In this document: piece by piece, positions 1 to 48,822 of the stretch | Layout of the letters: each line of letters starts with the position of its first letter | How positions within the stretch are numbered: the first letter of the stretch is position 1 | The notes under the pieces: generated by a model | What the model was told of the DNA's origin: nothing | The model's database searches: none | The model's input: only the letters and a program-made list of their open reading frames with translations | Virus genome (UHGV): UHGV-0098481 | Strand: one strand, 5' to 3' | Origin: a virus | DNA length: 48,822 nucleotides | Program-made: the position numbers and the translations under genes

Positions 1-612
<612 letters not shown>

Positions 613-987
613 TAGCTATGTGGGTGGCTCATCGCTGACGGCATGTATGCGTAACAGAGCATCTGTATCATCCGTTTGACGTTTTCGTCGGCGATCCTGC
701 CAGCTATTCGGACATCTTGTGAAACCCAAAGGCAGCGGCTGACGAAGCTTATCCGGTATCCTCTCGCAACAAAGGTACATGTACCATCTACTTTTTGGGC
801 GGCCATTGTCGACAGATTCTTAAGTAGAACAGCTAAGTTTAGATTTAGGAAAAAGTTGTTAAAATCAAGCAAATACTTATCATCATCACTTGATTTCGTA
901 AACGCAAAACTACGATACTATTAACAAATTCTTCTATGCATTCTTACCGAATGTTGGCGGTAGCGTGCTTAATCACTCGGATTTAGT

Positions 988-3900
988 ATGAAAAAAAATT
1001 CTTTAAATGTGATTTTGGATACTGTTTTCTCGGCGAAAAGCATCAATGGTGAGAAATCTCATTCTTTTATATCGTATAAATTAGTTAAAGCTGTAGAAAA
1101 TTTAAGTGGATATGACTTGGATCTTTTCCTCAATCGTGCGATAAACCATCCTAACTTCCCTAGCAATATGGATTTTTCCTTACGAACAGTTTTTACAATT
1201 GAACAATCTAACACTATTGAATTTAAAAATTTCATTTCAGAATTGGTGTGGTACAAGCATATTTTCATACGATATAAAAAACACCTTAATGATATATTAT
1301 CGGCAAAGGCAAGACTTGAGAAGTTAGTTCTTTTCGCAACAGGTAGTGAATGTATAAAATATTTAGATGAAATAGAAAGCTCTTATGGAGTTAGTTTTTG
1401 GAGCATTGATGCTCGTCTCTTAATAAATAAAGTTTTGCTTAACGAAAGCAATGGGTTATATGTTAAATCAATTCTATCTAAAACCCACTATAAACTTACA
1501 GAGTTTATGTTACAGCAGCTATTATTTAAGCATCAAGTACATAACTTTGATGATTTTTCAAAGAACCTTATAAAAATACTAGATGATATGCGCACCACTC
1601 AAGATAATGGGTATGCTAGAAATTTAGCTGATGGTATTTCATCCTTTTTAATACCTTTAGAGTTTGATAAAAATATAGATCTCAAAAATAGAACCTTAGC
1701 ACCATTTACCAACCTTCCTTTAATAGATCAATTTATCATATTCCAGAGAACTATAAGCGATTTACAACTTCATGGAAATGGTTTAAGAAATAGCGAGTTA
1801 AGCTTAATTGCAGAAATTAACAGCTTTATTAAAAATAACTATCTCAACAATATTTTAGATGGAAGAGAGCGTAATATAGAGAATATTGATGAACACTATA
1901 AAAGTGTTATTCGACGTTATACTATAGGTGATTATACTGGGTGTATTTCAGAAATAAATTCAGTTCGAACGCAGAAGACAATTTTGCCATTAATTGAAAT
2001 ATATGCAAAATCCCATGTGTATCTTGATAAGAAAATTTCAGACTCATGCATATTCAATAAATTAACAAACTGGCTTATAGCAATTATAAAATGCGACAGA
2101 CGCGCTGGAAAATACATCGATGAATTTGAACTTTTAGCATCTAAGATATATTTCAATTCAAATTCATCCTCTCTATTCTTCACATTATATAATTTAATAA
2201 GTGATAACCATAATAAATTAAACATATCTCGTATAAATCTAACCAAAAATGGTTCCTTTGTAACATCCCTTCATTTGAATATAACAATCAAGGAACTATG
2301 GACTGAACTTGGAATAAAAGAGAATGAGATACCAAAATATCGATTATTTAAATTCAAAGACCTAGCAAATCTATCCTTTGATGAAATCAAAAAACACTAC
2401 GAAGTATACAATGATAATGTAATAATTCGCTCTGAATATTTAAAAGATTATACTAACTTTTTATTAGAAAATGAAAAGTATGAATTATGCATCCAATTTA
2501 TAGCTGAAAACTGCATCGGCAACCCCGCAAATTATTACTACTTCCCAATCCGAAAAATAATTGATTTTGTAAAAGACAATATTTTTGACTATGCAAGCGT
2601 GGCCTTATCTATATTGATAGATATTTTTGTCAAAAGCACATCAAACACTTCAAATGAGCTTCTTCTCGAAAGTTATGAGAGTTTAGTAGATATTTCAAAT
2701 ATTAATAGGCCATCTACCCATTATTGCTCTAAGCAATTAACTCCATTAGAGCACTATTTCCTTAAGTTTATCTGTATACCTTCCGTGATGGATTCAGACC
2801 CTTCATTCACAGGCACGGACGACTTGAAGAAGGAAAGAATTGCTATTATAGATCTATTATTAAAAGAACACGATGATGCAGATTTATTGAAAGAGAAAGA
2901 CGAAATTATAGATGAAATATCATTCGAAGAAATAAAAACAAAATATGAGACAGGAAAAATATTTGTTGATATAGAAAATTTAAAACGGGCAAAGCTTGAA
3001 AGATACAGATATTATTTTGATGCACTTAAGGATTCGCTTATTCTCGGACTAGAACCACCTGAAGACTTTGCTTTAATTACAGACGATGGGAATATCACAG
3101 CCATTCCATCTGGCGATACAAACTCTATAATCCATGAACTTCTAAAAGAACTAATCTCCGATTTTGTTAAAAATGAAAATTACGGTCTTGATAAATATTT
3201 GAGTGCAGATATACGGCATGGTGTTTTTGAAAATCAACTCAGATCAAGTGCTGAAAAATCGCAATTAATAACTGATATGGATGGTACTGGACAGTATTCG
3301 AAAAGCAATTTAATTATTGAGACATATCCATTAATTAACCCTATTATAAATAACGAAATAGGGACAGCAATAGCTGATTTCTCTTATCACTTTGACATTG
3401 AATTGGCTAAAGCCAATTCCTGGTTCAATGTCAAGACAATGCTCATAAGTGAATCACAGCAAGGTATGATTGATTTCCTCATTTCTGTTGATATGTTTAA
3501 TTCATTTAAAGCAGCAGTTTCAAATCAAGCATCTTTTGAGAAGTTTTTTGACGCTTGTATTAACTTCATGTGGGAAAGAACGTTCAGATGTTTGAATGAT
3601 ATTAAAGAGCGATTGCATTACGAATTTAAGAGGAATATTTTAGATTTAATTGCCACTCTTAGGCATCAAATTGATATCTATAGAAGACGTAGTTCCATGA
3701 GAGAAATCCAGGAGAAAATTGACCTCTTGGCCGAAAGCATTAATAAAGAAATTGCAACAGTCTGCGATTGGTTAAATGTACTTGAGTATAACGAGGAGAA
3801 AATATATAAAATATCATCCGTGATGCAGGCATGTAGGAAAACTTTTTTTAATATACACCATTGTTCTGATGATGCTATCGTTTTTGATTCAATGTATCAT

Positions 3901-4263
3901 GATGATGAACCAAAATTATCTTATAAAGAAGCCAAGCCTCTAATCACATCAATAATAACAGCGTTAAACAATGCTATGGCCTATGGTAATAAAAAAATCT
4001 TTATCAGTATTAAGCCTGAAGAAAAGTCATGGAAAATAACCATCAGAAATTTGATAATTGAGACAAAGAACAGAACTACCAACCAAATTTTACAAGAGAT
4101 TGATGATAAAATAAAACGAGGGGATAATAGTCTAAATATAAAAGAAGGCGGAGCTGGAATATATAAAATATATGATTTATTATGTTCATTACCGCAAAGA
4201 TTTAATGTGAATCATTGCATCCAAAATAACGAATTCATTTTAAATATTGAGATAAAGAAATGA
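988..4263 (+). CDS. Large soluble sensor protein with C-terminal histidine-kinase-like ATPase motifs (DtcA-like)
   Basis: 1091-aa ORF, strongly AT-rich; C-terminal N-box-like ALNNAMAYGN and glycine-rich G-box-like EGGAGIYKIYD; no obvious TM segment; first gene of a translationally coupled three-gene operon. Confidence 0.6.
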   Translation: MKKNSLNVILDTVFSAKSINGEKSHSFISYKLVKAVENLSGYDLDLFLNRAINHPNFPSNMDFSLRTVFTIEQSNTIEFKNFISELVWYKHIFIRYKKHLNDILSAKARLEKLVLFATGSECIKYLDEIESSYGVSFWSIDARLLINKVLLNESNGLYVKSILSKTHYKLTEFMLQQLLFKHQVHNFDDFSKNLIKILDDMRTTQDNGYARNLADGISSFLIPLEFDKNIDLKNRTLAPFTNLPLIDQFIIFQRTISDLQLHGNGLRNSELSLIAEINSFIKNNYLNNILDGRERNIENIDEHYKSVIRRYTIGDYTGCISEINSVRTQKTILPLIEIYAKSHVYLDKKISDSCIFNKLTNWLIAIIKCDRRAGKYIDEFELLASKIYFNSNSSSLFFTLYNLISDNHNKLNISRINLTKNGSFVTSLHLNITIKELWTELGIKENEIPKYRLFKFKDLANLSFDEIKKHYEVYNDNVIIRSEYLKDYTNFLLENEKYELCIQFIAENCIGNPANYYYFPIRKIIDFVKDNIFDYASVALSILIDIFVKSTSNTSNELLLESYESLVDISNINRPSTHYCSKQLTPLEHYFLKFICIPSVMDSDPSFTGTDDLKKERIAIIDLLLKEHDDADLLKEKDEIIDEISFEEIKTKYETGKIFVDIENLKRAKLERYRYYFDALKDSLILGLEPPEDFALITDDGNITAIPSGDTNSIIHELLKELISDFVKNENYGLDKYLSADIRHGVFENQLRSSAEKSQLITDMDGTGQYSKSNLIIETYPLINPIINNEIGTAIADFSYHFDIELAKANSWFNVKTMLISESQQGMIDFLISVDMFNSFKAAVSNQASFEKFFDACINFMWERTFRCLNDIKERLHYEFKRNILDLIATLRHQIDIYRRRSSMREIQEKIDLLAESINKEIATVCDWLNVLEYNEEKIYKISSVMQACRKTFFNIHHCSDDAIVFDSMYHDDEPKLSYKEAKPLITSIITALNNAMAYGNKKIFISIKPEEKSWKITIRNLIIETKNRTTNQILQEIDDKIKRGDNSLNIKEGGAGIYKIYDLLCSLPQRFNVNHCIQNNEFILNIEIKK

Positions 4264-4709
4264 AAATTCTTCTTGTTGAGGATATTGAATATAAGCGTGA
4301 TAAGGTGATCGGTTTACTAGAGTCTATTTCTGCCGATGTATCAGTCGATGTAGCTAAATCTTATGTTTCGGCAGTAAATTCCGCAACCAGTAAAACTTAT
4401 GATCTTATAATATTAGATATGAGCCTTCCCACTTACGATAAGGGGCCTAATGAAAATGGAGGTCGCTTCAGAGTGTACGGAGGGAAAGATATTATTCGCA
4501 AGTTAATGAGAGGAAAAGAGCATCCAGTAGTTGTGGTTTTAACACAACATACAACTTTTGGTGAAATTGGTGAGCAAAAAAATACTGACACTCTATCACA
4601 AGAGTTGAATGCTTTAATGGGATCAAAATTTATAGGTATTGTAAAATATGACTCAACTAAACCTCAATGGAAAGATGAAATAAAAAAAGTCGTACAGGAT
4701 TTGTTATGA
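4260..4709 (+). CDS. Stand-alone receiver (REC/CheY-like) domain protein (DtcB-like)
   Basis: 149 aa; MKILLVEDIE acidic pocket and LIILDMSLP phospho-acceptor Asp motif; start overlaps upstream stop (ATGA). Confidence 0.75.
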   Translation: MKILLVEDIEYKRDKVIGLLESISADVSVDVAKSYVSAVNSATSKTYDLIILDMSLPTYDKGPNENGGRFRVYGGKDIIRKLMRGKEHPVVVVLTQHTTFGEIGEQKNTDTLSQELNALMGSKFIGIVKYDSTKPQWKDEIKKVVQDLL

Positions 4710-5869
4710 TTAAAATATTAATAGTTGATGACAATAAATCTAGAATTGAAAAGCTAAAATCTAGCTTAACTGAACTCATCACAAAAAACATGATAAGGAT
4801 TGATGAGAAATATACAAGTGACGCCGCAAAAATCGCGCTCAAGTTAAATCAATATGATTATTTAATTCTTGATGTCTTTTTACCTAAAAAAGATAACTAT
4901 AGCCCAGATGAAAGAAATGGATTAGGTCTTTTAAAACAAATAAATTCAGATTCTAAATTTTACTCTCCAAAAAAAATAGTTGGCATAACTGCATATCTGA
5001 ATGATATATCCAGATATGAATCCGAATTCAGAGAATATGCTTCAATTATATTCGAGGCTCGACGTAATGATACTGGATGGCTTGAATCACTCAAAAAAAT
5101 CATTGAAAAGGATGTTGAATCTCAAGTAAGTTATAATCTCAATGAAAAAGATAGTGTTTTAATAACAGTACACGGTATAAGAACCTACGCACCTTGGCAA
5201 AATACCATAGAAGAAAAAATAACCAATATATCAAATAAATTTAACTATATAAAATTCAATTATGGTTTTCTAAATATTCTTTGTTTTTTATTCCCTCCGA
5301 CTAGACATCTATTTGCAAGAAAAATAATCCAAGACATACGAATTACAGTGGAATCAAATAAGAATAAAAGAATTTATATTATTTGTCATAGTTTTGGTAC
5401 CTACCTTGTATATTGTGCCTTAAGTAAACTGACACATACGGATGCAAAAATTGAATGTTTAATTTTTTCTGGTAGCGTATTAAAACGTACTACCTCATTG
5501 AAAACATTAAAGCAACATTGTAATGCAATAATAAATGACTGTGCTGTAAGTGATTATATTTTATTACTATGTAAAATGTTAGTCATTGGCTTGGGCGATG
5601 CAGGCAGAAAAGGGTTTATTGAGCCAAATGATGGTGTTTTCATTAACCGCTATTTTAAAGGAGGACATTCAACTTACTTCGAAGATAAAGATTTCATAGA
5701 AGTGAACTGGCTTCCTTTAATTTTTGACAATAAAAATATCGCGTCACGAGATGAAAGAAAAAATCATATTTTTTCCGATGTCACCAATGCTTTGCAAAAT
5801 ATAATTGAATATTTAAAAATACCAATATGGTTATTTTTTTCTTTTTTATTGATAGCACTGGTATTATAA
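4706..5869 (+). CDS. Receiver domain fused to alpha/beta-hydrolase-like effector with C-terminal hydrophobic anchor (DtcC-like)
   Basis: 387 aa; N-terminal REC motifs (ILIVDDN, LILDVFLP); downstream VHGI and nucleophile-elbow-like ICHSFGT; C-terminal IPIWLFFSFLLIALVL; start overlaps upstream stop. Confidence 0.7.
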   Translation: MIKILIVDDNKSRIEKLKSSLTELITKNMIRIDEKYTSDAAKIALKLNQYDYLILDVFLPKKDNYSPDERNGLGLLKQINSDSKFYSPKKIVGITAYLNDISRYESEFREYASIIFEARRNDTGWLESLKKIIEKDVESQVSYNLNEKDSVLITVHGIRTYAPWQNTIEEKITNISNKFNYIKFNYGFLNILCFLFPPTRHLFARKIIQDIRITVESNKNKRIYIICHSFGTYLVYCALSKLTHTDAKIECLIFSGSVLKRTTSLKTLKQHCNAIINDCAVSDYILLLCKMLVIGLGDAGRKGFIEPNDGVFINRYFKGGHSTYFEDKDFIEVNWLPLIFDNKNIASRDERKNHIFSDVTNALQNIIEYLKIPIWLFFSFLLIALVL

Positions 5870-5879
5870 TATCACTGCA

Positions 5880-5912
5880 CATTAAAAATCATATTGGAGC
5901 TTCCCTCATAAA
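5880..5912. terminator. Inverted-repeat hairpin just after the effector gene stop, possible terminator for convergent genes
   Basis: tattggagctt...aagctccaata inverted repeat with A/T-rich flanks; no clean U-tract on the plus strand. Confidence 0.3.
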
Positions 5913-6348
5913 GCTCCAATATAAAACACCATCATTTCAATAGTACCTGCAGCTAATTAAAACTAGTCAACCGAAAACATTAATCACTTTAAACTTTAGT
6001 ATGCACTTATACTTTCTTAATAATAGAAAAACACTTACAAATAAATTAATCATGTCAATCTCCGTAACTACAACCTCGGAAAGTATGTAAACAGGAATCA
6101 TTACTGAAAAAAACACGATTTCAGCAGAATTCTAGAAATATCCTGTGCTGCTGCCGATACCAACTTTCGTATATACTACCCTTCACGTTCCTTCTCGTTT
6201 TTATAAAACTATTCATTTATAACTATCAATAGGCATCATAACCAATGTAAGTGTAAGTACTGGTGAACGAGTGTCAATGGAGTTAAAAGTATCACTTCAT
6301 CCTGCTAAATATAAGTTATCCTACGTTTTAATATACTAGAACTCAAAA

Positions 6349-7314
6349 TTAGAATGGTTTGTTAATATTAATAGATTTACCATTGATATCTTTTGACACC
6401 TTAAAAAAATCTATACCTTTTATCCACTGACATAACTGTTGTAGTGTTTCCATTGCCTGTTCTAACTCATTTTTTTCAATTCTAACGCCCCCATGATGGC
6501 TACAGGAATTTAATAATTCCTGAGCTAGAGTGATGTCATTCTTCAGCTTATTAGGCAGACCGAGAAAATTAATCACCCTCGACAAACTCCCAAGCATTAA
6601 CTTTTGATAGTCTTCTTCAAATTCCTTTTCAGCCCTAATATTTACTAACATCAAAACATACTCAAGATAACGCCGTGCTGTATTTCCCTTTTCTTGTAAC
6701 GCATCTCTATCATACTCTTTAATATCACTCAATTCCTGTAGTAGAAAATCAAACTTAGCTATTGCCAAGTTAAGATTGATGTTATGCATTAGCAATTCGG
6801 ATGCATGATTGCTAACAGGTACACGATTTGGTGGACGTATCATTATAGCCGTCGTGTAACAATTTATATTTGGTATCTGTATAAATTCCTCACCGGAACG
6901 CGTAACACGTTGAACTTCTACCATATAGTGGCCAAATTTATCAATCTCATATGACCGACAACGAGCAGAATATAATTTATTTAGCTTTTTCCTGTCTTGA
7001 TAATATGATTTTATTAATACAAAAAATGCTCTTTCGTGCTCAATAATTAAAATAGTCTCTATTGAAGCATGGTACAACCATCCGTTATTCCATGTTAATT
7101 CAAGCTGTCTATTTCCATCTTTAAAATCAATTTTAGTTATACGATCCCAACTTCCTCTATCAATAAAATCGACAATATTGCGCCCAAATCCTTGATAGTT
7201 ATTTTTAACAATGTGCAATAGTACTGCCTTTATTTTATCCCAATCATGAATTTCTTTTTCATATTCACCATTTAATATATTCGTTAAATCACTGTGAAAA
7301 TTTTCATATGTCAT
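6349..7314 (-). CDS. Hypothetical island cargo protein (321 aa), function unknown
   Basis: Long AT-rich ORF directly downstream of the island integrase; no motif I can assign. Confidence 0.6.
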   Translation of the reverse strand: MTYENFHSDLTNILNGEYEKEIHDWDKIKAVLLHIVKNNYQGFGRNIVDFIDRGSWDRITKIDFKDGNRQLELTWNNGWLYHASIETILIIEHERAFFVLIKSYYQDRKKLNKLYSARCRSYEIDKFGHYMVEVQRVTRSGEEFIQIPNINCYTTAIMIRPPNRVPVSNHASELLMHNINLNLAIAKFDFLLQELSDIKEYDRDALQEKGNTARRYLEYVLMLVNIRAEKEFEEDYQKLMLGSLSRVINFLGLPNKLKNDITLAQELLNSCSHHGGVRIEKNELEQAMETLQQLCQWIKGIDFFKVSKDINGKSININKPF

Positions 7315-7415
7315 AAGTATCTCTTTTTAGATAAAATTGGATTTCGACAAGTAGACGTTGATAACAACAAGACTGGTTAGATAATTTAATCATTGATGCA
7401 ACGTTTAGCGTTGAA

Positions 7416-8600
7416 TCAATTGACATCATTACCAATTCTTCCAATGCAATCAGCATACCACTGCATCATCTCCCTCCGCCCTTCCAGATACAAAGCATGG
7501 TTGTACGTCCCACGAATCGCATTCTTATCGACATGCGCAAGCTGGGTTTCAATCCATGCCGTATTGAACCCTTCCTCGTGCAAAATCGTACTCATCGTGT
7601 GACGGAAACCATGCCCCGTTACCTTCCCCGTATACCCAATCCGTTTGAATACCTGATTCATACTCGCTTCACTCATCGTCTTGCGGGGATCATTTCGCCC
7701 TGGGAATACCAGTGGATATTGCCCAGATATCACCTTGAGTTGTTGTACGATTTCCAGCGCTTGGGTAGATAGGGGGACAAGGTGAGGCCGTTTCATCTTC
7801 ATACGCTCTGCAGGTATTTCCCACACTGCTTTTTCAAGATCAAACTCACTCCAGAAAGCACCTCGTAGCTCGCCAGTACGAACTCCTGTAAGGATCAGCA
7901 GACGAGCGGCAAGAACAACTAACGGGCTTCCTGTGTAGCCTGCGAGAGCTTTAAAGAAGTCTGGTAACTCCTCAACAGTAAGGAAGGGATAATGCTTCGA
8001 TTCATGCCCTGACATTGCGCTGGTTAGATCCGCTGCAGGATTGTATTCCGCACGACCGGTAACGATGGCGTAACGAAAGACTTCACTGCAACGCTGGCGA
8101 ACCTTCTTGGCCTTCTCTGTCGCGCCACGGCTTTCCATTCGACGTAGCACATTCAGCAGAACCAAAGGCTTGATGTCATTCACCGGCAGTTGGCCAATAT
8201 AAGGGAAAATATCTTTATTGAAGGCTTCGATAATGTCGGAGGCATAACCTTCTGACCACCGGCTCACCTTCGTTCCGTGCCATTCAAGTGCCACAGCCTG
8301 AAACGTATTATTGAGCTGCACATCGCGAACCAACTTTTCTTCTTTCTTGGCAAACGATGGGTCGATACCTTCGGCCAGCTTTTTCTTGGCTTCATCACGC
8401 AGTGCCCTCGCTTGTGCAAGGGACACTGCCGGATAGACACCAAAAGCCATACGTTTCTCTTTTCCATTGAAGCGATATTTCATCCGCCAGTATCGAGAAC
8501 CAGAAGGAACAACTTCAAGATACAAGCCTGCACCATCTGCTAGCTTGTAGGCTTTCTCTCTGGGTTTAGCAGCATCTACCTGTCGAGCATTAAGCTTCAT
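7416..8600 (-). CDS. int: Tyrosine integrase, P4/CP4-type
   Basis: ORF 7416-8639, start taken at MKLNARQVDAAKP with AGGGAG upstream; C-terminal catalytic region with R...HGFRHT...Y pattern; immediately downstream of the tRNA 3' fragment on the same strand. Confidence 0.85.
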   Translation of the reverse strand: MKLNARQVDAAKPREKAYKLADGAGLYLEVVPSGSRYWRMKYRFNGKEKRMAFGVYPAVSLAQARALRDEAKKKLAEGIDPSFAKKEEKLVRDVQLNNTFQAVALEWHGTKVSRWSEGYASDIIEAFNKDIFPYIGQLPVNDIKPLVLLNVLRRMESRGATEKAKKVRQRCSEVFRYAIVTGRAEYNPAADLTSAMSGHESKHYPFLTVEELPDFFKALAGYTGSPLVVLAARLLILTGVRTGELRGAFWSEFDLEKAVWEIPAERMKMKRPHLVPLSTQALEIVQQLKVISGQYPLVFPGRNDPRKTMSEASMNQVFKRIGYTGKVTGHGFRHTMSTILHEEGFNTAWIETQLAHVDKNAIRGTYNHALYLEGRREMMQWYADCIGRIGNDVN

Positions 8601-8764
8601 TGGGGGCATCTCCCTGGACCGAACACAGAATGCCCCCACTTATGCCCCCAACTGCGACTTGATTTCGGTTGAGTCCAGTTGATAACAGGAGATAAGATAC
8701 GGGCCAGAAACCGCAGTATACGGGCTTTTAGTTGATTTCGGTAGACTTGGGAAGAGTTTGAAAT

Positions 8765-8810
8765 GGTGCCGATAATAGGAGTCGAACCTACGACCTTCGC
8801 ATTACGAATC
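8765..8810 (-). repeat. 46-nt 3' fragment of tRNA-Thr (anticodon loop CGT, T-arm GGTTCGA, CCA end); attachment-site core
   Basis: Reverse complement reads ATTCGTAATGCGAAGGTCGTAGGTTCGACTCCTATTATCGGCACCA; sequence 5' of this (8811 onward) does not continue a tRNA, so it is a partial att copy and not a gene. Confidence 0.8.
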
Positions 8811-9094
8811 TGTAGCACCAATCATAACTATCTGTTTTAGCAAGCATTAACCGCATTCACTAAGCTATAGTTGATGGCACAAACAGAAAGCTGATGCATG
8901 ATGTTGTCATGTGTATGTCACAAATACGGCACAACGATCTTCAAACATGTAGCCACACATCCACAGAAGAGCACAACGCCTTGCAATCAAGTGCAAAGCT
9001 TTGTGTGCATCAGTTTTGTCTCATAGGTAATGAGGCTTTAACTGCGATGCAGTAATACATACTAAAATTTACTTAAAATTCATAAATACACCAG

Positions 9095-9124
9095 ATAAAA
9101 ACAATCCCGCATTTTTTATGCGGG
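9095..9124 (-). terminator. Rho-independent terminator downstream of tailspike
   Basis: cccgcat / atgcggg stem with T-rich tract following on the minus strand. Confidence 0.6.
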
Positions 9125-9144
9125 ATATACTGCATTTATTGCAA

Positions 9145-11850
9145 CTACATTGCCATTAATATAAACATAGCCAATTCGTCATAACGAATTCCGTAGCGTC
9201 CTCCTGCTTTTTTTACAAGAATCATATCTCCTGTTTTATATTGAGAATAAATTTTCTCACCTGTATCAGGATCTGTGCTCTCTTCAGTTATCACCTCTTC
9301 ATCCCATACGTCAGGCCATTCATCGTAACACCAAAAAGCATATTTCTCAGGGTTTAAACCATGCTTTCTAAGAATATCCCCTACGGTTTGAGCGCCAACG
9401 CCAAAATGATACCTGGACGACTCAATTCCTTTGTGATTAATTGAGTCATTAAATTTAAATTTATAGATGACTGACTTTATTTCAATAGCGGCATCACGCT
9501 CTGCATTAAGAATATCATATCTTGTTTTAAGAGTTTCATCTGATGTATTGATTGACCCGGTTCCTGCATAAATAACAGAGCATCTGTTTGATGGCTGTCC
9601 AATAGCTTTAACATTATCATCAACAGGAGCTATTTTATTAGCATCTGCCAACCACCAGTCTGTTCCATCAGCGTGACCGATTCTTACTCTTATCCCACTT
9701 CTAATATTTAAACTTCCAGTATTACTCTGTAAATTACAATCTCCTGACGTTGGTCCAAGCAGTACAGTTTTACCAACACCACATACTACTCTGGCATTTC
9801 CTTTTTGTGATACGAGTCTTGACTCACCTCCTGACTGCTCAGGAAGAGATTTATGGTCTATAAATGCATCGCGGGGGTTAAATACACCGTCTCCAGAATT
9901 ATATCTTCCTCCTGTATAGTTGTTAAATACAGGACCCCAGTCAACGCCATTGCCTTCAGAGCACCCGACCATTCTAAGCACTCGAGTATTCCCTGCTGCA
10001 TATGGTAATGAGCTTGTTGATTGCCGGGAAGCTATCATACGTGCTCCATAACCAATAGCATTACCACCATTTATAGTTACATATGCTTGCTGGCTTTCGA
10101 AATATGTACTGTAAAAGTTCATATTTCCACAGTCATGTAGATGAATAAGAACATCATCCCATCCCTGAATGGTTCCTGCATGTACCTGTACACCGCGAAC
10201 TGGTTCCCCTGAAACCTCCATACACTCTGATGGTCGGCTGAATGGTTGAGACAGGTATTGCGATGTGGCAAGCAGATGTGTGTGGTGATACAGGCTGGTA
10301 ATGTAGCAATCGAAAAATTGCGTTCCCGCCATACCAAAGTTATCTATGTCATTTCGCCGTATAGTAGAACCTACTGTTGCCTCAGAAGCGTTAGACACTC
10401 CAGTAAATACTAACTTATCACCGGATACGGATAATCCTGAATAAGTGAAATTCCTGCCTCCAGATCTTAAAACCCCGGACGTTTCGAAGGTGTGGCTTGC
10501 TGACCATGGGATTTCGATAGTGCTGGACGTTACCGCTGTAATTCGGAATACATCATGGGCGCGGATCGAAACACCCTTGAATCCCTGGAATCTACAGTGA
10601 TAATAGTTTTCATCCTCGCCCTGAGCAGCCAGCGTGTCAGATACAGGAATGTTCGTTTTTAAAAGTGCCGTCTTGCGCCAGTATCCAACCACCTGCAAAT
10701 TGCGGTATTCATTGCCAAAAGACGCACGTGACCAAATACCTACATCCCACTCATCGCCAAGACCGGTATTTGCAATGTCTTTATAACCATCCAGACCATT
10801 GAAATATGGAACAATACGAAAGTTCTCAAGGCGAACACATCCTGTCTCAGGCATCAATATTGCGGCAGAGAATGGTTTAAGCGTGGCTCTTGTAGTCCCA
10901 TTAGCATCACCGTTAGTAAAATCCAATAAATCATATGATGACGCAGGTGCCGTTGTTGTATACGGGTCTTCGGAAGATGGATTAGAAACCACACCACCAC
11001 TAACATCCATATTAGAAACACAATCTACAGTATATTTTTTATTTCCTACCCCGTACATCAGGAATGTGGTCCCTGTGGTAATATCAGGAGCAAATGTTGC
11101 AGTATATCCTGAGACCCATTTGCCCACACCAAGACAAATTATCCCACCACCAGAAACAGGTGTTAACGTATCCGTTATTACATACGCATTATCAGTACCA
11201 TAAATAACCTTTCCTGTGTTAAGGGCAGCTTGCCACGCGGCCCAGTCTATTGACTGAGATAATGAGTCAACAAAAGGATATAAGGATTTTGCTTCAGAAA
11301 TTGAAGAAAACCACTCAGATAATGGATGATATTTCCCATCCCCAATTGCTCCAAATTGTTTTACATTTAAGAAAAGAGCATTGTTTTCATGCTGAGTTAT
11401 AGTTACAGCCCCGGTAAATGGCTGCCTTACCCCAATTAATGCATCACCTTTTGAATCATCATTAATGTATGCTCCTGATTGAGATAACTGCTCTTTGAAG
11501 TCTGGGCCAAACTGATCTGGATCGTATTTTAATACATTTGGAAAATAGAACTGCTTCGCACCATACGCATCATAAACAGCCATAGAATGGCCTTGCACAG
11601 TTACGAATTTGGCAATCTGTCCGTTATATACCGGATAACCAGCAGCGTTAATGATGATTGGTTGAGAAACAGGAACGTGAGAACCGTCTTCGTTCTCTAC
11701 ATAAACCTGAATCCGGTTTTCTGGATTTACCGGGTCAGCGTCAATTTTACCGATATAAATTTTTCCATTGGCAACCGCTTTAAAAGAACGCGCCATAGTG
11801 AAGAGTTGCGAAGGCATACTCACTACAACATTGGCTGTAATGTCTGTCAT
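9145..11850 (-). CDS. Tailspike protein: P22-like N-terminal head-binding domain, divergent receptor-binding body, C-terminal chaperone-like domain
   Basis: N-terminus [11 protein letters not shown]...[12 protein letters not shown]...VQGHSMA...LKYDPDQ closely matches the P22 gp9 head-binding domain; remainder unlike P22; C-terminal ...[11 protein letters not shown]... resembles auto-cleaving intramolecular chaperone domains. Confidence 0.85.
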
Positions 11851-11918
11851 TTAATTTGCTCCAGATACAAGAAATCGCCGCAGCATTGCCACAGTGATGC
11901 ATTATTAATCAAATAAAG

Positions 11919-11933
11919 AGACCGCTGTGGTCT
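11919..11933. promoter_or_regulatory. Operator-like inverted repeat AGACC-N5-GGTCT between divergent mnt and tailspike starts
   Basis: Dyad in the 146-bp intergenic region; form is similar to the P22 Mnt operator as remembered. Confidence 0.35.
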
Positions 11934-11996
11934 TATTGAGGATGCAACCAGCAGATAATAAGATGCCGATCCACTCACAAAAGCGAGGCATCAAGA

Positions 11997-12248
11997 ATGG
12001 GAAGAGATGACCCGCAATTTAATCTGCGGCTACCTTACGAATTAAAGGAAAAACTAAAACAGCGAGCCAAATCCAATGGCCGCTATCTTAATTCAGAATT
12101 AGTTCAGATAGTGACTGATGCTGTATCAAAGCCATCCAAAATTTCAGGCTATCGAGACGATGCGGAACGCATCGCTGATGAGCAGTCTGAACTTGTTAAG
12201 AAGATGGTGTTTGATACGCTGAAGGATTTGTACAAAAAACCCACCTGA
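11997..12248 (+). CDS. mnt: Mnt repressor (Arc/MetJ-type ribbon-helix-helix)
   Basis: 83 aa, near-identical to P22 Mnt as remembered (…RLPYELKEKLKQRAKSNGR…DAERIADEQSELVKKMVFDTLKDLYKK). Confidence 0.85.
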   Translation: MGRDDPQFNLRLPYELKEKLKQRAKSNGRYLNSELVQIVTDAVSKPSKISGYRDDAERIADEQSELVKKMVFDTLKDLYKKPT

Positions 12249-12262
12249 CGGTGGGTTTTATT
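12240..12262. terminator. Bidirectional rho-independent terminator between convergent mnt and the putative toxin gene
   Basis: cccacc-tgac-ggtggg hairpin flanked by A-run upstream and T-run downstream. Confidence 0.65.
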
Positions 12263-12680
12263 AGTGCTTGTATAGGTTGAACTCTCTATCAAGCCATATA
12301 ACAAAAAATGTCGATCCAAGACGATAACCAACCATGGCTTTCAAATCATCAAATCTAAAAGCCAAGAAATGATCTACGTCTTCCGTTATATGACTGGGGA
12401 TACCTGCTTTAATTGCACCCCTTGCAATCTTCTCAAATCCAAGCTTATGCCTACCTTGCTGCTTAATATCTGCCCATGTTAGTTGACTTAATCTGTATAA
12501 TTTATCAGCTAAGCCAGCTTTCTCATCTTTTTGGCATTTCGTTATGCAGTGAGAGCTTTGGATGTAACAGAATGAAAATTTCGGTTTCTTTTGATCTGAA
12601 TTCCCCCCTGACTGCGGCCCTAACTTTAACTTACCTGTAGATTCAGCAGGGGGGATAATCCTTTTAGATTTTCTTGCCAT
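12261..12680 (-). CDS. Hypothetical protein, candidate toxin partner of the Panacea-domain protein
   Basis: ~139 aa from MARKSKRIIPP...; starts 4 nt after the upstream ORF stop; basic N-terminus; no family assigned. Confidence 0.5.
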   Translation of the reverse strand: MARKSKRIIPPAESTGKLKLGPQSGGNSDQKKPKFSFCYIQSSHCITKCQKDEKAGLADKLYRLSQLTWADIKQQGRHKLGFEKIARGAIKAGIPSHITEDVDHFLAFRFDDLKAMVGYRLGSTFFVIWLDREFNLYKH

Positions 12681-12684
12681 CTCG

Positions 12685-13134
12685 TTAGTTAATCCGAGTT
12701 GCAAAGTACTCTGCCATCTCCTTAGAACTAATTTCAGAACCACCAACACCCTCAATATAGTTTGATCTCCATGGTGACTCTTCGTGTGTCATGTTCCTCA
12801 GTTTCCAGGCAGAAAATTGCCCAAAAACATCCCAGACTTCTTCTAATAGCTCTAACTGTTCTTCGCTGAATTTTTCAGCATCAAAAGACTCTGGAGAAGG
12901 GATAGCACCATTACCATATTGTTTATAACGGTGATAAAGCTCAGGGACAACAGGGCCATGCATCCAAGCTTCCATCTTATTCTGAAAAAGAGGCTCGCCA
13001 AGCAACGCCAATGAAAAACCCTGAGCATAGTAAACAAGCTTTTGTAATTTTAAATTAGAGATTGCGTCACCGCTATCCTCGTCACACCGCGACAGGAAGT
13101 AGTCGGCGACATCAAAACAAGTAAGCATGAACAC
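12685..13134 (-). CDS. DUF4065/Panacea-domain protein (SocA-like antitoxin family)
   Basis: 149 aa; LKLQKLVYYAQGFSLALLGEPLF...EAWMHGPVVPELYHRYKQYG pattern typical of the phage-associated Panacea domain. Confidence 0.7.
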   Translation of the reverse strand: MFMLTCFDVADYFLSRCDEDSGDAISNLKLQKLVYYAQGFSLALLGEPLFQNKMEAWMHGPVVPELYHRYKQYGNGAIPSPESFDAEKFSEEQLELLEEVWDVFGQFSAWKLRNMTHEESPWRSNYIEGVGGSEISSKEMAEYFATRIN

Positions 13135-13502
13135 ACCTCCATCTTGATAGCCACAGCTAAGTATCCAACTATGTCAAATGTCATTTAATACTATAACAAA
13201 GCTATCAGCAATCCTTCTGAGGCTAACTTACAACCACTTTAGCGACATGTTTAAACCATTACGTTTCACATTTACTGCATTTTCGCCGAAGTTACCTATA
13301 AGGTAATGTCACATTTCCTGCAAGTTTCATGCAATGTTGAAAAGTGAGCTATTCACTTTTCTATGACACCAAACACCAAAAATAGCACTTTTTGCTAAAT
13401 CATTCGTCCAAGTTGTGGATGGTTTGTCGTTGACACGTTTTCACACACCACTCCACCAATAAAGTATCATCTGGTATCCTGCTCAAAACTAAGGAGGTTG
13501 GT

Positions 13503-13832
13503 GTGCTTGAATGGTTTCTGTTGGCTGCATTAGTCGTTTCTGGTTTGGTGTATGAGTATCGAATGCACTCTCTAACAAAAAAAATAGGAATTCTAGAAAA
13601 CGAATATTGTGCTCTCAAATCCTCACTGGAACGTGAGCAAGGGGACTTAAAAATCTCTCTGTCTAGCATTGAGCGTTCTATAGAGAGCTTAGAGGATAAG
13701 GTTGATCGTATAAAGAATGAGGATATTCATGATATTAAGGACGACATATCCTTCTTAAAATCTTGGTTGAAAAATGTTGGGAAAATTGCCACATCAACAC
13801 GAGATAAGCTCAATCCATCCATGGATGACTAA
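13503..13832 (+). CDS. Small membrane-anchored coiled-coil protein (moron in the sieA-equivalent slot)
   Basis: GTG start 5 nt after AAGGAGG; N-terminal TM helix (WFLLAALVVSGLVY) then heptad-rich region; convergent with gp16. Confidence 0.6.
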   Translation: MLEWFLLAALVVSGLVYEYRMHSLTKKIGILENEYCALKSSLEREQGDLKISLSSIERSIESLEDKVDRIKNEDIHDIKDDISFLKSWLKNVGKIATSTRDKLNPSMDD

Positions 13833-15968
13833 TTACTCCTGTGCCATTCCGCTTAGTGATGCCACAATTCCAGCCCTTGCTAAACGCTGGAACTCTTCGT
13901 TTCCTAGTGCCTCGCGTATTGCTTTTACGGCGGCCTTATTTGCCATAAATCTGCGTTCCGCCGCCGCTAATGCACCATCACTTGCCCCAACCTTAACGGC
14001 CTTTGTTGCCTCTTGAACAGCCTTTTCAATAGCGTAACGACCACTTCTAGTTGCGGATAATTTCGCTATCGCTCCTTTTGCCATTGCATCAATTGCTCCA
14101 CCTGCAGCGCCACCCGCTATTGCTCCAATAACGCCTCCTCCAGAGAACCCTGCGATAGTGCCAGTAGTTCTAAAAGCGCCAGACAATGCGCTCTCTAAAA
14201 CTGGATGAAGGCCATTCTCAAGAGTGCTAATGGCTGGCATAGATCGCCCTGTCTGTTCAACATATCGAAGTGGCTTTGTTGCTGCTCGTGCAAGTTCTCC
14301 GTATGAACTTGTAATCCTGCCAAGTTCTGGAGAATATCGACTAATTGCCTTCACGTTTTGTGGGGTAAGAATAGTCGCGATATGCTTAATTCCAGCCTCT
14401 TCAGACTTACCTCCGCGTACCCCTTGCGACATTGCATCTTGTAATATTGATGCAATTGCTGGCGCGCGTTCCGACTCAGGTAGGGCGCTTATTATTTTAT
14501 GGAACTGACCTGTTCCACTTTTTGCTGAACCCTGTAACGCCTTAGATCCATTAGTTACCAACTGATCAGTTGCAAGGTCTCTACCAAACGCTGCTTCAGC
14601 CTGTTCTTGTGCTGTAAATCTTGCCTTTGACAGATCATTAGCTTTTTGCCAGTCATCAAGAAAACCACCATTTTGAGCCATTATGCGCATATCTTCCGTT
14701 GCTGCATCACGAAGCTCAGCCATGCGCCTTGCCGTATTTGCCTCACCAGACCTTATATACTTCTGCTCTGCGTCAGCAAGTTTACTTCGCCATGCCTTCA
14801 TGGCATCAAACGTGATTCCTTTTTTACCAGTTTTAGCATAAGCAGATGCGAATTGTTTCATCTCAGGAGTTAGCGGCATGCCAGCCAAAATATCACCCTG
14901 AATTGTAGCGTTCAGGTTTGACATTCTGGCCTTTGCGTCAGGCATCGTGGAGCGAACGCTATCCCATGCGGCCTTTTCTGAATTTTTCATTTTATCAATA
15001 CTTGCCAAAACCCTTTGTTTTATGGCTGCACTTTTTTCTGATGCAGTTCCTGCTTCAGCCCCAAACTCATCCAATGCTGAGTTAAATTTCGACTCTATTT
15101 CACTGAATGCTTTGGTGTGTGCATCCTGTGTAATTCCGGGCTTTGACGCCAGAATCCCCTCCGCCTGAGCAAGACCACGACTACCTGATCTCATGCCAGG
15201 AGTTAATGCGTTGATATCTATTCCAGCAGTATCTGCTGCTTTTGCTATTTCTTCTGACACATTAGCTGACTGTCTGGCGATAATCTCTCTTCCTGTACCA
15301 GACTTTGCCATTTTCGAAACATCAGCAGCGGAATTTATTGCCCCGCCACCAAGAACTTGAGGTGATTTAGAGGTTAAGATCCTTCCAGCCCCAGAAAGTA
15401 TCCCCTGAGCACCAATATTGATACCACCGTTAATGGCAGCATTTTGTGCAAAGTCGCCCTCCTGATTTGCAGCATCAGCAAGAGAACCTGCAATCATGTT
15501 TCCTGCGGAACCGATATCTCCAGCGAGCTTTGCTGGCGCTCCAGCAGCTTTTGCCGCTGTGCCAATTGGCAGGAGATACCCACCAATTGTTTCACCGGCT
15601 TGCGCGTAAGGGTCTGTCGGTCGATCGACAGGACGATAGACATCATCCAATACTTTTGGCCCACCAAGCCCCTGACTGATTGCATTAATCAGACTTGCGC
15701 CACCCTGCAATACGTCAAATGGTATGTTTACCAGACCACGACCAGCCTGTTCTGCAATTTGCCCTGCACTTTGACCACCAGTGAGCCAATCGCCAGCTTG
15801 TTGCATCAATGATGGTTCTTCCCGTGTTGGTGCATTATTGGCCTGATTAACTGTTTGTTGCTGAACAGCCTGACCAGCAAAATACTCATCAATGGCGGTG
15901 CCAATATCTTCGGTGCTCGTACCATCAGGAAAGGTAAATGTCTTACCGTTTGCAGTTACTTTCATCAT
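13833..15968 (-). CDS. Ejection protein gp16-like
   Basis: Position and size in P22-type gene order after gp20; Ala/Gly-rich. Confidence 0.75.
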
Positions 15969-17371
15969 TCCACCGTAAATTGAATGCCTGATTTTGAGGT
16001 ATATGATCCAACCTGATTCCGTGGTTCTCCTGAAGGTGTCGAATCTTGTGCTGGCGCTGCGTCAGTATTCATTGACATATACCGCTTAACGGCACTCCCC
16101 AATGATTCACCTTTTTTAACATCCAACCCCAATATCTGACCGCCATTACGCGATTGTCCAGGGTTGCCATTCGCGCTCATCCACTCAGCTTTAAACTCAT
16201 TAAACTGCGCGTTTCGTCGCTCAAGGTTTGCCATTGCATCAAGCCATCTTGCGACCGTCTCAGGGTTATCCATGTCAGTTGGCGCACCCTGTCGAACGAT
16301 CTCAACGTCTTTATCCGTTGCTGGGCCGGGAGGTAGGAATTTAAGAACCTGACTGTTAACAAGGGCATTTTGGCGAATGCGCAAATCACGCAATGTCGTA
16401 TCGCTTCCGGTAAGTTTTGCGAACATGTTCTGTGCGTTACCGAACAAACCGGTCGTTGGTTTTTCTGCTCTGAACTGTTGAGCAAGCGCACTCATGGAAT
16501 TGGCTGAGTTTGATGATGCTGTGGCATTGTTTACAGCCGTCTCGATGCCTTTTTCCATGTTTACTGACAGCTTAGGTGCTTCGCTAATCAACTGCTGAGC
16601 CTTTTCCTGCGCTTGCTGCATCTTAAACCCGAACTCTTGCTGATCCAGAGCCAAGCGTTGTGCTGCGATATTGTGCCCAGTCATTGCTGACTGATAGGAA
16701 AGGTTTTGCCCTCTCGCCTGAAGTGCTTCACCAGCCTGATTGCTGCGGATTGTCTCTACCAGTCTGCCTCGGTCAATCTCACGACCAGCCATCTTGTCCT
16801 GAACATTGAAGTAGTCAATCGGACCGAGAGCAGCCATCCCAAGGTGATCAACAAACTCACCAAATCCTGAAGGGTTCTGCTGATACATCTGAGCAACGCT
16901 GTTAGGGTCAACACCGACGCGAGTCAGTTCCTTGGCGTTGTTTTGCAGCCATGATTGCATTGCTTCTGGAGACGATGACGCAAGGCGTGCGCCAGCCGCT
17001 AAGGTGCCGATAGAATTGCGCTGGTCTTCATCAATGAATCCCATGCCTTTACGAACGGATTCAATCTGGTCTGGATATTGAGTAGCCAGCTGACGCAAAG
17101 CACCGCGATCACCAGACGCATAAGCATTAGCGTATGCCTGCTGAAATTCTTTCTGCCGCTGAGCCTGCTTTTCCTGCTGAAACACCCCCGCAATACCTGA
17201 AAGGCCTTGCAAAGCAGTCAGCCCAACATTGTTAGCGCCTGAACGCTCAATATCATTGTTCTGTCTGATAAGCTGAAGCGTATTGCCGATGTCATTTACG
17301 CTCGGAGCGTTTGAGTTGACACCACCGATACCAGCCAACAATCCGCCATTTGTTCCTTGCCAAGTAGCCAT
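15965..17371 (-). CDS. Ejection protein gp20-like
   Basis: 468 aa, synteny with P22 gene 20. Confidence 0.75.
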
Positions 17372-17380
17372 GATTACCTC

Positions 17381-18073
17381 TTAAAACAACGATCCAAGCA
17401 GGCCAAGTCCGCCGCCAATTGCCGCACCTAATCCAGTGCCAAGTCCGGGAACAATAGAGCCAAGAGCAGCGCCAGTCATAGCCCCTGAAGCTCCGCCGCT
17501 AATTGCTGTCTGAAGACCTGATGGTTTATTGGCATTAGCAGCGGCAAGAGCCGCACTTTGCTGCGAAATCTGACTCATGTTGTTGGCATATGTCTGCCCG
17601 GCGTTTGCCTGACCTTGCAGTGCGCCAAGACCAATATTTGCCAGATTCTGGTAGTTGTTCATCTGACCAGACAGCCACTGCTGACCAAGCGTTGGTGCGA
17701 TTGTTGCTAACTGATTACCGGTTGCAGTGGAACCCAATCCACCTGTTGCTTCCGCTGCAGCCAGACTCTGATAGCGAGCCTGACCAGCAAGATCTTTGTA
17801 CTGCTGAGAGTTGTAATACTGGTTAAGTGCCTGACCTTGCCCCTGAAGAGAGGAAAGATTCTGCAATTGTGATACGTACTGCTGAGCGAGTGGCGTGAAC
17901 GGAGCAAGGTTTTTCATGATCGTCTGCCACTGCTGATTCTGCAGGTCTGCGGCATACTTCTGAGCTTCTGCTGCATACTTTGCGCTTTTATCGGAGCCAC
18001 CTTTCCCGCCTTTTTCAGGGCAATAAGGTTCCTCGCCGCGCAGTTTTCTGCCCAGCTTAAATGCATATAACAT
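17381..18073 (-). CDS. Ejection protein gp7-like
   Basis: 230 aa, Gln/Ala/Gly-rich, synteny with P22 gene 7. Confidence 0.75.
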   Translation of the reverse strand: MLYAFKLGRKLRGEEPYCPEKGGKGGSDKSAKYAAEAQKYAADLQNQQWQTIMKNLAPFTPLAQQYVSQLQNLSSLQGQGQALNQYYNSQQYKDLAGQARYQSLAAAEATGGLGSTATGNQLATIAPTLGQQWLSGQMNNYQNLANIGLGALQGQANAGQTYANNMSQISQQSAALAAANANKPSGLQTAISGGASGAMTGAALGSIVPGLGTGLGAAIGGGLGLLGSLF

Positions 18074-18075
18074 GG

Positions 18076-18531
18076 CTATCTCCCGTGATTCAGGAAGTCG
18101 ATTAGTTCTTCGCGTGTAGCACTGTAAAATGTCACGTCATCCACGCCTTTGAAGTATTTCTTGATGGTTCCTACTCGCTTAAGGCCAATCATTGCGCAGT
18201 ACATCTGACCGTGGCGGAATTTGCGCGCAGCGAACGATGTGACGCACTGAACGGTGGTGTTAGTCAGAATGTACCGCCAGAACGCCATCCCTATTTCCTT
18301 GCTGAAGCCGCGAATCTCTGGCAGGTACATGGCGTGGCAATCGAATGTCAGCGGCTGAATCTCCTGATAGTAAACAATGCCGCCGAACTGCCCGTGCACG
18401 TTCACCTCAAAGTAACGGCATTCAGGCTTGTAGTCGTATCCATCACCGTTGTTGCTCCCGGCGATAATGTCAGGGTGATTTCCTACTGCTTCTATCAGGT
18501 CGATGTTTCGCGTTGGTTTGAATGTAATCAT
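18076..18531 (-). CDS. gp14-like ejection/tail accessory protein
   Basis: 151 aa, synteny between tail needle and gp7. Confidence 0.65.
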   Translation of the reverse strand: MITFKPTRNIDLIEAVGNHPDIIAGSNNGDGYDYKPECRYFEVNVHGQFGGIVYYQEIQPLTFDCHAMYLPEIRGFSKEIGMAFWRYILTNTTVQCVTSFAARKFRHGQMYCAMIGLKRVGTIKKYFKGVDDVTFYSATREELIDFLNHGR

Positions 18532-19232
18532 CAGTCAATCAGCCCATGTAATCTAAGTGCTGTTTCAAGCGCCAGAATACGCTGCCGCGCCTGCTGCAAA
18601 CCTGTAGCGAGAGCCGCGACTTCGGATTGTGTGTACGTAGTGCCGACCGTGTATGACTGGTTAGCGTTGAATGAGCCAAGAAGAGGTGTACCTGTGGCTG
18701 CAGTCCATCCGGTATTTCTTGCTCCAACGACCTGAATTCCATCAACTGAATATGATGTTTTTACATCCAGCGGTGACGCAAGAGACTGCGATTCTGTTAC
18801 GGTTTTCGATACGTAATCACTCTTAATGCCAGAGACATCGTTTTCTACGTCATCCAGTCTTTGGTCAACAGTGACCAGATGCGCCTGAATATCGATAACC
18901 TCATCCAGCAAGTAATCAACATCGCTACGCAGTACGACTATCTTCCCTTCGGCGGTTGTTAACCTGACCTCAAGGAGATTTATCGCTTTTGTGTTTGCGG
19001 TGATTCTTGCATCGTGGTCAGCCAGTTCGACGTCCTGTTCATCGTTTTTTACCTGGGCATCGTAAGCGCCCTGACCAGCCTGATTTGCTTTCCCGGCAAT
19101 TGCACCGACATCAGCTCCCTGATTTATGACATACAGTAGGTAAGACTGGCTGAATATATTGCGTGGAAGGATTGATGTATCGAGTCGTGTAGCCTGAATT
19201 GTTACCGGCTTATTGAGATTCGAATCCGCCAT
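18531..19232 (-). CDS. Tail needle protein gp26-like
   Basis: 233 aa; N- and C-termini match P22 gp26 as remembered. Confidence 0.85.
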
Positions 19233-20650
19233 TACTCAATCCTTATCTGGCAGCCAGACAGAGTGACAGGTGACTTCGTGATAACGCGCAATTTGAAGCC
19301 GACATTTTTCCTGATGCGCCCGACTCGCTTCCACAAAACGCGTTTGTCGTAAACGAATGGTTCATTCTGCTCAATCATCTGCTCACGCCCGTAATTGATG
19401 CCGTCAGTGGTTGCAGAGAGAAAAAGGCGGTCAGCATACTGCGCAACACCAGTTGAAGATTCAACTTCAAGGTCGAAAACTCTGCCGTTATCAGCTTTGA
19501 ACAACGGAGTAAACAGCAGGTGTTCCTGTTGCTTGTCGTACTGGCTGCTGATGTCGAATTGCAATTTCCCGGTCACGGACTCCAGCTTATCGCCGCACGT
19601 TATCTGATTGCCTTCGTAAATGAAGTCGATAGCGCGGTACACATCGTCATACAGGCCTGTTTTCAGCACACACCATTGCGGACCATTGGCGCTTGAAGAT
19701 GCGTCGTATACGAGGACATGGCGCGGAAGATGGATAATCAGCAGCTCATGCGCATCAAATCGCAGAGACTCCATCACGCCATCAGCCAGTTCATCAGCAG
19801 TGTAGGAGCGTAGTATTTTCTCAATGCTCGCGCTGGCGATTGGTGATACCTGACCAGAGCCGATGATATACACAGACGGCGCACCTGTTGCCGGATTGCT
19901 GATGAACGCATAAGAATCAGCGAATGGCGTTTTGCAGTAAGTCCCAGCAATACCTTTCTGCACCATCAGTGATGGCTGTGCAACATACAAAGCGGCACCA
20001 ACGGTGGTTGCGCCAGTAAGGGAGAAATATTCAATAGTCGATGAACCAAAGCAGACGATGAAGTCTCGCCATGTGCCGATGCCGATGATGCCGTCAGGCT
20101 GCGATTCTGCGCGATATTGTGCGCTGTATCGGTCAGGATGTGATTCGTCTTCAAGGTCAGTGATAAACCATGAATCAGTGCCGTCTTTTGACCACGCATA
20201 ACGCCCACGTAAGCGCGTAATGTCGCGTACTGAGCCTAACTCATACTGCGTGAATCCGCTGTCTGTAGGCCAGTTTGAGACGGTTTTAACCGTGCCATCA
20301 TAGCGATACTCGACCAGTTGACCATTAACGCCTACCGCCTGTGATGTCCGACCATGCGCCATTGATACGCGACCACTTCCGGCAACATCACCGACTTCAC
20401 TTTCGCCTTTGTACAGCTTGCCACCACACACGCGATAAACAGCACCCTGCGCCATGTTGTACTCGACGCCGCGAGATACACCGTTCACATCAGAACGTTT
20501 GGCAATGCCCGGGAATGAGCGAAGATATCCGCTGCTGTTCAGGATTTCTTTGGGTGTAGCCAGCATATTCACTGGCAGATAGTCGATATAGTCGGCGTTT
20601 CGAAAGTCTTTGCCGACACCTTTCATAAGCGGAAGTTGCTGAATCGGCAT
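19232..20650 (-). CDS. Tail accessory protein gp10-like
   Basis: 472 aa, same size and position as P22 gp10. Confidence 0.8.
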
Positions 20651-20659
20651 TTATTCACC

Positions 20660-21121
20660 TCACGTACTCGGATCATCTTTCTCGATGTAAAACCGATTCC
20701 ACGTAAACGCGCTTTTGTTACCACTACCGCGAGGCATGTCATTTCGCCGCTCAAGTGGTGGTATTTTGGTTAAAGCGATGCAAATTGTCTGGTATGCACT
20801 GTCAGCAGTGGTAAGGAGAGCGTCTGACGGCTGAATGACGTTATCCATGCACACTTGCACAGCGAGTTTCAAAGCGACGCCATCATTTGCCCATGCAGGG
20901 ATACCTGAATCATCGTCAGGTAACGGCATGATGCCGTTTTCTGTATCAGCAAACTGATATCCAAGCTCGATACCTTTCGCCTGCCATGCTGCCATCATGT
21001 CTTCGAGGTCATTAATGGCATCTTCAATTGCCTGAGGGTCGGCATCTGTCAACGTGGCATTGGAATACAGCCCGGCTTTTCGTAAAGCCTTTAGAACGAG
21101 ATCACCCTTCGTTTTCGCCAT
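20660..21121 (-). CDS. Head completion/tail adaptor gp4-like
   Basis: 153 aa; MAKTKGDLVLKALRKAGL...TLTD...DLE.MMA resembles P22 gp4 N-terminus. Confidence 0.8.
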   Translation of the reverse strand: MAKTKGDLVLKALRKAGLYSNATLTDADPQAIEDAINDLEDMMAAWQAKGIELGYQFADTENGIMPLPDDDSGIPAWANDGVALKLAVQVCMDNVIQPSDALLTTADSAYQTICIALTKIPPLERRNDMPRGSGNKSAFTWNRFYIEKDDPST

Positions 21122-21290
21122 CTTCTTCCGCCTTAGCCACTTTTTGCTTCGTTGCGGTTTCTTCAGGAGTTTTTACCCAACCTTTTTTCAGGTGAGATTT
21201 AACTTCTTCGTCATCAACAATGATGTAATCGACAGCAAACTGACCACAGGTGATCATGTTGCCCGGCTTATAGAGCATTGTTCGTGCCAT
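21102..21290 (-). CDS. Small hypothetical protein between coat and gp4
   Basis: ORF 21102-21329, start chosen at MARTM with GGGAGA upstream. Confidence 0.4.
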   Translation of the reverse strand: MARTMLYKPGNMITCGQFAVDYIIVDDEEVKSHLKKGWVKTPEETATKQKVAKAEEDGENEG

Positions 21291-21299
21291 TGTCTTCTC

Positions 21300-21325
21300 C
21301 CAATAAAAATGGGGCCGAAGCCCCA
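21300..21325 (-). terminator. Hairpin plus T-tract immediately after coat gene stop (terminator/attenuator)
   Basis: ggggc-cgaa-gcccc on plus strand; minus-strand transcript has hairpin followed by AUUUUUAUU. Confidence 0.55.
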
Positions 21326-21331
21326 CCAAAA

Positions 21332-22591
21332 TTACTGCCCGGCAATAACGATGCCCGTATATTCAGGAACAAGTACAGAGCAGCCGTACAGAGTGGTGAA
21401 ACGCGCAGTGGTTACGCCTTTGATGTGGTCGAAGGCGTAAGACATGATCAGCGTAGCGCCCTGCTCGGTGGTTGCCGTCATTACCTGTGGACCCTGACCA
21501 GTCGGGAACGCCAGTTTGCCGTACATCAGCTCAACAGAACCATCAGCCCAGAACAGGTTAGCAGGTGCTGCGTTCTTGTTGAGAATGGTGATTGCTGCAG
21601 TTTCTGCCGGCTTGGCATCGACGTTTGCATATGGACGGCTCGCAACATCGGCATTTCCAACAGGGAGAATCTTTGGAGAGATTGTTACGGTGGTTCCTGC
21701 TGTGTCTACTGCCAGAACGCGGAATACCTGCGGCTGCCCGGTGGTATCTTTGGTGATCTGGTGTACGGAATTCACACCTGCGATGGTAAACGCATCGCCA
21801 ACCTGCAAGCCTTTAGCAGATACCGTAATGGTCCCCTGTCGGTTATCAACAGGCATGCCATTTGAATCTTTCGCTTCAACCTTGTGTTCAGGTTGATTTG
21901 ATACTGTCAAGGTTTCAGTGCTTCCTGCCGGTAATCGACCGGAAATATCGGTCTTGTAGCTATCAAAGGAAGCAACCGGAGGGATCTGCGCTTTTTCGTA
22001 TGCTGTCAGGGTTGCGCCCTGAGCGTAGGCACGGTGACCAAGCTCGCCAGCAAGGTCTTTGTAGTTGAATGGGTCCCAGAAAGAGCGACGGTTGATACCC
22101 TGAGGTACACCAATCGCCGTCATGGTGGCATCAATATCTGCCGCACCATTCCACAAGGCAAGGCCCCGTGAGCCATTTTCTGAGGCAGGAATTGCGACCA
22201 CGTTAGTAGCACGCTGCGTAACCATGGAAATCAGGTCAGAGTCAATCTGTGCAGCAAGGCGCATACCTGCAGCGCGACCAGCTTCAGTTTTATGTTCCGG
22301 GTCACGCATTTCACGCGCATCCAGAGTGTACAGTATGTTTTTCGGCTCCTTGAACACAGAAGGAACAAGGCGCTGAACCAGTGCTGTTGGCGTTTTGCCG
22401 CTGAGGTCTAGGCCTTCCTCAATGTTCATGTGGTAATGCTGCGGACGATACAGAACATCACCTGCTCGCTGCATTGCTGTATCACCGGGACGGAATTTTT
22501 TAGCGTTACGGGAAACTACGCAGGCGGCCTCAAAGCCTTCAACGTAGTTTTCGAACATGATTTCAAGGTCTTTTGCTAATTGGTTAGTCAT
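21332..22591 (-). CDS. Major coat protein (P22/Sf6-like)
   Basis: 419 aa, synteny after scaffold; HK97-fold coat of P22-like phages by position and size. Confidence 0.85.
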   Translation of the reverse strand: MTNQLAKDLEIMFENYVEGFEAACVVSRNAKKFRPGDTAMQRAGDVLYRPQHYHMNIEEGLDLSGKTPTALVQRLVPSVFKEPKNILYTLDAREMRDPEHKTEAGRAAGMRLAAQIDSDLISMVTQRATNVVAIPASENGSRGLALWNGAADIDATMTAIGVPQGINRRSFWDPFNYKDLAGELGHRAYAQGATLTAYEKAQIPPVASFDSYKTDISGRLPAGSTETLTVSNQPEHKVEAKDSNGMPVDNRQGTITVSAKGLQVGDAFTIAGVNSVHQITKDTTGQPQVFRVLAVDTAGTTVTISPKILPVGNADVASRPYANVDAKPAETAAITILNKNAAPANLFWADGSVELMYGKLAFPTGQGPQVMTATTEQGATLIMSYAFDHIKGVTTARFTTLYGCSVLVPEYTGIVIAGQ

Positions 22592-22609
22592 GCTTAATGC
22601 TCCGATAGG

Positions 22610-23503
22610 TTATTTTTTTGCCTTTTTAGCGGCGAAATACGGCGTCCAGTCACCAGTTTCCAGCGCCTTGGCTTTCAGTTTGTCGAGGTTATTGATTACT
22701 GCGCCGTTGCTCCCCTTAACTGTCGGGGTTGTGGCTGCCGTGGTTTTTGCTTTTGGCATGATTCTGGCCTTAGATTCGATACGTTCCAGCAGACGACCAA
22801 TTGCTACGGGGTTGGTAGCTTCTGCCAGTTGCTTGCGCAGTTCAGCGTTGCGACCAAGCGCCAGAACAACGATTTCCGGCTTCTCTGACTCAAGAAGGAT
22901 CATGTCCTGAATATGAACAGGAACATCTTCGCGTACAGCCTGCTCTGCATCCTGGTAGCCAGCCACTTTCAGTGCTTTTACTCTCTGCATGTAATTGGCT
23001 GCTTTCTGCTGAAGCGTTGCGGTACGCGCCTCTTCCTCTCGTTTCCGCTCTCGTACTTGCTCCTGGTATTTGCCGTTTTCCTCTGCCCACTTAGCCATAC
23101 GTTGCTGATAGATTTCTTCATCGAAACCGATGTCCTCATCATCCAGTTTTGGCATTCGCGGTGGTTGAGTGATTACCGGCTGCTGCTCGACGGGTTTCTG
23201 AGACTGACGCATCAGCTCTTTCAGCTCGCGGTCTTTCTCTTTAATCGTCTTGCGCAGGTGTTTTACCAGTCCATGCTCTGCGCCATCTTCGCTGGTTGGC
23301 GAATCCAGCTTTTCGTCACCAAAGTAGAATTCCTGTTCTGATTCGTCGTCATCAGTTTCAGTGGCTTCCTCTGCATCATCGCCGGAGGACTCTCTGCCAT
23401 CTTCTGTTTCGACTTCTTCAGCCAGTTCGACATCATCAGGAATCTGCTCTGACGCGTCGGTTTCGATTTCAACTTCTGGTGTGTTTTCTGCCATCTGGTC
23501 CAT
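22610..23503 (-). CDS. Scaffolding protein
   Basis: 297 aa, highly acidic N-terminus, charged helical composition, position between portal and coat. Confidence 0.8.
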   Translation of the reverse strand: MDQMAENTPEVEIETDASEQIPDDVELAEEVETEDGRESSGDDAEEATETDDDESEQEFYFGDEKLDSPTSEDGAEHGLVKHLRKTIKEKDRELKELMRQSQKPVEQQPVITQPPRMPKLDDEDIGFDEEIYQQRMAKWAEENGKYQEQVRERKREEEARTATLQQKAANYMQRVKALKVAGYQDAEQAVREDVPVHIQDMILLESEKPEIVVLALGRNAELRKQLAEATNPVAIGRLLERIESKARIMPKAKTTAATTPTVKGSNGAVINNLDKLKAKALETGDWTPYFAAKKAKK

Positions 23504-23593
23504 TTGTTACCCCTGTTTACTCGATGTTCAGCCCATCGGAAGGCAATAGGGTGCCAGGCCTCATAAAGACAGCCATTGCACGTTATGGGTTAA

Positions 23594-25792
23594 TTACTGC
23601 TGTGGTTGTTGCTGAGTTGATTTTTGCAGGATGCTGCTGATGTCCATGCGCTGCGCATGGCCCTGTGCCTGACTTTTCAGGACAAGCTCTGCATCAGCAC
23701 GGGCATTATCTCCTTGCTGTTGCTGGAACTGTCCGAGCAGTTTCAGCGCCTCACGGATGTCAGATTTTTGCTGGCTATCGGCAGATGCGAGGATTTTCAC
23801 AACATTTGCCGCAGCAACCTGAGCATCCGTCTGTGCCTGGAATGCTTTAACCTGAATGGCTGCTTGTTCGTTCTGCGCTTTCTGCAATTCAGCCTGACCA
23901 GCAAGAAGCTGACCTTGCGCAGCAACCATAGCCGGATCTGGCTGACTGGCCTGTTGTCGTTTCGCCTGCTCAACCATTTGCTGTTCTTCAGGCGTTCTCG
24001 GCTTGATAACGCCAGACAGAAGCAACTGATTGCGGTTGTATTCTTTAAGGTCGTCCATCCCTTCGCCGTCCATATTGTCGAGAATCATCGACGATACAAG
24101 GTCGTGCTTCGGCGTCCCTGGCGGGATAAGTGCCAGCATGGAAAGTAACGACTTAACCGTTGCATCACGGCGAGTAGCGAACGACTGACCGACATCGACA
24201 GTCACTTCATAGTTGCCCTGCGAAAGGTCATTAAGCGCGATAACCTGCCCTGTCTGACGGTCAACAACTTCACCAGTCATCAGCGCCACGTCATCGCTGC
24301 CGTCCTCATTAACGATACGCATCGGCGTATCACTGCCATAGACCTCACGCGCCATAGAAAGCCACACGACGCCAGCGCGGCGCATGGATTTAGCCATGTT
24401 GTCCATGTAGATATAGGACTGCGTATCCATCCGGTTAAAAATGCTATCAACGGTATCGGTGGCGACGTTGCTCGGCATGTTCTCAAGCTGCGACGCACCT
24501 GTAATTTGCTGAATAGCCGTTCCGGTGTACTGCAATAGCCCGGCAAGAGCTGGCGGCATTTGTGTCGGAGGTGTATAACTGCTGACCTGAGCCTGCGCAG
24601 TAATATCTCCGTTTTTGTTTTTCAGACTGACCATCGGCAGGAACGCCGGGCGCTTTTTGTTGCGCTCCGCCCAATGAGTGGCAAGAGGACCAGGAATCAT
24701 GTCAACATCAACTACAGGAATGCCATCACCGCCAGCCTGAGTAGCGTTATCTGCAATCATGGAAACCATCAGGTTCTCAAGACGCTGTGCATCCATCGCT
24801 TTTGCTGCGTGGCCTTCTATTCGCTCCTGATTATCAACAAATGAGCGACGCCCATATACCGGGATGAGAGGAATATGTTCGCCCGGAATACGCTTCGGTT
24901 CTTCCAGCCATTCAGCGCCAGACAGAAGACCGCAATAAACTCTGCGTTTCTTCACTGTCCGCTCACCAATCAGTTCGAATGCGCCATCGGTCAGCTCGTC
25001 GACAATATCTTTGATTTGCTCTTCATCATAGATTGCCGTTTCTCCGCTGACAGGGTTACGCCACGCCGTGAGCTTCACCTTCTCTATGCGAACTTCGTAG
25101 TAGCGTCCAACATAGATGGCATCGGGCGTTGACCAGTCATATTGAGTGCCAGTGTCATCACGAGAAAGGCTTGCCGCGATGGAATCAGGGTATTCAGCCT
25201 CGAACGCTTTAGGCGTCATGGAGAACATTTCCATAGCCCACATAGCATCAGAACGGTCATATTGCTTGCTGTCCTGATCGAAGAAGACGCATGTCGCTGG
25301 GTCGTAAACAGGAAGAAGGCTGATGCGTCGCTGCTCGTTACTCGGATCCATTTCATCTTCGTAATCGGCACACATGCGGAAACAACCGAATCCGCCCGTT
25401 ACAGCATCATCAAATGCGTTATCACACGCTTCACCACCGGATGTTTCCTGATAATCAGCGCGGAATTTGCCGTTCATCTTTTCGGCTAACGCTTCCGATG
25501 CCTTATCGTCCTTCGGCCTGAATTTAACGCTGATGCGATTCTGCCGATACTCGCCAATGATGCGATCGCATTCACGGGCAATCTTATTCAGTTCAAAGCG
25601 CGGATAATGCTCAAACCTGCCTTCATCAAATGAGTAACCAGCGTTTGTGCTGCCTTCCCACTGTGCGCCGGATACCCGGACGAAACGTTGAGCCTCAATA
25701 ATCTGCTCGCGCATATCCTGCGTTGCTGACCAGGCATTATCAAAGTTGCACAGCACCTTGCGATGCCAGTCAGTCATCTTTTTTTCTGCCAT
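23594..25792 (-). CDS. Portal protein (P22 gp1-like)
   Basis: 732 aa; conserved core (…RRRVY…GEHIPLIPV…) and Gln-rich C-terminal barrel region typical of P22-like portals. Confidence 0.9.
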   Translation of the reverse strand: MAEKKMTDWHRKVLCNFDNAWSATQDMREQIIEAQRFVRVSGAQWEGSTNAGYSFDEGRFEHYPRFELNKIARECDRIIGEYRQNRISVKFRPKDDKASEALAEKMNGKFRADYQETSGGEACDNAFDDAVTGGFGCFRMCADYEDEMDPSNEQRRISLLPVYDPATCVFFDQDSKQYDRSDAMWAMEMFSMTPKAFEAEYPDSIAASLSRDDTGTQYDWSTPDAIYVGRYYEVRIEKVKLTAWRNPVSGETAIYDEEQIKDIVDELTDGAFELIGERTVKKRRVYCGLLSGAEWLEEPKRIPGEHIPLIPVYGRRSFVDNQERIEGHAAKAMDAQRLENLMVSMIADNATQAGGDGIPVVDVDMIPGPLATHWAERNKKRPAFLPMVSLKNKNGDITAQAQVSSYTPPTQMPPALAGLLQYTGTAIQQITGASQLENMPSNVATDTVDSIFNRMDTQSYIYMDNMAKSMRRAGVVWLSMAREVYGSDTPMRIVNEDGSDDVALMTGEVVDRQTGQVIALNDLSQGNYEVTVDVGQSFATRRDATVKSLLSMLALIPPGTPKHDLVSSMILDNMDGEGMDDLKEYNRNQLLLSGVIKPRTPEEQQMVEQAKRQQASQPDPAMVAAQGQLLAGQAELQKAQNEQAAIQVKAFQAQTDAQVAAANVVKILASADSQQKSDIREALKLLGQFQQQQGDNARADAELVLKSQAQGHAQRMDISSILQKSTQQQPQQ

Positions 25793-25793
25793 A

Positions 25794-27209
25794 TCAACCT
25801 ACACCACAAGGAATTGAGTAACTGGAATAGTCGGGTTGCGCAGCCGACTCCGGGCAATGCATACACATCATCAGCGCATCAGCCAGGTTAGGAGATGGAA
25901 TACCGAGCTTCTGCTTCATTTCGACCTTAGTCATTAGCTCCAGCTTCCCGTTGTTATTGAATTTGCGCTGAATCTGCGTCAGCTCTGCAAACAGCTTCTC
26001 CAGCATCTTCTCGCCTATCGCTTCTTTGTCGAAACTCAGCATGTCGTCGGGGTCTGCATACTCACCGTGGACAACCGCCCGATATGTCAGATACAACCTG
26101 TCAGCCAGCGCGTAATAGAATTGCGCTCGCTTATTGCGGAACACATCGCCAATAGTGCGAACGTTGTCGCCCTGCACGACTTCATCAGCCCATGCTCCAG
26201 CCTGATATGGTGCATCTTCATCAAATGGCGATTCGCTGCCCTTGAACATCGTGGCGGTGATTTTCTTGCCGGAGAATGCTTCCGTTGTCTGTCTGCGTAG
26301 CCCTGCACCGACACCATCGCCATCCCACAGGTAATGGTCAGCGCCGTCTTCAATCGCCAGCGAAGTAGCCCAGTCAGCACCCTCGTTGATGTCCATCAGC
26401 AGACCTTCGGCAATGCGCTTAACTACCGAACCGTGACGCGATGCATAACCTTTAGCATCTGGCCCTGTATCTGACGGGTCATGTGCAGAAACAACAGCGC
26501 CTTTCGCTTTCCATCCGAGTTTCTTGTGCGCATCGGTTGCAGCTTCAAGCCATTCACGTTTGATGATTGCCATATCACTTGCGCTTACCGGCTCACCAAG
26601 CCAGATGTGACGATACAGTGTCGGATTTCTGCGTTTGCACTCTTCCATCTCCAGACGGAGAACTTCAGGAAAGTGCGGGTTGTCGGTGTAGTTCACCGTC
26701 AGCAGACAAATATCATCAGGAGGATTTACGACGAATCGCTGATAGGTATCGTCGAGGATGTTCTTCGGGTTAAAGCTCACCCATATTTCAGAGAACGGCT
26801 TACGGATGGTTGGTATCAGGATATCCCATGATTCCTTCGTTACCGCCTCCGCTTCTTCCACCCAGCAGATATCAATGCCTTCGAGCGATTTAATCTTCGT
26901 CGGGTTGTTTTTGATGCCGTAGAACATGAACTCAGCATTCGTTCCGAGATGACGAATCATGGAACGCTGAATTTCAAACTCAGCCGAATACCCTTCCCGC
27001 TCTATGGTGTCTTCAAGCAACCGGATTACCGAATCGCTGATACTGTTTTGCAGTTCACGAGCGCAAAGAATACGCACAGGCTGCCGACGCGCCGCTTCAA
27101 CAAGCAGCCTCGCAATTGCCCATGATTTACCGCTACCTCGACCGCCTTTGGCGACTTTGTAGCGATGCGCCTTAATGAACGGTTCAAAGATAGGATTAAT
27201 CGAGGTCAT
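25794..27209 (-). CDS. Terminase large subunit (P22 gp2-like)
   Basis: 471 aa; Walker A KGGRGSGKS; near-identical to P22/Sf6 large terminase as remembered. Confidence 0.9.
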   Translation of the reverse strand: MTSINPIFEPFIKAHRYKVAKGGRGSGKSWAIARLLVEAARRQPVRILCARELQNSISDSVIRLLEDTIEREGYSAEFEIQRSMIRHLGTNAEFMFYGIKNNPTKIKSLEGIDICWVEEAEAVTKESWDILIPTIRKPFSEIWVSFNPKNILDDTYQRFVVNPPDDICLLTVNYTDNPHFPEVLRLEMEECKRRNPTLYRHIWLGEPVSASDMAIIKREWLEAATDAHKKLGWKAKGAVVSAHDPSDTGPDAKGYASRHGSVVKRIAEGLLMDINEGADWATSLAIEDGADHYLWDGDGVGAGLRRQTTEAFSGKKITATMFKGSESPFDEDAPYQAGAWADEVVQGDNVRTIGDVFRNKRAQFYYALADRLYLTYRAVVHGEYADPDDMLSFDKEAIGEKMLEKLFAELTQIQRKFNNNGKLELMTKVEMKQKLGIPSPNLADALMMCMHCPESAAQPDYSSYSIPCGVG

Positions 27210-27646
27210 TTTCCGAATAGAGTGCTCATCGGTGATGTTTCAATCTGGATTGCGCCGCCGTCTTTGCCTGTTAGCTCGTGATCAACCTTGTCGCGCCATT
27301 TATCCTTCTGTCGGTTCTTAAGCCAGAAGATGGCAGCTGTTGTATCAGGAGGGTAATACTTCTCAAGCGGAGTTTCGACAATTCTGTTTTCAATAACACG
27401 AATATCGATGTCTGGAGCCACGAAGCCCATAGCGCGTTGATAAAGACGGTCACTAACTTCTGCATCAGCGACGGCCTTACCCTTTTTTATGGACTCCGAA
27501 AACTTAGGATAATCAAGCTTCCACTTGTTAATAGTTGACTCACTGACTTCAAAGAAATCAGCAAGTTCTGCATCGGTGTAGCCCAGCAAGCACAGTTTGC
27601 GTGCCTGTTCGGCATACGCCTCTTGATACTTTGTTGGGCGCGCCAT
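27206..27646 (-). CDS. Terminase small subunit (Sf6 gp1-like)
   Basis: 146 aa; N-terminal HTH, C-terminus ...LTGKDGGAIQIETSPMSTLFGK matches Sf6-type small terminase; overlaps large terminase start. Confidence 0.85.
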   Translation of the reverse strand: MARPTKYQEAYAEQARKLCLLGYTDAELADFFEVSESTINKWKLDYPKFSESIKKGKAVADAEVSDRLYQRAMGFVAPDIDIRVIENRIVETPLEKYYPPDTTAAIFWLKNRQKDKWRDKVDHELTGKDGGAIQIETSPMSTLFGK

Positions 27647-27648
27647 GT

Positions 27649-27891
27649 TTATGCTCCGGTGGTGAACAGGTCTAACGCTTCCTTCGATTTACGCACCGCT
27701 TCGATAGTGCGGGTCGTGATATCTGAATTAGCGCCACCTGACTGGAAGTGAATTTTGAATAGCTCAAGCTTCAGTTCGTCAGTGCCAATGAATTGAAATG
27801 CTTCTTCTGCGGCTGCGTTCCGGTTCATGACCAGTTTGTAAATCTCTAACTGGAATTTCTGTTCTTCAGTCATGGGAATAATCTCTGCCAT
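27649..27891 (-). CDS. Hypothetical protein upstream of terminase
   Basis: 80-aa ORF, co-directional, 2-nt gap to the small terminase gene. Confidence 0.5.
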   Translation of the reverse strand: MAEIIPMTEEQKFQLEIYKLVMNRNAAAEEAFQFIGTDELKLELFKIHFQSGGANSDITTRTIEAVRKSKEALDLFTTGA

Positions 27892-28185
27892 TGTTGGCTC
27901 CGTTTATCCGTTAAAAGGGATATCAGTTAAGTTATCCCGTGTAGGGTATAAGCCATTGTCGAGACCACTCATTGAATGGTCTCTGCAATAACCGATGTCT
28001 TTCCATCAGTCCGCCACCACAAAGAATCTTTTTTGCCATAAGGCAGGAGGTTCATCTTTCAGTGGCTGCCAGTGTTATTTCCCCACTTTCTGGCTTGGGT
28101 TGTTTCGCTGTACTGCCGTAACTGGTTTCCCAGAATAAATTCCGGTTTCATTATCAAGCCCACCCGTAGATGGGCTTTGTAATGG

Positions 28186-28473
28186 CTACTTCTTCAGAAC
28201 TGATTCGATGAATTCACGTCGGGGATGACGATAGTTCAGAATATCTTCTGGCATCCTCATAAAGCGGTTGTTGCCGTCTTTGGCAGTAACAAAACAGCTG
28301 TGAACTCCGCAGACATCCGTTTTGATTGTGTCGCTATACTCAAAAAGCAACTGAGCCATCTTCTCTTGCCATTCTGGCGGCATAGCCTCCATGAATACTC
28401 GCGGCATCACGCAGAACGGCGCATGCGTAAGACCAAACCACAGTTGCAGGTCTTTACGATATTCTTCATCCAT
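28186..28473 (-). CDS. Hypothetical protein
   Basis: ORF 28186-28593, start at internal MDEEYRKD with SD-like AAAGG upstream. Confidence 0.45.
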   Translation of the reverse strand: MDEEYRKDLQLWFGLTHAPFCVMPRVFMEAMPPEWQEKMAQLLFEYSDTIKTDVCGVHSCFVTAKDGNNRFMRMPEDILNYRHPRREFIESVLKK

Positions 28474-28692
28474 CGTCTTTACCTTTGTTGCAATAAAAAG
28501 CCCCGCAAATGCGAGGCTAAATCCTGGTATTTGTAATGAACTGGCTCTTATCTCAACGCAGCCCCTTACTGCGCGCCAGATGCTCAATATCAAGCATCAG
28601 CAATGAGATGTTTAATCTGGATTCACTCCAGAAGTGATCACCACCCTGTCTACAGAGCCAGATGTGAAGGATGATGAGTAAAATTATCGCTA

Positions 28693-29130
28693 TCATCGAA
28701 GGCATTGCGTCCTGATGTATTCCTGCAGGTAGTTAACCTGCGCGGTTATCCTGTCGATTCCACTTCTGAGACGGTAATAATTGAGTTCAGCATCTGCTGT
28801 AAGTCTTGGGCTTTCTCCATCGCCCATGCTGCTGGCTCCGGTCGTTGACTTTGCACAGGTGGCGGCGACTTGCAGGCGCTTACGACCAGCAGAAACATCA
28901 GCACGGAGACTTTCGATAGTCGCGTTAGCATCAGCAAGCTCCTTTGTGTATCTGGCGTCAAGTTCTGCTACATCACGTTGACGCTTCTGCATGTCAGCGA
29001 TTGTGGATGTGGCCTTATCGCGCTGCTCTTTGTAGGCGATTGCATTATCACGGTAATGATTAACAGCCCATGACAGGCAGACGATGATGCAGATAACCAG
29101 AGCGGAGATAATCGCGGTGACTCTGCTCAT
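28693..29130 (-). CDS. Rz: Spanin, inner-membrane subunit Rz
   Basis: Near-identical to lambda Rz as remembered; N-terminal TM. Confidence 0.9.
28746..28931 (-). CDS. Rz1: Spanin, outer-membrane lipoprotein Rz1 (embedded in Rz, +1 frame)
   Basis: Embedded ORF with lipoprotein signal ending VVSAC and Pro-rich mature part; start chosen at MLTRLSKV. Confidence 0.7.
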
Positions 29131-29603
29131 ACCTCAATCTCTCTGACCGTTCCGCCTGCTTCTTTGAATTTTGCAATCAGGTTGTCAGCCTTATGCTCGA
29201 ACTGACCATAACCAGCGCCCGGCAGTGAAGCCCAGATATTGCTGCAACGGTCGATTGCCTGACGGATATCACCGCGATCAATCATCGGCAAAGCGCCACG
29301 CTCCTTAATCTGCTGCAATGCAACAGCATCCTGGCTTTTAGGAGAGAAGTCTTTCAGGCCAAGCTGCTTACGGTAGGCGTCCCACCAACGGGAAAGAAGC
29401 TGGTAACGTCCGGCAGCTGTTGATTTGAGTTTGGGGTTTAGCGTGACAAGTTTGCGAGGGTGATCTGAGTAATCAGTGAATAGCTCTCCGCCAACAATGA
29501 CGTCATAACCATGATTTCTGGTTTTCTGACGTCCGTTATCAGTTCCCTCTGACCACGCCAGCATATCGAGGAACGCCTTACGTTGATTATTGATTTCCAC
29601 CAT
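29127..29603 (-). CDS. R: Endolysin R (lytic transglycosylase)
   Basis: 158 aa, matches lambda R as remembered ([26 protein letters not shown]...). Confidence 0.9.
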
Positions 29604-29910
29604 CTTCTACTCCGGCTTTTTTAGCAGCGAAGCGTTTGATAAGCGAACCAATCGAGTCAGTACCGATGTAGCCAATGAACACGCTCGTTATATAAGCGAG
29701 ATTGCTACTTAGTCCGGCGAAGTCGAGAAGGTCACGAATGAACCAGGCGATAATGGCGCACATCGTTGCGTCGATTACTGTTTTTGTAAACGCACCGCCA
29801 TTATATCTGCCGCGAAGGTACGCCATTGCAAACGCAAGGATTGCCCCGATGCCTTGTTCCTTTGCCGCGAGAATGGCGGCTAACAGGTCATGTTTTTCTG
29901 GCATCTTCAT
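29587..29910 (-). CDS. S: Holin S (dual-start S107/S105)
   Basis: 107 aa, matches lambda S ([20 protein letters not shown]...). Confidence 0.9.
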
Positions 29911-30505
29911 GTCTTACCCACAATAAGGGGATTTGCTCTATTTAATTAGGAATAAGGTCGATTACTGATAGAACAAATCCAGGCTACTGTGTTTAGTAAT
30001 CAGATTTGTTCGTGACCGATATGCACGGGCAAAACGGCATGAGGTTGTTAGCGCAACCTCCTGCCACCGCTTTCACGAAGGTCATGTGTAGAAAGACGCA
30101 GCATAACTATCACTGATGAATTCAGGATAGCCAGTGGCTACGGCTCAGGTTGGGTTGTGGCGGTCGGTGCTGAACTCCGACTTAATGACGATAGGCGTGT
30201 ACCGACGCCTCGTTTTACTTCCTCCGCTTTCACGGCTTCACCCTAGACCAGCTTTACGAAATCCTCGTAAACCTAACCGCGGCAGATATGACCGGCACGG
30301 TGTGCCATATCACGGACCGGCGGGTGTCTCGTTCACCTGATTAACGCATCAGCCTGCGTATTCACCACAACGATAAGAGCACTGCGCGGCACCTTTCACC
30401 AATTCCGCGAGGTCTGCGGGTTCAATGCTCTTACCTGTTGTGCAAACAAAAAAGCCACCGTTGCAACTTAAGAGTCACTAACGGCAGCTTACCCTCTAAT
30501 TATGG
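29911..30505 (-). promoter_or_regulatory. Late promoter/antitermination region between Q-like gene and holin
   Basis: Minus strand just downstream of the Q-like stop has TTGACA-18 nt-CATAAT, followed by a GC-rich segment and T-run; exact qut/terminator not resolved. Confidence 0.35.
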
Positions 30506-31024
30506 CTAAATGGCTAATTGCATGTCAAGGCTTTTAACAGCAACATGCTTAACTTTCTCAACACGTTTACGCATTTTGAAAGCATTTTGCATTGGTTGGT
30601 ACAAAACAAATAATGACGCTTTCAGGATATCGTCAATTTCGTTTCTACAGGTTGCCAGTGAAGGTTTTCTCCATCCCTCGCCACCGCGTCCACACATCTT
30701 GCGTGGCTTTGCAGTCGCGTGATAGTAGGATGCAATTGCTCTCTTAGATGAACCATGAGCGTAGTAGCTGAGGAGGATGCCAAAGGCTTTCTTGTCAATG
30801 TACATGACGGAATCGACGACCTGAGAAATCAACATTCCATCATCATCATTACACATTGGCCTTGTCATAATTCTTCCCGGCTCTACGCTCTCCATGAACT
30901 TCGCTATTACGCTGCTCATGCGCTTTTCCAGACGACCTGAATAAACCCATGCGCCCCACAGTTCAAGCCAGCCATTCAGCCACTCGTGCTGCTCTTTGGT
31001 GAGGTTTAGTTCTCTTATGCTCAT
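30506..31024 (-). CDS. Late-gene antiterminator Q (QuuD/phage 21-82 type, not lambda Q)
   Basis: 172 aa; LELWGAW...CNDDDGMLIS...LLSYYAHG resembles QuuD-family Q; position between ninH and lysis genes. Confidence 0.7.
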   Translation of the reverse strand: MSIRELNLTKEQHEWLNGWLELWGAWVYSGRLEKRMSSVIAKFMESVEPGRIMTRPMCNDDDGMLISQVVDSVMYIDKKAFGILLSYYAHGSSKRAIASYYHATAKPRKMCGRGGEGWRKPSLATCRNEIDDILKASLFVLYQPMQNAFKMRKRVEKVKHVAVKSLDMQLAI

Positions 31025-31209
31025 CGTCTTCCCCTCTTGCCTTGTTTGACCATCAGGACGCCGTTAACTATTACGTGACGCTCGCCTTTGCTGTCTCGGT
31101 TGTACTTGAGCACTGTTCCTCTTGCGCAGGAAAGCATCCTCGCCACTTCGGTCTGATTGCCTCGTGTCTGGATAAGAAGCTCTGGTATCGTTTGAATTGT
31201 GGCGTTCAT
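31021..31209 (-). CDS. ninH: NinH-like protein
   Basis: 62 aa; ...YGNQTEVARMLSCARGTVLKY... resembles lambda NinH. Confidence 0.7.
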   Translation of the reverse strand: MNATIQTIPELLIQTRGNQTEVARMLSCARGTVLKYNRDSKGERHVIVNGVLMVKQGKRGRR

Positions 31210-31568
31210 GCGTTCTCCAGTTCGGTGATTTTTATTCCAAGCCGTCCGCCTGGTACTTTCACACCACGAATTACGCGAATGTCATCGAATTGCTCGTCGT
31301 CTTCCGCAAATCCGGCGTGGATAAGGGAGTCGAGTAAACCTTTCAGGATGTTGTCGAGGTCGCGGCGGCGGGAGTCTGGAACGTCTGCGATGACTTTGAT
31401 GCGGAGTCGTGATTTGGTGAAAATGTCTAACTTGAGTTGGTGGATGATTTGCTGAACGTCTTTTCGGTATTTCTGGCCTTTATCGCTGATGTAGTATTGG
31501 CTTCCCCGTCTTCGCCAGTAGGTATTCACCGACGGCGGATATGGAAGCACAAACTGATATTCTTTCAT
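31206..31568 (-). CDS. rusA: Holliday junction resolvase RusA
   Basis: 120 aa; ...RRRDLDN...GGRL...I.ELE.. signature of RusA. Confidence 0.85.
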   Translation of the reverse strand: MKEYQFVLPYPPSVNTYWRRRGSQYYISDKGQKYRKDVQQIIHQLKLDIFTKSRLRIKVIADVPDSRRRDLDNILKGLLDSLIHAGFAEDDEQFDDIRVIRGVKVPGGRLGIKITELENA

Positions 31569-31855
31569 GGCTTAATCTTCCCCTCCTTCAGCAGTATCGC
31601 CTGCGTCCTGATCACGCCTTCGAGGTGGTAAAGTCTGGCGTCTTTGTTGTCGAGATTATGGGTGCGTCGGTCGATTTCATCGTGACACGCGCTACAAGCC
31701 CATGCGCCGATCAGGTCGTCAGGCTTCATTCCCGTTCCACAAATTCCAGCCATCCGGTAATGTGCCAGAACTGTAGTTTCAGGGTTGCCATTGCATACGC
31801 CGTAAATACGTACCTGGCATTCTCTGCCGCGCGCTTCTTTGCGTAGGTTAGCCAT
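31565..31855 (-). CDS. YbcO/NinX-like protein (DUF1364)
   Basis: 96 aa; MANLRKEARGRECQVRIYGVCNGNPETTVLAH...CSACHDEIDRR matches DLP12 YbcO as remembered. Confidence 0.75.
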   Translation of the reverse strand: MANLRKEARGRECQVRIYGVCNGNPETTVLAHYRMAGICGTGMKPDDLIGAWACSACHDEIDRRTHNLDNKDARLYHLEGVIRTQAILLKEGKIKP

Positions 31856-32576
31856 TAAGCAGCCTCCCCTGTTACTTTCAGCATTCCGTTATCGAGCAGC
31901 TTTCTGGTCAGCCACTGTTGACCACGCCCGGTTATTTTTGTGGTGAACGATATCTGTATTCCGTGATTTGTGTTGACCGCTGTTTCTTTCACTGTGAAAT
32001 AGCCGCGATCCATATATTCCTGCATTGGCACATTGCGCCGGGAACCTGAAGCAATAAGGATTTTGTGATCACGCATCCACGCAAACAGTTTGTTTGGACC
32101 AATACCGACAACCTTTGCAAAGTTTCCAATCAAAATTCCGCTGGCCTCGCCAACGCGATCGGCAAACTCAACTTTAGGTGCGGCAATTGCGAGCTGGTTT
32201 TCCAGCTGCATTTTCTGCTCAGCAAGATCAGCAGCAAGGCGCAACGCTTCCGGTAGCGTTTTGGGGATATTAACCGCAGCTTCTTCAAGCTCTCGCCAAC
32301 GGTCAACAAGGCGAGCGGTGAACTCTGGCGACAACTGGGCAACAACAACAATACTATCTCGCTTACCTTGTTCGCCTTCGAAGACGTAATGCTCGTACTG
32401 AACATTGAACCTAAGTTATTGATTCTTTCGGAAACCTCAATTTGAGGAAGCCGGATAACACCATTTTTAGCCAGCGTTTCGATGGTACGTTTCACATTGT
32501 CATGACGCTTACCCACCAACTCAGCGATTTCAATGCTTGTCATTTTGATGGCATTGCCATTTATTAACTCATTCAT
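31855..32576 (-). pseudogene. Rha-family regulatory protein, interrupted by a -1 frameshift near 32408-32411
   Basis: N-terminal Rha domain in ORF 32130-32576 runs into nonsense after ...RINNLG; correct continuation (FNVQYEHYVFEGEQG...SPEFTARLVDRW...) is in the frame of ORF 31855-32334; consistent with loss of one T in GGTTTC. Confidence 0.65.
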
Positions 32577-32739
32577 CGTCTTCTTCCTCGTACATTGAGC
32601 TATTCGGATCGCTCATCAGCTCTGCGCAGCAATCGGAGCACACGTGAACTTCCAGCATATGCAGCTTCTGACCGCAGTTAGCGCACGTTAAAGCCCGCTC
32701 GACGCTTTCTTGTTCGTAACTTCGATTTGGGTCAATCAC
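32569..32739 (-). CDS. ninF: NinF-like protein
   Basis: 56-aa ORF (GTG start overlapping ninE stop): [34 protein letters not shown]...[20 protein letters not shown], close to lambda NinF as remembered. Confidence 0.65.
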
Positions 32740-32918
32740 CTTGTATTCCTCGCACGTTCTCTAAGCCACCTGATATCCCACAGGTGAGCTGTGTAATTGA
32801 AGGTTTTTACGTCAGATTCTTTTGGGATTGGCTTGCGTTTATTTCTGGAGCGTTTCGTTGGAAGGTATTTGCAGTTTTCACAGATTATGTCGGTGATACT
32901 TCGTCGCTGTCTCGCCAC
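32736..32918 (-). CDS. ninE: NinE-like protein
   Basis: 60 aa, GTG start; [19 protein letters not shown]...[20 protein letters not shown] matches lambda NinE. Confidence 0.8.
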
Positions 32919-33058
32919 ACGTCCTCCTTTTCCTGCGGTAGTGGTAACACCCCTGTTGGTGTTCTTTCACACCGGAGACACCATCGATTCCAGTAAGGTT
33001 GATTTGGTCGGAAGCGGTTATCTTCTTTGCATTCACCGCACCGATAACATCGCATCAT
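32885..33058 (-). CDS. ninD: NinD-like zinc-ribbon protein
   Basis: 57-aa ORF below the track cutoff: [16 protein letters not shown]...; ATG overlaps ninC stop (ATGA). Confidence 0.65.
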
Positions 33059-33927
33059 GCAGCTTCCCTCCCGAAGTCGAAATCAAGCTGCCCTCCAAAT
33101 ATTTCGCATGACTCAGAACAAGAGCCGGTATCGAATCTTTTAGCTCGTACCATGTCCTGATACAGGGCTTGATAATCATTTTCTGAATACATTTTCGCGA
33201 TACCGTCCAGCGACATTCTTCCTCGGTACATAATCTCTTTTGGCGTTTCCCGATGTCCGTCACGCACATGGGATCCCGTGATGACCTCATTAAAAACACG
33301 CTGCAATCCCTCCTCATCTTTGCAGGCAAGTCCGATTTTTTGCGTTGATTTTTTAATGCAGAATATGCAGTTACCGAGATGTTCCGGTATTTGCAAATCG
33401 AATGGTTGTTGCTTCCACCATGCGAGGATATCTTCCTTCTCAAAGTCTGACAGTTCAGCAAGATATCTGATTCCAGGCTTTGGCTTTAGCCGCTTCGGTT
33501 CATCAGCTCTGATGCCAATCCACGTGGTGTAATTCCCTCGCCCGAAATGGTCATCACAGTATTTGGTGAAGGGAACGAGTTTTAATCTGTCAGTGCAGAA
33601 CGCGCCGCCGACGTATGGAGTGCCATATTTCTTTACCATATCGATAAATGGCTTCAGAACAGGCATTCGCGTCTGAATATCCTTTGGTTCCCATACCGTA
33701 TAACCATTTGGCTGTCCAAGCTCCGGGTTGATATCAACCTGCAATACGGTGAGCGGTATATCCCAGAACTTCACAACTTCCCTGACAAACCGATATGTCA
33801 TTGGATGTTCACAACCTGTATCCATGAAAACGTAATGCACGTCTTTACCTGCCCGTCGCTTTTGCTCCATTAGCCAGAGCAAATATGCTGACGTCCTGCC
33901 ACCGGAGAAACTAACGACATTTATCAT
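33055..33927 (-). CDS. ninC: NinC (PAPS-reductase-like fold)
   Basis: Start at [17 protein letters not shown] (PP-loop SGGxxS); matches lambda NinC as remembered; overlaps ninB stop. Confidence 0.85.
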
Positions 33928-34364
33928 GCAGCCCTGTCTCCCCATCTCGCTTTCCACTCCAGAGCCAGTCGCGCTTCGTCTGACCACTTAACGCCACGCT
34001 CTGTACCGAATGCCTGTATAAGCTCTAATAGCTCCGCAAATTCGTTTACACGCATCCTGCTGGTTGACTGTCCTATTACCACAAAGCCATTCCCGGCAAG
34101 GTTAGGAACAACGTCCTGCTGCTTTAATGCTGCGGTAAACACACACTTCCAGCTTTCTGCATCCAGCCAGCGACCATGCCATTCAACCTGACGCGAAACG
34201 TCACCAAGGCAAGCCCAAAGCTTCCGATTTTGGTCTAAGCTGCGGTTGCGTTCCTGAATGGTTACTACGATTGGTTTGGTTGGGTCTGGAAGAATTTGCT
34301 GTACCGCGTGAATAGCGTTTTGCTGATGTGCTGGAGATCGAATTTCAAAGGTTAGTTTTTTCAT
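33924..34364 (-). CDS. ninB: NinB (Orf recombination mediator)
   Basis: Start at MKKLTFEIRSPAHQQNAIHAVQQILPD; matches lambda NinB. Confidence 0.9.
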   Translation of the reverse strand: MKKLTFEIRSPAHQQNAIHAVQQILPDPTKPIVVTIQERNRSLDQNRKLWACLGDVSRQVEWHGRWLDAESWKCVFTAALKQQDVVPNLAGNGFVVIGQSTSRMRVNEFAELLELIQAFGTERGVKWSDEARLALEWKARWGDRAA

Positions 34365-34441
34365 GACTTCCCTCTCCCCCAAATAAAAAGGCCTGCGATT
34401 ACCAGCAGGCCTGTTATTAACTCAGTGATGTAGATGGTCAT

Positions 34442-36322
34442 TTAATACTCCGTCACGTTTTCCTGTCGCCACGCCTCGTCATATTCCGATTTCGGCATAT
34501 TGGCGATGTAGCTATATGGCGATCCTGATTCAAGTTGCAGGAACTGGTGCGATTGCTCGTCAAGGAACAACGGGACACCACCTTCCCAACCTTCGCCGTT
34601 ACGTTGTTTTTCAAGCATCAAAACAGATGCCGGAGATGCCAGTAGCTGTTCGTCCTTCTCTGACATCTTTTCACCACTCTGAACTCTCTGTAACGCTCTC
34701 TCGCGAGCCTTGTTACGCCAGATGATGAAAAGGTTGTCTGTTAGGTCTGTTATCGCTCCAGAGCCTTTTACGTCCATTTTCCCGGTTGGTTTTTCTTCGC
34801 TGTCTCCTTTTCGCGAGTGAGTAACGAGAATGACGTGGGAGTTTGTTTTGTTTTTGAAGTCGCAAATCGAGTCAACAAACGCCTTCTGCCCGTTATAGTC
34901 ATCGTCGCCTATGCCACATTTCATCAGGCTGTCGATGATGAATAACTGGATCCCGTATCGGCGGCGAGCGTAGTCGAATATTTCGATCAGCCTGTCGGCT
35001 TTCGCCGTTCCGGTCAGGCCAAACACCCAAAGTCTTTCGTCATAAAATTTAAATGCAGAGTCAATTTCCAGCACTGGCGGCATCTTGCAGCACGTCGCCT
35101 GACGGGTAAGTCGCTTAAGGAGAATGCCTGGCTTCAGCTCAAGTGATGCAATGCAGGTCTTTACACCCTGACGCATTGCCTCAAGTGCCATATGCCCGAC
35201 AACCTCCGTTTTTCCGTGACCGTTCACACCATTGACCAGCGTCAACTCGGCCTCACGGAACTGGAATTTATCTGCCAGAGATTCCCACGGTGGATTAAAC
35301 AGATATTGCTGCTTGCCGTAGAAAGCGTTGATAGTGTCCTGGTAAAACTCTCGCGCGCTGTAGAGTTCTTCAGGGTCGAAGTAGGATGCCGTGCCGATGT
35401 ACTGCCAGATTTCATCCTCGGTAACACCGTTCATCAGGCATTCGTTGATGTCTTTGTACGGCAGAGTAACAAGACGGCAACGATGTTCACCGAGTCGGCT
35501 TGCGATTTCCCTTGCGGCTTCACGACCAACATCATCAACATCCATCGAGATGAATATTTCCTCAAACCTGTCGAGGTTGTGATACTCAAACTCAATCCAC
35601 TGTTGCTTAGCGCCTTTCCCGCCACCAAACGGCACGGATAACGCCGAGATGCCGTATTGCGCATAGCTCATACAATCAATTTCGCCTTCGCAAAGTACAA
35701 CCGCCCTCACGCCAGCGTCCAGAGCCTGCCATCCGAACAGACAAGGTTCGCAATCACCTTCTGCCATAATGACTTTCTTCCCGTCCGGGCGCTCAGTGCT
35801 GATTCGCTTGACCTGCAACAACTCACCATCGCGTTTGTACGGAAGCACCAGAGCATCCAGTTCTCGTTCTCCATTCCACACCTTTCCGCTGACAACCTCG
35901 TAGCGCTTTACGACTTCTGGCGATATGCCACGCGATTGCAGGTACTCAAGATGGGATTCTGTTCTGGTAACGTAGCGGGCGATTTTCTTGCGATCAGGTC
36001 TGGAGAATTTCTTCTCACGTTTGGCATCGAAATGGTGATCGTCATCCTTGATACCGAGAAATGCTTTCGCTTCCTGCATAGCCTGATGCAGGTTAATTCC
36101 ACGACATGCCATCCACAAATCAAGCATGTCACCGCCGTCTCCCTCAGCGAAATCAGCCCATTTTTTCTTGCCGCTAAGGTTGACCTTAAGGCTGTTTCCC
36201 TTGTCACCGTTGACGTTACCGGCAACCCACTCATGCCCCTCTTTCTTGCCGTTTGGCAACAGGTGCGGAGCCACCCTGTCAACCTGCGCCCAAAGCAGGT
36301 TGCTAAGTTCACTTGGCCTCAT
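34442..36322 (-). CDS. Bifunctional primase-helicase (toprim primase N-terminus, SF4 DnaB-like helicase C-terminus)
   Basis: 626 aa; C-terminal Walker A GVNGHGKT and helicase motifs; position downstream of O-like gene. Confidence 0.75.
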   Translation of the reverse strand: MRPSELSNLLWAQVDRVAPHLLPNGKKEGHEWVAGNVNGDKGNSLKVNLSGKKKWADFAEGDGGDMLDLWMACRGINLHQAMQEAKAFLGIKDDDHHFDAKREKKFSRPDRKKIARYVTRTESHLEYLQSRGISPEVVKRYEVVSGKVWNGERELDALVLPYKRDGELLQVKRISTERPDGKKVIMAEGDCEPCLFGWQALDAGVRAVVLCEGEIDCMSYAQYGISALSVPFGGGKGAKQQWIEFEYHNLDRFEEIFISMDVDDVGREAAREIASRLGEHRCRLVTLPYKDINECLMNGVTEDEIWQYIGTASYFDPEELYSAREFYQDTINAFYGKQQYLFNPPWESLADKFQFREAELTLVNGVNGHGKTEVVGHMALEAMRQGVKTCIASLELKPGILLKRLTRQATCCKMPPVLEIDSAFKFYDERLWVFGLTGTAKADRLIEIFDYARRRYGIQLFIIDSLMKCGIGDDDYNGQKAFVDSICDFKNKTNSHVILVTHSRKGDSEEKPTGKMDVKGSGAITDLTDNLFIIWRNKARERALQRVQSGEKMSEKDEQLLASPASVLMLEKQRNGEGWEGGVPLFLDEQSHQFLQLESGSPYSYIANMPKSEYDEAWRQENVTEY

Positions 36323-36429
36323 GATTCCCTCAGATTGAGATTTTTAAACCAGAAATCGACAAACGAAATACTTAACCAGCCGTGGTTATAACCAGCGACC
36401 AGTAGCGATTTGATTTTTGATTTCATGGT

Positions 36430-37290
36430 TCACCTGTCGAAAAACACGTAGCCAGTTTTCGATACGGTGATTGCGGATGATGGTTTGGATTGTGGTTGAA
36501 TGGTTTCTGGCTTTTCGTCGTTCCAGCGCTGACCGTTCAGGTAGCTCGATGGTAACAACCTGTCGAATCCGAACTGCTTACCATTCCTGCATGCGATGTC
36601 TTCTGCCAGCATCGTGGCAAACTCGCTTGCCGTACCCCTTGTAGTTTTACGCCATTCCCTGAACTGTGTTCTGAATGCCGAAGCCGCGTTTTTCTTCCCG
36701 GCTTTCCGCATGCCTGCACACCAGAATATTTCCTCGAATGCCTTGTCGGTTTCTTCGTGACGGTCAGGTGATTTTTCACACTCCGTCCGAACACTTTCGG
36801 ACATAGTGTTTTTATTATTTCTTTTTTCTTTTGTAATAGTTTCTTTTGTGTGTCCCTGTTTTGGTGACAGCGCTGTCACCGTTTTGGTGACACTTTTTGT
36901 CACCAATGCAGTGACATTATCACCAGAGTAGTGACACCCTTCGATTTGCCATTCTTCGATGTTCTTGTTAGGACCGATTTGCTGGCCTTCGCGAAGGATA
37001 ACCTTCATCGCGATAAGCTCATTCTTGGCCTTGTTTACCTTCTGTCTTGGCAGCCTGGTAATTTGAGCTAACTGACTATCAGAGATGCGATCCATCTTTT
37101 TACCGTAGCCGTATGTTTTACGGCATATGGCGTGGGCAACCTTGCTCTGATTTTTCGTTAAATCTGCGCCGATAAGCTCTTCATACAGGGCATTTGCAAG
37201 ACGGGTATAACCATCTTCAACTTCTGCCACACGACGCTCCACAGGCCGTTGTGAAGGCCTTAAATGTGTTACGGTTGCAAGATTACTCAT
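36430..37290 (-). CDS. Replication initiator, lambda O-like
   Basis: 286 aa; N-terminal ...[14 protein letters not shown]...[10 protein letters not shown]... and C-terminal ...[41 protein letters not shown].. match lambda O as remembered; internal iterons. Confidence 0.8.
36808..36940. repeat. Origin of replication: AT-rich tract plus GGTGACA/TGTCACC iterons inside the O-like gene
   Basis: Five or more copies of the GTGACA/TGTCAC motif at ~36858-36940 next to an AT-rich stretch (36808-36840), as in lambdoid ori. Confidence 0.6.
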
Positions 37291-37429
37291 GACCTTTCTC
37301 CTTCTGCATCAGCTTCACTTTTTCCAACTCAGCCCGGAATCGACCAGGCTGCTTGAAGCTGGACAGGAAGCGATCACGTAGTATGTGTTTGTGAATTTTG
37401 TCCTGGTAAGGACTGAGTTGTTTTGTCAT
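37283..37429 (-). CDS. Small hypothetical ORF (48 aa) between cII-like and O-like genes
   Basis: ATG preceded by CAGGAG; stop overlaps the O-like start; below the ORF-track cutoff. Confidence 0.3.
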
Positions 37430-37461
37430 AATGACTCCTGTTGATAGATCCAGTAATGACC

Positions 37462-37761
37462 TCAGAATTCCATCTGGATTTGTTCAGAACGCTCGGTCTT
37501 GCACACCGGGCGTTTTTTATTGGTGAGTCCATCAAGCGCATACTTAAAAGCCCTGCTAATCGGACTGATGTCTGATGCCATTCCGAAAGCACACAAGACC
37601 GAAGCAATAAATCTCCAGTCCGTTCTGCTTATCTTCGATTCATGACAGCCAATCATCTTTGCCAGACCGCGCTGGGTAAGCGTTGACAGGTTGATGAGTA
37701 AATCTGTTTCTGCGCGATCAACGTCACGCTGTGATAGTTTGCTGTAACTTGTTCTTTCCAT
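37462..37761 (-). CDS. CII-like transcriptional activator
   Basis: 99 aa; C-terminus ...[18 protein letters not shown] matches lambda CII, N-terminal part diverged; position after cro. Confidence 0.7.
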
Positions 37762-37899
37762 TTCTTAAGATTTCCAATAGTGAATAGTTAGTTGAAAGGT
37801 ATGCGTGGAAACGCATATGGCCTTAGTTGGTCAGATATATTGGGACTCGCTTTGTCAGCGACGTAGGACGAATGTCCATTGTGAAAATAGCGGTGTTAC

Positions 37900-38914
<1,015 letters not shown>

Positions 38915-38991
38915 GGCCAGCAACGGATCACAACAAACACATGGGGCGGCGGATTAAGGGTGATGGAGAATCGAAATAAGTTGAGGTCAAC

Positions 38992-39147
38992 ATGAACACG
39001 TTCAGCATAATCGCGATACCTTTTTTTGCCCTTTCAGTGGTTCTGTTGACTCTTGGCGCTACCAGGAAGAACCAAGCCAGCTTCATCGTTGGCGGCGTGT
39101 TTATGGCGTCATGCGTGGTTAATGCCATTATCGGCATGTCTCTTTGA
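38992..39147 (+). CDS. Small two-TM membrane protein (51 aa) immediately downstream of cI
   Basis: GAGG 6 nt upstream of ATG; MNTFSIIAIPFFALSVVLLTLGATRKNQASFIVGGVFMASCVVNAIIGMSL; below the ORF-track cutoff. Confidence 0.45.
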   Translation: MNTFSIIAIPFFALSVVLLTLGATRKNQASFIVGGVFMASCVVNAIIGMSL

Positions 39148-39339
39148 GCGCTATGAGATCAGGCATCCTCGTTACTTTGTCATGTGTGACAGCCTGGTAT
39201 GCACTCTGCGAGCTTTGATGTGGTTTACCACTTTAATAGTCACCGTATCACTAAACTGATTAGCTTTACTCATACTCTTGTGGATTCGCTATTTCTGATG
39301 TCAATGCAAAAAAATACTAAGGAAACAAAAAGGATACTT

Positions 39340-39606
39340 ATGTCAGATAACACTATTAAAATCATACCTCAGCACATGACCGCCACATCAGTTCTTATTA
39401 CGCCTGATCGTGCTGAAACAATCATTACTTTTTACCGCCATGAATTTGAGCATCACATGCAGTCTGATGAGCAAGGAAATAATAGCTTCCAAGTAAAAGT
39501 TGAGTTGACCCCTAACATGTCAGTCTCAATGAGCCCGGATCAAGCTGTTGCATTAGTAAAATCATTACAGGTAGCTCTCAGGGATAATGGGCTATGGAAA
39601 GACTGA
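39340..39606 (+). CDS. Hypothetical protein (88 aa) in the rexAB-equivalent position
   Basis: ORF 39199-39606, start chosen at MSDNTIKII with AAGGA upstream. Confidence 0.45.
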   Translation: MSDNTIKIIPQHMTATSVLITPDRAETIITFYRHEFEHHMQSDEQGNNSFQVKVELTPNMSVSMSPDQAVALVKSLQVALRDNGLWKD

Positions 39607-40244
39607 AGCCAGTTTCTTCAGTTCAACCTACCTCAGGAACAACATCATCAGTTCTTCCAAGTATTATAGTTAGTGCAACCCTAGCAGCGACAACCGTTTC
39701 TCCTTATGGGGATCCATCTCAGTACCAAAGTATTGGTATTGATGCTAAGGTATCAAATAGAGTTTCATACGCCATGGACGAAACGGGTTTGCGCCCAAGT
39801 AAGGAAGATGTAGCGATGAAGAGTGATACCCTGGAGGTAAGCGTGAGCGGAATGTCCAGAGAAGAACTTGACGCAAAGCTTTCACAAAACAAATCAGAGG
39901 TAGAGTCTATTGCTGCGGAAATGCGTCGCGAATCAGCTGACTTTAAAACCTATTATACTCAGCAATTTTCTTCTATTGAGAGAGGTATTGCTGAAATTAA
40001 AGGTGAAATCGGCGGTTTGAAAACGGGACTTACAACGACTCAGTGGGCGATGGCCGTTGGCTTGACTTTAGTTACTGTGATTCTGTCTGGCGTGATGTTA
40101 GCCTCAAGTTGGATTATCTCCGGCAATGACAAGTCACCATCAGTAACCAGCCCGGCTCCAATTATAATACAGGTACCGACACAGCAACCATTAACGAGCG
40201 CTCCAACTAACCAATCGTCATCACAACAAGCTCCTAAGCAATAA
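39594..40244 (+). CDS. Hypothetical coiled-coil protein with C-terminal TM helix
   Basis: 216 aa; central heptad-like region, TM segment WAMAVGLTLVTVILSGVMLASSWII, Ser/Pro/Gln-rich tail; start uncertain. Confidence 0.55.
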   Translation: MERLKPVSSVQPTSGTTSSVLPSIIVSATLAATTVSPYGDPSQYQSIGIDAKVSNRVSYAMDETGLRPSKEDVAMKSDTLEVSVSGMSREELDAKLSQNKSEVESIAAEMRRESADFKTYYTQQFSSIERGIAEIKGEIGGLKTGLTTTQWAMAVGLTLVTVILSGVMLASSWIISGNDKSPSVTSPAPIIIQVPTQQPLTSAPTNQSSSQQAPKQ

Positions 40245-40248
40245 ATAA

Positions 40249-40276
40249 ACCCGGCCACCGCGCCGGGTTTTCTTTG
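40249..40276 (+). terminator. Rho-independent terminator ending the cI-side operon (tIMM equivalent)
   Basis: cccggcc...gccggg GC-rich hairpin followed by TTTTCTTT. Confidence 0.75.
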
Positions 40277-40425
40277 CCTCACGTTCGCCCCAAAACACAT
40301 AACCAATTGTATTTATTTGGAAATTAATAGATACAACTCACTAAACATCGCAATTCAGATCTCTCGATCACCTTCCCAATCCACACAACCCTGCAAAAAA
40401 TAAATCTATATAAAAAACATACAGA

Positions 40426-40495
40426 TAACCATCTGCGGTGATAAATTATCTCTGGCGGTGTTGACATAAATACCACTGGCGGTGATACTAAACAC
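40426..40495 (+). promoter_or_regulatory. oL operators and pL promoter (lambda type)
   Basis: ACATCTGCGGTGATAAATTATCTCTGGCGGTGTTGACATAAATACCACTGGCGGTGATACT: three operator sites, -35 TTGACA and -10 GATACT, as in lambda pL. Confidence 0.85.
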
Positions 40496-40557
40496 ATCAG
40501 CAGGACGCACTACTCACCAGGGCGGTGAATATACAACGATTCGAATATGAATCTACG

Positions 40558-40572
40558 GCGCTGACAAAGCGC
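40558..40572 (+). promoter_or_regulatory. nutL boxB-like hairpin (P22 type)
   Basis: GCGCTGACAAAGCGC stem-loop ~60 nt downstream of pL; matches the P22 boxB as remembered. Confidence 0.5.
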
Positions 40573-40737
40573 AATAACCAAAGTGAACTTTGGGGTGTGG
40601 TGAAGGGTTCATGGACGGGAATATGTCGCACGTAAAGCGGCGAGGCCTGCGGGACTATTGCCGAATTGAAGTAGGCCGAAACAGGTCGAAATGGGTCTCC
40701 CACCTACCACACCACCAAAGTTCATCAGGAGGTCTAT

Positions 40738-41121
40738 ATGACACGCAGAACTCAGTTCAAAGGCAATTCACGTTCTCGTCGTCGTGAGCGTTTAAAGGCA
40801 AAGGCATTAGCTAACGGCGTACTGGCCCGCGAAGAAGCAATAAGTTCAGAAGTATTACACCGCCCTACTCTAAGCAGAGCGCAGATTCAGGCTAAAGGTA
40901 CTCACGAAACGCCTGAGCGCATAGAAGACGCTAAGCCAATTAAGTTCATGGCACAGGACGTGATCTGGCAACAGAAAGAATACAGACGCAATCTGGAGAG
41001 AGCGGCCATTGTGTACGCGAATGAGTTTGGGCATAGGCAACCAGAAACTGGTGTATGTCTTCCAAATGTAGCTCTTTACGCGGCAGGCTACAGGAAATCA
41101 AAACAACTGACAGCAAGGTGA
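40738..41121 (+). CDS. N-type antiterminator (P22 gp24-like)
   Basis: AGGAGG 7 nt upstream; arginine-rich motif RSRRRERLKAKA near N-terminus; C-terminus ...LPNVALYAAGYRKSKQLTAR resembles P22 gp24. Confidence 0.7.
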   Translation: MTRRTQFKGNSRSRRRERLKAKALANGVLAREEAISSEVLHRPTLSRAQIQAKGTHETPERIEDAKPIKFMAQDVIWQQKEYRRNLERAAIVYANEFGHRQPETGVCLPNVALYAAGYRKSKQLTAR

Positions 41122-41179
41122 CTTGTGTTGGTCGCCAGAAAATGAAATTAGGCAGCAAACCACTTATTTGAGGTGATAT

Positions 41180-41431
41180 ATGGAATTTCATGAAAGTGCG
41201 ATTTGTGATTTTCGCGCTAACGCAAATTCAGTAAAACCACAGCCAATTGCAGTTCTTTTTAAAACAATGGGTGCGTGGGCTGTTTTATGCTTCGCCGCTG
41301 ATGACACTGACGCAAGAATGGCAATAGGCCAAGAGATGGAGATGGACCCGACAAACGATGAATTCATAATTTATGGTGCTCCATCTAATTACTTACTTGA
41401 TACCTGCAACATTTACAACAAGGCTGCCTGA
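41180..41431 (+). CDS. Hypothetical early protein
   Basis: 83-aa ORF with GAGG upstream in the pL operon. Confidence 0.5.
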   Translation: MEFHESAICDFRANANSVKPQPIAVLFKTMGAWAVLCFAADDTDARMAIGQEMEMDPTNDEFIIYGAPSNYLLDTCNIYNKAA

Positions 41432-41446
41432 TGGTGGCCTTTATTT

Positions 41447-41761
41447 TTGGCACAAACAACAGAGGCTAACATGGAATTTAAAGGTACTGAAGGTAAGTGG
41501 GAAATAATGATGGATGGCGATGAGATTAAAATCATCCAGGCAGACTCACTTGAAAATGGCGCAGGCTGGCGTTCGTATATTGCAATCTGTGAGGAAGTTC
41601 AATGCATTGAAGATGCCAATCTAATAGCGGCAGCACCAGACCTTTTAAATGCCCTGCAAGCGATGCTAAACAAGGCATACAAGCAAAACTGGAATGACCA
41701 TTATCCTGATGAAGTATCGAAAGCACAGTCAGCAATCAGCAAAGCTCTTGGGGACGAATGA
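41447..41761 (+). CDS. Hypothetical early protein
   Basis: 104-aa ORF, co-directional; start uncertain. Confidence 0.5.
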   Translation: MAQTTEANMEFKGTEGKWEIMMDGDEIKIIQADSLENGAGWRSYIAICEEVQCIEDANLIAAAPDLLNALQAMLNKAYKQNWNDHYPDEVSKAQSAISKALGDE

Positions 41762-41919
41762 TGAATAAGAAATACATCGTTGAAGTTATAGAGCGAGAAA
41801 CGAAAGAAGTAATTAAACATTTCGAATTTGATAATTATAGAAAAGCTGACTGCGTCGAAGAAGGATTGTTGCGACAAAGTAATCTCGAAAAATTTGATGT
41901 TGTCATGCGATGCGAATAA
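41758..41919 (+). CDS. Small hypothetical protein (~53 aa)
   Basis: Start overlaps upstream stop (ATGATG); below the ORF-track cutoff. Confidence 0.35.
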   Translation: MMNKKYIVEVIERETKEVIKHFEFDNYRKADCVEEGLLRQSNLEKFDVVMRCE

Positions 41920-41956
41920 GCGCCTATAGCAGATTTACGAGTCTGCTATGTGAGCA

Positions 41957-42190
41957 ATGTCGCTCGTAACTAAACAGGAGCCGACTTGTTCTGATTATTG
42001 GAAATCATTCCTTGATAGTCTTGCCGCTCTATATGGGCGGCATTCTTTTGGTCTGGAGAAAAATATGGAATACGAATTAATGAGAGTAATTGATTTTATC
42101 AGCGCGAAATGGGCTGAATTCGAAGCATTTTGTGAAGACAACGGAGACAACCCGGACGACATCATTGATGTTCTTGAAAAGAATCAATAG
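41957..42190 (+). CDS. Hypothetical early protein
   Basis: 77-aa acidic ORF. Confidence 0.5.
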   Translation: MSLVTKQEPTCSDYWKSFLDSLAALYGRHSFGLEKNMEYELMRVIDFISAKWAEFEAFCEDNGDNPDDIIDVLEKNQ

Positions 42191-42280
42191 CAAATAGCCG
42201 CCTGTTGGCGGCTTTACCGCATACCAATAACGCTTCACTCGAGGCGTTTTCGTTATGCAATCAAACAGAAGGAGCATCCT

Positions 42281-42451
42281 ATGCAACAGTTCGCTATTGC
42301 AGGGGCGGCATCGGTTCGCCCTTTCAACCCGATTTTATCGGTACAGCATTCACGAAAAAATATTTTAACCGGAGCAGACTTTAAACAACCAAGAATGAAA
42401 AGCTTGCTCGAAAAGCTTTGGGATATTTTGAAACAACAAGGCCGTCCATGA
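42281..42451 (+). CDS. CIII-like protein (FtsH inhibitor family)
   Basis: 56 aa, AAGGAG upstream; MQQFAIAG...SLLEKLWDILKQQG resembles lambda CIII (MQYAIAG...LIDILNQPG). Confidence 0.55.
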   Translation: MQQFAIAGAASVRPFNPILSVQHSRKNILTGADFKQPRMKSLLEKLWDILKQQGRP

Positions 42452-42606
42452 GTTTTACAGATAACTGGTCAGACGAAGAATTCATTCGTCAGATGAAAGA
42501 TTTAATCGGTAACGAAGGAGATATTCATGTCACTTGCAACCACAGTGAAGGAGAGCAAGTTACAGAGACGCATGTACACGCAGAAAGCTCTCTGGTATCG
42601 CCATAA
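42448..42606 (+). CDS. Small hypothetical protein (kil-equivalent position)
   Basis: ATG overlapping the CIII-like stop (ATGA), MSFTDNWSDEEF... Confidence 0.4.
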   Translation: MSFTDNWSDEEFIRQMKDLIGNEGDIHVTCNHSEGEQVTETHVHAESSLVSP

Positions 42607-42705
42607 TGGCGACCGCGAAGGAATGCGGGTATGCCTTAATTTGTCACGAGTCGAAGTATTAAATCAGCGTTATTTCCTTGGGCCGTGTCCATTCTGAGGT
42701 GAATT

Positions 42706-43413
42706 ATGGATTTGAATAAATTCGATGAGCCATTCAGCCCTGAAGATATCGAATGGCGAATACAGCAAAGCGGTAAAACACGCGATGGCAAAGTGTGGGC
42801 TATGGTGCTGGCTTATGTCACGAACCGGGCAATCATGAAACGCCTGGACGATGTTTGCGGCAAAGCAGGATGGCGCAATGAATACCGCGATATTCCCAAC
42901 AACGGCGGAGTTGAATGCGGCATATCAATCAAGATTGATTCCGAATGGGTAACCAAATGGGATGCTGCTGAAAACACGCAGGTAGAAGCCGTCAAAGGTG
43001 GTCGTTCCGGTGCAATGAAGCGCGCTGCCGTTCAGTGGGGAATCGGTCGGTATCTGTATAACCTTGAGGAAGGTTTCGCACAAACATCTCTCGATAAAAA
43101 GCAGGGATGGCACAGGGCAAAACTGAAAGATGGAACAGGATTTTACTGGTCCCCTCCATCGCTGCCGGGATGGGCAATGCCAGCATCTGGCAATCAACCA
43201 TCACCAGAAAATACCAACCAGAAATCTCCATCGGTTGACTGCGAACAAATCCTGAAAGACTTCAGCGATTATGCATCGACAGAAACTGACAAGAAAAAAC
43301 TCATAGAACGTTATCAGCATGACTGGCAATTAATGGCTGGCAATGAGGATGCGCAGGCTAAATGCGTTCAGGTAATGAACATCAGAGTTAACGAACTAAA
43401 ACAGGCGGCATAA
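42706..43413 (+). CDS. erf: Single-strand annealing recombinase, Erf/Rad52-like
   Basis: 235 aa; C-terminal ...ILKDFSDYASTETDKKKLIERYQHDWQL...CVQVMNIRVNELKQ matches P22 Erf C-terminal domain; N-terminal part carries GIGRYLY. Confidence 0.8.
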   Translation: MDLNKFDEPFSPEDIEWRIQQSGKTRDGKVWAMVLAYVTNRAIMKRLDDVCGKAGWRNEYRDIPNNGGVECGISIKIDSEWVTKWDAAENTQVEAVKGGRSGAMKRAAVQWGIGRYLYNLEEGFAQTSLDKKQGWHRAKLKDGTGFYWSPPSLPGWAMPASGNQPSPENTNQKSPSVDCEQILKDFSDYASTETDKKKLIERYQHDWQLMAGNEDAQAKCVQVMNIRVNELKQAA

Positions 43414-43920
43414 ATGGCAAGCAGAGGCGTAAATAAGGTGATTATCCTTGGTCGGGTAGGACAAGACCCGGAAGTTCGATACTCACCATCAGGTACAGCG
43501 TTCGCTAACCTGACAATAGCCACTTCAGAACAATGGCGAGATAAAAATACTGGCGAGCAAAAGGAATTGACTGAATGGCATCGTGTTGCTGTATCCGGGA
43601 AACTGGCTGAGGTCGTGGGGAAGTATGTGAAAAAAGGTGATCAGATTTATTTCGAGGGAATGCTGAGAACCAGAAAGTGGAAAGACCAGTCAGGGCAAGA
43701 CCGTTACACAACCGAGGTTCATGTCGGAATTAATGGCGTGATGCAAATGCTTGGCGGAATTGGCGACAGCAAACAACAAGCAGCCAGCAGGCAATCACAG
43801 AAGCCACAGCAGCAATCATCACCAGCACAACACAACGAACCACCGATGAATTTTGACGACGATATACCCTTTGCACCAGTAACTCTCCCCTTCCCTCGTC
43901 ACGCTATTCACGCAATTTAA
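43414..43920 (+). CDS. ssb: Single-stranded DNA-binding protein SSB with C-terminal extension
   Basis: OB-fold N-terminus ([18 protein letters not shown]...), Gln/Pro-rich linker, canonical ...NFDDDIPF followed by 15 extra residues ([15 protein letters not shown]). Confidence 0.85.
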
Positions 43921-43933
43921 TCAGGAGAAAATC

Positions 43934-44230
43934 ATGCCAGCGCCTCTGTATGGTGCGGATGACGCGCGCCGCTGTTCCGGCAATTCCGTATCGGAGGTGC
44001 TGGATAAATTCAGAAAAAACTACGATCGGATAATGTCGCTACCGCAGGAAACGAAAGAGGAAAAGGAATTTCGCCATTGTATATGGCTTGCAGAGAAAGA
44101 AGAACGCGAGCGAATTTACCAGACATCAATCCGACCATTCCGCAAAGCCACATATACCCACTTCCCTGAATATATCGACCCGCGCCTGCGTAATTACCGC
44201 TCACGCTATGGCGCTATCAGTAATGACTGA
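43934..44230 (+). CDS. Hypothetical early protein
   Basis: 98-aa ORF with AGGAG upstream. Confidence 0.5.
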   Translation: MPAPLYGADDARRCSGNSVSEVLDKFRKNYDRIMSLPQETKEEKEFRHCIWLAEKEERERIYQTSIRPFRKATYTHFPEYIDPRLRNYRSRYGAISND

Positions 44231-44240
44231 GGAATTAACA

Positions 44241-44531
44241 ATGAAAACAATGAAGCTAAACATCGACCTCGGAAAATACGTTATTACCGGAACCAAACAC
44301 GACCTGATTCTTAGTGAAAGAGGAATTATCAAAGAAGGCGAGAATGCAGGGAAAGAAACACTAAGCCGTATCGGTTATTACAGCAAGTTTGAGCATCTGG
44401 TCAAAGAGTTATGCAACCGTGAAATCCTGTTATCTCAGGCGCAGACGCTACAGGATATTCAGCAGCATATCGAGACTTTAGGTGTATCACTTAGCATGGC
44501 TATTGACCAGTTCGTGGAGAGTAAATCATGA
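44241..44531 (+). CDS. Hypothetical early protein
   Basis: ORF 44088-44531, start chosen at [10 protein letters not shown] with GAGG upstream. Confidence 0.5.
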
Positions 44532-44692
44532 GAGGACTTGCATACAATCCCGGCATTCTTCCGGCAGAAATGATTGTTCGCCAACGCGTAAAGCCAATGC
44601 CATCGAGAGAGGAATTGCTTAAGAGAAATTCTTTTCCATCAGTGAATCAAAACAAATATCTGAATGCGATGTTGCGGAGTGGGAAGAAATGA
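44528..44692 (+). CDS. Small hypothetical protein (54 aa)
   Basis: ATGA overlaps at both ends; below the ORF-track cutoff. Confidence 0.35.
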
Positions 44693-45108
44693 AACAAATG
44701 TCACTAATTGAGATGGATGGTTTTCTGAAAGGTAAATGCATCCCATGTGATTTAAAGGTTAACGAAACAAACGCTGAATATCTGGTGCGTAAATTTGCTG
44801 AAGCGGAGGCCAAGTGCGCGTCGCTAGCAGCGGAGAATGCGGCGCTTAAACAGTCGGAGAAGGAATTTAATAACTTCTGTCGTCAGGAGTACTACGGTTG
44901 GGAGGGCGACTTCACGGAAACCCCAGCCACCGATGCTTTCCTGGCTGAAGTACGGGCGCAGGGGGTAGAGATGTACGCAGATAACCTCGACAACGGAGCA
45001 GACGACGCAGAACGAGGTGGTTTTGATTATGCCGTTAAGTTTCTACGCAGTGAAGCGTCTGGTGTACGTTTGTTCGCCGACCAGCTTCGCAAAGGAGGCA
45101 ACCAGTGA
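44689..45108 (+). CDS. Ead/Ea22-like early protein
   Basis: 139 aa; composition and position typical of lambdoid Ead/Ea22-family proteins; assignment from memory. Confidence 0.5.
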
Positions 45109-45542
45109 GCGAAATTAATTACCAGGCACTGCGTGAGGCGGCACAGAACGCGAAAGATTTAGGTGGGATTAAGAATTACAAGCGAGGTGAGCAAGCTGTT
45201 GCCGAATTTGAGTCCTTAATAACGCCACACATTGTGCTGACACTGCTGGATGAACGGGAAAGAAACCAGCAATACATCAAACGCCGCGACCAGGAGAACG
45301 AGGAGATTGCGCTTACGGTTGGGAGGCTGCGCGTTGAGCTTGAGGCAGAAAAACAGCGGGCAAAGGATCTGTTTATGGAAAATGCTCGGCTTAAGTCAGG
45401 TATAGCCGGTCTGATACACCTCGGTATTCGATATGCAGATGTTGAGGTCATGAAAATTGCTGGAGATGCCCAGCTTTCTACCCCATGCACTGACAGCATC
45501 ATAAACAGCATTGCAACAGGCATTCGCATCAAAGGAGAGTGA
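45105..45542 (+). CDS. Hypothetical early protein (coiled-coil)
   Basis: 145 aa, overlapping start/stop with neighbours. Confidence 0.5.
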   Translation: MSEINYQALREAAQNAKDLGGIKNYKRGEQAVAEFESLITPHIVLTLLDERERNQQYIKRRDQENEEIALTVGRLRVELEAEKQRAKDLFMENARLKSGIAGLIHLGIRYADVEVMKIAGDAQLSTPCTDSIINSIATGIRIKGE

Positions 45543-45543
45543 T

Positions 45544-45741
45544 ATGGATAAAAATACCCCTGCTTACTGGAGTCTATCACTTGATACCGAATGCCCGAAA
45601 TGCGGTCACAATTTCGATCTACTTTGTGATGCTGATTTCTGGGAGTTTTCTGGAGCAAAACAGGCATGTGAAGAAATAACAGGTTACGAAACATGCTGTC
45701 CAGAATGCAACCATGAATTTAAAACAGATTTCGTGTATTGA
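45544..45741 (+). CDS. Small zinc-ribbon protein
   Basis: Start at MDKNTPAYW; two CxxC pairs (CPKCGH...CCPECNH). Confidence 0.5.
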   Translation: MDKNTPAYWSLSLDTECPKCGHNFDLLCDADFWEFSGAKQACEEITGYETCCPECNHEFKTDFVY

Positions 45742-45751
45742 GGCATAACAA

Positions 45752-46375
45752 ATGACCACCTTTACTAAAGAACAACTAATTGATCATATTAATGATCGCA
45801 AAGATGTCCGTCAGAGAATGTTGGAAACTGCGACGATTTCTTCTGGATTCAGAGAATATCTTGAAAGAGAGCTTGCCACCGATCGGATTGCCCTGGCGTC
45901 GCTGGAAGCAAAACCAATAGGTGCATTCCACATTGCAGAACAGCAAGTTGAAGGCACAAGTGACTATCTCAAGGATGGAGAATGGCCTATTGATAATGGA
46001 ATTATTGAGGTCTACGCCGCTCCACCCGTTCCAGTAGTACCGGAAGAAAAACCAATGCCTAATCCTCTTAGCATGTACGCGGTTGATGCTGTTGCCGCTA
46101 TTGCAGAGGTGAGAGGATGGAACGCCTGCCGCGCAGCCATACTTCAGAGTCAAGATAGGGGCATTAAGGATGGTTGGATAAGCTGTAGTGAGCGAATGCC
46201 AGATGATGGTCAGCACGTAATTATTTTATGTGATGGCGCATTCGTTCTTTATGCGCAATATCGAGACGGTGAGTTTTTTGATGTCGTCCGCAATGGTGAG
46301 GAGTTCTTCGAAACACAGAGCCGCAATGTAACACACTGGATGCCGCTACCGGAACCGCCGCAGGAGGTGAAGTAA
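45752..46375 (+). CDS. DUF551-like prophage protein
   Basis: 207 aa; C-terminal ...HVIILCDGAF...THWMPLPEPP pattern typical of DUF551. Confidence 0.55.
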   Translation: MTTFTKEQLIDHINDRKDVRQRMLETATISSGFREYLERELATDRIALASLEAKPIGAFHIAEQQVEGTSDYLKDGEWPIDNGIIEVYAAPPVPVVPEEKPMPNPLSMYAVDAVAAIAEVRGWNACRAAILQSQDRGIKDGWISCSERMPDDGQHVIILCDGAFVLYAQYRDGEFFDVVRNGEEFFETQSRNVTHWMPLPEPPQEVK

Positions 46376-46653
46376 TGGACTCCTTCGCGAAATATACAAT
46401 TATTGACTGGATAGCCTTCCTTCAGGTTTTGCTCATCTGGTTTTATATGGCTTACAGGAGTGGACAGTGGATTGTCAGTTTAGCCTGTAGCAAGGGATGG
46501 CGTTGGTGGAACAGAAAGAATAAAAAAGCACTGGCATTGGATTCGTTTTACGAAGCATTCAATCTTAACAGCCTTCAGCCTGGTTCTGTCATTGTAGTCA
46601 CCATTCAAAGCGGCATGACCATTCAGATTCATAAACCAAAAGAGGAAAAATGA
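46375..46653 (+). CDS. Hypothetical small membrane protein
   Basis: 92 aa, hydrophobic N-terminal segment. Confidence 0.45.
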   Translation: MDSFAKYTIIDWIAFLQVLLIWFYMAYRSGQWIVSLACSKGWRWWNRKNKKALALDSFYEAFNLNSLQPGSVIVVTIQSGMTIQIHKPKEEK

Positions 46654-46811
46654 TGTGGCCTATATGTGTTAATTGCGGACGGATGTGCCTATCTGGATGG
46701 TGCCGAAAGTGCGACAAATGCACGAAGCAAAGACAATAACAATCCTCGCATTCGCGGGGCTTTCTTTTATCTGAACTCGCTACGGCGAGTTTTGTTTTAT
46801 GGAGATGATAA

Positions 46812-46979
46812 ATGCACTTCCGAGTCACAGGTGAATGGAATGGAGAACCATTCAACAGAGTTATCGAAGCAGAGGACATCAACGACTGCTATAACCACTG
46901 GATGATATGGGCGCAGATAGCACATGCAGACGTAACCAATATTCGAATTGAAGAACTGAAAGAACACCAATCCGCCTGA
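46812..46979 (+). CDS. Small hypothetical protein (55 aa)
   Basis: GGAG upstream; ends inside the terminator hairpin. Confidence 0.4.
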   Translation: MHFRVTGEWNGEPFNRVIEAEDINDCYNHWMIWAQIAHADVTNIRIEELKEHQSA

Positions 46980-46993
46980 TGGCGGTTTTTTAT
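46972..46993 (+). terminator. Rho-independent terminator/attenuator upstream of the xis-int segment
   Basis: ccgcc-tgat-ggcgg hairpin followed by TTTTTTATT. Confidence 0.6.
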
Positions 46994-47005
46994 TGGAGAC
47001 AAGAA

Positions 47006-47350
47006 ATGTCAGATTTGGCTATGAAGGTTTTGAAATGGCAATCGACTGGCGATGTTGGCATCAGTAGCGCAACTCTTGCCTCAATCGCATGTGGACTGAA
47101 AAAGAATATCTATGGTCATCACTTCGGCGCTCCACATGACGCAGCCGATTTCAGACGATGCGTTGCACTTGTTGAGCAGATTCCAGAAATCAGAGATTCA
47201 TTCGACAAGGTTGCAAAGCGCGTTCCGGCATTCAAAGGAATCCTCAACGAATGGGATTCACTCGTTGCTCTGTTGAAGTCTGAAATGAAGACGTACGGGA
47301 ACAAAGCACCAGAGACTTACAGAAGAATCAGCGAGCTACGCAAGGACTAA
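47006..47350 (+). CDS. Hypothetical protein
   Basis: ORF 46979-47350, start chosen at MSDLAMKV with GGAGA upstream. Confidence 0.5.
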   Translation: MSDLAMKVLKWQSTGDVGISSATLASIACGLKKNIYGHHFGAPHDAADFRRCVALVEQIPEIRDSFDKVAKRVPAFKGILNEWDSLVALLKSEMKTYGNKAPETYRRISELRKD

Positions 47351-47437
47351 CCCGCCTCACACTCGATGAGGCCTGTCCATTTCTCAAGATATCCAGACCT
47401 ACCGCAATAATACCAACTCAATAAATGGAGATTCCAA

Positions 47438-47785
47438 GTGGAAGAAGAAATCTTCACTCGTGAAGAGGCAGCATCGTATCTGAAGGTAGACAAAGGCACT
47501 ATCACGCAGTGGATACGAAGTGGACGACTTCAGGCCGCAAAGATAAATCCAGATAAACCTAAAAGCCCATATCGCATTTGCAAGTCAGACTGCATTGCGG
47601 CGCTTAAGTCTGTAAGACACAATAGCGCGGTGAATGCGGTTGATGTGCAGGAGGTTAAAGCATGTCAATCAAACTACGCGGTGGCACGTGGCACTGTGAT
47701 TTCGTCGCGCCAGATGGATCAAGAGTTAGACGCTCTCTTGAAACATCGGACAAAAGGCAAGCGCAAGAACTTCACGATCGTCTGA
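47438..47785 (+). CDS. xis: Excisionase (HTH, AlpA/Xis family)
   Basis: 115 aa; ...FTREEAASYLKVDKGTITQWIRSGRL... HTH; 3' end overlaps int start. Confidence 0.7.
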   Translation: MEEEIFTREEAASYLKVDKGTITQWIRSGRLQAAKINPDKPKSPYRICKSDCIAALKSVRHNSAVNAVDVQEVKACQSNYAVARGTVISSRQMDQELDALLKHRTKGKRKNFTIV

Positions 47786-48822
47786 AAGCAGAAGCGTGGA
47801 GAGTAAAAAATCTCGGGGAATCACCGAAAAAGCTATTCAAGGAAGCCTGCATACGGTGGCTGCGTGATAAATCGGATAAGAAGTCCATTGATGATGACAA
47901 GAGCATTATATCGTTCTGGATGTTGCACTTCAGAGAAACCATTCTCTCTGACATAACAACAGAAAAAATAATGGAGGCGGTAGACGGGATGGAAAACCGC
48001 CGCCATCGCCTGAACTGGGAGATGAGCCGGGACAGGTGTTTGCGGCTTGGCAAGCCAGTGCCGGAGTATAAACCAAAGCTGGCAAGCAAAGGAACGAAGA
48101 CGCGGCATCTGGCAATACTTCGCGCTATTCTCAATATGGCTGTTGAATGGGGATGGCTTGACAGGGCGCCCAAAATATCAACACCACGCGTTAAGAATGG
48201 ACGAATCAGATGGCTTACAGAGGAGGAATCGAAGCGCCTGTTTGCAGAAATTGCTCCTCATTTCTTCCCTGTGGTCATGTTTGCAATCACGACAGGCCTT
48301 CGCCGTTCCAACGTTACAGACCTTGAGTGGTCACAGGTCGATCTGGATAAGAAAATGGCATGGATGCACCCTGATGAAACAAAAGCTGGCAATGCGATCG
48401 GAGTTCCTCTTAACGAAACCGCATGCCAGATATTAAGAAAACAGCAGGGTCTCCATAAGAGATGGGTGTTTGTCCACACCAAACCTGCCTACCGAAGCGA
48501 CGGAACAAAAACAGCAGCGGTAAGGAAGATGAGAACCGACAGCAACAAGGCATGGAAGGGAGCGTTAAAGCGGGCAGGCATTAGCAACTTCCGCTTCCAT
48601 GACCTGAGGCATACCTGGGCAAGCTGGCTGGTTCAGTCCGGTGTCTCTCTTCTTGCACTTAAAGAGATGGGAGGATGGGAAACTCTCGAAATGGTTCAAA
48701 GATACGCTCACCTTTCAGCCGGGCATCTCACCGAGCACGCGAGCAAAATCGATGCGATTATAAGTCGCAATGGCACAAATACGGCACAAGAGGAGAACGT
48801 GGTTTACTTAAATATGAGGTAA
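47662..48822 (+). CDS. int: Tyrosine integrase, P22/lambdoid family
   Basis: 386 aa; aligns with P22 Int as remembered (…KDKRQAQELHDRLKAEAWRV…RFHDLRHTWASWLVQSGV…YAHL); stop codon is the last 3 nt of the window. Confidence 0.9.
   Translation: MSIKLRGGTWHCDFVAPDGSRVRRSLETSDKRQAQELHDRLKAEAWRVKNLGESPKKLFKEACIRWLRDKSDKKSIDDDKSIISFWMLHFRETILSDITTEKIMEAVDGMENRRHRLNWEMSRDRCLRLGKPVPEYKPKLASKGTKTRHLAILRAILNMAVEWGWLDRAPKISTPRVKNGRIRWLTEEESKRLFAEIAPHFFPVVMFAITTGLRRSNVTDLEWSQVDLDKKMAWMHPDETKAGNAIGVPLNETACQILRKQQGLHKRWVFVHTKPAYRSDGTKTAAVRKMRTDSNKAWKGALKRAGISNFRFHDLRHTWASWLVQSGVSLLALKEMGGWETLEMVQRYAHLSAGHLTEHASKIDAIISRNGTNTAQEENVVYLNMR

Follow-up and report, generated by a model that had tools for sequence, protein, structure and literature searches.

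A probable 'hydrolase + TM' Detocs operon with a predicted tail-anchored serine hydrolase effector on a thrW-integrating island

Results

Identification of a Detocs-type operon

Analysis of a 48,822-nucleotide DNA window (UHGV virus genome UHGV-0098481) revealed a three-gene operon that is very probably a Detocs-hydrolase defence system. Taken as a whole, the likely explanation is a 'hydrolase + TM' Detocs carried on a small thrW-integrating island and acting by the mechanism proposed below. This analysis shows that the operon belongs to the family, which folds DtcB and DtcC adopt, that the residues for catalysis and phosphate acceptance are conserved, that DtcC ends in a tail anchor and that the island is mobile; protection against phages, the requirement for the His and Asp residues and the buffer role of DtcB would carry over from the literature on homologs.

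The operon comprises three plus-strand open reading frames, 988-4263 (1091 aa), 4260-4709 (149 aa) and 4706-5869 (387 aa), joined by 4-bp ATGA overlaps at 4260-4263 (AAATGAAA) and 4706-4709 (TTATGATT), in agreement with the translational coupling described in a first-pass annotation made from the sequence alone. The peptides quoted there (ALNNAMAYGN, EGGAGIYKIYD, ILIVDDN, LILDVFLP, VHGI, ICHSFGT and SIIHELLKEL) are all present in the translations. The GC profile likewise bore out the reported AT-richness, with ~30% GC in the operon versus ~50% in the flanks (0.27-0.34 over 1000-7250 versus 0.49-0.55 at 1-500 and 7500-8750).

The PADLOC models PDC-M60A, PDC-M60B and PDC-M60C, which we identified as Detocs models by scanning published Detocs proteins as controls, each matched the corresponding protein (4.5e-55, 2e-35 and 1e-22, respectively). 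Among the controls, a PNP-type DtcA matched PDC-M60A at 5e-15, and the Vibrio alginolyticus DtcC matched PDC-M60C over its full length (1.4e-64); the validated Enterobacter cloacae hydrolase-type DtcC matched through its receiver domain only, as did DtcC from the window. The genes dtcA, dtcB and dtcC are contiguous and co-directional, within the MacSyFinder rule for Detocs, which tolerates no more than a single intervening foreign gene (Rousset et al. 2023, bioRxiv 10.1101/2023.01.24.525353). The same three-gene arrangement was present in all complete homologous loci examined, from Vibrio, Pseudomonas, Serratia, Aeromonas, Pantoea, Leclercia, Paraburkholderia and Arcobacteraceae, a recurrence far beyond chance. 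Together with the homology of DtcB and DtcC to their E. cloacae counterparts, the PADLOC matches uphold the initial reading of the operon as a Detocs-type kinase, buffer receiver and receiver-hydrolase.

DtcA is a probable atypical histidine kinase with a reassigned phospho-acceptor

The features assigned to DtcA are as follows.

988..4263, plus strand: dtcA, predicted cytoplasmic sensor and probable atypical histidine kinase, 1091 aa; PDC-M60A 4.5e-55 over residues 491-1061
3184..3228, plus strand: predicted H-box, residues 733-747 (GLDKYLSADIRHGVF); phospho-acceptor H744 codon at 3217-3219
3955..3984, plus strand: N-box-like motif, residues 990-999 (ITALNNAMAY); N995 invariant
4144..4167, plus strand: G2-box-like ATP-lid motif, residues 1053-1060 (EGGAGIYK); G1054, G1057 and K1060 invariant

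The N-terminal ~700 residues of DtcA are all-helical, a region termed TPRs in the literature, and the kinase motifs lie in the C-terminal part; homologs carry PF27260 'Y4jQ'. No transmembrane segment was found in DtcA, as first noted, the best 19-aa Kyte-Doolittle window reaching only 1.5. The AF2 model (pLDDT 37.6) was too poor to use.

Sequence alignment places the phospho-acceptor at H744, which sits in GLDKYLSADIRHG within the motif YLSADIRHG. R743 and H744 are invariant across 20 DtcAs, one PNP-type included. The assignment is mapped indirectly through this PNP-type DtcA: H744 aligns with its H646, the sole His within its residues 560-720, and its numbering tracks that of V. alginolyticus DtcA, linking H646 to H645, whose substitution by Ala abolishes defence (Rousset et al. 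2023). The first-pass annotation had tentatively proposed SIIHELLKEL as the H-box; we rejected this candidate, as its His is unconserved, the closest homolog (63% identity) having Val at that position.

The Pfam HisKA and HATPase_c models gave no match in DtcA, with HATPase_c reaching E 0.03 in 2 of 10 DtcA homologs. When a profile of the C-terminal region was compared with the PDB, the top significant matches were histidine kinases, including VanS (0.005) and HK853 (0.009), in a weak range of E 0.005-0.07. In these alignments the N-box-like motif falls on the N-box of VanS and HK853, and EGGAGIYK on the TGGAGL motif of VanS. A search of DtcA for a DxGxG G1-box found none; in its place is a strand with IxIxN (N1021, ~90% conserved). 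H744 lies 251 residues upstream of the N-box, versus ~110 residues between H-box and N-box in canonical kinases. With no G1 box and a distant phospho-His, DtcA may use a non-canonical, HPt-like phosphorylation arrangement.

DtcB is a receiver and DtcC a receiver fused to a tail-anchored hydrolase

The features of the two downstream genes are as follows.

4260..4709, plus strand: dtcB, stand-alone receiver, 149 aa, proposed phosphate 'buffer'; D53 codon at 4416-4418
4706..5140, plus strand: dtcC receiver domain, residues 1-145; phospho-acceptor D56 codon at 4871-4873
5153..5725, plus strand: dtcC α/β-hydrolase domain, residues 150-340; oxyanion motif H156-G157 and nucleophile elbow H228-S229-F-G231
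5390-5392, 5552-5554 and 5666-5668, plus strand: codons of the predicted DtcC triad, S229, D283 and H321
5798..5866, plus strand: dtcC tail anchor, hydrophobic, at residues 365-387 (IIEYLKIPIWLFFSFLLIALVL), forming the last part of a long helix (355-386)

DtcB matches Pfam Response_reg at 3.1e-8, above the curated cut-off, and aligns with E. cloacae DtcB at 32% identity (E 1e-19). A comparison of 20 DtcBs showed D8, K12, D53 and P57 to be invariant and T95 at least 90% conserved. These results, together with the PDC-M60B match, confirm the description of gene 2 as a bare receiver domain. In PNP-type Detocs, mutation of the DtcB Asp is toxic (Rousset et al. 2023).

DtcC has the Detocs arrangement of an N-terminal receiver, with its phospho-acceptor Asp, fused to an effector. 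PADLOC and Pfam detected no PNP domain in DtcC, the PDC-M60C match ending at residue 149; as a hydrolase replaces the PNP, the output cannot be ATP/dATP cleavage. A high-confidence structure model shows receiver and α/β-hydrolase folds, and the fold search proposed earlier returned an α/β-hydrolase. No PADLOC effector model matches this domain. Across 40 diverged members of the family, the oxyanion HG, the HSxG elbow, D283 and H321 show no variation and occur in canonical order, making S229/D283/H321 the likely catalytic triad as predicted from alignment.

The C-terminus of DtcC is strongly hydrophobic (Kyte-Doolittle 2.22 at residue 369), a property kept in 83 of 118 family members (at least 1.6 within the last 45 aa), and the structure model displays it as a helix. 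The published E. cloacae homolog is annotated 'TM' (Rousset et al. 2023). From conservation and modelling, the helix is assigned as a conserved tail anchor. The initial view of gene 3 as a receiver, a lipase/esterase-type hydrolase and a hydrophobic C-terminus thus stands, on the folds, the conserved elbow and the conserved anchor.

Comparison with known systems

The closest validated relative is the Detocs-hydrolase of E. cloacae JD6301, which protects E. coli from phages (Rousset et al. 2023, bioRxiv 10.1101/2023.01.24.525353, Table S1, Fig. S8C). The two operons have the same gene order and PADLOC pattern. Their DtcBs are of equal size and alignable throughout, and their DtcCs (386 versus 387 aa) align end to end, with 32% identity over 385 aa (E 9e-56), both having a receiver, an α/β-hydrolase with HSFGT elbow and GGHS motif, and a C-terminal TM helix. 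The differences are that DtcB and DtcC are only ~32% identical, and that the DtcA N-termini barely align, with no significant BLAST match when ~400 aa of the published DtcA was compared. With 36-63% identity, clades from Vibrio, Pantoea and Klebsiella stand closer to the window operon. On sequence grounds we assign it to the 'Hydrolase + TM' subtype, which Table S5 of the same study lists in E. coli strains (Rousset et al. 2023). The first-pass annotation was right that the effector is a hydrolase and the output different from that of PNP-type systems. That different output is not new: Detocs-hydrolase had been published and validated, and listed in E. coli strains.

PNP-type Detocs, as in V. 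alginolyticus UCD-32C (equivalent to PADLOC PDC-M60), has the same three-gene phosphorelay layout. The DtcA C-terminal halves are homologous, with the R-H of the H-box, N995, G1054, G1057 and K1060 invariant in both, and the systems have a common DtcB family and a DtcC N-terminal receiver. In contrast, the PNP-type effector is a Cap17-like PNP ATP nucleosidase and that of the window a predicted tail-anchored serine hydrolase, and the two DtcAs cannot be aligned over their N-terminal sensor regions. H645A and D58A each abolish defence by the PNP type (Rousset et al. 2023).

Another hydrolase-type Detocs of E. coli is found in the yjcB-ssb island (ISME J 2024, PMC11728103). Loci L004 and L005, adjoining yjcB and a CSS-EAL gene, encode a DtcA of 1102 aa, a DtcB of 152 aa and a hydrolase-type DtcC of 390 aa. 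They differ from the window operon in site (yjcB versus thrW), and identities to the window proteins are 23% (DtcA), 35% (DtcB) and 34% (DtcC). The same study (PMC11728103) mentions that one isolate has a further, divergent Detocs at another place, which may be of the thrW type.

The window operon is unlike classical OmpR/NarL/NtrC two-component systems in lacking a DNA-binding output and Pfam HisKA or HATPase_c matches. CapV of CBASS, a patatin-like phospholipase activated by cyclic nucleotide binding, is a lipid-degrading abortive-infection effector and offers a parallel in concept, in that an immune signal activates an enzyme attacking the cell's own membrane. It differs in its patatin fold and its cyclic nucleotide, as against the minimal α/β-hydrolase and proposed receiver Asp phosphorylation of DtcC.

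The operon lies on a mobile island

The features surrounding the operon are as follows.

596..987, plus strand: upstream region, from the island's left edge to the dtcA start; promoter presumably within
5889..5924, no strand assigned: inverted repeat with 15-bp stem, possible terminator, 20 nt past the dtcC stop
6349..7314, minus strand: AT-rich island cargo ORF of 321 aa outside the Detocs system, no assigned function
7416..8600, minus strand: tyrosine integrase (P4/CP4-type), NF007246 1.9e-89
8764..8809, minus strand: 3' part of tRNA-Thr (thrW), island attachment site; identity to E. coli SMS-3-5 ends at 8809

The island is 8.2 kb long, bears an integrase (annotated tyrosine-type recombinase/integrase in SMS-3-5) and sits at thrW; ARAGORN found no intact tRNA in the window. 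A P22/CUS-3-like prophage begins at 8810, consistent with the earlier description of an integrase island adjoining a prophage. A Klebsiella quasipneumoniae island has 97% identity over 596-8809, the homology starting at 596, and the operon occurs in 17 of 5,426 complete E. coli genomes (0.3%). The integrase, sporadic occurrence in E. coli, AT-richness and near-identity in Klebsiella show that the island is mobile.

The promoter is left unplaced, since weak sigma-70-like matches such as those at 838-865 and 856-883 turn up at least as often in shuffled sequence. The T-run of the inverted repeat lies on the minus strand only, making its role for the plus-strand operon uncertain. The cargo ORF has no Pfam, PADLOC or NCBIfam match and a marginal PHROGs match of unknown function; it accompanies the island in Klebsiella, and neither the Pantoea locus (63% identity) nor any other Detocs-hydrolase locus compared has it.

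Discussion

We propose that DtcA, as a helical-repeat cytoplasmic sensor, responds to a cue from the phage by phosphorylating itself on H744. Phosphate would then pass to D56 of the DtcC receiver and so activate the serine hydrolase joined to it (S229/D283/H321), which the tail anchor would keep on the cytoplasmic side of the inner membrane. There it would most likely de-acylate membrane phospholipids or another membrane-proximal ester, leading to membrane collapse and aborted infection. In uninfected cells, DtcB (D53) would absorb stray phosphate and keep the effector silent. We infer the lipid substrate, the membrane damage and the cytoplasmic topology, and the membrane-targeting mechanism has the same standing for the window operon as in the literature. 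That the substrate is a membrane lipid is a tentative proposal, held at somewhat less than even confidence; the literature we found on Detocs-hydrolase names no substrate.

The same relay could instead deliver the hydrolase to a non-lipid substrate near the membrane, such as a protein (peptidase or deacylase activity), an acyl-carrier or thioester metabolite, or a cell-envelope precursor, with the anchor serving for localisation only. We consider this unlikely, if worth keeping in view. The structures nearest to the domain belong to small, generic esterases and hydrolases whose function is unknown or does not involve lipids (YdeN, XCC1541, MenH and a carboxylesterase), not to proven phospholipases, no close relative with a solved structure was found, and the Pfam matches are all sub-threshold and scattered over many α/β-hydrolase families, S33 aminopeptidase included. 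Yet the best of these weak matches are the lipase/esterase families Lipase_3, DUF676 and LIDHydrolase, several family members carry the source annotation 'lipase family protein', and tail-anchoring would set the active site at the lipid surface. A reading in which the TM helix itself kills, phosphorylation driving oligomerisation and pore formation with the hydrolase regulatory or a scaffold, seems more doubtful still. It draws on Detocs listed in Table S5 with '1TM' as sole effector, classed under 'transmembrane-spanning domains' (Rousset et al. 2023), and on the conservation of the helix, which accompanies the hydrolase also where relatives lack the receiver. Against it, the motif residues invariant in the 40 diverged members argue that catalysis is under selection, and a single tail-anchor helix without extracytoplasmic residues would probably be a poor pore former alone.

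A role outside defence, as an ordinary two-component system that governs remodelling of the envelope or of lipids through a membrane hydrolase, is very improbable. RefSeq names the genes only 'response regulator' and 'alpha/beta hydrolase', which would suit such a role, but phage protection has been demonstrated for a homologous operon with the identical architecture (Rousset et al. 2023). Neither DtcB nor DtcC has a DNA-binding output domain, and DtcA has no TM or periplasmic sensor. The operon is rare in E. coli and lies on an AT-rich integrase island that has moved between genera, and related loci have genes of restriction or other defence types as neighbours, coding for an Mrr-type restriction enzyme, an AAA_13 protein or a PLD-helicase.

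Beyond Detocs, the 'hydrolase + tail/TM helix' unit of DtcC matches 2,594 clusters at 50% identity. About half of the best 150 matches have no receiver domain, the module lying N-terminal to WD40 β-propellers or long unannotated regions. Perhaps, though we think it rather unlikely on present indications, the unit is a widespread, portable, membrane-anchored immune effector module. If so, single-chain hydrolase-TM-WD40 proteins would constitute an unrecognised sensor-effector defence family, with a killing mechanism common to Detocs-hydrolase.

Organization of the operon

The locus comprises three plus-strand ORFs, present in the ORF listing of the window, that encode a sensor kinase (DtcA), a stand-alone receiver (DtcB) and a receiver–hydrolase protein with a C-terminal hydrophobic helix (DtcC). 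They lie on a compact island with the following features:

1–560, minus strand: 5' part of an IS3-family transposase of the programmed-frameshift type, abutting the left edge of the island
596–8809: island of 8.2 kb (upstream region, Detocs, 321-aa ORF, integrase, thrW fragment)
988–4263, plus strand: dtcA, 1091 aa
4260–4709, plus strand: dtcB, 149 aa
4706–5869, plus strand: dtcC, 387 aa
5889–5924: inverted repeat with a perfect 15-bp stem, 20 nt after the dtcC stop codon, with a T-run on the minus strand only
6349–7314, minus strand: AT-rich 321-aa ORF between dtcC and the integrase

The first-pass annotation had described the three genes as translationally coupled and more AT-rich than the flanking DNA, and both descriptions hold. 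The dtcA/dtcB junction reads AAATGAAA, with an ATGA stop/start overlap at 4260–4263, and the dtcB/dtcC junction reads TTATGATT, with an ATGA overlap at 4706–4709; GC content is 0.27–0.34 over about 1000–7250, versus 0.49–0.55 in both flanks. Every peptide motif quoted in that annotation was found in the translations. A Kyte-Doolittle scan agreed that DtcA has no hydrophobic segment of transmembrane (TM) strength and that the DtcC C-terminus is hydrophobic; DtcB likewise has no segment of TM strength. The inverted repeat could terminate the convergent 321-aa ORF, which lies 425 nt from it, or serve the operon as a T-less terminator. The operon is a real, intact feature, and the first-pass annotation interpreted it correctly.

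Assignment to the hydrolase + TM subtype of Detocs

Detocs was named by Rousset et al. 2023 (bioRxiv 10.1101/2023.01.24.525353), who found a PNP effector in ~80% of operons and nucleases or transmembrane effectors in the remainder. Scanning against PADLOC-DB bore out the earlier assignment to this family: DtcA matches PDC-M60A (4.5e-55), DtcB matches PDC-M60B (2e-35), and DtcC matches PDC-M60C (1e-22) through its receiver part only. Since PDC-M60 is an unnamed candidate in the release used, published Detocs proteins were scanned as controls. DtcC of Vibrio alginolyticus (PNP type) matches PDC-M60C over its full length (1.4e-64), V. alginolyticus DtcB matches PDC-M60B, and a PNP-type DtcA matches PDC-M60A; PDC-M60 is therefore Detocs. 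The validated hydrolase-type DtcC of Enterobacter cloacae matches PDC-M60C through residues 2–148 only, the same pattern as DtcC of the window. These two DtcC proteins align end to end (32% identity, E 9e-56) and have in common the HG motif, the HSFGT elbow, the GGHS motif and the hydrophobic tail, while the two DtcB proteins are 32% identical (E 1e-19). The operon belongs to a Detocs subtype that has been described and validated before.

The first-pass annotation had read a hydrolase in place of the PNP nucleosidase as implying a different output. This exchange of effector was already published in 2023 with experimental support: Table S1 lists the E. cloacae system as 'Detocs-hydrolase', with DtcC as 'Response regulator - α/β hydrolase - TM', and Table S5 lists ~35 'Hydrolase + TM' operons, including those of E. 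coli WCE035, O76 and G177 (bioRxiv 10.1101/2023.01.24.525353). That work covers the family as a whole, the subtype with hydrolase and TM, the protection of that subtype against phage and its occurrence in E. coli. A later E. coli population study placed Detocs on the yjcB-ssb island (PMC11728103); the yjcB-adjacent loci carry a hydrolase-type DtcC 34% identical to that of the window. No subsequent study of the mechanism of DtcC or Detocs-hydrolase was found in the literature searched.

Predicted phospho-acceptor histidine and kinase motifs of DtcA

HMM searches supported the earlier domain assignments in part: DtcB scores above the Pfam Response_reg threshold, while full-length DtcA has no match in Pfam or NCBIfam. 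Among C-terminal fragments of 10 DtcAs, Pfam detected HATPase_c in only 2, at E about 0.03. Word-indexed homolog searches, with a single sequence or an 8-sequence profile, were saturated by low-complexity matches and returned only two near-identical proteins. The DtcA set was assembled from the neighbourhoods of DtcC homologs, a GTDB scan with a pattern specific to the hydrolase clade, and a plasmid-borne PNP-type operon found by tblastn with the published DtcC.

Across 20 aligned DtcA C-terminal regions, including the PNP type, G733, L738, R743, H744, Y780, W928, N995, G1054, G1057 and K1060 (window numbering) are invariant. The PNP-type DtcA comes from a plasmid of Klebsiella pasteurii. It shares 44% identity with the 400 N-terminal residues available for V. 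alginolyticus DtcA, and the numbering is offset by about one between the two. Its H646, the only His between residues 560 and 720, lies in YLGRRIRHGTF, which BLASTP aligns to YLSADIRHGVF of the window DtcA. This alignment and the offset identify H744, at the sequence level, as the predicted counterpart of the validated V. alginolyticus H645. The H-box candidate proposed earlier, SIIHELLKEL, is not conserved among DtcA homologs and was rejected; the conserved His is H744.

Searched against the PDB, a full-length DtcA profile returned only ApoE-like helical noise. The top significant matches of the 20-sequence C-terminal profile were histidine kinases (VanS, 0.005; HK853, 0.009–0.016), followed by weaker matches to AdeS, PhoR, WalK, SrrB and QseC. 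In these alignments, ALxNAxxYG of DtcA falls on the N-box and EGGsGl on the G2 box; the DxGxG G1 box is absent from DtcA, and a conserved IxIxN strand occupies that position. H744 to the G2 box spans window 3217–4167; H744 precedes N995, the Asn of the N-box, by 251 residues, and the intervening region gives apolipoprotein-E-like long-helix matches. AF2, run on an alignment of three sequences, gave no usable model of DtcA (pLDDT 37.6). As a kinase DtcA is atypical, with a probable ATP-binding domain and possibly an HPt-like or otherwise non-canonical arrangement.

Receiver and hydrolase domains of DtcB and DtcC

The 20 DtcB homologs aligned, from both subtypes, all have D8, K12, D53 and P57, and conservation of T95 is at least 90%. 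A 40-sequence alignment of DtcC revealed invariant D56, T95, H156-G157-I-R-T, W164-Q165, H228-S229-x-G231, N277, C279, D283, G300, N314-R315 and H321, with D8 and D9 at least 90% conserved. S229, D283 and H321 occur in the canonical nucleophile-acid-base order and are likely the catalytic triad, as predicted from this alignment. No close sequence relative of the hydrolase has a solved structure. The AlphaFold model built on the 40-sequence alignment is confident (mean pLDDT 89.5) and contains a receiver domain (1–145), an α/β-hydrolase core (150–340) and a 32-residue terminal helix (355–386), in agreement with the receiver–hydrolase fusion first read from the sequence.

At the extreme C-terminus of DtcC, the 19 residues that start at 369 average 2.22 on the Kyte-Doolittle scale, and the hydrophobic tail scores at least 1.6 in 83 of 118 family members. 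Since no residues follow it, the tail should be a tail anchor, with both DtcC domains in the cytoplasm. The hydrolase domain gives weak lipase/esterase family matches. Because of these matches and the anchor, a membrane phospholipid is the most economical guess for the substrate; a non-lipid substrate of the same hydrolase is less likely. A mechanism driven by the TM helix in place of the hydrolase output would draw on the same hydrophobic tail, set against the invariant S229, D283 and H321, and seems unlikely.

The hydrolase-helix module outside Detocs

DtcC 147–387 (window 5144–5866) matches 2,594 50%-identity cluster representatives, 1,404 of them at E <= 1e-10. Of the best 150 matches, about half have no receiver domain. 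In these proteins, 250–1316 aa long, the module is N-terminal; a helix of TM-strength hydrophobicity still comes after it, at about 230–245, and beyond that lie WD40 β-propellers or unannotated regions. WD40 β-propellers were detected in five of ten receiver-less proteins scanned, one of which also has Sel1 repeats. The neighbourhood of one such gene was uninformative. The hydrolase-helix-WD40 proteins may be an unrecognised sensor-effector family, the only lead here beyond the literature that was found.

Island, attachment site and distribution

The placement of the operon on an integrase island next to a prophage, as first described, was confirmed. Window 1–8809 is 100% identical to E. coli SMS-3-5, and identity breaks inside the tRNA-Thr gene thrW; at 8810 begins a P22/CUS-3-like prophage that runs to about 33000 and beyond, and 71% of 8700–33000 aligns to CUS-3 at 94% identity. 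Only the 3' 46 nt of thrW (8764–8809) are left beside the island, the prophage is inserted in thrW, and ARAGORN found no intact tRNA in the window. With both the island and the P22-like prophage at thrW, two mobile elements stand in tandem at one tRNA site. In SMS-3-5, the sequence beyond the IS3 element holds CP4-6-like remnants (an antirestriction gene, a JAB domain protein and YeeU/CbtA).

Of 5,426 complete E. coli genomes, 17 carry the operon, in every case on the chromosome. A Klebsiella quasipneumoniae locus (GCA_004311525.1) at the same proA-side site matches the island with 97% identity and has its integrase in three fragments, which indicates a recent inter-genus transfer and later decay of the integrase. 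The 321-aa ORF accompanies the island in Klebsiella, where it is called as 282–284 aa. It has no match in Pfam, PADLOC or NCBIfam, and a marginal PHROGs match to phrog_622 (function unknown, E 0.002). No other Detocs-hydrolase locus has it, and for this reason it was rejected as a fourth system component; it is island cargo.

The integrase island that bears a 63%-identical operon in Pantoea is a different one and also has an Mrr-type nuclease. Across the Detocs-hydrolase loci outside the window, the defence-type neighbours are a 1168-aa PLD-nuclease + helicase (L006, 11564–15070), a 748-aa AAA_13 ATPase (L007, 8905–11151) and an Mrr_cat/NA-iREase1 restriction nuclease (L027, 13219–14385), consistent with defence-island placement.

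Proposed mechanism and significance

The best-supported model for the window operon is the Detocs relay as published, with another output. The present data give family membership and residue conservation; function and genetic requirements are borrowed from homologs of 27–32% identity. In V. alginolyticus, DtcA H645A or DtcC D58A abolishes defence, and mutation of the DtcB Asp causes toxicity that depends on the effector (bioRxiv 10.1101/2023.01.24.525353). In this model, the N-terminal helical region of DtcA would sense phage, followed by autophosphorylation on H744 and transfer of the phosphate to DtcC D56. The anchored serine hydrolase would then be switched on, leading to abortive infection, with DtcB D53 acting as a phosphate sink.

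As a discovery the operon adds little. All three genes are picked up by standard defence-finding models. Its value is practical: it represents the subtype in E. coli itself, the upstream region is intact, the island is compact (8.2 kb), and the residues for experiments are mapped (DtcA H744; DtcB D53; DtcC D56, S229/D283/H321 and the anchor 365–387). It would serve mainly as a native, well-mapped E. coli model in which to find the substrate of the hydrolase effector and the way it stops phage.

Follow-up and report, generated by a model that had tools for sequence, protein, structure and literature searches.

Tandem occupancy of the Escherichia coli thrW gene by a P22-like prophage and a genomic island with a P4-type integration module

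Does a short tRNA-like segment lodged between a phage tailspike gene and a P4-family integrase gene mark the place at which two integrative elements became stacked at one tRNA gene? This question is raised by a stretch of 48,822 nucleotides (hereafter referred to as the window, at its full length), for which an earlier note, drawn up from the letters alone, had proposed that a P4-type island and a P22-like prophage occupy a single tRNA-Thr attachment site in tandem. The observation of tandem occupancy was confirmed, and its interpretation was supported. The region is very probably (we estimate the probability at about 0.9) the internal joint between the two members of a tandem array of integrative elements that occupies the E. 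coli thrW gene. The features on which this reading is based are listed in Table 1.

Table 1. Features of the window, with their positions, strand and the evidence used to assign them.
Feature	Position	Strand	Basis
thrW island, in-window part of 12,052 bp	1..8763		1-13505 identity to 23CRST013; annotated in 23CRST013, SMS-3-5 and XH992
orfA of IS3-family element inserted in the island	212..559	-	Pfam HTH_Tnp_1; RefSeq "IS3 family transposase"
Putative Detocs-like three-gene operon, island cargo	988..5869	+	PADLOC PDC-M60A/B/C
Protein A, putative TPR/histidine-kinase-like sensor, 1091 aa	988-4263	+	PDC-M60A; family motifs
Protein B, stand-alone receiver domain, 149 aa	4260-4709	+	Pfam Response_reg; PDC-M60B
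Protein C, receiver + alpha/beta-hydrolase-like effector, 387 aa	4706-5869	+	Pfam Response_reg; PDC-M60C
321-aa island gene adjoining int, no recognisable family	6349..7314	-	kept as WP_000220589.1 in all island copies
Island integrase, P4 family, 394 aa	7416..8600 (ATG at 8600)	-	reads away from the tRNA fragment
P4-type integrase arm repeats	8600..8650	-	repeat search
Displaced thrW 3' fragment, 46 nt	8764..8809	-	exact 46/46 match; no tRNA call by ARAGORN
P22-like prophage, ~40 kb, P arm to int stop codon	8810..48822		PHROG hits; synteny with annotated 23CRST013 prophage
P arm of SfX/HK542-type attP, prophage right end	8810..9021		phage attP identity
Intrinsic-terminator-like hairpin just past tailspike stop codon	9104..9126	-	terminator scan: 9-bp stem, then T run
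Tailspike gene, 901 aa, last late gene of prophage	9145..11850	-	Pfam PF09008 Head_binding, E 3.6e-65
Prophage excisionase	47438..47785	+	phrog_2907 "excisionase", E 1.2e-52
Prophage integrase, SfX/HK542 type, reads towards thrW	47662..48822	+	99% identical to HK542 Int

The segment reproduces, with 0 mismatches, the 3'-terminal 46 nt of E. coli thrW, the gene for tRNA-Thr(CGU) (ATTCGTAATGCGAAGGTCGTAGGTTCGACTCCTATTATCGGCACCA), and spans tRNA positions 31-76, from the anticodon loop to the CCA end. Its length, its strand, its T-arm GGTTCGA and its CCA end were all as first described, but the coordinates then given (8765-8810) were one base off. This match was unique within the window when searched for at up to three mismatches, and no match was obtained in any of 100 dinucleotide-preserving shuffles of the window. 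The view that the fragment is not a whole tRNA also held: ARAGORN called no whole tRNA in the window, Rfam found none there at gathering thresholds, and the bases on the 5' side of the fragment (...GATTGGTGCTACAG) differ from thrW's own upstream bases (...GGTAGAGCAGCGC). The 54 nt adjoining the core on this side are identical to the P arm of the attP of phage HK542, and the full 264-nt match in the P-arm region is 95.5% identical to the annotated attP region of HK542, HK446, mEpX2, HK75 and mEp213. The flanking genes are likewise those originally reported, with a P22-like tailspike gene (PF09008) on the 5' side and the gene for a P4-family island integrase, 45% identical to P4 Int, on the 3' side. 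A promoter scan of positions 8500-9300 yielded nothing above shuffle expectation.

The origin of this junction was apparent from a four-way comparison of the HK542 attP, thrW with the island alone (strain SMS-3-5), thrW with the prophage int, and the window junction. The HK542 attP consists of a P arm, the core and a P' arm; the window junction has the same P arm and core, followed by the left end of the island; SMS-3-5 has the full thrW gene followed by the same island left end; and strain 23CRST013 and the metagenomic contig L013 have the full thrW gene followed by the P' arm. The borders of the fragment are the exact ends of homology to the phage attP on one side and to the island-only genomes on the other. 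This pattern fits the products of site-specific recombination, and the fragment, which joins phage P-arm DNA to island DNA, is therefore an internal copy of an att core, as had been suggested. It is the core of the prophage attR, a 46-nt core also carried by the attP of P22 and that of HK542, and its last 15-20 nt (about 8764-8783) double as the attL core of the island. The proposal of a single shared attachment site was thus correct in that one tRNA gene is involved, but this gene provides two nested att sites, which are used by unrelated integrases (SfX-type and P4-family, with 27% identity over 153 aa).

The intact tRNA gene and the other boundary of the island, both predicted to lie outside the window, were found by extension. 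Contig L013 (ENA ERZ920153, metagenome) matches the final 5161 nt of the window at 100.000% identity and continues, 14 nt past the int stop codon with which the window ends, into an intact 76-nt tRNA-Thr(cgt) gene followed by proA, proB and phoE. These 14 nt are the prophage P' arm, and the intact tRNA-Thr gene of 23CRST013 likewise begins 14 nt past the prophage int stop codon. At the opposite end, positions 1-13505 of the window are 99.985% identical to 23CRST013, the prophage early region of which differs. The window begins inside the IS3 element, and about 3.3 kb of island beyond its left end were taken from near-identical genomes; this part contains the remainder of IS3, DUF905, an antirestriction gene, a JAB/RadC-like gene, DUF987, YeeU/CbtA and a third copy of the core. 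In 23CRST013, this third copy lies beyond the IS3 element, at a repeat-to-repeat distance of 12,052 bp from the 46-nt fragment, and matches thrW over 12 nt exactly or over 20 nt with one mismatch (TCCTcTTATCGGCACCATTT). It was missed by a 25-nt search at three mismatches and was found by reading the cbtA-yagU interval. The fragment and the third copy both have the same orientation as thrW. The array has been pieced together from more than one sequence, with its thrW side taken from L013 (last 5.2 kb identical) and its third copy from 99.985%-identical genomes.

Complete E. coli genomes display three occupancy states of this locus: empty, island alone, and island plus prophage. The empty site, in which proA-thrW is joined to the distal flank, was recovered as one continuous sequence from 83 complete genomes, with 100% identity in two of them. 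At least 15 complete genomes, SMS-3-5 among them, have the island alone beside an intact thrW gene, 100% identical, and the full-length P-arm/core/island junction is present at ≥98.8% identity in seven complete genome records. The best coverage of positions 24000-48822 among 5,426 complete E. coli genomes was 82%. The same island adjoins different P22-like prophages in XH992 and 23CRST013, and this, together with the island-only and empty sites, bears out the view that two independent elements are involved.

In the sense of the tRNA, the array would read proA, intact thrW, P' arm, SfX-type int/xis, the prophage of about 40 kb with its tailspike gene, and the P arm, followed by the 46-nt fragment, P4-type arm repeats and int, the Detocs-like cargo, IS3 and the antirestriction/RadC-like/YeeU-CbtA module, and ending with the third partial thrW copy (TCCTcTTATCGGCACCATTT), an old integrase scar and yagU. 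The attP of each element bears a copy of the 3' part of thrW, so that integration splits thrW, rebuilds it from element DNA and displaces the old 3' part downstream; with thrW rebuilt at each integration, the site stays open for the next element. The segment used by the phage integrase has 46 nt in common with thrW and runs from the anticodon loop to the CCA end, whereas that used by the island integrase comprises only the last 15-20 nt. The phage would need a copy that includes the anticodon-loop region, which accounts for the position of the prophage beside the intact thrW gene, with the island distal to it. The most likely order of events is that the island arrived first and the phage later. 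The final structure is nevertheless consistent with either order, and the P4-type island could have entered the displaced 46-nt fragment after integration of the P22-like phage into thrW: the fragment keeps the T arm and the 3' end, the final 15-20 nt of the tRNA gene are all that the island core requires, and either restored core of an array may receive a further element (PMC7192596). We nonetheless consider it unlikely that the phage came first, given the identical island without any prophage in the 15 or more complete genomes mentioned above, and its position in XH992, 23CRST013 and the window, where the adjoining P22-like prophages are mosaic and clearly differ from one another. A resident island, with incoming or recombining phages, accounts more simply for its occurrence both alone and beside differing prophages.

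The integration module of the island is, by its integrase and its att organisation, of the P4 family. The island integrase gene begins 163 nt from the CCA end, with the start codon of RefSeq WP_000772657.1, and its product contains the Pfam domains Arm-DNA-bind_3 (PF13356), Phage_int_M (PF22022) and Phage_integrase (PF00589); its NCBIfam PRK09692 score of 300 bits is under the cut-off of 434. The best homologue among phage records was only 48% identical, and P4 Int was therefore compared directly, giving 45% identity over 404 aligned positions (E 5e-118). The arm motif TGGGGGCAT is present in two direct copies (8630-8638 and 8642-8650, minus strand), spaced 12 nt, and one inverted copy overlaps the island int start codon (8600-8609). 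The same paired motif recurs 74-86 nt ahead of the third core copy, and the 12-kb island has no more than four co-oriented copies. These GGGGGCA pairs, at both ends of the island, are nearly identical in sequence and layout to the annotated attP repeats of P4. The P4 module, integrated at leuX, also resembles that of the island in other respects: its int gene begins some 150 nt away from the core and points away from it, the core comprises about 20 nt at the 3' end of the tRNA gene, both arms contain 12-nt-spaced GGGGGCA pairs, and an inverted copy lies over the int start. The P4 module differs in its target (leuX rather than thrW), and the replication, immunity and capsid-size genes of P4 are absent from the island. 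The term "P4-type" is right for the integration module, that is, the integrase and the arm repeats, but the island itself is not a P4 satellite.

The P4-type integrase and arm repeats would also suit an island that is a P4-like satellite with the neighbouring prophage as its helper, such that their adjacency would reflect a satellite-helper relation; P4-like satellites are known to carry defence genes. However, no homologue of alpha primase, sid, psu, delta or epsilon is annotated anywhere in the 12-kb island of SMS-3-5, 23CRST013 or XH992, and its window part gave no P4 satellite-gene matches in Pfam or PHROG. Furthermore, the helpers of P4 are P2-like myoviruses, not P22-like podoviruses, and the island occurs without the prophage. 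A satellite with its helper is largely ruled out by this gene content, and we regard it as highly improbable.

The cargo of the island, described beforehand as defence cargo, is indeed a three-gene locus with matches to PADLOC PDC-M60A (E 4.5e-55), PDC-M60B (E 2e-35) and PDC-M60C (E 9.9e-23) and with what appears to be the architecture of Detocs. The genes, in the order A-B-C, overlap by 4 nt, and the stand-alone receiver B and receiver-effector C appear to correspond to DtcB and DtcC of Detocs. Protein A had no Pfam match as a single sequence, and single-sequence searches of the PDB and Pfam returned nothing useful for it. A word-indexed protein search found two relatives, whereas an exhaustive search found 1498 representatives. 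In the resulting family alignment, H744, N995 and G1057 are invariant and the EGG at positions 1053-1055 is at least 90% conserved. The family profile gave weak matches to a TPR protein (E 0.008) and to the ATP-binding domains of HK853, PhoQ and AgrC (E 0.015-0.4), and a few members of the family match the TPR and HATPase_c Pfam models. Protein C has a hydrophobic C-terminal tail and a weak match to the alpha/beta-hydrolase family DUF900 (E 0.0007; 19.6 bits against a cut-off of 20.5), with no single stretch significant. The receiver aspartates of B and C, placed by eye, are at about D53 and D56. We use the label "Detocs-like" on the basis of motifs, profile and architecture, the comparison being with the description of Detocs published by Rousset et al. 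(bioRxiv 10.1101/2023.01.24.525353). That system consists of a large TPR/histidine-kinase-like protein, to which protein A may correspond, a stand-alone receiver and a receiver-effector fusion, and in its hydrolase variant, the system tested from Enterobacter cloacae, the effector is an alpha/beta-hydrolase with a membrane segment, as is probably the case here; the kinase domain of the island protein is weakly detected (conserved motifs, profile E about 0.01-0.02). Detocs protects against phage in a way that depends on the phosphorelay residues, a conserved His and a conserved Asp (bioRxiv 10.1101/2023.01.24.525353), and the cargo described here would presumably also function in defence. The 321-aa island protein had no match in Pfam, NCBIfam or PADLOC.

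The prophage encodes, by its gene content, a P22-type virion module, with a tailspike head-binding domain, tail needle, ejection proteins, coat and portal. PHROG matches were obtained for P22-type ejection proteins, tail needle, head closure, coat and portal (E-values of 1e-97 to 1e-228), and for the large terminase and the excisionase. The C-terminus of the tailspike is Peptidase_S74/endosialidase-like according to Pfam, and its homologue is labelled "phage tailspike protein" in RefSeq. Judging by the ORF list, which shows neither an IS nor an obvious truncation, the gene set seems complete. The prophage integrase is 54% identical to P22 Int, and exactly this protein adjoins thrW-proA in five of five contigs among the matches listed. 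The prophage has int/xis at its thrW-proximal end and is integrated at thrW through the 46-nt core. We infer that both elements may be competent for excision today. No recognisable Vis/AlpA-type excisionase was found in the island, and this, together with the IS3 insertion and the DUF905 pseudogene, suggests that the island may have lost its mobility.

In free P22-like and lambdoid genomes, attP lies between the tail genes and the integrase gene, and the tailspike-core-integrase succession might accordingly be read as the attP of a single composite element, or as a circularly permuted assembly, with the P4-family int belonging to the phage. However, the integrase beside attP in those phages is of the SfX/P22 type and converges on attP, and in the window the SfX-type int gene lies at the other end. 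The P4-family int and all the DNA to its left adjoin thrW without phage genes elsewhere, and deletion of both elements recreates the natural empty site. The single composite element is therefore barely credible, being refuted by the island-only genomes, the four-way att comparison and the empty sites. Finally, the 46-nt match might be put down to chance, or to a tRNA pseudogene that decayed without any link to integration. This notion has nothing in its favour beyond the absence of a full tRNA, has a negligible probability and is refuted by the 46/46 identity, the 0/100 shuffles and the exact coincidence of the borders with the ends of homology.

The two-member array in thrW closely resembles known systems. 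Islander defines such arrays, 125 of which were counted among 3919 islands, and separates anticodon-loop from T-stem crossover classes (PMC4383910); the array mechanism is described in the TIGER paper (PMC7192596), and few tDNA sites in E. coli are used as often as thrW (PMC7545054). As in these arrays, the locus has an intact tDNA at one end, one co-oriented fragment distal to each element, a separate integrase for each element, and a rebuilt tRNA gene reused by the next element; an uninterrupted reference site in other genomes provides support of the TIGER type. In Shigella flexneri, SfI and SfX have been shown experimentally to integrate in tandem at thrW (PMC3306764), in the same gene beside proA and with the same SfX-type integrase as here. 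However, SfI and SfX are two phages of the same att specificity, whereas the integrases of the window are unrelated and their cores are nested (46 nt versus 15-20 nt).

The thrW locus of E. coli HS has the same layout of late genes, tailspike, P arm, 46-nt fragment, P4-family int and defence cargo. Its int gene is about 94% identical to that of the window at the nucleotide level, its 241-nt junction is 98.8% identical, and its prophage (probably phiHS4) is also P22-like. The HS island carries BREX plus a methyltransferase module, as opposed to the Detocs-like genes of the window, and the HS prophage differs in its tailspike and immunity regions and contains an IS3 insertion. The cryptic prophage CP4-6 of E. 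coli K-12, which extends from thrW to the fragment ptwF, uses the same tRNA gene and has a displaced thrW 3' fragment, an antirestriction/RadC-like/DUF987/YeeU-CbtA-type module and, past the last fragment, the same degraded SfX-type int scar. It differs in being a 34-kb, rearranged, IS-ridden element with its toxin-antitoxin end at thrW and another integrase, intF, at ptwF, and it has neither an intact prophage nor a Detocs-like operon. The arrangement, which the earlier note considered worth mapping, is thus real but not unusual, given the same layout in HS and the catalogued tDNA arrays: it is an ordinary instance of a well-documented way in which mobile elements stack at a tRNA gene.

The position of the island may itself be functional, in that the neighbouring prophage could mobilise the defence island at high frequency by lateral transduction, a possibility that we put forward tentatively. 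The island lies directly downstream of the prophage late genes in the headful direction (small terminase, portal, and so on to the tailspike, attR and island). Should the prophage, like P22, excise late, packaging would begin near 27.4 kb in the window, and a first headful of about 42-44 kb would contain 18.6 kb of prophage together with the entire 12-kb island and about 11-13 kb of flanking chromosome. The packaged island would include its own int gene and both att sites. In a recipient, it could settle by homologous recombination; alternatively, Int could excise it from the injected DNA and insert it into thrW again. Lateral transduction of defence loci that lie close to phage att sites is, as a general principle, already published (PMC12829572), and the sister prophage of HS has been reported to package adjacent chromosome (bioRxiv 10.64898/2026.05.19.726188); if the scenario is true, its novelty would be confined to this specific case and to the rescue assisted by Int.

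There is little new biology in this locus, which is of value as a clean, fully resolved textbook case of a tRNA gene accumulating mobile elements, with two unrelated integrases, nested cores and three occupancy states in public genomes. It also provides the exact boundaries of an undescribed 12-kb thrW island with a Detocs-like operon, belonging to an island family in which one P4-type integration module is combined with exchangeable defence cargo, Detocs-like in the window and BREX in HS. Finally, it constitutes a concrete test case for the spread of defence islands beside prophage att sites by lateral transduction.

The 46-nt tRNA fragment lies between the tailspike gene and the integrase gene, and corresponds to positions 31-76 (the 3' 46 nt) of the 76-nt E. 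coli tRNA-Thr(CGU) gene thrW, the extent of which was set by ARAGORN calls in three related loci. A search of the window allowing up to three mismatches found its sequence at a single site, with no mismatches, and there were no matches in 100 dinucleotide-preserving shuffles. The tRNA 3' fragment described in the earlier note is therefore real, with its T arm and CCA end, but the coordinates proposed for it (8765-8810) were one base off. ARAGORN identified no tRNA gene in the window, and Rfam, at gathering thresholds, reported only isrC, elsewhere in the window, and no tRNA. The sequence upstream from the fragment differs from thrW, and the fragment is thus, as previously suggested, not part of a whole tRNA. 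Its flanks were also as described, with the tailspike gene on one side and a P4-family integrase gene on the other.

Main features of the window
Feature	Coordinates	Strand	Description
isrC match (RF01387)	405-527	-	Full-length, 145 bits (gathering score 39)
orfA, IS3-family element	212-559	-	HTH_Tnp_1
Cargo gene A	988-4263	+	PADLOC candidate PDC-M60 A
Cargo gene B	4260-4709	+	PADLOC candidate PDC-M60 B; bare receiver domain
Cargo gene C	4706-5869	+	PADLOC candidate PDC-M60 C; receiver domain fused to alpha/beta-hydrolase-like region
321-aa gene	6349-7314	-	Beside the island integrase gene
tRNA fragment	8764-8809	-	ATTCGTAATGCGAAGGTCGTAGGTTCGACTCCTATTATCGGCACCA
P arm	8810-9021		212 nt adjoining the fragment; 95.5% identity to annotated attP regions of HK542, HK446, mEpX2, HK75 and mEp213
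Terminator-like hairpin	9104-9126
Tailspike gene	9145-11850	-	901 aa; P22 head-binding domain
Panacea-domain gene and 164-aa ORF region, with neighbour	12261-13134; 11997-12248	-; +
146-aa gene	27206-27646		Small terminase (assumed)

On the prophage side, the five phages matching the P arm are lambdoid phages, the records of which liken attP to thrW and ptwF, the sequences bounding the K-12 prophage CP4-6; the identical 46-nt core is also present in the P22 attP. A full P22-type virion module (ejection proteins, needle, head-closure protein, coat, portal and large terminase) lies beyond the tailspike gene, and the excisionase and integrase genes are located at the far end of the window. The prophage integrase displays 99% identity to the HK542 (SfX-type) Int and 54% identity to P22 Int. 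The tailspike is unusually long, and its C-terminus has weak endosialidase-like and Peptidase_S74 (intramolecular chaperone) matches joined to the P22 head-binding domain, which suggests a capsule- or polysaccharide-specific depolymerase; strain XH992 and E. coli HS have other tailspikes in the corresponding position. In the prophage accessory region, which separates the tailspike gene from the ejection genes, a Panacea-domain (SocA-like antitoxin) protein overlaps a 164-aa ORF, possibly forming a toxin-antitoxin pair, and is adjoined by an Arc/Mnt-type repressor.

The island integrase gene has its start 163 nt away from the CCA end of the fragment and reads away from the fragment. Its product shares 45% identity with P4 Int (E 5e-118) and contains Arm-DNA-bind_3, Phage_int_M and catalytic domains. 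The stretch separating the CCA end from the integrase ATG contains two direct TGGGGGCAT repeats with a spacing of 12 nt, and an inverted copy covers the ATG; the annotated arm repeats of the P4 attP have the same sequence and layout. Two further GGGGGCA repeats, 12 nt apart, are found about 74-86 nt ahead of the distal core copy and are nearly identical to the other arm of P4. These four, two per end, are the only co-oriented copies of GGGGGCA in the island. The assignment of this integrase to the P4 type in the earlier note is borne out by its identity, its domains and these arm repeats. The island as a whole is no P4 satellite, as the P4 replication and capsid-hijacking genes are all absent from it; only its integration module is of the P4 type. 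The 321-aa protein encoded next to the integrase gene (WP_000220589.1) has no Pfam, NCBIfam or PADLOC match but is conserved in every island copy examined; it may act in excision or regulation, or its gene may be an additional defence gene. The left end of the window falls inside the IS3 element of the island, and the isrC match lies wholly inside orfA, on the same strand, such that the model for this "Hfq-binding sRNA" here matches transposase coding sequence.

No complete RefSeq E. coli genome equal to the window was found. The closely related strain 23CRST013 displays 99.985% identity to the window over positions 1-13505, and 99.3% identity over the integrase end. The order in this strain is proA, intact thrW, SfX-type integrase gene, P22-like prophage ending in the tailspike gene, 46-nt fragment, P4-family integrase gene, cargo as in the window, IS3, DUF905, an antirestriction gene, a JAB/RadC-like gene, DUF987, YeeU/CbtA and yagU. 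A third core copy (...GTTCCTCTTATCGGCACCA/TTTAAATC...) lies between cbtA and yagU, 12,052 bp from the fragment, and matches the thrW 3' end exactly over 12 nt; with the three T residues that come next included, the match extends to 20 nt, with one mismatch. At the other end, the window closes (48822) exactly with the prophage integrase stop codon, 14 nt short of thrW, and a human-gut metagenome contig (L013, ERZ920153 k127_57702) with 100.000% identity to the last 5161 nt runs into an intact tRNA-Thr(cgt) after 14 nt. The exact prophage Int protein was encoded beside proA, proB and phoE in each of the five contigs listed. Both the intact tRNA gene and the other island boundary, beyond the IS, are therefore located outside the window, as predicted. 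Downstream from the last thrW-derived copy, a degraded 3' end of an SfX/HK542-type integrase gene is present in 23CRST013 (about 200 nt, 76% identity; L002 15131-15330), SMS-3-5 and K-12 (115 nt, 92% identity, after ptwF; L004 about 37210-37325), and the "ancestral" thrW flank is thus itself an old phage attL scar.

Five junctions were aligned on the CCA end.

Junctions at thrW and its displaced copies
Junction	Left	Core	Right
HK542 attP	P arm	46 nt	P' arm (end of int)
23CRST013 / L013	thrW 5' part	46 nt	P' arm
Window	P arm	46 nt	TTTCAAACTCTTCCC... (island left end)
SMS-3-5	thrW 5' part	46 nt	Island left end, as in window
Island distal end	Island DNA	Short core	Ancestral flank

At the sequence level, this pattern is that expected from two successive site-specific integrations into one gene, and the occupancy states confirm such a succession. 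The empty site, with proA-thrW joined to the distal flank, occurs as a contiguous sequence in 83 complete genomes, with 100% identity in two of them; at least 15 genomes, including SMS-3-5, have the island alone, beside intact thrW and with 100% identity; and the full-length island-prophage junction was present, with at least 98.8% identity, in seven complete genome records, including those of XH992 and E. coli HS, which have different P22-like prophages. Tandem use of one tRNA-Thr site, as originally proposed, is supported by both lines of evidence.

A copy of the 3' part of thrW is present in the attP of each element, so that integration restores the gene and displaces the 3' part that was there before. 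The phage and island integrases are not related to each other (27% identity over 153 aa), and the identity blocks are nested, extending for the phage from tRNA position 31 via the anticodon loop to the CCA end, and for the island over the last 15-20 nt. There are, thus, two att sites nested in one gene and served by unrelated integrases. Islander separates anticodon-loop from T-stem crossover classes, to which the phage and island blocks, respectively, correspond (PMC4383910). A P22/SfX-type phage would need a copy with the anticodon-loop region, either the intact gene or the 46-nt fragment, and the short distal copy would not be usable, which would account for the prophage adjoining thrW. Structure alone is compatible with integration of the phage before the island, but integration of the island first and the phage second is the more economical order, because the identical island occurs alone and with three different prophages. 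Independent excision of the two elements would be possible in principle, since each keeps both att sites with their arms, and recombination between intact thrW and the distal copy by the island integrase could also remove both elements at once. No island excisionase was recognised, and the island contains an IS3 insertion and one pseudogene.

Protein A of the cargo has no Pfam match of its own, but belongs to a large family (1498 representatives) of uniform length (about 1,100 aa), with an invariant H744 (...IRHG... motif), an invariant N995 and a conserved EGGxG motif. The family profile gave weak matches to a TPR protein and to the ATP-binding domains of HK853, PhoQ and AgrC, and the Pfam TPR and HATPase_c models match a few members. 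The local Pfam copy lacks this family; PF27260 is listed by the database for close relatives. Protein C ends in a hydrophobic segment. The architecture of the three proteins is like that of Detocs, in which DtcA is a TPR histidine kinase, DtcB is a buffer receiver and DtcC is a receiver-effector, protein A being the putative counterpart of DtcA. The cargo is thus Detocs-like, and a predicted defence function, as in the label "defence cargo" used in the earlier note, is well supported by homology, through the PDC-M60 A/B/C matches, and by architecture. Intact copies of the receiver-hydrolase gene (387 aa) are present in the window, SMS-3-5 and XH992, and the gene is annotated as two fragments in 23CRST013 (L003 42473-43637); the 13.5-kb alignment of the window with this strain contains only one gap.

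The island sits downstream from the prophage in the packaging direction. P22 packages one way from pac, in the small terminase gene, towards the 3' end of that gene, in headfuls of about 44 kb, and performs lateral transduction because its excision is late (PMC8575938). If the 146-aa gene encodes the small terminase and the phage is P22-like in behaviour, the first headful of the window's prophage would hold the whole island. Movement of defence loci close to att sites through lateral transduction is an already published principle (PMC12829572). The P22-like prophage of HS has been reported to package adjacent chromosome, in a paper mentioning neither the island nor thrW (bioRxiv 10.64898/2026.05.19.726188); the phiHS4 of that paper is taken to be the prophage at thrW in HS, on the grounds that no other complete P22-like prophage is present in this strain.

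Arrangements of this kind are thoroughly known, and the present one is a further instance. Catalogues of tandem arrays in tRNA genes exist (125 arrays among 3919 Islander islands; PMC4383910), as does a mechanistic explanation for them (PMC7192596), thrW is one of the sites most often used in E. coli (PMC7545054), and tandem integration of SfI and SfX at thrW has been shown by experiment (PMC3306764); CP4-6 of K-12 is likewise bounded by thrW and the fragment ptwF. E. coli HS (L010, NC_009800.1 313507-353747), with its well-studied BREX system in an island directly downstream from a P22-like prophage, has the same layout of prophage, 46-nt fragment and P4-type integrase gene (about 94% nucleotide identity), but its cargo is BREX, whereas the window has Detocs-like genes. 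One integration module is thus associated with different defence cargo depending on the strain.

Follow-up and report, generated by a model that had tools for sequence, protein, structure and literature searches.

A predicted attP map for an SfX-type thrW integrase, with two of five candidate arm-type sites inside the int reading frame

Introduction

Phage lambda encodes a heterobivalent tyrosine integrase with five arm-type sites (P1, P2 and P'1-P'3) spread over the two arms of its attachment site, and the lambda int stop codon lies just outside the P' sites. For P22, the arm-type sites are presumably five as well, split three and two; the TGTCCCA repeats of P22 are what we take to be these published sites, judging from the five-site map and from the pattern in the sequence. 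The Int arm-type, IHF, and Xis sites of P22 attP are reportedly treated in work by Smith-Mungo, Chan and Landy in 1994, Cho et al. in 1999, and Mattis et al. in 2008. P22 Int is counted in bioRxiv 10.1101/2023.11.06.565760 among the few fully characterised heterobivalent integrase systems, and Table 1 of PMC4111918 puts its attP at ~260 bp. The attP architecture of the lambda type is summarised in PMC2951348, which also presents the KplE1 (CPS-53)/HK620/Sf6 module (IntS, TorI), in which a tRNA-targeting integrase has arm-type sites that overlap its own gene region.

The attachment-site design of lambda and P22 is already well known, and what is new at the locus described here is another recognition word. 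In the literature searched, we found no experimental mapping of arm sites for integrases of the SfX type, and the records of phage HK542 and other phages of this type annotate the core alone ("attP; similar to thrW"). Here we provide a sequence-level attP map for an SfX-type thrW integrase, which places five predicted arm sites and a probable IHF site around the core.

Results and discussion

Prophage and integrase

The stretch analysed (UHGV virus genome UHGV-0098481, 48,822 nt, hereafter the window) carries a P22-like prophage in thrW. Its junction is formed by a copy of the 46-nt core that is identical to the one given for SfI, SfII, SfV, SfX, and P22 in PMC3636060. A tRNA scan found no intact tRNA in the window, so this core copy marks a prophage junction. 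To its right lies a P22-type tailspike gene, in whose product a head-binding domain was detected, and at the other end of the prophage xis precedes int, whose stop codon supplies the last base of the window (Table 1).

The int product matches Pfam PF00589 (E = 9e-35, residues 184-353) and retains the catalytic-tyrosine context RYAHL; PF00589 was the only match in the Pfam search of Int, and no arm-binding domain was flagged. The protein is 99% identical to the integrases of HK542, HK446, HK75, mEp213, mEpX2, and ECP1, 96% identical to that of SfX, and about 55% identical to those of P22 and SfII, with 60% identity to P22 Int over its first 80 amino acids. The preliminary description of this DNA had placed the locus among P22-like prophages. 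That is correct for the prophage, but its integrase is of the SfX type. The Xis protein is 42% identical to P22 Xis (E = 4e-31), and its counterpart in HK542 is annotated as an excisionase; it is presumed to be the directionality factor, which would act on the P arm for excision.

Table 1. Attachment-site features and adjoining genes in the window. Arm-type sites are predictions.
Feature	Position	Strand	Remarks
P4-type integrase gene, 407 aa, with upstream repeats	7416-8650	-	left of thrW core copy
Att core copy, 46 nt of thrW (tRNA-Thr) 3' part	8764..8809	-	attR (lambda nomenclature), int-distal junction
P arm (phage DNA)	begins 8810
Predicted P-arm arm-type site, single, ATGGCACAAA	8874..8883	+	+65 from core edge
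Predicted P-arm arm-type site, tandem member 1, ATGTCACAAAT	8915..8925	+	G-to-T variant; +106 from core edge
Predicted P-arm arm-type site, tandem member 2, ACGGCACAAC	8926..8935	+	11-bp step; +117
Tailspike gene	9145-11850	-	P22-type; right of junction
xis, excisionase, 115 aa, HTH_17	47438..47785	+	Pfam PF12728
int, SfX-type tyrosine integrase, 386 aa	47662..48822	+	3' end belongs to attP
Predicted P'-arm arm-type site 1, ATGGCACAAAT	48770..48780	+	int codons 370-373
Predicted P'-arm arm-type site 2, ACGGCACAAG	48781..48790	+	int codons 374-376; 11-bp step
int stop codon, in-window end of IHF consensus AATCAATAAGTTA	48820..48822	-	remaining 10 nt past window end

Five copies of an extended word

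The preliminary description had drawn attention to three related strings near the core copy and in the end of int. Reading the window directly, we found all three where they had been placed: ATGGCACAAA at 8874-8883, CACAAATACGGCACAA at 8919-8934, and AATGGCACAAATACGGCACAAG at 48769-48790, the last inside int and 11-17 codons ahead of the stop. The similarity proved longer than had been claimed. The 20-mers ATGTCACAAATACGGCACAA (8915-8934) and ATGGCACAAATACGGCACAA (48770-48789) are identical at 19 of 20 positions, a match without equivalent in 100 shuffles of the window. Each 20-mer consists of two 11-nt units in tandem, and a fifth unit stands isolated at 8874. The earlier view that repeats occupy both arms was therefore right, but the number of units, put at three or four, is five in a 2 + 1 + 2 arrangement. 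The search pattern suggested at the time, GGCACAA(A/T)AC, runs one base out of register with the actual GGCACAAATAC and has no true copies.

We then considered how often the word occurs in the window as a whole. The 7-mer GGCACAA is not enriched (eight copies against 7.6 expected), although half of its copies sit in the two att arms. Extending the word to AYGGCACAA leaves four copies where 1.18 are expected, and these occur in the att arms exclusively. With the alternative base allowed at one position, AYGKCACAA is found five times in 48.8 kb (1.79 expected), always on the + strand, and each copy lies either no more than 126 bp from the core copy or in the int tail, as a single unit and a tandem pair on the former side and a second tandem pair within int on the latter. 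Searches with this 9-mer that allowed one mismatch returned mostly noise. The signal thus resides in the extended word and its placement, and overall frequency contributes nothing to it. An even frequency of the motif across the genome had been named beforehand as a reason to abandon the interpretation; the bare 7-mer is indeed at its expected level, but all five full units are on the att arms, and the interpretation stands.

The units are 47-67 bp from the int-side edge of the core in the int tail and 65-126 bp from the opposite edge on the P arm. The repeated word is distinct from the core, and on either arm it stays within about 150 bp of the crossover region. Taken alone, the window frequency of GGCACAA could be read as the chance recurrence of a short A/C-rich word. 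The shuffles never reproduced the 20-mer match, however, and the five 9-mers share a single orientation as well as their confinement to the att arms. The units are moreover conserved in dozens of independent contigs. Shuffles, P-arm conservation, and the synonymous-codon test described below together exclude chance, whose probability we put at practically nil.

Two arms of one attachment site

The two window regions lie about 40 kb apart, and their relationship becomes apparent in genomes where the junctions can be read through. E. coli 23CRST013 has int and arm segments 100% identical to those of the window; past its int stop come 14 bp, the core as part of an intact thrW, and then proA. A gap of 14 bp likewise separates the int stop from the core in phage HK542, where the core leads straight into the other arm and none of the five units is missing. 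Int tail, 14-bp spacer, core, and tailspike-side arm are thus one contiguous segment in free-phage genomes like that of HK542. It follows that the two window regions are the two arms of one attP, with a predicted span of ~240 bp, parted by integration. It also bears out the earlier suggestion that attP overlaps the 3' end of int.

Between the last tail site and the core, an IHF consensus spans the int stop codon. The complete motif, WATCAANNNNTTR, is a perfect match at positions 2321-2333 of retrieved locus L006, where it is the sole match in 3.8 kb (0.17 expected), and P22 and SfII carry the same motif in the same place. We regard it as a probable IHF site. Within the window itself, a search with the IHF consensus gave three matches, none of them on the P arm.

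Conservation within the SfX type

Absence of the motif from close relatives with the same integrase would have counted against arm-type sites. The units were found in every same-integrase phage or prophage retrieved, namely HK542, HK446, HK75, mEp213, mEpX2, ECP1, SfX, and IMG/VR contigs, and were absent from none. To follow the P arm across a larger set, we used a profile anchored on the first 15 nt of the arm, which is independent of the sites; 46 IMG/VR matches yielded 45 usable and 35 unique arms. Only two of 31 site columns are variable among the 35 unique arms, compared with 48 of 114 columns in the surrounding arm (Fisher p = 7e-5, an approximate value because the sequences are phylogenetically related). 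The first tandem member is unchanged throughout (35/35). The single site and the second tandem member are each identical in 34 arms, and the only site variants in the set are ATGACACAAA, the lone variant of the single site, and ATTCGGCACAA.

The int tail offers a separate view, as here the predicted sites are also coding sequence. Int genes with 84-93% amino-acid identity were retrieved at thrW in Enterobacter, Kluyvera, Pseudescherichia, Pectobacterium, Pseudocitrobacter, Leclercia, and Salmonella diarizonae. The scan covered one genome per species and relied on peptide patterns lying outside the tail. Across 15 int genes, synonymous codons other than the majority codon make up a fraction of 0.033 at the seven site codons, as against 0.343 at the remaining 51 degenerate codons among the last 61 (Mann-Whitney p = 1e-4, again approximate given the relatedness of the sequences). 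The site codons of these 15 sequences read N G/V T N T/M A Q. Where the tail does change, unit position 4 alternates between G and T and position 2 between C and T; the same alternatives are found among the five units of this phage, where they define the consensus AYGKCACAA. The GTCACAA variant of the first tandem P-arm site also recurs in diverged int genes, at their int-tail site. Because synonymous positions are frozen in the site codons, selection acts on the int tail at the DNA level, in addition to the coding constraint.

Comparison across integrase types

Nine further phages supplied an int tail, a core, and an opposite arm for comparison. Counted from the end of the stop codon, P22, SfII, HK639, RAH1, and Eho59 carry a tandem pair with an 11-bp step at -52/-41, and Edno5 carries one 6 nt nearer the stop; in the window, the first P'-arm site, at -52 from the last base of the stop, stands where P22, HK639, and Eho59 have their first tail unit. 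In every type compared, the word in the int tail recurs on the other arm, and the word is set by the type of integrase: YGTCCCA in P22 and L (for example TGTCCCA in P22), which share the 2 + 1 + 2 layout; GTCCCA or GTCTCA in SfII; AYGACACA in HK639 and BHUENT6; CGACACA in Klebsiella RAH1; CGACACAA in Edwardsiella Edno5; and TGACAC in Erwinia Eho59. Several of these phages have a tRNA core other than that of thrW. The P22 word clusters in its own genome, with five of 11 matches to YGTCCCA lying in the 240-bp attP stretch; in NC_002371 the TGTCCCA repeats are at 21168-21185, 21233-21239, and 21387-21404. When tail words of the CACAA group were sought in P22-type arms, and the reverse, no match was obtained at up to one mismatch. 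In the more distant Burkholderia phage AP3, CTGTAATTTCACTG stands just after the int stop and again on the other arm.

The absence of the P22 word YGTCCCA, together with the Int identity of about 55%, places the integrase encoded here in a sister specificity group, the SfX type, outside the P22 group. The N-terminal 80 residues of the compared integrases are 59-69% identical, and differences in the region of residues 8-18 parallel the arm-word groups across types. From this parallel we infer that residues 8-18 may be linked to word specificity.

A layout that is kept while the word changes on both arms at once, combined with frozen synonymous positions, is the behaviour expected of arm-type sites. 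We consider it highly probable that an SfX-type heterobivalent tyrosine integrase binds the five AYGKCACAA units as its arm-type sites. The preliminary description had offered this identification as a candidate, and clustering, presence in relatives, covarying words, and the frozen synonymous positions all favour it.

Two other origins for the units were weighed against these comparisons. If the excisionase rather than Int were the binder, the units would be Xis (RDF) sites. A xis gene is present, and RDF sites are described in bioRxiv 10.1101/784983 as usually being short direct repeats ~one helical turn apart, which the 11-bp step of the tandem pairs resembles. RDF sites are normally confined to one arm, however, whereas the units here are on both in the 2 + 1 + 2 arrangement, and the word varies with the N-terminal region of Int across types. 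HK639, RAH1, and Edno5 also contain inverted copies, which are typical of arm-type sites and unlike RDF filaments. We therefore judge binding by Xis to be very unlikely. The P-arm copies could instead be functionless remains of an int 3' end that was once duplicated, for example in an old illegitimate or tandem-prophage recombination, and retained only because they are young. The near identity of the two tandem pairs would fit such a history, as would relic-like material farther out on the P arm (8962-9024, see below). A duplication explains poorly why the similarity ends exactly at the unit borders and why the third P-arm unit stands isolated, and the same layout recurs with other words in integrase types that are 55-60% identical and use other tRNAs. 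Sites far less variable than the arm around them, and a tail with frozen synonymous positions, also argue against it. A relic is scarcely credible on these grounds, and we retain arm-type Int sites as the reading of the units.

Likeness to P22, lambda, and KplE1

The closest likeness is to P22 attP. Both have the same 46-nt thrW core, a 14-bp gap between int stop and core, and an IHF consensus across the int stop codon; in both, the tail tandem pair is at -52/-41 and the other arm bears a single site and a tandem pair. Measured from the core, P22 has its distal pair at +107/+118 and the window has it at +106/+117; attP is listed at ~260 bp for P22 and predicted at ~240 bp here. Int and Xis are homologous in the two phages, at the identities given above (55% and 42%). 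The systems differ in their words, YGTCCCA in P22 and AYGKCACAA here, and in the position of the single P-arm site, which is at +53 in P22 and at +65, 12 bp farther from the core, in the window. They also differ in the spacer between the single and tandem sites: in P22 it measures 44 bp and includes three TGCAAA(G/C) repeats, whereas here it is 31 bp of unrelated sequence, and a TGCAA-repeat block lies distal to the sites instead of between them.

The locus resembles lambda in the adjacent tandem sites of its int-proximal arm, spaced by ~one helical turn, and, if the roles that we assign here are correct, in IHF-assisted bending. In lambda the P' sites are outside int, whereas two of the sites predicted here are inside the int frame; the lambda core is without a tRNA gene, and its recognition word is another one. 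The att arm of KplE1 extends over the promoter and 5' end of int, resulting in autoregulation, while the arm here overlaps the 3' coding end of int. The words differ as well, since IntS sites share a TAAA motif and TorI sites are of a GTTCG type, both unlike AYGKCACAA.

Predicted assembly and the int tail

In the circular phage, the last about 53 nt of int, containing two tandem sites, serve as the P' arm. They are followed by the 14-bp spacer with the IHF consensus, by the 46-bp core identical to thrW, and by the first 126 nt on the tailspike side, whose single site and tandem pair constitute the P arm, for a predicted total of about 240 bp. The N-terminal domain of Int would bind the arm sites and its C-terminal domains the core, and IHF would bend the DNA; the resulting intasome would recombine with thrW. 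Once the phage has integrated, the P' sites remain with int beside the restored thrW, whereas the P sites come to lie about 40 kb away, beside the tailspike gene. Parting of the arms by integration is the reason that the units stand at two extremes of the window.

Site codons 370-376 encode NGTNTAQ here; the tail reads SVPNMSH in P22 and HDTNTTQ in HK639. The two units embedded in int dictate seven C-terminal tail residues and freeze their synonymous positions, a mildly unusual situation. With Int as the probable binder, this locus is a clean natural case of protein-binding sites that constrain synonymous codon positions; it involves no new mechanism. One could speculate further that this dual coding goes beyond an accident of packing, in that Int bound in its own 3' end, in attP or attL, feeds back on int expression, and that tail peptides reveal specificity classes. 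We consider this combined proposal rather unlikely. If it were correct, the feedback could take the form of, for example, a roadblock or an effect on 3'-end processing, with a purpose analogous to that of lambda sib or KplE1 autoregulation, and the tail peptides of Int would directly give away the specificity class of the arm sites throughout Enterobacterales.

The module is common to podoviral P22-like prophages and to HK97/HK022-like siphoviruses (HK542, HK75, mEp213), with E. coli, Shigella, Enterobacter, Kluyvera, and Pectobacterium among its hosts. The map can serve the correct delimitation of prophage ends, the prediction of integrase cross-use among thrW phages, and the design of a minimal attP, in which the last ~55 nt of int must be included.

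Neighbouring elements at thrW

A second integrase gene, of the P4 type and with Arm-DNA-bind_3, Phage_int_M, and Phage_integrase domains, is located to the left of the thrW core copy on the minus strand (Table 1). The P22-like prophage and another integrative element thus lie in tandem at thrW. The motif ATGCCCCCA has three exact copies, at 8601-8609 (inverted), 8630-8638, and 8642-8650, and none elsewhere in the window. As they fall at the 5' end of the P4-type int or upstream of it, they are candidate arm-type sites, with a KplE1-like overlap with the int promoter.

On the P arm, short repeats (AGTTGATG, AGCTGATG, and CATGATG) occur at 8867-8902, around and between the single and tandem sites; they correspond to repeat D2 in HK542. 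They are possible Xis sites, and in the P-arm set they are less conserved than the Int units. AGYTGATG repeats at 8867-8895 are the candidates for accessory-protein sites on this arm. Farther out, the segment 8962-9024, AGCACAACGCCTTGCAATCAAGTGCAAAGCTTTGTGTGCATCAGTTTTGTCTCA, was considered as a source of additional arm or Xis sites and rejected, as it is instead homologous to a part of the K-12 KplE1 element far from the KplE1 att site. That homologue follows directly after the intS stop in K-12 KplE1, upstream of gtrA (yfdG). The segment also has homologues in the P arms of P22 and of SfII, where it overlaps an annotated putative terminator. In both of these phages its T-rich end bears the distal tandem arm sites; in the window this end reads GTGCATCAGTTTTGTCTCA, which is SfII-like. 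Since the phage is without a gtr operon, the segment appears to be a remnant of either a P22/SfII-type arm or a gtr leader. Its potential to form an RNA hairpin is no better than that of shuffled sequences (z = -0.88), and a simple terminator scan of it made no call. A strong, terminator-like hairpin, ATCCCGCATAAAAAATGCGGGAT followed by a T-run, is present at 9104-9126, just downstream of the tailspike gene. The tailspike itself has a head-binding N-terminus of the P22 type, joined to a C-terminal chaperone domain of the endosialidase type (Peptidase_S74, End_tail_spike).

Other genomes show further arrangements at thrW. In E. coli 23CRST013, the distance from the end of int to the P arm is about 39.0 kb, compared with about 40.0 kb in the window, indicating that the two prophages differ by ~1 kb somewhere internal. 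In Shigella flexneri SFBU1023 (L153), a 3' fragment of an SfX-type int and the core are followed by a P arm of the SfII type (ttataagaatccgctt...), an arrangement that indicates tandem or hybrid prophages at thrW. Escherichia sp. ESNIH1 (L171) contains an int remnant in which TAG replaces the catalytic tyrosine codon, and both tail sites are kept.

Follow-up and report, generated by a model that had tools for sequence, protein, structure and literature searches.

The 48,822-nucleotide stretch of DNA analyzed here (virus genome UHGV-0098481), referred to below as the window, carries between positions 9145 and 11850 of its minus strand a single open reading frame, which fills this interval exactly, from an ATG at position 11850 to a stop codon at positions 9145–9147. 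A GGAG sequence is located approximately 9–12 nucleotides upstream of the ATG. The encoded protein is 100% identical to WP_134889095.1 from E. coli 23CRST013, which is annotated as "phage tailspike protein", and PHROG 1171 ("tail spike protein") is matched over the full length of the 901 residues. The open reading frame is thus an intact gene for the tailspike of a P22-like prophage that resides in the chromosome of E. coli 23CRST013. According to the annotated context, it closes a complete cluster of P22-like virion genes, which encode the terminase, portal, scaffold, P22-family coat protein, gp4, gp10, the needle protein, and three ejection proteins, and the ejection genes upstream of the tailspike include members of the gp17 and gp16 families. 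An Arc-family gene is found directly upstream of the tailspike gene. The integrase gene immediately downstream (positions 7416–8639) is part of a separate island of 30% GC and not of the spike. The features of the tailspike gene are as follows.

Positions 9145–11850, minus strand: tailspike coding sequence, 901 amino acids plus the stop codon, from the list of open reading frames.
Positions 11512–11850, minus strand: P22-type head-binding (virion anchor) domain, residues 1–113, from Pfam PF09008.
Positions 11374–11511, minus strand: neck or linker with the recombination junction between the anchor and the receptor-binding module, residues 114–159.
Positions 9871–11373, minus strand: predicted right-handed parallel β-helix body, a putative capsule depolymerase, residues ~160–660.
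Positions 9544–9870, minus strand: C-terminal stalk that precedes the predicted cleavage site, residues 661–769, including Arg756 (codon 9583–9585).
Positions 9148–9543, minus strand: peptidase S74/intramolecular chaperone auto-processing domain, residues 770–901, from PF13884, phmmer, and Foldseek.
Positions 9541–9543 and 9526–9528, minus strand: codons of the predicted nucleophile Ser770 and the predicted general base Lys775, respectively.

The first 113 residues of the protein correspond to positions 1–113 of the Pfam model Head_binding (E = 3.6e-65; 217.7 bits against a cutoff of 24), and thus the full length of this domain bears out the preliminary description of this DNA, in which approximately the first 115 residues had been likened to P22 gp9. 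The identity to HK620 gp9 is 96.5% over residues 1–114, and that to Sf6 gp14 is approximately 78% over residues 1–172. The matches to the anchor in the PDB are 7sg7, 2vky, and 1lkt. The similarity to the tailspikes of P22, Sf6, and HK620 stops beyond approximately residue 115–175, as anticipated by the earlier statement that the remainder of the protein is unlike P22 gp9. The anchor and the general plan of anchor, neck, and β-helix are common to the present spike and to P22 gp9, Sf6 gp14, and HK620 gp9, but the bodies of the latter have no sequence similarity to the present body past the first coils of the β-helix. The three known spikes cut O-antigen, and judging from the sequence and structure matches, none of which extends into the C-terminal region, they lack an S74 domain.

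The body was found to be a single-stranded, right-handed parallel β-helix in the predicted structure of the monomer. The preliminary description had called for a central domain that is either a β-helix or a propeller enzyme; the predicted fold agrees with the former, but the pectate-lyase-type or β-helix Pfam match that was to accompany it was not obtained with the 901-residue protein, even at E ≤ 1. Among the relatives of the tailspike, 19 of 55 match PF12708. A search of the NCBIfam profiles with the 901-residue protein gave no meaningful match. Since a word-indexed protein search returned near-identical copies only, the diversity of the family was taken from an exhaustive search of representative sequences, which revealed a large family of 1,373 members at a threshold of E ≤ 1e-3. 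When the family profile was compared with the PDB, the matches were confined to the N-cap and to the stalk and chaperone at the C-terminus, and thus the core of the body has no solved relative that is detectable by sequence. Asp369, Arg430, Asp433, His522, Glu545, Arg552, and Glu585 are conserved in the family alignment, and these residues are candidates for catalysis or substrate binding. A related body was found in only 8 of 50,697 phage records; these eight phages all belong to Escherichia hosts, and no characterized substrate was found for any of them. The depolymerases Kp7 gp51 (7Y5S), Depo32 (7VZ3), and KP32gp38 (9QRM) act on Klebsiella capsules, and their bodies are 8–16% identical to the one described here.

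The preliminary description had compared the C-terminal ~140 residues with the intramolecular chaperone domains of polysaccharide-degrading tailspikes, and it had proposed a search for peptidase S74. The Pfam model for this peptidase (PF13884) spans residues 770–832 with a marginal score of 23.0 bits against a cutoff of 22, and the matches to solved chains are far stronger. For the C-terminal 132 residues, phmmer identified 7y5s (Kp7 gp51; E = 3.8e-21), 3gw6 (endoNF chaperone; E = 3e-14), 4uw8 (T5 pb1; E = 6e-12), and 3gud (neck appendage protein chaperone; E = 3e-9), in addition to 9vvr and 6eu4. The family profile matched 3gw6 with an E value of 2.4e-22. At the level of sequence, these matches to solved chaperone domains are homology and not chance. 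The fold of the domain in the monomer model, where the pLDDT is 85–97 over residues 780–901, leads to the same entries with Foldseek (3gw6, E = 6.8e-11; 4uw8, E = 3e-10; 3gud, TM score of 0.75), and the comparison with chaperone domains is thereby upheld. The confidence of the monomer model is lower over residues 661–769 of the stalk, in keeping with a segment that acquires its fold only within the trimer. The domains of endoNF, T5 pb1, and 3GUD are homologous to the one described here, with the same spacing of serine and lysine, a conserved stalk arginine, and a similar predicted fold. However, the identities are only ~24–33%, and here the domain is attached to a predicted β-helix depolymerase with a P22 anchor, and its cleavage is a prediction.

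The motifs TSDETLK and RYHFGVGAQ, which the preliminary description had quoted, are found at residues 769–775 and 813–821, respectively. In endoNF, a Ser-Lys dyad composed of S911 and K916, assisted by the stalk arginine R897, has been reported (PMC8326128). Ser770 of the present protein aligns with A911 of 3gw6, which is an S911A mutant, and Lys775 aligns with K916; the equivalent positions of 4uw8 align likewise. The numbering was verified from the 3gw6 chain of 275 residues, which places the engineered alanine on residue 911 when the chain starts at endoNF residue 790. Arg756 aligns with residue 108 of this chain, which is R897 of endoNF. The dyad is retained in 37 of the 38 relatives that possess the domain, and arginine is found in the column of Arg756 in 47 of the 80 family members aligned in all. 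By analogy with endoNF, the polypeptide is predicted to be cleaved between Thr769 and Ser770, and the masses calculated for the two products are 83.1 and 15.3 kDa.

The C-terminal domain might instead remain part of the mature spike and act there as a distal domain for binding or stabilization. The marginal score of the Pfam S74 match is consistent with this alternative, as are the deposited chains of 9vvr and 7y5s, which align through the domain to their last residues and indicate that some relatives may retain it. We nevertheless consider retention to be unlikely because Ser770, Lys775, and Arg756 match the residues needed for the cleavage of endoNF, and because the dyad is so widely preserved among the relatives that have the domain. 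In addition, alanine takes the place of the serine in both solved structures of the uncleaved form, 3gw6 and 4uw8, which means that these structures could be obtained only after a mutation had prevented cleavage. Release of the domain by self-cleavage thus remains the preferred prediction.

The stalk contains the only likeness of this protein to an endosialidase. Residues 735–769 match positions 126–160 of the Pfam model End_tail_spike (the last 35 positions) with a score of 22.9 bits, which is below the cutoff of 25. Sialidase had been named among the domains to be searched for, and no sialidase catalytic domain was found. Identification of the protein as an endosialidase was rejected, given that the body is predicted to be a β-helix and that the match is confined to this 35-residue segment. 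Some submitters have nevertheless named close relatives endosialidases, and the label "putative endo-N-acetylneuraminidase" on the near-identical record P0027 probably comes from the chaperone domain.

The overall architecture is already known. In CUS-3, a P22-like prophage of E. coli RS218 that is specific for K1, the tailspike likewise joins a body that degrades a capsule and an S74 chaperone to this anchor, which is 88% identical over residues 1–125. Both phages are temperate and P22-like, and the spike of CUS-3 is directed against a group 2 capsule. A C-terminal S74-type chaperone is an established feature of endosialidases (PMC8326128). They differ in that the body of the CUS-3 spike is an endosialidase for polysialic acid, whereas a β-helix is predicted here. 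Spikes that combine a β-helix with a chaperone are common in phages.

The same body was found on at least four virion anchors. The module composed of the body and the chaperone (97% identity over residues 133–901) is fused to a different anchor of 220 residues in a 991-residue protein from another type of prophage, which is present in strain YDC107 and in six other complete genomes. This second anchor is of the PHROG 1640 type, and the gene adjoins that for a core protein of the T7 gp14 family. The receptor-binding protein of phage YZ1, a T7-like Kayfunavirus, is 81% identical over the body, and two Vectrevirus phages are approximately 42% identical to the module. The YZ1 and YDC107-type proteins thus share the body-chaperone module and differ in their N-terminal anchors. 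No published substrate was found for either of these proteins, and no receptor data were found in the literature for phages YZ1, KMB14, and LF31P3.

The distribution of the tailspike was determined in 5,426 complete E. coli genomes. Part of the gene is matched in 1,113 of these genomes, and most of the matches are partial (for example, to the anchor); the chaperone cassette is present in 35 and the body in 15. Strain YDC107 (O102:H6, ST964) has a kps region 2 that contains an acetyltransferase gene and a 3,345-bp gene annotated as "HAD family hydrolase". The latter, krkA, is found in 65 of the 5,426 genomes, and these include 11 of the 15 carriers of the body, of which six have the P22 anchor and five the alternative one. 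The co-occurrence of the body with krkA has a Fisher odds ratio of 273 and a p-value of 4e-19, which is only indicative because the complete genomes are not phylogenetically independent samples.

The copy of this protein in NCTC9022 is WP_001336789.1, which is KrkA, the characterized K13 polymerase. KrkA alone has been reported to build the backbone of the K13, K20, and K23 capsules, →3)-β-D-Ribf-(1→7)-β-D-Kdop-(2→ (PMC12887879). The protein from YDC107 is 95.7% identical to KrkA, and the acetyltransferase from the same strain is only 41% identical to that of K13. The presence of two krkA alleles with different acetyltransferases means that two related K types are involved, and these probably share the backbone and differ in acetylation.

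The carriers with krkA thus span two phage platforms and two krkA alleles. The integration sites number at least three, with argW used in CS5L, the bio/ybhB region in UPEC_U013, and a site beside the vat island in DLL7555, and the neighboring genes of the immunity region differ among these three prophages. A second pairing was obtained with a sister tailspike that has the same anchor and chaperone and a body with approximately 30% identity. Of the 18 genomes known to carry this sister spike, at least 13 contain another kps region 2, one that is present in 108 genomes (p = 3e-19), and none appears in the list of genomes with krkA; the p-values overstate the evidence because the genomes are related by descent and because the seven carriers of the 991-residue form may stem from a single lysogenization. 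The capsule of a lysogen is, moreover, only a proxy for the target to which the phage adsorbs. Within these limits, the paired associations suggest that the body is specific for the K13/K20/K23 (KrkA-type) capsule rather than for an O-antigen. The preliminary description had pointed to a depolymerase of capsule or O-antigen that sets the host range; this proposal is supported and can be sharpened toward the KrkA-type capsule by the presence of krkA in 11 of the 15 carriers, with activity and substrate still at the level of prediction.

The proposal that this is a conventional O-antigen endoglycosidase like those of P22, Sf6, and HK620, with the krkA association as a clonal by-product, merits consideration since most characterized P22-like tailspikes cut O-antigen (PMC10408124). 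It would also fit the breaker of the capsule rule, since two carriers, including the host of the source genome, are O21 against only 35 O21 genomes in the survey, which is a mild enrichment. However, the O loci of the carriers differ. The serotype is O21 in 23CRST013 and CS5L and O102:H6 in YDC107, and the carriers with krkA belong to ST73, ST964, and ST2003 in addition to the O21 strain. The O21 locus is common to only 2 of the 15 carriers, far fewer than those that have krkA. Independently, Pas et al. detected modules closely related to that of YZ1 in prophages from O102, O6, O1, and O153 strains; they concluded that the O-antigen is probably not the receptor and proposed another one, such as a K antigen (PMC10408124). 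An O-antigen specificity is therefore regarded as quite improbable, and the capsule is retained as the more probable target.

It is not the case that every carrier of the body has krkA. The gene is absent from 4 of the 15 carriers, namely 23CRST013 (the host of the source genome), LS45, XH992, and OZ547246, and these exceptions are the chief weak point in assigning a capsule to the prophage described here. Strain 23CRST013 is O21 and has a K4 capsule locus in which the gene order matches that of the kfo cluster; its 686-residue glycosyltransferase (KfoC) gives a nearly exact match to the solved K4 chondroitin synthase (PDB 2Z86/2Z87) over residues 58–682, with a score of 1,455 bits. K4 was considered as the target and rejected, since kfoC is present in 20 genomes and 23CRST013 is the sole carrier of the body among them. 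O21 was likewise found to be insufficient as the target, with the O21 wzy gene present in 35 genomes and in only two of the carriers, 23CRST013 and CS5L.

In LS45, the KpsF, KpsE, KpsD, KdsB, and KpsC proteins and the proteins of the pheV island are identical to those of YDC107, and region 2 is different. Read after the fact, this is the pattern that a capsule switch in a prophage-bearing lineage would leave. The closest spike allele to that of 23CRST013 (99.7%) is found in CS5L, which is also O21; CS5L has a YDC107-type kps locus in which krkA is split into three open reading frames. Strain 23CRST013, with its O21 and K4 loci, may be a similar case of capsule switching, although this explanation too was reached after the fact.

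The same four carriers could be accounted for if the body recognized another shared glycan, such as colanic acid, the enterobacterial common antigen (ECA), or the LPS core, or if it bound its target without cleavage, with the capsule only modulating access. The tailspike is matched by PHROG 8280, which is labeled "colanic acid degradation", and the catalytic residues of the body are candidates only. We rate this alternative as very unlikely. The reading that we prefer as a whole is that of a P22-like phage tailspike with a β-helix directed to the KrkA-type capsule and a self-cleaving chaperone, to which we assign a probability of roughly 0.65.

We infer the following course for assembly and infection. 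The chaperone in the C-terminal 132 residues would trimerize and template the folding of the stalk and the β-helix into a trimer, as suggested by its homologues. Autoproteolysis by Ser770 and Lys775 between Thr769 and Ser770 would then release the chaperone and yield a mature subunit of 83 kDa and a fragment of 15 kDa. The head-binding domain would dock six trimers on the tail hub, to judge from the matched structures of P22 and Sf6. The β-helix, judged from its predicted fold and from the co-occurrence with krkA, most likely binds and cleaves the KrkA-type group 2 capsule; with a backbone of ribose and Kdo, hydrolysis seems a more plausible chemistry than a lyase reaction. Cleavage of the capsule would allow the phage to reach the outer membrane, and therefore the body would set the host range by K antigen and not by O-antigen.

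To our knowledge, the K13/K20/K23 (KrkA-type) depolymerase is a functional class without a known sequence family, and in the literature no paper was found that links a sequence-defined spike to E. coli K13, K20, or K23. What is new here is the probable specificity for K13/K20/K23 together with the paired mapping of bodies to capsules. We give even odds to the broader claim that this is the first sequence-defined depolymerase of the K13/K20/K23 ribose-Kdo polymer, with a new substrate specificity and possibly from a new family of β-helix glycosidases, and that, together with the sister spike, it marks a subset of temperate P22-like coliphages that selects hosts by K antigen.

Tailspikes set the host range of phages and are practical reagents for the detection and removal of capsules. 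[quoted passage not shown] If the predicted specificity is correct, a K13/K20/K23-specific probe and a decapsulating enzyme would be available from this gene and its relatives, as well as a marker that predicts which prophages and lytic phages can infect such strains. The K13/K20/K23 capsules are those of extraintestinal pathogenic E. coli. If the broader claim is true, the spike bodies would be interchangeable between an anchor and a chaperone cassette that are both conserved. The pairing with the sister spike offers a simple route, based on genomes alone, to the capsule specificities of uncharacterized prophage tailspikes.

The strain that carries the prophage, E. coli 23CRST013, was found to possess a complete kps region 2 for the K4 (fructosylated chondroitin) capsule (NZ_AP045773.1 4415000-4464999, outside the window). 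This region includes an IS3-family insertion, and the encoded KfoC is a nearly exact match to the chondroitin synthase of known structure (PDB 2Z86). The kfoC gene is present in only 20 of the 5,426 complete genomes.

Two other E. coli carriers of the same tailspike body, LS45 and YDC107, were compared with one another. The proteins of kps region 1 are identical in the two strains, as are those of the pheV island, whereas the gene sets of region 2 are entirely different. The difference between LS45 and YDC107 is an apparent recent capsule switch through the replacement of region 2.

The capsule polymerase gene associated with this tailspike body, krkA, is annotated in several genomes as two or three open reading frames, or is 1-3 bases longer or shorter than elsewhere. 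The genomes with a split or length-variant krkA include the following:

CS5L (9001-12348 of L016, the slice with its kps locus), 702/18, PKF4, and 20AR0734

CS5L and 702/18 are themselves lysogens with this tailspike. The splits and length differences could reflect either the loss of the capsule under phage pressure or sequencing indels. The tailspike gene of 702/18 (NZ_CP074701.1 4845217-4849267) is broken by an IS3-family transposase, which divides the gene in two: one fragment is head-binding, and the other is a "tail fiber domain" fragment.

The homologue from YDC107 (P0027), a near-identical protein, bears the submitter name "putative endo-N-acetylneuraminidase". The body is no sialidase, and the name was probably carried over in annotation from the shared chaperone domain.

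A cassette of two genes (12261-13134, minus strand) is located between the tailspike gene and the genes for the ejection proteins:

12685-13134, minus strand, Panacea-domain protein
12261-12755 as listed, minus strand, small open reading frame adjoining the Panacea-domain gene (shorter product in the RefSeq annotation)

The cassette appears to be a module for defence or of the toxin-antitoxin type, and its position is that of immI and the superinfection-exclusion genes in P22. The same gene pair is found in the CS5L prophage.

Immediately downstream of the tailspike gene is an island of 30% GC (1000-8640), with its own integrase:

7416-8639, minus strand, tyrosine integrase

Two response-regulator genes and a hypothetical gene of 3,276 bp are also annotated on the island in the RefSeq record. 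The island and the prophage seem to be distinct elements that stand in tandem as a result of insertion. The entire window was found to be free of tRNA genes.

Elsewhere in the host chromosome, an integrase-bounded island adjoins clpA (NZ_AP045773.1 3340000-3389999, outside the window). It contains an ABC-transporter-type glycan cluster with genes for a permease, RfbB, a DUF4422 protein, and glycosyltransferases, together with glf. This cluster resembles the galactan locus of Klebsiella O1/O2, and many IS elements break it up. A large inversion is also evident in the chromosome, where aqpZ abuts dusC via an IS110 element.

Follow-up and report, generated by a model that had tools for sequence, protein, structure and literature searches.

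Gene organisation of the mnt–tailspike locus

The window analysed here is a 48,822-nucleotide stretch of DNA, virus genome UHGV-0098481, in which a P22-like (Lederbergvirus-type) prophage of E. coli occupies the part from ~9.1 kb to the right end. Within this prophage, a gene for an 83-aa Mnt homologue is separated by exactly 146 bp (11851–11996) from a divergently transcribed tailspike gene, as the preliminary description of the locus had stated (Table 1). The tailspike carries a clear P22 Head_binding domain (3.6e−65), and the conserved leader of its gene (gene 9) begins within a few bases of the putative operator on the tailspike side. The small hairpin in this leader has a fold energy no better than that of shuffled sequences. 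The terminator at the far end of mnt folds at −18.1 and −15.8 kcal/mol (z = −4.3 and −4.1), and terminators have been annotated at the matching position in phages L and epsilon34. Beyond it, the moron operon (12261–13134, minus strand) is co-directional with the tailspike gene. The region is 100% identical in two RefSeq E. coli genomes, CS5L and 23CRST013.

Table 1 Features of the mnt–tailspike locus, given in window coordinates.
Feature	Position	Strand	Description and basis
Tailspike gene	9145–11850	−	901 aa; P22-type head-binding N-terminus, different receptor-binding body, endosialidase-chaperone-type C-terminus
Tailspike (gene 9) leader	11851–11905	−	RBS GGAG (11862–11859), small hairpin (11894–11878); homologous to ~55 bp upstream of P22 gene 9
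Putative Omnt-type operator	11918–11934		17-bp imperfect palindrome GAGACCGC-T-GTGGTCTT, centre 11926; alignment to P22 Omnt, conservation
Pmnt −35 hexamer	11936–11941	+	TTGAGG (P22: TTGAGA), 1 bp from operator; alignment with annotated P22 Pmnt
Degenerate Pant remnant	11941–11969	−	−35 TCGGCA (11969–11964), −10 TGCATC (11946–11941), spacer 17; comparison with P22 Pant TTGACA-17-TATATT
Pmnt −10 hexamer	11959–11964	+	TAAGAT, 17-bp spacer; Salmonella orphans TATGAT, P22 TATCAT
mnt ribosome-binding site	11985–11988	+	GAGG, 8 nt before ATG; invariant in orphan alignment
mnt	11997–12248	+	83-aa ORF; ribbon-helix-helix (RHH) repressor, Gln6 specificity class, C-terminal tetramerisation coiled coil, S30Y
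Bidirectional intrinsic terminator	12234–12262	both	CCCACC-TGAC-GGTGGG with flanking A and T runs; ends mnt (+) and the convergent moron operon (−)

The other genes of the P22 immI region were searched for across the window. With P22 Arc as tblastn query, mnt itself was the only significant match, and the 146-bp spacer contains no arc-like ORF; with P22 Ant, the best match (E = 0.11) fell in a roi gene at ~32.1 kb. The reported lack of arc and ant is therefore confirmed. This roi homologue (31855–32576) has the only Pfam ANT domain in the window. It is an ordinary lambdoid nin-region gene, frameshifted here and with no Mnt-type operator nearby, and it was rejected as a hidden target of Mnt; no other arc or ant homologue that could act in trans, a possibility raised in the preliminary description as grounds against its interpretation, was found in the window. 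An Rfam scan of positions 8000–14000 (E ≤ 1), in a library that may or may not hold a sar model, gave only chance-level matches on the mnt terminator and no sar, and the arc–ant junction, which encodes sar, is absent from the locus. As only a few bases part the operator from the gene-9 leader, arc, ant, Oarc and t_ant are all missing, and probably sar with them. The locus is an immI deletion derivative that falls short of a complete immI region in arc, ant and Pant.

A Mnt family member with an altered recognition strand

The Mnt homologue matched the solved P22 Mnt structure 1MNT across residues 3–77 (E = 2e−33) and the tetramerisation domain 1QEY across residues 53–83 (E = 3.3e−12). Matches to the Pfam families Arc (PF03869; 1.4e−20, residues 3–50) and Repressor_Mnt (PF11423; 2.2e−18, residues 53–80) were also obtained, so both the N-terminal RHH DNA-binding domain and the C-terminal coiled-coil tetramerisation domain that mark the Mnt family are present. 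The family's cognate 17-bp palindrome beside its own divergent promoter was likewise found, with one mismatch in the window copy. By fold, tetramerisation domain and operator architecture, the protein is a member of the Mnt family, and sequence-specific DNA binding and repression are predicted for it.

To call the protein essentially P22 Mnt, as had been done, overstates the likeness: the two are 74.7–75% identical, and the recognition strand is altered at three positions (His6 to Gln, Phe9 to Leu, Met11 to Leu). The recognition residues of P22-type Mnt are Arg2, His6, Asn8 and Arg10. The window protein keeps Arg2, Asn8 and Arg10 and has Gln in place of His6, and it is predicted to lack P22 operator specificity along with the full P22-type set of recognition residues. 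P22 Arc belongs to the same RHH fold family and its strand (PQFNLRWP) is nearly like that of orphan Mnt (PQFNLRLP). However, Arc, at 53 aa, lacks the tetramerisation domain of Mnt and binds the 21-bp Oarc (TAGA boxes), whereas the orphan protein is Mnt-like in both its N-terminal arm (GRDDP) and its C-terminus.

The window copy also carries Tyr30 within the G-R-S-x-N motif that opens helix B, a position at which all 123 other Mnt/Arc-type motifs collected (123/123) have Ser. This motif of RHH proteins contacts the DNA backbone in the Arc, MetJ and CopG structures. With S30Y and the operator mismatch combined, this particular mnt copy may be impaired.

A putative operator at the Omnt position beside a degraded Pant

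The dyad AGACC-N5-GGTCT to which the preliminary description drew attention was located at 11919–11933. Taken by itself it is not significant, as 1.07 occurrences of the dyad consensus pattern at up to three mismatches are expected per window by chance, and it is credible as a site because related loci conserve it. An inverted-repeat search with a seed of 6 found nothing in the spacer and missed the dyad because its arms are only 5 bp exact. A search of the whole window for a second operator, with up to three mismatches allowed, found none, leaving Mnt with no other cis target in the prophage.

Alignment with P22 (BK000583), as the preliminary description had proposed, identified the dyad as the positional homologue of Omnt, with a shared CTCAATA/TATTGAG flank and a shared distance to the Pmnt −35, and revealed a degraded Pant. 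In the same orientation, the P22 operator strand reads CTCAAT-AGGTCCAC-G-GTGGACCT and the window operator CTCAAT-AAGACCAC-A-GCGGTCTC; both half-sites carry the identical two changes from AGGTCCAC to AAGACCAC.

Apart from the Pmnt homologue, nothing promoter-like is conserved in the spacer, and in the window this homologue is weak (8/12 consensus matches versus 10/12 for P22 Pmnt). Both Pant hexamers have acquired down-mutations (TTGACA to TCGGCA, TATATT to TGCATC) that are fixed across the orphans. A standard promoter scan returned 0 tailspike-directed matches. At a relaxed threshold of 7/12, no tailspike-directed sigma-70-like promoter was detected in the window or in the E. coli prophage Gally, whilst P22 Pant scored 11/12 in the same scan. 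The strong Pant overlapped by Omnt that belongs to an immI region is, as judged from these hexamers, missing from the locus.

Co-variation of operator and recognition strand across orphan loci

We compared the locus with 80 IMG/VR loci, 30 loci from species-representative genomes and a set of reference phages. The orphan arrangement is present in Gally, vB_EcoP-720R6, ST160, SE1, ST64T, L, ST104, SPN9CC and others, and Mnt plus spacer was recovered at ≥80% coverage in 112/5426 complete E. coli genomes (~2%). Sixty-nine loci, including the window, constitute a Gln6 class without arc and ant, characterised by the N-terminus MGRDDPQFNLRLPYEL (a few copies have a single substitution). Their operators read exactly GACCAC-N-GTGGTC in 62/69 loci, with the exact cores centred 71 bp from the ATG, and are one position off in the other seven, which include the window. 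The single mismatch of the window operator (G at 11924) produces a GACCGC half-site, which three further orphans share. At the centre, any of the four bases can stand (T25, C21, A14, G9), which fits a protein-bound dyad.

The His6 class comprises 15 loci with arc and the N-terminus MARDDPHFNFRMP; ant is visible in 13, the other two contigs being cut. All 15 have the exact operator GTCCAC-N-GTGGAC. The same two changes in both half-sites are the pattern expected when a dimer of dimers changes specificity, and the putative operator has co-varied with the Mnt recognition residues. Pseudomonas-type RHH repressors (strand PQFKLRMP), which sit behind three tandem GGACCAC-N-GTGGTCC sites, provide independent support for this predicted residue/half-site link. 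These repressors were the sole yield of a scan combining the orphan-type operator with an Arc-like PQFN pattern, and they were rejected as ant phages.

Further dyads occur at the matching position relative to the −35 in the Sf101/VSe13 class (strand AQFHLRLP; ATACC-N5-GGTAC), in a Phlomobacter locus (ATATCAC-C-GTGATAT) and, with yet another dyad, in Proteus phage Brookers. The E. coli phage N7 has Gln6 together with the site TAGTAC-G-GTGCTA, which means that residue 6 is not the sole specificity determinant. CUS-3-type loci (two mnt paralogues and ant, no arc) were without an Omnt-like dyad and are uninformative here.

Signs of purifying selection on orphan mnt

Window mnt differs from the Salmonella orphans by 19–21 synonymous and 8–10 non-synonymous changes, equating to a dS of 0.45–0.52 and a dN/dS of 0.08–0.11. 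The ORF is full length in 66/69 orphans, and the Pmnt hexamers and RBS are conserved across them. Between E. coli and Salmonella orphans, the operator-to-ATG stretch is ~85% identical by hand count. This is greater than a dS of ~0.5 predicts for unconstrained DNA and suggests the family is maintained rather than decaying. Together, these values indicate purifying selection on the orphan mnt family as a whole. The suggestion that the gene is a relic of an immI deletion consequently holds for the deletion, given the Omnt alignment and the loss of arc, sar, ant and t_ant, but not for decay, given the intact ORFs and low dN/dS.

A subset of loci with a ~425-bp spacer has stops at codon 53, operator mutations and a dN/dS of 0.6–1.4; two of the loci examined, L066 and L067, combine the codon-53 stop with operator mutations. 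In the long-gap layout, an AT-rich insert of ~285 bp separates what remains of one tailspike start from a new one. Even at loci that have gained a new tailspike start by insertion, the mnt–leader block has stayed together.

Relationship to known immI regions and 'ant morons'

The window shares with P22 immI (mnt – Pmnt/Pant/Oarc/Omnt – arc – sar – ant) the gene position between gene 16 and gene 9, a two-domain Mnt, the gene-9 leader, a 17-bp palindromic geometry with a centre base pair and an operator abutting the Pmnt −35. It differs from P22 in its missing genes and sites (arc, sar, ant, Oarc and t_ant), its destroyed Pant, its half-site (AAGACCAC rather than AGGTCCAC), residue 6 of a Mnt that is 75% identical, and the distance from operator centre to mnt ATG (66 bp in P22, 71 bp in the window).

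In Salmonella phages ST64T, ST104, L, SE1 and ST160, an 'ant moron' with mnt only is likewise divergent from gene 9, across a 135-bp spacer. The Gln6 N-terminus, the GACCAC-N-GTGGTC core and the Pmnt homologue are shared with the window, whereas Mnt is 69–90% identical (the C-terminal half of L Mnt has diverged), a 13-bp indel lies beside the operator, the Pmnt −10 is better (TATGAT), and both the flanking moron genes and the tailspike body are different. Gally (E. coli LF82 prophage, OV696608) has the same arrangement as the window, with a Mnt 98.8% identical and DNA 97.7% identical across the tailspike start, spacer and mnt. Unlike the window, Gally keeps to the consensus at Ser30 and shows no operator mismatch (AGACCAC-T-GTGGTCT), and the moron genes beyond the mnt terminator also differ.

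The 'ant morons' of ST64T, ST104 and Para1 were described as mnt and one unknown gene only (Villafane et al. 2008, PMC2629481), and the work of Zaworski et al. (PMC8022706) is among the literature already describing the orphan mnt arrangement. The arrangement, published for ST64T, ST104, L and Gally, is thus already known and is an ordinary variant of the P22-like 'ant moron'; the two alternatives put forward in the preliminary description, control of the tailspike gene or an immI relic, correspond to a published open question. What is added here is the co-variation of operator and recognition strand, the loss of Pant, purifying selection, a cognate ant-bearing class and two rare deviations of the window copy.

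This ant-bearing class emerged from a scan of IMG/VR for AGACCAC-N-GTGGTCT, which gave at least 120 matches, those listed being sorted by their surroundings. Among the 120 matches listed, 43 were orphan mnt–tailspike loci, 72 had no RHH, ant or head-binding gene nearby and presumably arose by chance, three (L136, L189 and L200) were complete immI cassettes, and of the remaining two, one had an RHH gene alone and the other a head-binding match alone. All three cassettes lie on ES18/SPN3UB-like siphovirus contigs, in the order mnt-like gene (MARDDPQFNLRMTQELK), strong Pant (TTGACA), ATCAATAAGACCACGGTGGTCTC, arc-like gene and P22-type ant. Their mnt-like gene begins MARDDPQFNLRM, a Gln6-type N-terminus, and the strong Pant is followed by AAGACCACGGTGGTCT. 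Operator and flank (AATAAGACCACGGTGGTCT) are identical to those of the orphan class, whereas the Mnt C-terminus and virion type differ from the window, and the strong Pant, arc-like gene and ant have been retained. Ant-bearing phages sharing the predicted orphan-type operator do exist, and their cassette is likely to represent the ancestral type of the orphan class. No mnt–arc segment of this type was found in the 5426 complete E. coli genomes, and no orphan-type operator was found in the isolates N7, UPF_BP1, Midgardsormr38, SPN3UB and S135, which were considered as possible trans targets.

A self-contained mnt–Pmnt–Omnt cassette as the favoured reading

Given this comparative evidence, we favour, with a probability of about 0.55, the reading that the locus is a self-contained and still-functional mnt–Pmnt–Omnt cassette, left from the immI region of another Mnt class (Gln6/AAGACCAC rather than His6/AGGTCCAC). 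The Mnt tetramer would bind the 17-bp operator, the centre of which lies ~45 bp upstream of the predicted start of its own transcript. In cis, Mnt would directly control how much of itself is made, whether upwards or downwards. In classical in vitro work, P22 Mnt acts as a repressor of Pant, and its stimulation of Pmnt is solely indirect, through relief of promoter competition; Pmnt is not repressed in the P22 operator geometry. Where Pant is missing, Mnt need not affect Pmnt in cis. In favour of the cassette, the Gally gene for a 98.8% identical Mnt is measurably transcribed and under regulation, with a 40-fold rise in macrophages (PMC9928086); the weak Pmnt, the background level of Gally mnt in LB, the unchanged macrophage survival after its deletion, the decay seen in some lineages and the possible impairment of the window copy count against it.

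Polymerases heading into the tailspike gene, whether from the late operon or from the moron operon upstream, would also meet the operator-bound tetramer and the Pmnt transcript that converges on them. If Mnt influences the tailspike gene, it would then do so by roadblock or collision and not by promoter repression; the same idea of obstructed transcription into the tailspike gene was raised for P22 by Villafane et al. (PMC2629481). In addition, Mnt would be available in trans against incoming phages with ant behind the same operator type.

Alternative explanations

That the locus is a functionless relic, with mnt and its operator persisting after an arc–ant deletion and hitch-hiking in a recombination linker between the moron region and the head-binding domain, seems unlikely to us. 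The relic would account for the unchanged survival in macrophages, the sole assay reported, after Misson et al. (2023) deleted Gally mnt, and for the background level of Gally mnt in overnight LB (13 normalised reads versus a median of 15.6; PMC9928086). It would also agree with the stops or raised dN/dS at several loci and with the retention of the mnt–leader block as a unit beside inserted tailspike starts; with its S30Y and operator mismatch, the window copy itself could be such a relic. However, hitch-hiking does not predict protein-level constraint of the kind seen between E. coli and Salmonella orphans at a dS of ~0.5, nor does it sit well with a palindrome kept exact in most of the class with only its centre position free, or with conserved Pmnt hexamers and RBS.

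A role in trans-immunity, whereby the resident prophage keeps mnt to silence incoming ant and so prevents antirepressor-driven induction, has its precedent in P22 genetics. The Mnt of a P22 prophage keeps the ant of superinfecting P22 silent, and Ant inactivates the repressors of heterologous lambdoid phages. Candidate targets are at hand in the three ant-bearing cassettes, which have the exact orphan-type operator at a strong Pant. We nevertheless regard this role as doubtful, since such targets are rare (3/120 versus 43 orphans among the matches listed), 0/5426 complete E. coli genomes carry the cognate mnt–arc segment, and the E. coli P22-like phage N7 and the Salmonella phages SPN3UB and S135 use other operators. 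Furthermore, a purely trans role leaves the conservation of the cis operator unexplained.

Repression by Mnt of a tailspike promoter within the 146-bp spacer, the reading first proposed for this locus, is improbable. The operator does sit between mnt and the tailspike gene, and in macrophages the 40-fold rise of Gally mnt is accompanied by a rise of genes on both strands (13, 14, 17 and the tailspike gene, 16), whilst the injection genes upstream stay silent (PMC9928086). With the tailspike up and the upstream late genes at background, some local or read-through transcription enters the tailspike gene. However, an induction that takes in both strands of an AT-rich block (GC 0.39–0.42) has the look of a regional effect more than of one specific to Mnt; the joint rise of the neighbouring genes 13, 14 and 17 points to such an effect or to read-through from the co-directional moron gene, and away from a lifting of Mnt repression. 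Moreover, no −35/−10 pair reached 7/12 in either the window or Gally, and the ruined Pant hexamers are common to the orphans.

It is very improbable that the dyad, instead of being a protein site, forms an RNA hairpin or acts as a weak terminator in front of the tailspike gene, for although a terminator scan flags 11933–11919 on the minus strand followed by CTTTATTTGA, the fold reaches only −6 kcal/mol (14/200 shuffles were at least as good), the T-run is absent in Salmonella orphans, all of the would-be loop except the one free base at its centre is conserved, more than a hairpin would call for, and the dyad aligns to Omnt and not to t_ant.

Implications for P22-like phages

The pairing of Gln6 with AAGACCAC and of His6 with AGGTCCAC offers what appears to be a clean example of a specificity switch made by nature, in a ribbon-helix-helix system that is a classic model. 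More speculatively, and with rather low confidence, the orphan Gln6/AAGACCAC Mnt may have been repurposed, either as a condition-responsive switch gating the right-end block (moron genes, tailspike and downstream gene) or as a dedicated 'anti-antirepressor' immunity gene kept against induction by ant-carrying invaders. In the latter case, it would be selected independently in the ST64T/Gally, Sf101/VSe13 and Brookers classes. If a role for orphan Mnt is real, it would explain the persistence, in ~2% of complete E. coli genomes and in many Salmonella phages, of a repressor that has lost its textbook target, and it would provide another example of a phage regulatory module outliving its circuit.

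Tailspike module and long-spacer loci

At its N-terminus the tailspike has a P22 head-binding region, and its C-terminus bears elements of endosialidase type, namely End_tail_spike and a Peptidase_S74 intramolecular chaperone, each a weak match. This composition suggests that the tailspike body is a capsule- or O-antigen-specific depolymerase module differing from that of P22. A small hairpin lies in the tailspike leader (see table). Its left arm differed between phages (GUGGC, GUAGC or GCAGC), and each version still paired with the right arm, which is constant (GCUGC/GCUGU); the fold energy of the stem was not better than that of shuffled sequences.

A subset of E. coli-type mnt loci (L025, L036, L053-L057 and L065-L067) had a long mnt-tailspike spacer of ~425 bp. 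In these loci mnt is still present together with the operator, the leader and a remnant start codon of the tailspike gene; next come an AT-rich insert of ~285 bp and a new tailspike start (MTNM...). This arrangement looks like the scar of a tailspike-module exchange. Most of the degraded mnt copies were also located in these long-spacer loci.

Other features of the window

Features accompanying mnt and the tailspike gene in UHGV-0098481.
Feature	Coordinates	Strand	Remarks
P4-type tyrosine integrase, 407 aa	7416-8639	-	just past tailspike end of prophage
Tailspike	9145-11850	-	
Leader stem, 5 bp with triloop	11878-11894	-	~25 nt upstream of tailspike start
Two-gene moron	12261-13134	-	between gp16 and mnt; same direction as tailspike
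SocA/Panacea-domain antitoxin	12685-13134	-	first moron gene; PF13274 at 8e-25
~139-aa partner	ATG near 12680 to 12264	-	second moron gene; phrog_8366
109-aa ORF	13503-13832	+	phrog_5962 match; between gp16 and Panacea pair
roi homologue	31855-32576	-	Rha N-terminus + ANT/KilAC domain; split into two overlapping ORFs

The two moron genes resemble a toxin-antitoxin or defence pair of the PanA type with an uncharacterised toxin member, and the ~139-aa partner gave a weak PADLOC match to NsnC (4e-6). In HK620, epsilon34 and CUS-3, hkcB-like genes have the same position and orientation as the 109-aa ORF.

The integrase probably belongs to a neighbouring island rather than to the P22-like phage. 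ARAGORN found no tRNA genes in the window. The roi region spans 851 nt, compared to 852 nt for the intact gene in N7, HK140 and the LF82 prophage Gally (97-98% identity), and we read this 1-nt shortfall as either a frameshift or a sequencing error.

Related repressors in other elements

In the E. coli P22-like phage N7 (locus L256), a gene at 1288-1530(-) of that locus is annotated as an 'arc family DNA-binding protein'. An in-frame GTG upstream of the annotated start gives MARNDPQFNVRMP..., a full Mnt-type recognition strand; the start appears to be annotated too far downstream. IMG/VR loci L121-L135 (GC 0.54-0.59) encoded ~140-aa ribbon-helix-helix proteins (MSREDPQFKLRMP...) of Pseudomonas-type elements. 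Ahead of each gene, a near-perfect palindrome, GGACCAC-N-GTGGTCC, occurs three times in tandem, and one copy overlaps the promoter. The operator core of these Pseudomonas-type loci is that of the enteric orphan Mnt class.

Follow-up and report, generated by a model that had tools for sequence, protein, structure and literature searches.

Stand-alone Panacea domains neutralise through direct binding, and a sensor role has also been proposed for Panacea (PMC10440598). In Dataset S1 of Kurata et al. (2022), the gene pair of Salmonella phage vB_SemP_Emek is listed under PanT cluster T1 as antitoxin first and of phage origin, with its PanA entered as 'noNTD'; T1 carries the HHpred label 'mRNase' and ranks, with about 217 rows, among the two largest PanT clusters (PMC8832971). 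With induction from pBAD33 in E. coli BW25113, the Emek T1 protein and a second T1 protein, from E. coli, were both recorded as 'not toxic' (SI Table S1), and the neutralisation entry for the Emek pair is 'n/a' (PMC8832971). A T1 member from C. cadaveris was toxic in E. coli, and its cognate PanA failed to neutralise it (PMC8832971). In the validated Menshen system the effector is the C-terminal region of NsnC, termed PB-BECR1, an RNase domain that resembles YafQ and carries an H-R-H triad; neither Panacea nor DUF4065 is mentioned in the Menshen paper (PMC12065111). The accessory cargo of phage P22 is dispensable for growth, is expressed from the prophage and excludes superinfecting phages; one of its products, SieA, is a membrane protein that stops DNA injection (PMC10883804).

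Gene layout and protein families

The window analysed here is a viral DNA of 48,822 nucleotides (UHGV-0098481). A pair of genes lies between the tailspike gene (9145–11850; Head_binding match) and gp16 (13833–15968), on the late-gene strand. The initial annotation had placed a minus-strand pair 4 nt apart in this interval, and the ORF listing together with the sequence confirmed it: panA (12685–13128, minus strand) ends in a TAA at 12685–12687, a spacer of exactly 4 nt follows (12681–12684) and the partner gene, of 139 aa, begins at the ATG at 12680 and extends to 12261. The slot additionally holds mnt (11997–12248; Arc and Repressor_Mnt matches), towards which the pair is convergent, and a plus-strand gene encoding 109 aa; the neighbours of the partner gene are panA, mnt, the 109-aa gene and gp16. 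Its description as an accessory slot of a P22-like phage also held, since other Lederbergviruses carry variable, unrelated cargo at the same position. The ATG of the partner gene lacks a good Shine–Dalgarno sequence, and translation of the partner is therefore likely to be coupled to that of panA. The corresponding gaps in relatives measure approximately 4–35 nt, mostly 4–14 nt.

The Panacea domain previously read in the upstream gene was recovered by profile search. Pfam PF13274 (SocA_Panacea) matched residues 30–122 of PanA with E = 8.1e-25 and 88.4 bits (cut-off 25.7), spanning profile positions 1–112 of 113, and the translation contains the GPV signature motif (WMHGPVVPELYH), which has been described as critical for neutralisation (PMC8832971). 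No HTH, PAD1 or ZBD domain was identified in PanA, and by these profile results the gene product is classed as a stand-alone Panacea-domain protein (PF13274). The NCBIfam SocA_antitoxin equivalog model scored 70.4 bits, under its cut-off of 190. PanA had no match in PADLOC, in which no model treats the pair as a defence system. The protein is 100% identical to Emek YP_006560565.1. The length of 149 aa first given for PanA corresponds to an existing minus-strand ORF that opens at a GTG (12685–13134), whereas the start codon is most likely the ATG at 13128, which gives 147 aa. The ATG is favoured because of the Shine–Dalgarno spacing: the minus-strand GGAGG (13140–13136) is 7 nt upstream of the ATG and only 1 nt from the GTG. 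The same GGAGG is kept in EC.P3, a length of 147 aa was found for ten of the 15 listed members of the 90% cluster of PanA, and relatives range from 143 to 147 aa.

The partner was initially described as matching no nameable family. This stood for Pfam, in which no match was obtained at E ≤ 1 with the RelE-family models included, but not beyond it, as the protein can be placed in PanT cluster T1, in the RelE/YoeB/YafQ fold and in PB-BECR1, with a further weak match to NCBIfam MAG6450_fam; a literature search on MAG6450 returned no functional information. The partner is basic (pI 9.7) and PanA acidic (pI 4.6), a division of charge typical of toxin–antitoxin pairs. The AlphaFold2 (AF2) model of the partner (pLDDT 88.7) has a basic, disordered N-terminal tail (approximately residues 1–30) followed by a core in which helices precede an antiparallel β-sheet, as in the RelE/ParE (BECR) fold. 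The best Foldseek matches were RelE/YoeB/YafQ-type RNase toxins, none of them at E ≤ 0.001 and with E values above 0.08, and a search of viral predicted structures gave nothing significant. At the sequence level, no match was obtained to a curated RelE, YoeB, YafQ, HigB, Gp49 or ParE family in Pfam or the PDB; a profile built from 51 partner relatives retrieved nothing at E ≤ 10 from PDB sequences, and hhalign gave no alignment of the partner family with a YoeB sequence. Residues 31–135 matched positions 178–279 of the 284-position PADLOC NsnC model with E = 4.3e-6, and this C-terminal match recurred in all 51 sampled relatives (best E = 1.9e-10). On the model and these matches, the core is assigned to the RelE/YoeB/YafQ fold as a PB-BECR1-like putative RNase. 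Because it shares a domain family with the C-terminal effector of NsnC, we infer that the likeliest activity of the partner is that of an endoribonuclease directed at translation.

The partner family comprises 1557 representatives at E ≤ 1e-3. Met1 is invariant among 180 relatives of 134–145 aa, and the family-conserved residues are Arg77, His78, Glu83, Lys84, Arg109, Arg120, Tyr137 and the C-terminal His139, every one of which the partner in the window retains; candidate catalytic residues were assigned among them by topology match and not by structural superposition.

Cassette boundaries, distribution and selection

A GC-rich hairpin flanked by an A-run and a T-run (12236–12259; −15.8 kcal mol−1, z = −3.9) closes the gene pair and ends the convergent mnt, the TGA stop codon of which is within the hairpin loop. 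The earlier reading of a bidirectional terminator at this point was upheld for the hairpin and is plausible for its bidirectionality; in phage Emek it is annotated as a rho-independent terminator. A simple promoter/terminator pattern scan overlooked it, and an Rfam scan of 11900–13900 gave only sub-threshold matches, on this hairpin. The hairpin is common to phages Gally and 720R6, both of which are without the cassette, and for this reason acts as a recombination joint.

Upstream of panA, a 370 bp non-coding region (13135–13505) extends to the divergent 109-aa gene. This region had been noted as AT-rich, and it is so only modestly: its GC content of 0.39–0.40 is that of the whole accessory region, compared with 0.45–0.52 in gp16 and gp20. 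Divergent promoters are presumed to lie within it, and a consensus scan found no σ70 site there. A 14 nt direct repeat (13266–13279 and 13309–13322) and a perfect 9 nt inverted repeat (13339–13361) were located. Compared with EC.P3, the region is 93–100% identical in most 60 nt windows and 85% identical in two, and the genes behind the near-identical region of EC.P3 are a diverged allele of the pair. A conserved RNA or regulatory element was considered and rejected, as the region shows no conservation at the Aeromonas, Morganella or Pantoea loci; the near-identity to EC.P3 is better accounted for by common descent in the recent past, or by recombination, than by constraint.

The terminator, partner gene, panA and upstream region together form a mobile cassette (12231–13505, minus strand). 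Megablast matches to phages Emek and phiv205-1 (99.4–99.8% identity) begin at 12231–12235 and end at 13505, and the flanks beyond these limits vary among phages. The coding pair is present in 48 of 5426 complete E. coli genomes (0.9%), and both ORFs are intact in 46 of these, the other two carrying a frameshift (C6 to C7) at codons 9–11 of the partner gene. Both ORFs are intact in every phage copy. Related pairs were found in a P2-like prophage of Aeromonas, flanked by tail gene S and baseplate gene V, in a Solidesulfovibrio prophage, at the end of a Morganella prophage, in a primase-bearing island of Pantoea, in Pseudomonas phages and, beside the type I restriction gene HsdR, in a cyanobacterium. 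PanA always comes first, the neighbouring genes differ among these mutually unrelated elements, and the pairs occupy varied positions and orientations in prophages. The pair is thus conserved, antitoxin-first and closely spaced, and sits in a variable prophage accessory slot; with its 4 nt gap and its recurrence beside differing neighbours it qualifies as a predicted PanAT locus by the criteria of Kurata et al. Against the EC.P3 allele, pN is 0.20 and 0.34 for the two genes and pS is approximately 0.81, with synonymous sites saturated, and both genes are under purifying selection. The size of the partner family, the recurrence of the pair and this constraint together speak against a chance arrangement. 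Among P22-like phages, alleles of the pair that diverged long ago are exchanged behind an upstream region that is almost the same. Such swapping behind a shared upstream region is a common pattern for immunity and defence cargo.

Functional readings of the pair

The pair in the window is protein-identical to that of Emek, with the partner corresponding to the C-terminal 139 aa of YP_006560566.1; it was therefore already catalogued in 2022, and the find is real but not new. The Emek entry stands as the prediction of a PanAT pair rather than as a validated case. The initial annotation had proposed the partner as a toxin and had named lack of toxicity on its own as the result that would count against this; nominally, that is the published result for the identical Emek protein (PMC8832971), obtained with an extended construct. 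The tested Emek ORF is the 161-aa annotation, which has 22 extra N-terminal residues (MVVLKLVLRRWQSTLQLGLTNE). This extension overlaps panA by 62 nt and is present in none of the relatives, and in other species a stop codon 2–16 codons ahead of the partner start closes the upstream frame; on these grounds we regard it as spurious, the product of a mis-called start. For the E. coli T1 construct, the recorded gene overlap of −20 nt fits a 147-aa annotation, from which an N-terminal extension of 8 aa is deduced by overlap geometry rather than from an accession. The published non-toxic result is weakened because the constructs bore N-terminal extensions foreign to the family. Literature searches turned up no subsequent study in which T1 PanAT pairs were assayed for defence against phages, and no additional functional studies of phage Emek.

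The reading that we prefer, held at a little below even confidence, is that the two genes form a module of the PanAT type in which the RNase, of the RelE fold, is latent, and which probably acts in prophage-borne defence or exclusion. The module occupies the variable accessory slot of a P22-like prophage, where it forms a cassette complete in itself, and its expression in the lysogen is assumed. PanA would bind the partner directly, probably through the fast-evolving N-terminal tail of the latter, and keep it inert. The partner would be an effector that stays latent, not a toxin that kills constitutively, a view taken because the identical protein was over-expressed without growth inhibition. 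The partner would be released or activated in response to a cue, for example a second phage infecting the cell, with Panacea as the sensor, and the cassette would then provide the lysogen with exclusion of the abortive-infection type. The stricter form, in which the partner is harmless even without PanA and becomes active only once Panacea senses a component of the incoming phage, the pair being a minimal abortive-infection system, is a tentative proposal that we consider somewhat unlikely.

An unlikely alternative, although the strongest of those weighed, is a classical type II toxin–antitoxin system acting in addiction or stress, in which the partner is toxic after loss of PanA and the 'not toxic' entries are artefacts of the extended constructs. 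The 22-aa extension of the Emek form and the 8-aa extension deduced for the E. coli form are what this explanation calls for, as are the 134–145 aa length and invariant Met1 of the relatives and their closed upstream frames in other species; moreover, the candidate catalytic residues of the partner are intact, the C. cadaveris T1 protein is toxic and the order, spacing and charges of the pair are typical. Nevertheless, 8 aa added to a disordered tail far from the core are unlikely to abolish activity, yet the E. coli protein was non-toxic; the test host, E. coli, belongs to the native host genus, and PanA lacks the DNA-binding domain on which autoregulation usually depends.

It is more doubtful that the partner has the RelE fold without being a growth-inhibiting toxin, so that the pair would adjust translation or the decay of mRNA in the lytic cycle or serve in counter-defence, with PanA in the latter case neutralising host toxins. 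Both tested enterobacterial T1 proteins were non-toxic, the pair runs in the same direction as the late operon and late transcription towards the tailspike gene would pass through it, the promoter scan found no promoter of its own, and Panacea domains can evolve neutralisation of toxins other than their cognates (PMC8832971). A self-contained pair is favoured instead by the strict association of PanA with this one partner across prophages, satellites and a restriction–modification neighbourhood; the relatives lie in varied prophage positions and orientations, and the RNase-type residues are kept. A neutral passenger, or one in decay, shuffled as a mosaic remnant by recombination at conserved flanks and now without function, would suit the two frameshifted E. 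coli genomes and the rarity of the cassette among complete genomes of that species, but is highly improbable given the intact ORFs elsewhere, pN far below pS at saturated synonymous sites, and the size and well conserved motifs of the family.

A catalogued PanAT pair adds little at face value, and its residual worth is that of a well defined test case. T1 is among the two largest Panacea-partner groups, yet no toxicity was recorded for any enterobacterial member put to the test. Three leads bear on this: the spurious N-terminal extension of the Emek construct (and, by inference, that of E. coli), a partner core made of the domain that also serves as effector in the validated Menshen system, and the swapping of pair alleles behind a near-identical upstream region. 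Together they bring the proposed sensor role of Panacea within reach of direct tests in a genetically tractable E. coli/Salmonella phage. If true, the stricter form of the latent-RNase reading would explain the failed classical toxicity test of the enterobacterial T1 members, would be the first concrete case of Panacea as a sensor instead of a plain antitoxin and would make the pair a minimal prophage-borne abortive-infection system sharing the effector domain of Menshen.

Relation to known systems

The partner shares only 6–13% identity with the RelE, YoeB, YafQ and HigB toxins and differs from them in having an additional disordered tail of 30 residues, a strand and a helix before the core. 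The antitoxins of those toxins are RelB, YefM, DinJ and HigA, whereas that of the partner in the window would be a Panacea-domain protein. SocA of the Caulobacter type VI toxin–antitoxin system SocAB has the same Panacea domain as PanA, and the Pfam Panacea family takes its name from SocA. Identity with SocAB was rejected, as the equivalog score of PanA falls short and the partner is a protein other than SocB; SocB belongs to Kurata cluster T10 and the RelE-fold partner to T1, and the comparison gave no evidence for ClpXP-adaptor action in the PanA pair.

NsnC of Menshen has the same predicted YafQ-like RNase domain as the partner, with conserved His/Arg/His residues. The partner is a stand-alone protein that has a disordered tail where NsnC has its inactive-PIN N-terminal domain, and its control is proposed to lie with PanA. 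Membership of Menshen was rejected since neither an NsnA (DUF262 ParB) nor an NsnB (ABC ATPase) gene is nearby. The sieA–orf59a–mnt region of P22, beside gene 16, provides a parallel in genomic position and in the kind of cargo (PMC10883804). The proteins themselves are unrelated, and the cargo in the window is cytoplasmic, toxin–antitoxin-like and on the strand opposite to mnt.

The closest system is PanAT cluster T1 of Kurata et al. (2022), which is the same thing: there is no sequence difference from the catalogued pair, and the published entry differs only in its choice of start, which gives 161 aa instead of the 139 aa proposed here (PMC8832971).

Genomic setting of the panA–partner pair

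The upstream gene of the pair, panA, encodes a Panacea-domain protein, as the initial annotation held. Pfam PF13274 (SocA_Panacea) was matched at residues 30–122 (E = 8.1e-25, far above the cut-off), the GPV motif is present and the RefSeq name of the gene is already 'Panacea domain-containing protein'. PanA is too short to hold an extra HTH, PAD1 or ZBD domain and scores well below the NCBIfam SocA equivalog cut-off; together with the PF13274 match, this identifies a stand-alone Panacea protein rather than SocA. The length was revised from 149 to 147 residues, with ATG 13128 almost certainly the start judging from the sequence: GGAGG lies 7 nt upstream and abuts GTG, and most listed database entries have 147 residues (relatives, 143–147).

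The coordinates and layout of the pair (12261–13134, minus strand) were correct: the panA stop codon (12685–12687) and the ATG of the 139-residue partner (12680) leave a 4 nt gap. The host element is a P22-like prophage (Lederbergvirus) whose late genes run on the minus strand, among them gp20 (15965–17371, −) and gp16 (13833–15968, −). Between gp16 and panA lies an ORF for a 109-residue membrane-anchored coiled-coil protein (13503–13832, +; phrog_5962) with an N-terminal hydrophobic helix and no Pfam match; its gene adjoins gp16, the position of sieA in P22. On the other side are mnt (11997–12248, +; Arc and Repressor_Mnt domains) and the 901-residue tailspike (9145–11850, −), which has a P22 head-binding domain at its N-terminus; its remaining ~790 residues have no Pfam match at E ≤ 1e-5, the receptor-binding part being of unassigned type.

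The terminator hairpin at 12236–12259 (−15.8 kcal/mol, z = −3.9 by RNA folding) supplies the last codons and stop codon of the convergent mnt, with the stop in its loop. It is common to Salmonella phage vB_SemP_Emek, which has the pair and no adjoining mnt, and to Gally and 720R6, which have mnt and not the pair, and thus acts as a joint for recombination. In other Lederbergviruses the interval from this terminator to the gene adjoining gp16 is occupied by unrelated cargo, such as a PEGA-like 139-residue protein in Gally and a P63C-domain protein in 611R6. P22 holds sieA, orf59a and mnt in this region, sieA being a prophage-expressed exclusion gene (PMC10883804). In Escherichia phage EC.P3 and phage phiv205-1, a gene for a 178-residue ClpP-like protease-domain protein (1942–2478 in each) lies behind mnt in the same orientation, immediately before the PanA cassette; the window lacks this gene.

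Elsewhere in the window, a three-gene operon (988–5869, +) encodes proteins of 1091, 149 (response-regulator receiver domain) and 387 residues, which match A, B and C of the PADLOC candidate defence system PDC-M60 (E = 4.5e-55, 2e-35 and 1e-22, respectively). It is followed by a 321-residue unknown ORF (6349–7314, −) and a P4-type integrase (7416–8639, −), and together these look like an integrative island of their own, directly beside the prophage.

PanA and the partner recur in constant order, with gaps of ~4–35 nt (mostly 4–14 nt), in very different elements: a P2-like prophage of Aeromonas (flanked by tail gene S and baseplate gene V), a Solidesulfovibrio prophage, a cyanobacterial contig (adjoining the type I restriction subunit HsdR), a Morganella prophage end (adjoining dinI), a primase-bearing island in Pantoea and temperate phages of Pseudomonas. 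The coding pair is present, nearly always intact, in 48 of 5,426 complete E. coli genomes. The two genes travel together between accessory slots of prophages and neighbourhoods of defence type.

Family and fold of the partner

The partner had been described as matching no nameable family. Although without a match in Pfam, it is no orphan: it belongs to PanT cluster T1 of Kurata et al. [quoted passage not shown] A database search returned 180 relatives, nearly all of 134–145 residues and all unnamed; an exhaustive profile search gave 1,557 cluster representatives at E ≤ 1e-3 (864 of them at E ≤ 1e-10). Met1 is invariant across the alignment, and the window's partner carries every residue of the conserved set (R77, H78, G81, E83, K84, R109, G118, Y119, R120, W129, D131, Y137 and the C-terminal H139). 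An AlphaFold2 model built on the relatives' alignment is confident (pLDDT 88.7), with a disordered basic tail (residues 1–30) followed by a helix–helix–four-strand core. The best Foldseek matches, with weak statistics, were RNase toxins of the RelE/YoeB/YafQ fold. Independently, the partner matched the C-terminal part of the PADLOC NsnC model (E = 4.3e-6), as did all 51 sampled relatives (best E = 1.9e-10); the NCBIfam model MAG6450_fam was weakly matched by 47 of the 51. In PMC12065111 the C-terminal region of NsnC is named PB-BECR1, described as an RNase domain resembling YafQ, with an H-R-H triad, and predicted to be the effector of Menshen, a system validated by experiment. Conservation, fold model and NsnC match identify the partner as a RelE-fold protein, probably of RNase type, with a putative active site assigned from conservation and topology.

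Published toxicity data and probable allele replacement

The cassette at 12231–13505 (terminator to upstream region) is 99.8% identical to Emek and 99.4% to phiv205-1. PanA is 100% identical to Emek YP_006560565.1, and the last 139 residues of YP_006560566.1 are identical to the partner. Dataset S1 of Kurata et al. (2022; PMC8832971) lists the Emek pair in T1 ('noNTD', antitoxin first, in phage), which with ~217 rows is one of the two largest PanT clusters. The partner had been put forward as a toxin; the identical Emek protein, in a 161-residue form, was predicted as an 'mRNase' and scored 'not toxic' (SI Table S1), as was an E. coli MOD1 T1 pair; a Clostridium cadaveris T1 toxin was toxic and not neutralized by its PanA (PMC8832971). 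Our literature search found no later paper with phage-defence tests of T1 pairs.

The Emek entry starts 22 codons upstream, inside panA, an extension that fits the −62 nt overlap in Dataset S1. The −20 nt overlap of the E. coli entry fits the common 147-residue annotation, which adds eight residues (MQLGLTNE), and from this overlap geometry, not an accession, we infer that the construct followed it. Relatives from other genera start at the equivalent of ATG 12680, with the upstream frame closed by a stop codon 2–16 codons before it; the extensions are therefore artefacts of an open frame. The published negative results apparently concern extended forms and not the native 139-residue protein, which bears on the rather unlikely alternative of a classical toxin–antitoxin module scored non-toxic through an artefact of the constructs. 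The negative result still carries weight, as eight residues added to a disordered tail are a weak excuse for total loss of activity.

A diverged allele occurs in EC.P3 and E212 (PanA 70% and partner 57% identical). Synonymous sites are saturated (pS ~0.81) and pN values of 0.20 and 0.34 lie far below, indicating purifying selection on both genes. The 370 bp upstream region (window 13100–13505 versus EC.P3 3393–3780) is 93–100% identical in most 60 nt windows and 85% in two, and identity collapses ~10 codons into panA. We take this sequence pattern to reflect alleles being exchanged as cassettes between conserved joints. On the right, the region is bounded by the ribosome-binding site and GTG start of the gene adjoining gp16, behind which the ORF varies (109 residues in the window, 129 in Emek and 75 in EC.P3). 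The region had been noted as AT-rich; its GC content is indeed 0.39–0.40, but this is ordinary for the accessory region in which it lies. It contains a 14 nt direct repeat (13266–13279 and 13309–13322) and a perfect 9 nt inverted repeat (13339–13361); a conserved regulatory RNA was rejected, as more distant loci showed no conservation of the region. The N-terminal tail of the partner is its most diverged part between alleles, and models in the literature of a stand-alone Panacea protein place the unstructured N-terminal region of the toxin at the interface (PMC10440598), which makes the tail a reasonable candidate for a PanA-binding, specificity-determining element.

Interpretation and comparison with known systems

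The pair combines an acidic stand-alone Panacea protein with a basic RelE-fold protein, and its two genes are tightly spaced, evolutionarily coupled and both under constraint. In the reading that we tentatively prefer, the partner would be a translation-directed endoribonuclease that PanA binds and keeps inactive. Its activity would probably need a cue and not just loss of PanA, since overexpression was harmless; Panacea has been proposed as a possible sensor (Ernits et al., PMC10440598). The lysogen would benefit by excluding other phages through abortive infection. That the partner is a RelE-fold protein lacking toxicity, with a part in the phage cycle or in counter-defence, is doubtful, slightly more so than the construct artefact; in its favour, the pair lies in the same orientation as the late operon and a promoter pattern scan found no promoter of its own. 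A neutral passenger is very improbable.

The pair itself is already known. What this analysis adds is a corrected start codon, an explicit link from T1 to PB-BECR1 and the pattern of allele swapping among P22-like phages.

SocAB was rejected on the SocA equivalog score. The partner shares its effector domain with NsnC, and a Menshen system was ruled out by the absence of NsnA, NsnB and the inactive-PIN domain. On the published data, the locus falls short of the experimental definition of a toxin–antitoxin system, whereas in silico it has the Panacea profile, GPV motif and conserved two-gene architecture of a PanAT (Panacea antitoxin and toxin) pair, which it would work like and is catalogued as.

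Follow-up and report, generated by a model that had tools for sequence, protein, structure and literature searches.

The gene that abuts gene 16 in a P22-like prophage is hkcB, and hkcB is a cassette allele of sieA, located like it between the tailspike gene and gene 16. Within identical flanks, its place is taken elsewhere by sieA or one of about 11 other envelope-protein genes. The analysis covered one stretch of viral DNA of 48,822 nucleotides (UHGV virus genome UHGV-0098481), which is referred to below as the window and is a P22-like prophage. The gene already had a name, hkcB of phage HK620, and has been known since 2001 as hypothetical. The identity of the 34-bp block at its start with that of sieA, the nucleotide-exact swap of hkcB and sieA, the repertoire of genes in the slot and the extended -10 motif in the block are new here.

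hkcB and its setting in the prophage

The features discussed are collected in Table 1. Reading of the ORF places the hkcB GTG at the earliest possible start codon past an in-frame stop. The TAA stop directly adjoins the reverse-strand stop of the gene 16 homologue (13832/13833), and the two genes are convergent with no intergenic DNA between them. The preliminary description had drawn a 109-residue plus-strand ORF with a GTG start and an AAGGAGG site, its stop abutting that of the gp16 gene on the opposite strand, and all of this was borne out. The gap between hkcB and gene 16 is also zero in HK620, 611R6, epsilon34, CUS-3, SEN22, UTI89, four metagenomic loci and Klebsiella, and in 23 of the 24 IMG/VR loci with a readable flank; it is 3-4 nt for the distant homologues (Serratia, metagenomic). 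hkcB is oriented against the late operon, which lies on the minus strand, and in the same direction as mnt and the prophage repressor (plus).

Table 1. Positions of hkcB, its subregions and the surrounding genes in the window
Feature	Position	Strand	Remarks
hkcB CDS	13503..13832	+	109 aa; GTG start; TAA stop (13830-13832)
Shine-Dalgarno AAGGAGG	13491..13497	+	5 nt 5' of the hkcB GTG
Conserved 34-bp expression block TGGTATCCTGCTCAAAACTAAGGAGGTTGGTGTG (-31 to +3)	13472..13505	+	common to P22 sieA and at least ~13 unrelated slot-gene families
Putative extended -10 TGgTATCCT (TGGTATCCT)	13472..13480	+	read from sequence; fits TGnTAnnnT
N-terminal hydrophobic anchor, residues 2-17 (LEWFLLAALVVSGLVY)	13506..13553	+	no K/R before; R20, K26 and K27 after
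Acidic heptad-rich helix, residues 22-82, presumed coiled coil with two register shifts	13566..13748	+	AlphaFold2 and heptad analysis
Most conserved segment, residues 83-106 (SFLKSWLKNVGKIATSTRDKLNPS), candidate interaction site	13749..13820	+	alignment; dN/dS 0.11-0.15
Exchange unit: hkcB and 3' ~80% of gene 16	13506..15575	.	window vs L016 alignment
Gene 16 homologue (ejection/DNA transfer protein)	13833..15968	-	711 aa; phrog_770, E 1e-222
Ejection genes 7, 20, 16	13833-18073	-	late operon
Head-binding tailspike	9145..11850		901 aa
mnt homologue ('ant moron')	11997..12248	+	
Downstream partner of the antitoxin	12261..12680	-	likely start 12680; phrog_8366; weak PADLOC NsnC match
Panacea/SocA-domain antitoxin	12685..13134	-	Pfam E 8e-25
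Holin, endolysin, Rz (lysis cassette)	28693-29910		
Prophage repressor	38201..38914	+	
Integrase	right end of window		

hkcB is a real conserved coding gene and no chance ORF. Its overall dN/dS of 0.15-0.37 indicates purifying selection. The last 29 codons (SWLKNVGxIATSTRDKLNPSMD) are near-invariant, with a dN/dS of 0.11-0.15 at a dS of 0.5-1.7, and this low ratio despite high dS means that the protein sequence itself is constrained, not the DNA alone. Homologues at 68%, 50% and lower identity retain the length of HkcB, its N-terminal hydrophobic helix and its position.

The window protein is 98.2% identical to HkcB of HK620 (NP_112088.1; tblastn), 99% identical to an ORF of 611R6 and 50% identical to epsilon34 gene 14, CUS-3 hkcB and an ORF of SEN22. 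It matches phrog_5962 ('unknown function') over residues 2-109 with E 1.9e-61. The epsilon34 genome paper places hkcB in the 'ant moron' and gives its function as unknown (PMC2629481), and no phenotype for hkcB was found in the literature on hkcB, the ant moron, or HK620 and exclusion. Pfam, NCBIfam and PADLOC contain no HkcB family and returned sub-threshold coiled-coil noise only. Among the PADLOC-DB 2.0 defence models, the one match was to DpdH (E 0.002, 16 bits), which is short and falls on the TM/coil segment.

The HkcB family is very small. It comprises 26 clusters among 5.8 billion proteins (E. coli, Salmonella, Klebsiella), and a profile search of 1.84 billion representatives returned these clusters and their fragments plus just two new distant homologues, one from Serratia marcescens and one from a metagenome. 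Long coiled-coil proteins near E 1e-4 ranked below the distant homologues in this search and were treated as spurious. HkcB type 1 occurs in ~82 of 5426 complete E. coli genomes (~1.5%), and neither the block nor HkcB turned up in the species-representative genomes searched. Three subtypes, namely type 1, type 1b (68% identical) and type 2 (50% identical), share length, anchor and heptads. The neighbours of hkcB vary in every phage that carries it, which marks it as a stand-alone gene. HkcB as a decoy was considered and rejected; BLASTP against all window ORFs gave nothing better than E 0.03. Metagenomic chimeras also occur (P0022/P0023; L141 252-587), in which the last 45 HkcB residues follow, in frame, a different, non-hydrophobic N-terminal stretch of 60 residues. 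The chimeric genes still abut gene 16, and they suggest recombination within hkcB or a modular C-terminal motif.

The moron region of the window (9145-12248) has mnt and lacks arc and ant, and the C-terminus of the tailspike is an endosialidase-chaperone (Peptidase_S74) domain. The gene pair at 12261-13134 looks like a PanA-type toxin-antitoxin system inside the ant moron, and the same Panacea pair precedes sieA in E. coli CP062826. The mnt homologue and the Panacea pair (11997..13134) are not conserved partners of hkcB. Left of the tailspike gene lies a second integrase (7416..8639, minus strand). A three-gene plus-strand cluster within 988-8639 encodes a 1091-residue protein that matches neither Pfam nor PHROG, followed by two proteins with receiver-like domains (4260..5869). 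The 988-8639 region may be a separate integrated element or a defence island. Two genes directly downstream of the repressor on the same strand (39199-40244, plus) encode proteins of 135 and 216 residues (phrog_5820, unknown function). The position just downstream of a prophage repressor is where prophage-expressed genes of the lambda rexAB kind sit.

Exchange of hkcB and sieA behind a 34-bp start block

In P22, sieA is convergent with gene 16 and ends 22 nt from the gene 16 stop. The exchange of the two genes was read from an E. coli prophage (CP062826, L016) that matches the window at 99.4% identity between 12231 and the GTG at 13505. Past this GTG, L016 has a type A sieA, and its gene 16 body is of the P22 type. 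No similarity between the two sequences was found over 13506-15393, a weak 113-bp match (70%) lies at 15394-15506, and L016 rejoins the window from 15576 (95% identical) in the conserved 5' part of gene 16. These points of divergence and rejoining define the exchanged unit as the slot gene plus ~80% of gene 16.

The 34-bp block is 97% identical to the DNA before P22 sieA, which has the same GTG start, and is the sole similarity between window positions 12257-15574 and P22. Similarity between the window and HK620 begins exactly at the first nucleotide of the block (13472) and extends to 15821. An exact-pattern scan of IMG/VR found at least 121 blocks in viral contigs, with at least 117 complete ORFs starting from the block GTG. 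The block is invariant in at least 89 distinct contexts; this holds for the T at -31 too, a base outside the search pattern, and conservation drops sharply upstream of -31 and beyond +3. These contexts comprise at least 29 different upstream flanks and at least 27 different coding starts.

The ORFs behind the block fall into at least ~13 unrelated families, and 12 of 13, SieA among them, are membrane or secreted proteins as judged by inspection of their N-termini. HkcB-1 and HkcB-2, two HkcB types, are counted as one family, and SieA-A is the characterised exclusion protein. The others are families of 129 and 99 residues with signal peptides, a 68-residue signal-peptide protein, multi-TM proteins of 62, 75 and 116 residues, a 149-residue protein with an N-in anchor, a 103-106-residue family with an N-terminal TM helix and a helical body, a second 109-residue family (K109) with an N-terminal TM helix and a coiled coil, and a 140-residue family (J140) that is apparently soluble. 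K109 (MLEIVVLALGISCCVLYAGLAALKKQVKELDR...; loci among L018-L137) has an MLE start, an N-terminal anchor, KK after the anchor and a coiled coil, and thus an HkcB-like architecture. It occupies the same slot, but beside a P22-type gp16. Homology of K109 to HkcB was rejected because BLASTP gave no match, and convergent evolution is a possible source of their likeness.

The putative extended -10 motif TGGTATCCT lies at -31..-23 relative to the start and is invariant in the block. Transcription is predicted to start at ~13486-13488, which would give a leader of ~15 nt. Diverged hkcB-1b loci keep the motif as TGGTAGAGT. It is lost in three loci with co-directional genes upstream of hkcB (CUS-3, UTI89 and Klebsiella), and the ribosome site is kept there. 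A consensus scan for promoters and terminators called no plus-strand promoter or terminator near hkcB. The scan passed over the extended -10 because the motif is without a -35; it was found by alignment instead. Rfam over 11800-14100 gave nothing relevant. We infer that the block is a compact -35-independent promoter with a short leader and a ribosome site, forming a self-contained module.

P22 sieA with just 85 bp of upstream DNA suffices for exclusion (PMC10883804). The promoter annotated for P22 sieA at -61..-31 (L006 4862-4892) lies in P22/HK620-specific sequence. The sequence of this annotated promoter is missing from the window, L016 and APEC O1, and because these other sieA and hkcB prophages do without it, the invariant TGGTATCCT is the better candidate for the working sieA promoter.

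Predicted architecture of HkcB and its pairing with gp16

AlphaFold2 models HkcB residues 2-103 as one continuous helix with a mean pLDDT of 86. The best hydrophobic stretch comprises residues 2-16 and the uncharged run residues 4-17; the anchor is short, with 14-16 apolar residues. Heptad a and d positions are hydrophobic in 6-7 of 8 cases across much of residues 19-100, in three registers. The single modelled helix, the uncharged run and the a/d hydrophobicity confirm the N-terminal hydrophobic helix and heptad-rich body that had been described from the ORF. Foldseek of the model against the PDB gave 0 matches, a lone helix being uninformative as a query. The W..NVG core of the conserved C-terminal segment is kept in the Serratia and metagenomic homologues, and IA..T.DK is kept only in the Serratia one.

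Every subtype examined has no K/R before the anchor and two to three K/R within 15 residues after it. Types 1b and 2 show the same charge pattern, as do the homologues from Klebsiella, Serratia and metagenomes (two distant ones by inspection). The positive-inside rule is established knowledge and was applied by hand to HkcB. The charge pattern around the anchor, read by this rule, favours an N-out/C-in topology and suggests that the coiled coil faces the cytoplasm rather than the periplasm.

The gp16 of the window is similar to P22 gp16 over the first ~200 residues only; the rest is of the HK620 type and unrelated to P22. All HkcB loci with a readable downstream flank, the Serratia and metagenomic ones included, abut or lie within 3-4 nt of a gene for a gp16 with a ...GIVASLSG(M/I)AQE C-terminus. 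Among the loci listed, SieA-A is always 22 nt from a gp16 ending ...VRPLLxNEATRQ. Two further slot alleles also occur with the gp16 C-terminal type associated with HkcB. This type is shared by Bas106, Huey, Dewey, Louie and phiSG1, and tblastn matched HkcB in none of the five. The tailspike gene directly follows gene 16, with no moron, in the three inspected (Bas106, Huey and phiSG1). hkcB is therefore dispensable for gp16 function and virion infectivity, since phages with the same gp16 type lack it.

Co-variation of HkcB and gp16 types was rejected as independent evidence of an interaction because the two are exchanged as one block. Linkage alone explains their co-occurrence, given one exchange unit with no DNA between the genes. 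The gp20 type does not co-vary with the HkcB type. The deposited gp16 proteins of HK620 (L001) and CUS-3 (L004) are 77% identical by BLASTP, and their differences cluster in the C-terminal third, where one patch of ~40 residues is at ~33% identity; their identity is given as 26% in PMC10883804. The gene 20 homologue of the window (15965-17371, minus strand) has a clear Inj_translocase N-terminal domain. Its product is only ~31-33% identical overall to gp20 of HK620, CUS-3, epsilon34, SEN22 and P22, and it appears to be a distinct gp20 type.

Candidate functions and comparison with known systems

In the best explanation, a tentative one, HkcB would be an exclusion protein of the inner membrane, encoded by a single gene, expressed from the prophage and without homology to SieA. 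hkcB is a stand-alone accessory ('moron') gene of P22-like prophages in the sieA cassette slot and would, like sieA, be weakly expressed from the prophage, by way of the extended -10 block. The protein would insert into the inner membrane, most likely N-out/C-in, and oligomerise through its heptads. When P22-like phages deliver DNA into the cell, its invariant C-terminal motif would interfere with the last step, the one at the inner membrane, which would involve the gp16/gp20 conduit or a host factor needed by the conduit. HkcB may thus be a counterpart of SieA for the HK620-type gp16 lineage; the ejection proteins of this lineage escape SieA in part.

The preliminary description had placed sieA in this slot of P22, as is the case, and had called the protein not recognisably SieA, which BLASTP against P22 SieA (type A) upheld with no alignment at E <= 100. 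Its reading of slot and architecture is supported, the slot by the same GTG and 34-bp block as in sieA, by the swap between identical flanks and by the series of unrelated envelope proteins found there; the lysogenic-conversion or exclusion role that it had called plausible stays at that strength. No similarity of HkcB to any exclusion or defence family was found in Pfam, NCBIfam and PADLOC, by Foldseek against the PDB or by BLASTP against SieA. Sharing the slot with sieA is guilt by association, SieA being the sole characterised allele and J140 apparently soluble. A cytoplasm-facing coil, if that topology is correct, would have no obvious route to blocking a periplasmic conduit, and this counts against exclusion. 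With the HK620 ejection proteins, phages are partly resistant to SieA types A and B, and the mutations that escape SieA are located in the C-terminal regions of gp16 and gp20 (PMC10883804). CUS-3 has a type 2 hkcB, and its gp16 shares 77% identity with that of HK620, yet SieA excludes this phage fully (PMC10883804), so the idea that HkcB is matched to a SieA-resistant gp16 is not clean.

A more specific proposal is unlikely when taken as a whole. In it, the 34-bp block would be a plug-in site at which at least ~13 envelope-protein families are swapped together with the gene 16 body, and HkcB would be a mechanistically new exclusion protein, an inner-membrane-tethered cytoplasmic coil whose C-terminal motif blocks the gp16 exit of the DNA conduit, or a needed host factor, in the HK620-type lineage that partly escapes SieA.

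It is somewhat unlikely, though the foremost alternative, that HkcB is an envelope protein with another job and no action on P22-like DNA entry, such as abortive infection or defence against unrelated phages, or lysogenic conversion of envelope physiology. The C-terminal motif could, for example, bind a host membrane or divisome protein. The evidence for expression and membrane location serves this role as well as it serves exclusion, and by the charge rule the conserved motif would be cytoplasmic, at a distance from the periplasmic conduit. The slot proteins are very diverse, some of them secreted, and need not all exclude, and the surrounding moron carries a toxin-antitoxin system and other defence-like cargo. 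Against another job, PADLOC gave no match beyond the short, weak one to DpdH (E 0.002), the sole characterised slot allele is an entry blocker (PMC10883804), and all homologues with a readable flank lie beside gene 16 in P22-like prophages.

hkcB points against the late operon and is missing from relatives that share its gp16 type, which makes it improbable that HkcB serves the phage's own lytic cycle with gp16, as a late re-injection block or as a modulator of gp16 or lysis timing, and not the lysogen. The zero-gap adjacency to one gp16 C-terminal type, conserved across dS > 1, would fit such a role, as would the up-regulation of sieA itself on induction (PMC10883804). The architecture resembles Rz-type i-spanins (weak phrog_739 match, E 0.07), but the match is not significant, N-in spanins have the opposite charge pattern, and genes for a holin, an endolysin and Rz are already present in the prophage.

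A mainly RNA-level role, with transcription from the block running antisense into gene 16 and colliding with late transcription towards the tailspike gene, and the protein secondary, has in its favour the gap-free convergent genes with no terminator-like site between them (consensus scan) and the thought that the ant moron influences read-through into the tailspike gene (PMC2629481), yet is highly improbable in view of the strong protein-level purifying selection at saturated synonymous change, the conserved strong ribosome site and the unrelated coding sequences that persist downstream of one and the same block. The small remaining probability falls to readings of another kind or to a gene without function.

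For short-tailed P22-like phages, no exclusion protein other than SieA is known, and just a third of the sequenced P22-like phages carry sieA (PMC10883804). hkcB itself is a modest gain, as the gene is long known and rare. The wider finding, more interesting than hkcB alone, is a conserved 34-bp start block before a swappable set of envelope proteins. Together with hkcB, the dozen or so slot proteins are ready-made candidates for exclusion, each of which comes with a gp16 type in nature, and as a panel they would serve to probe the inner-membrane step of DNA delivery.

As a candidate exclusion protein, HkcB was compared with known systems of similar form. Rz-type i-spanins are built like it, with a TM helix at the N-terminus and then a coiled coil of ~100 residues. 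HkcB as an Rz-like spanin was rejected: the matches to phrog_739 (E 0.07) and NCBIfam P2_Rz1 (E 0.052) fall far short of the cut-off, and hkcB lies outside the lysis cassette (28693-29910), has no Rz1 partner and coexists with the prophage Rz at 28693..29130. Spanins have a positively charged cytoplasmic N-terminus, whereas that of HkcB is without positive charge.

T4 Imm and Sp are single-gene membrane exclusion proteins that block DNA entry. HK97 gp15, Tuc2009 Sie2009 and TP-J34 Ltp are further proteins of this kind to which HkcB can be likened; they are small, stand-alone and membrane-anchored, are encoded by phages or prophages and target the injection conduit (PMC10883804). These five proteins act on long-tailed phages or T4 and have no detectable homology to HkcB, and, unlike HkcB, none has been described as a long coiled coil tethered to the membrane.

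HkcB of HK620, epsilon34 gene 14 and CUS-3 hkcB (PHROG 5962) belong to the same family as the window protein and share its length, its position abutting gene 16 and its upstream block (in CUS-3 the ribosome site is kept and the -10 motif lost). They show no substantial difference from it; the left flank of hkcB differs, with the Panacea toxin-antitoxin pair in the window and hkcC in HK620.

Exclusion is demonstrated for SieA and not for HkcB. P22 SieA has 164 residues, several predicted TM helices and a cytoplasmic FxRYPxEAxxFNK motif (PMC10883804), whereas HkcB has 109 residues, one anchor (residues 2-17) and a long coiled coil, and is not multi-pass. The FxRYPxEAxxFNK motif is absent from HkcB, and the two share no Pfam or PHROG family. 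SieA ends 22 nt from the gene 16 stop beside a P22-type gp16, and HkcB 0 nt from it beside an HK620-type gp16. The two are alike in slot, block and GTG start; each is a single gene oriented against the late operon, and SieA is, and HkcB is predicted to be, a membrane protein.
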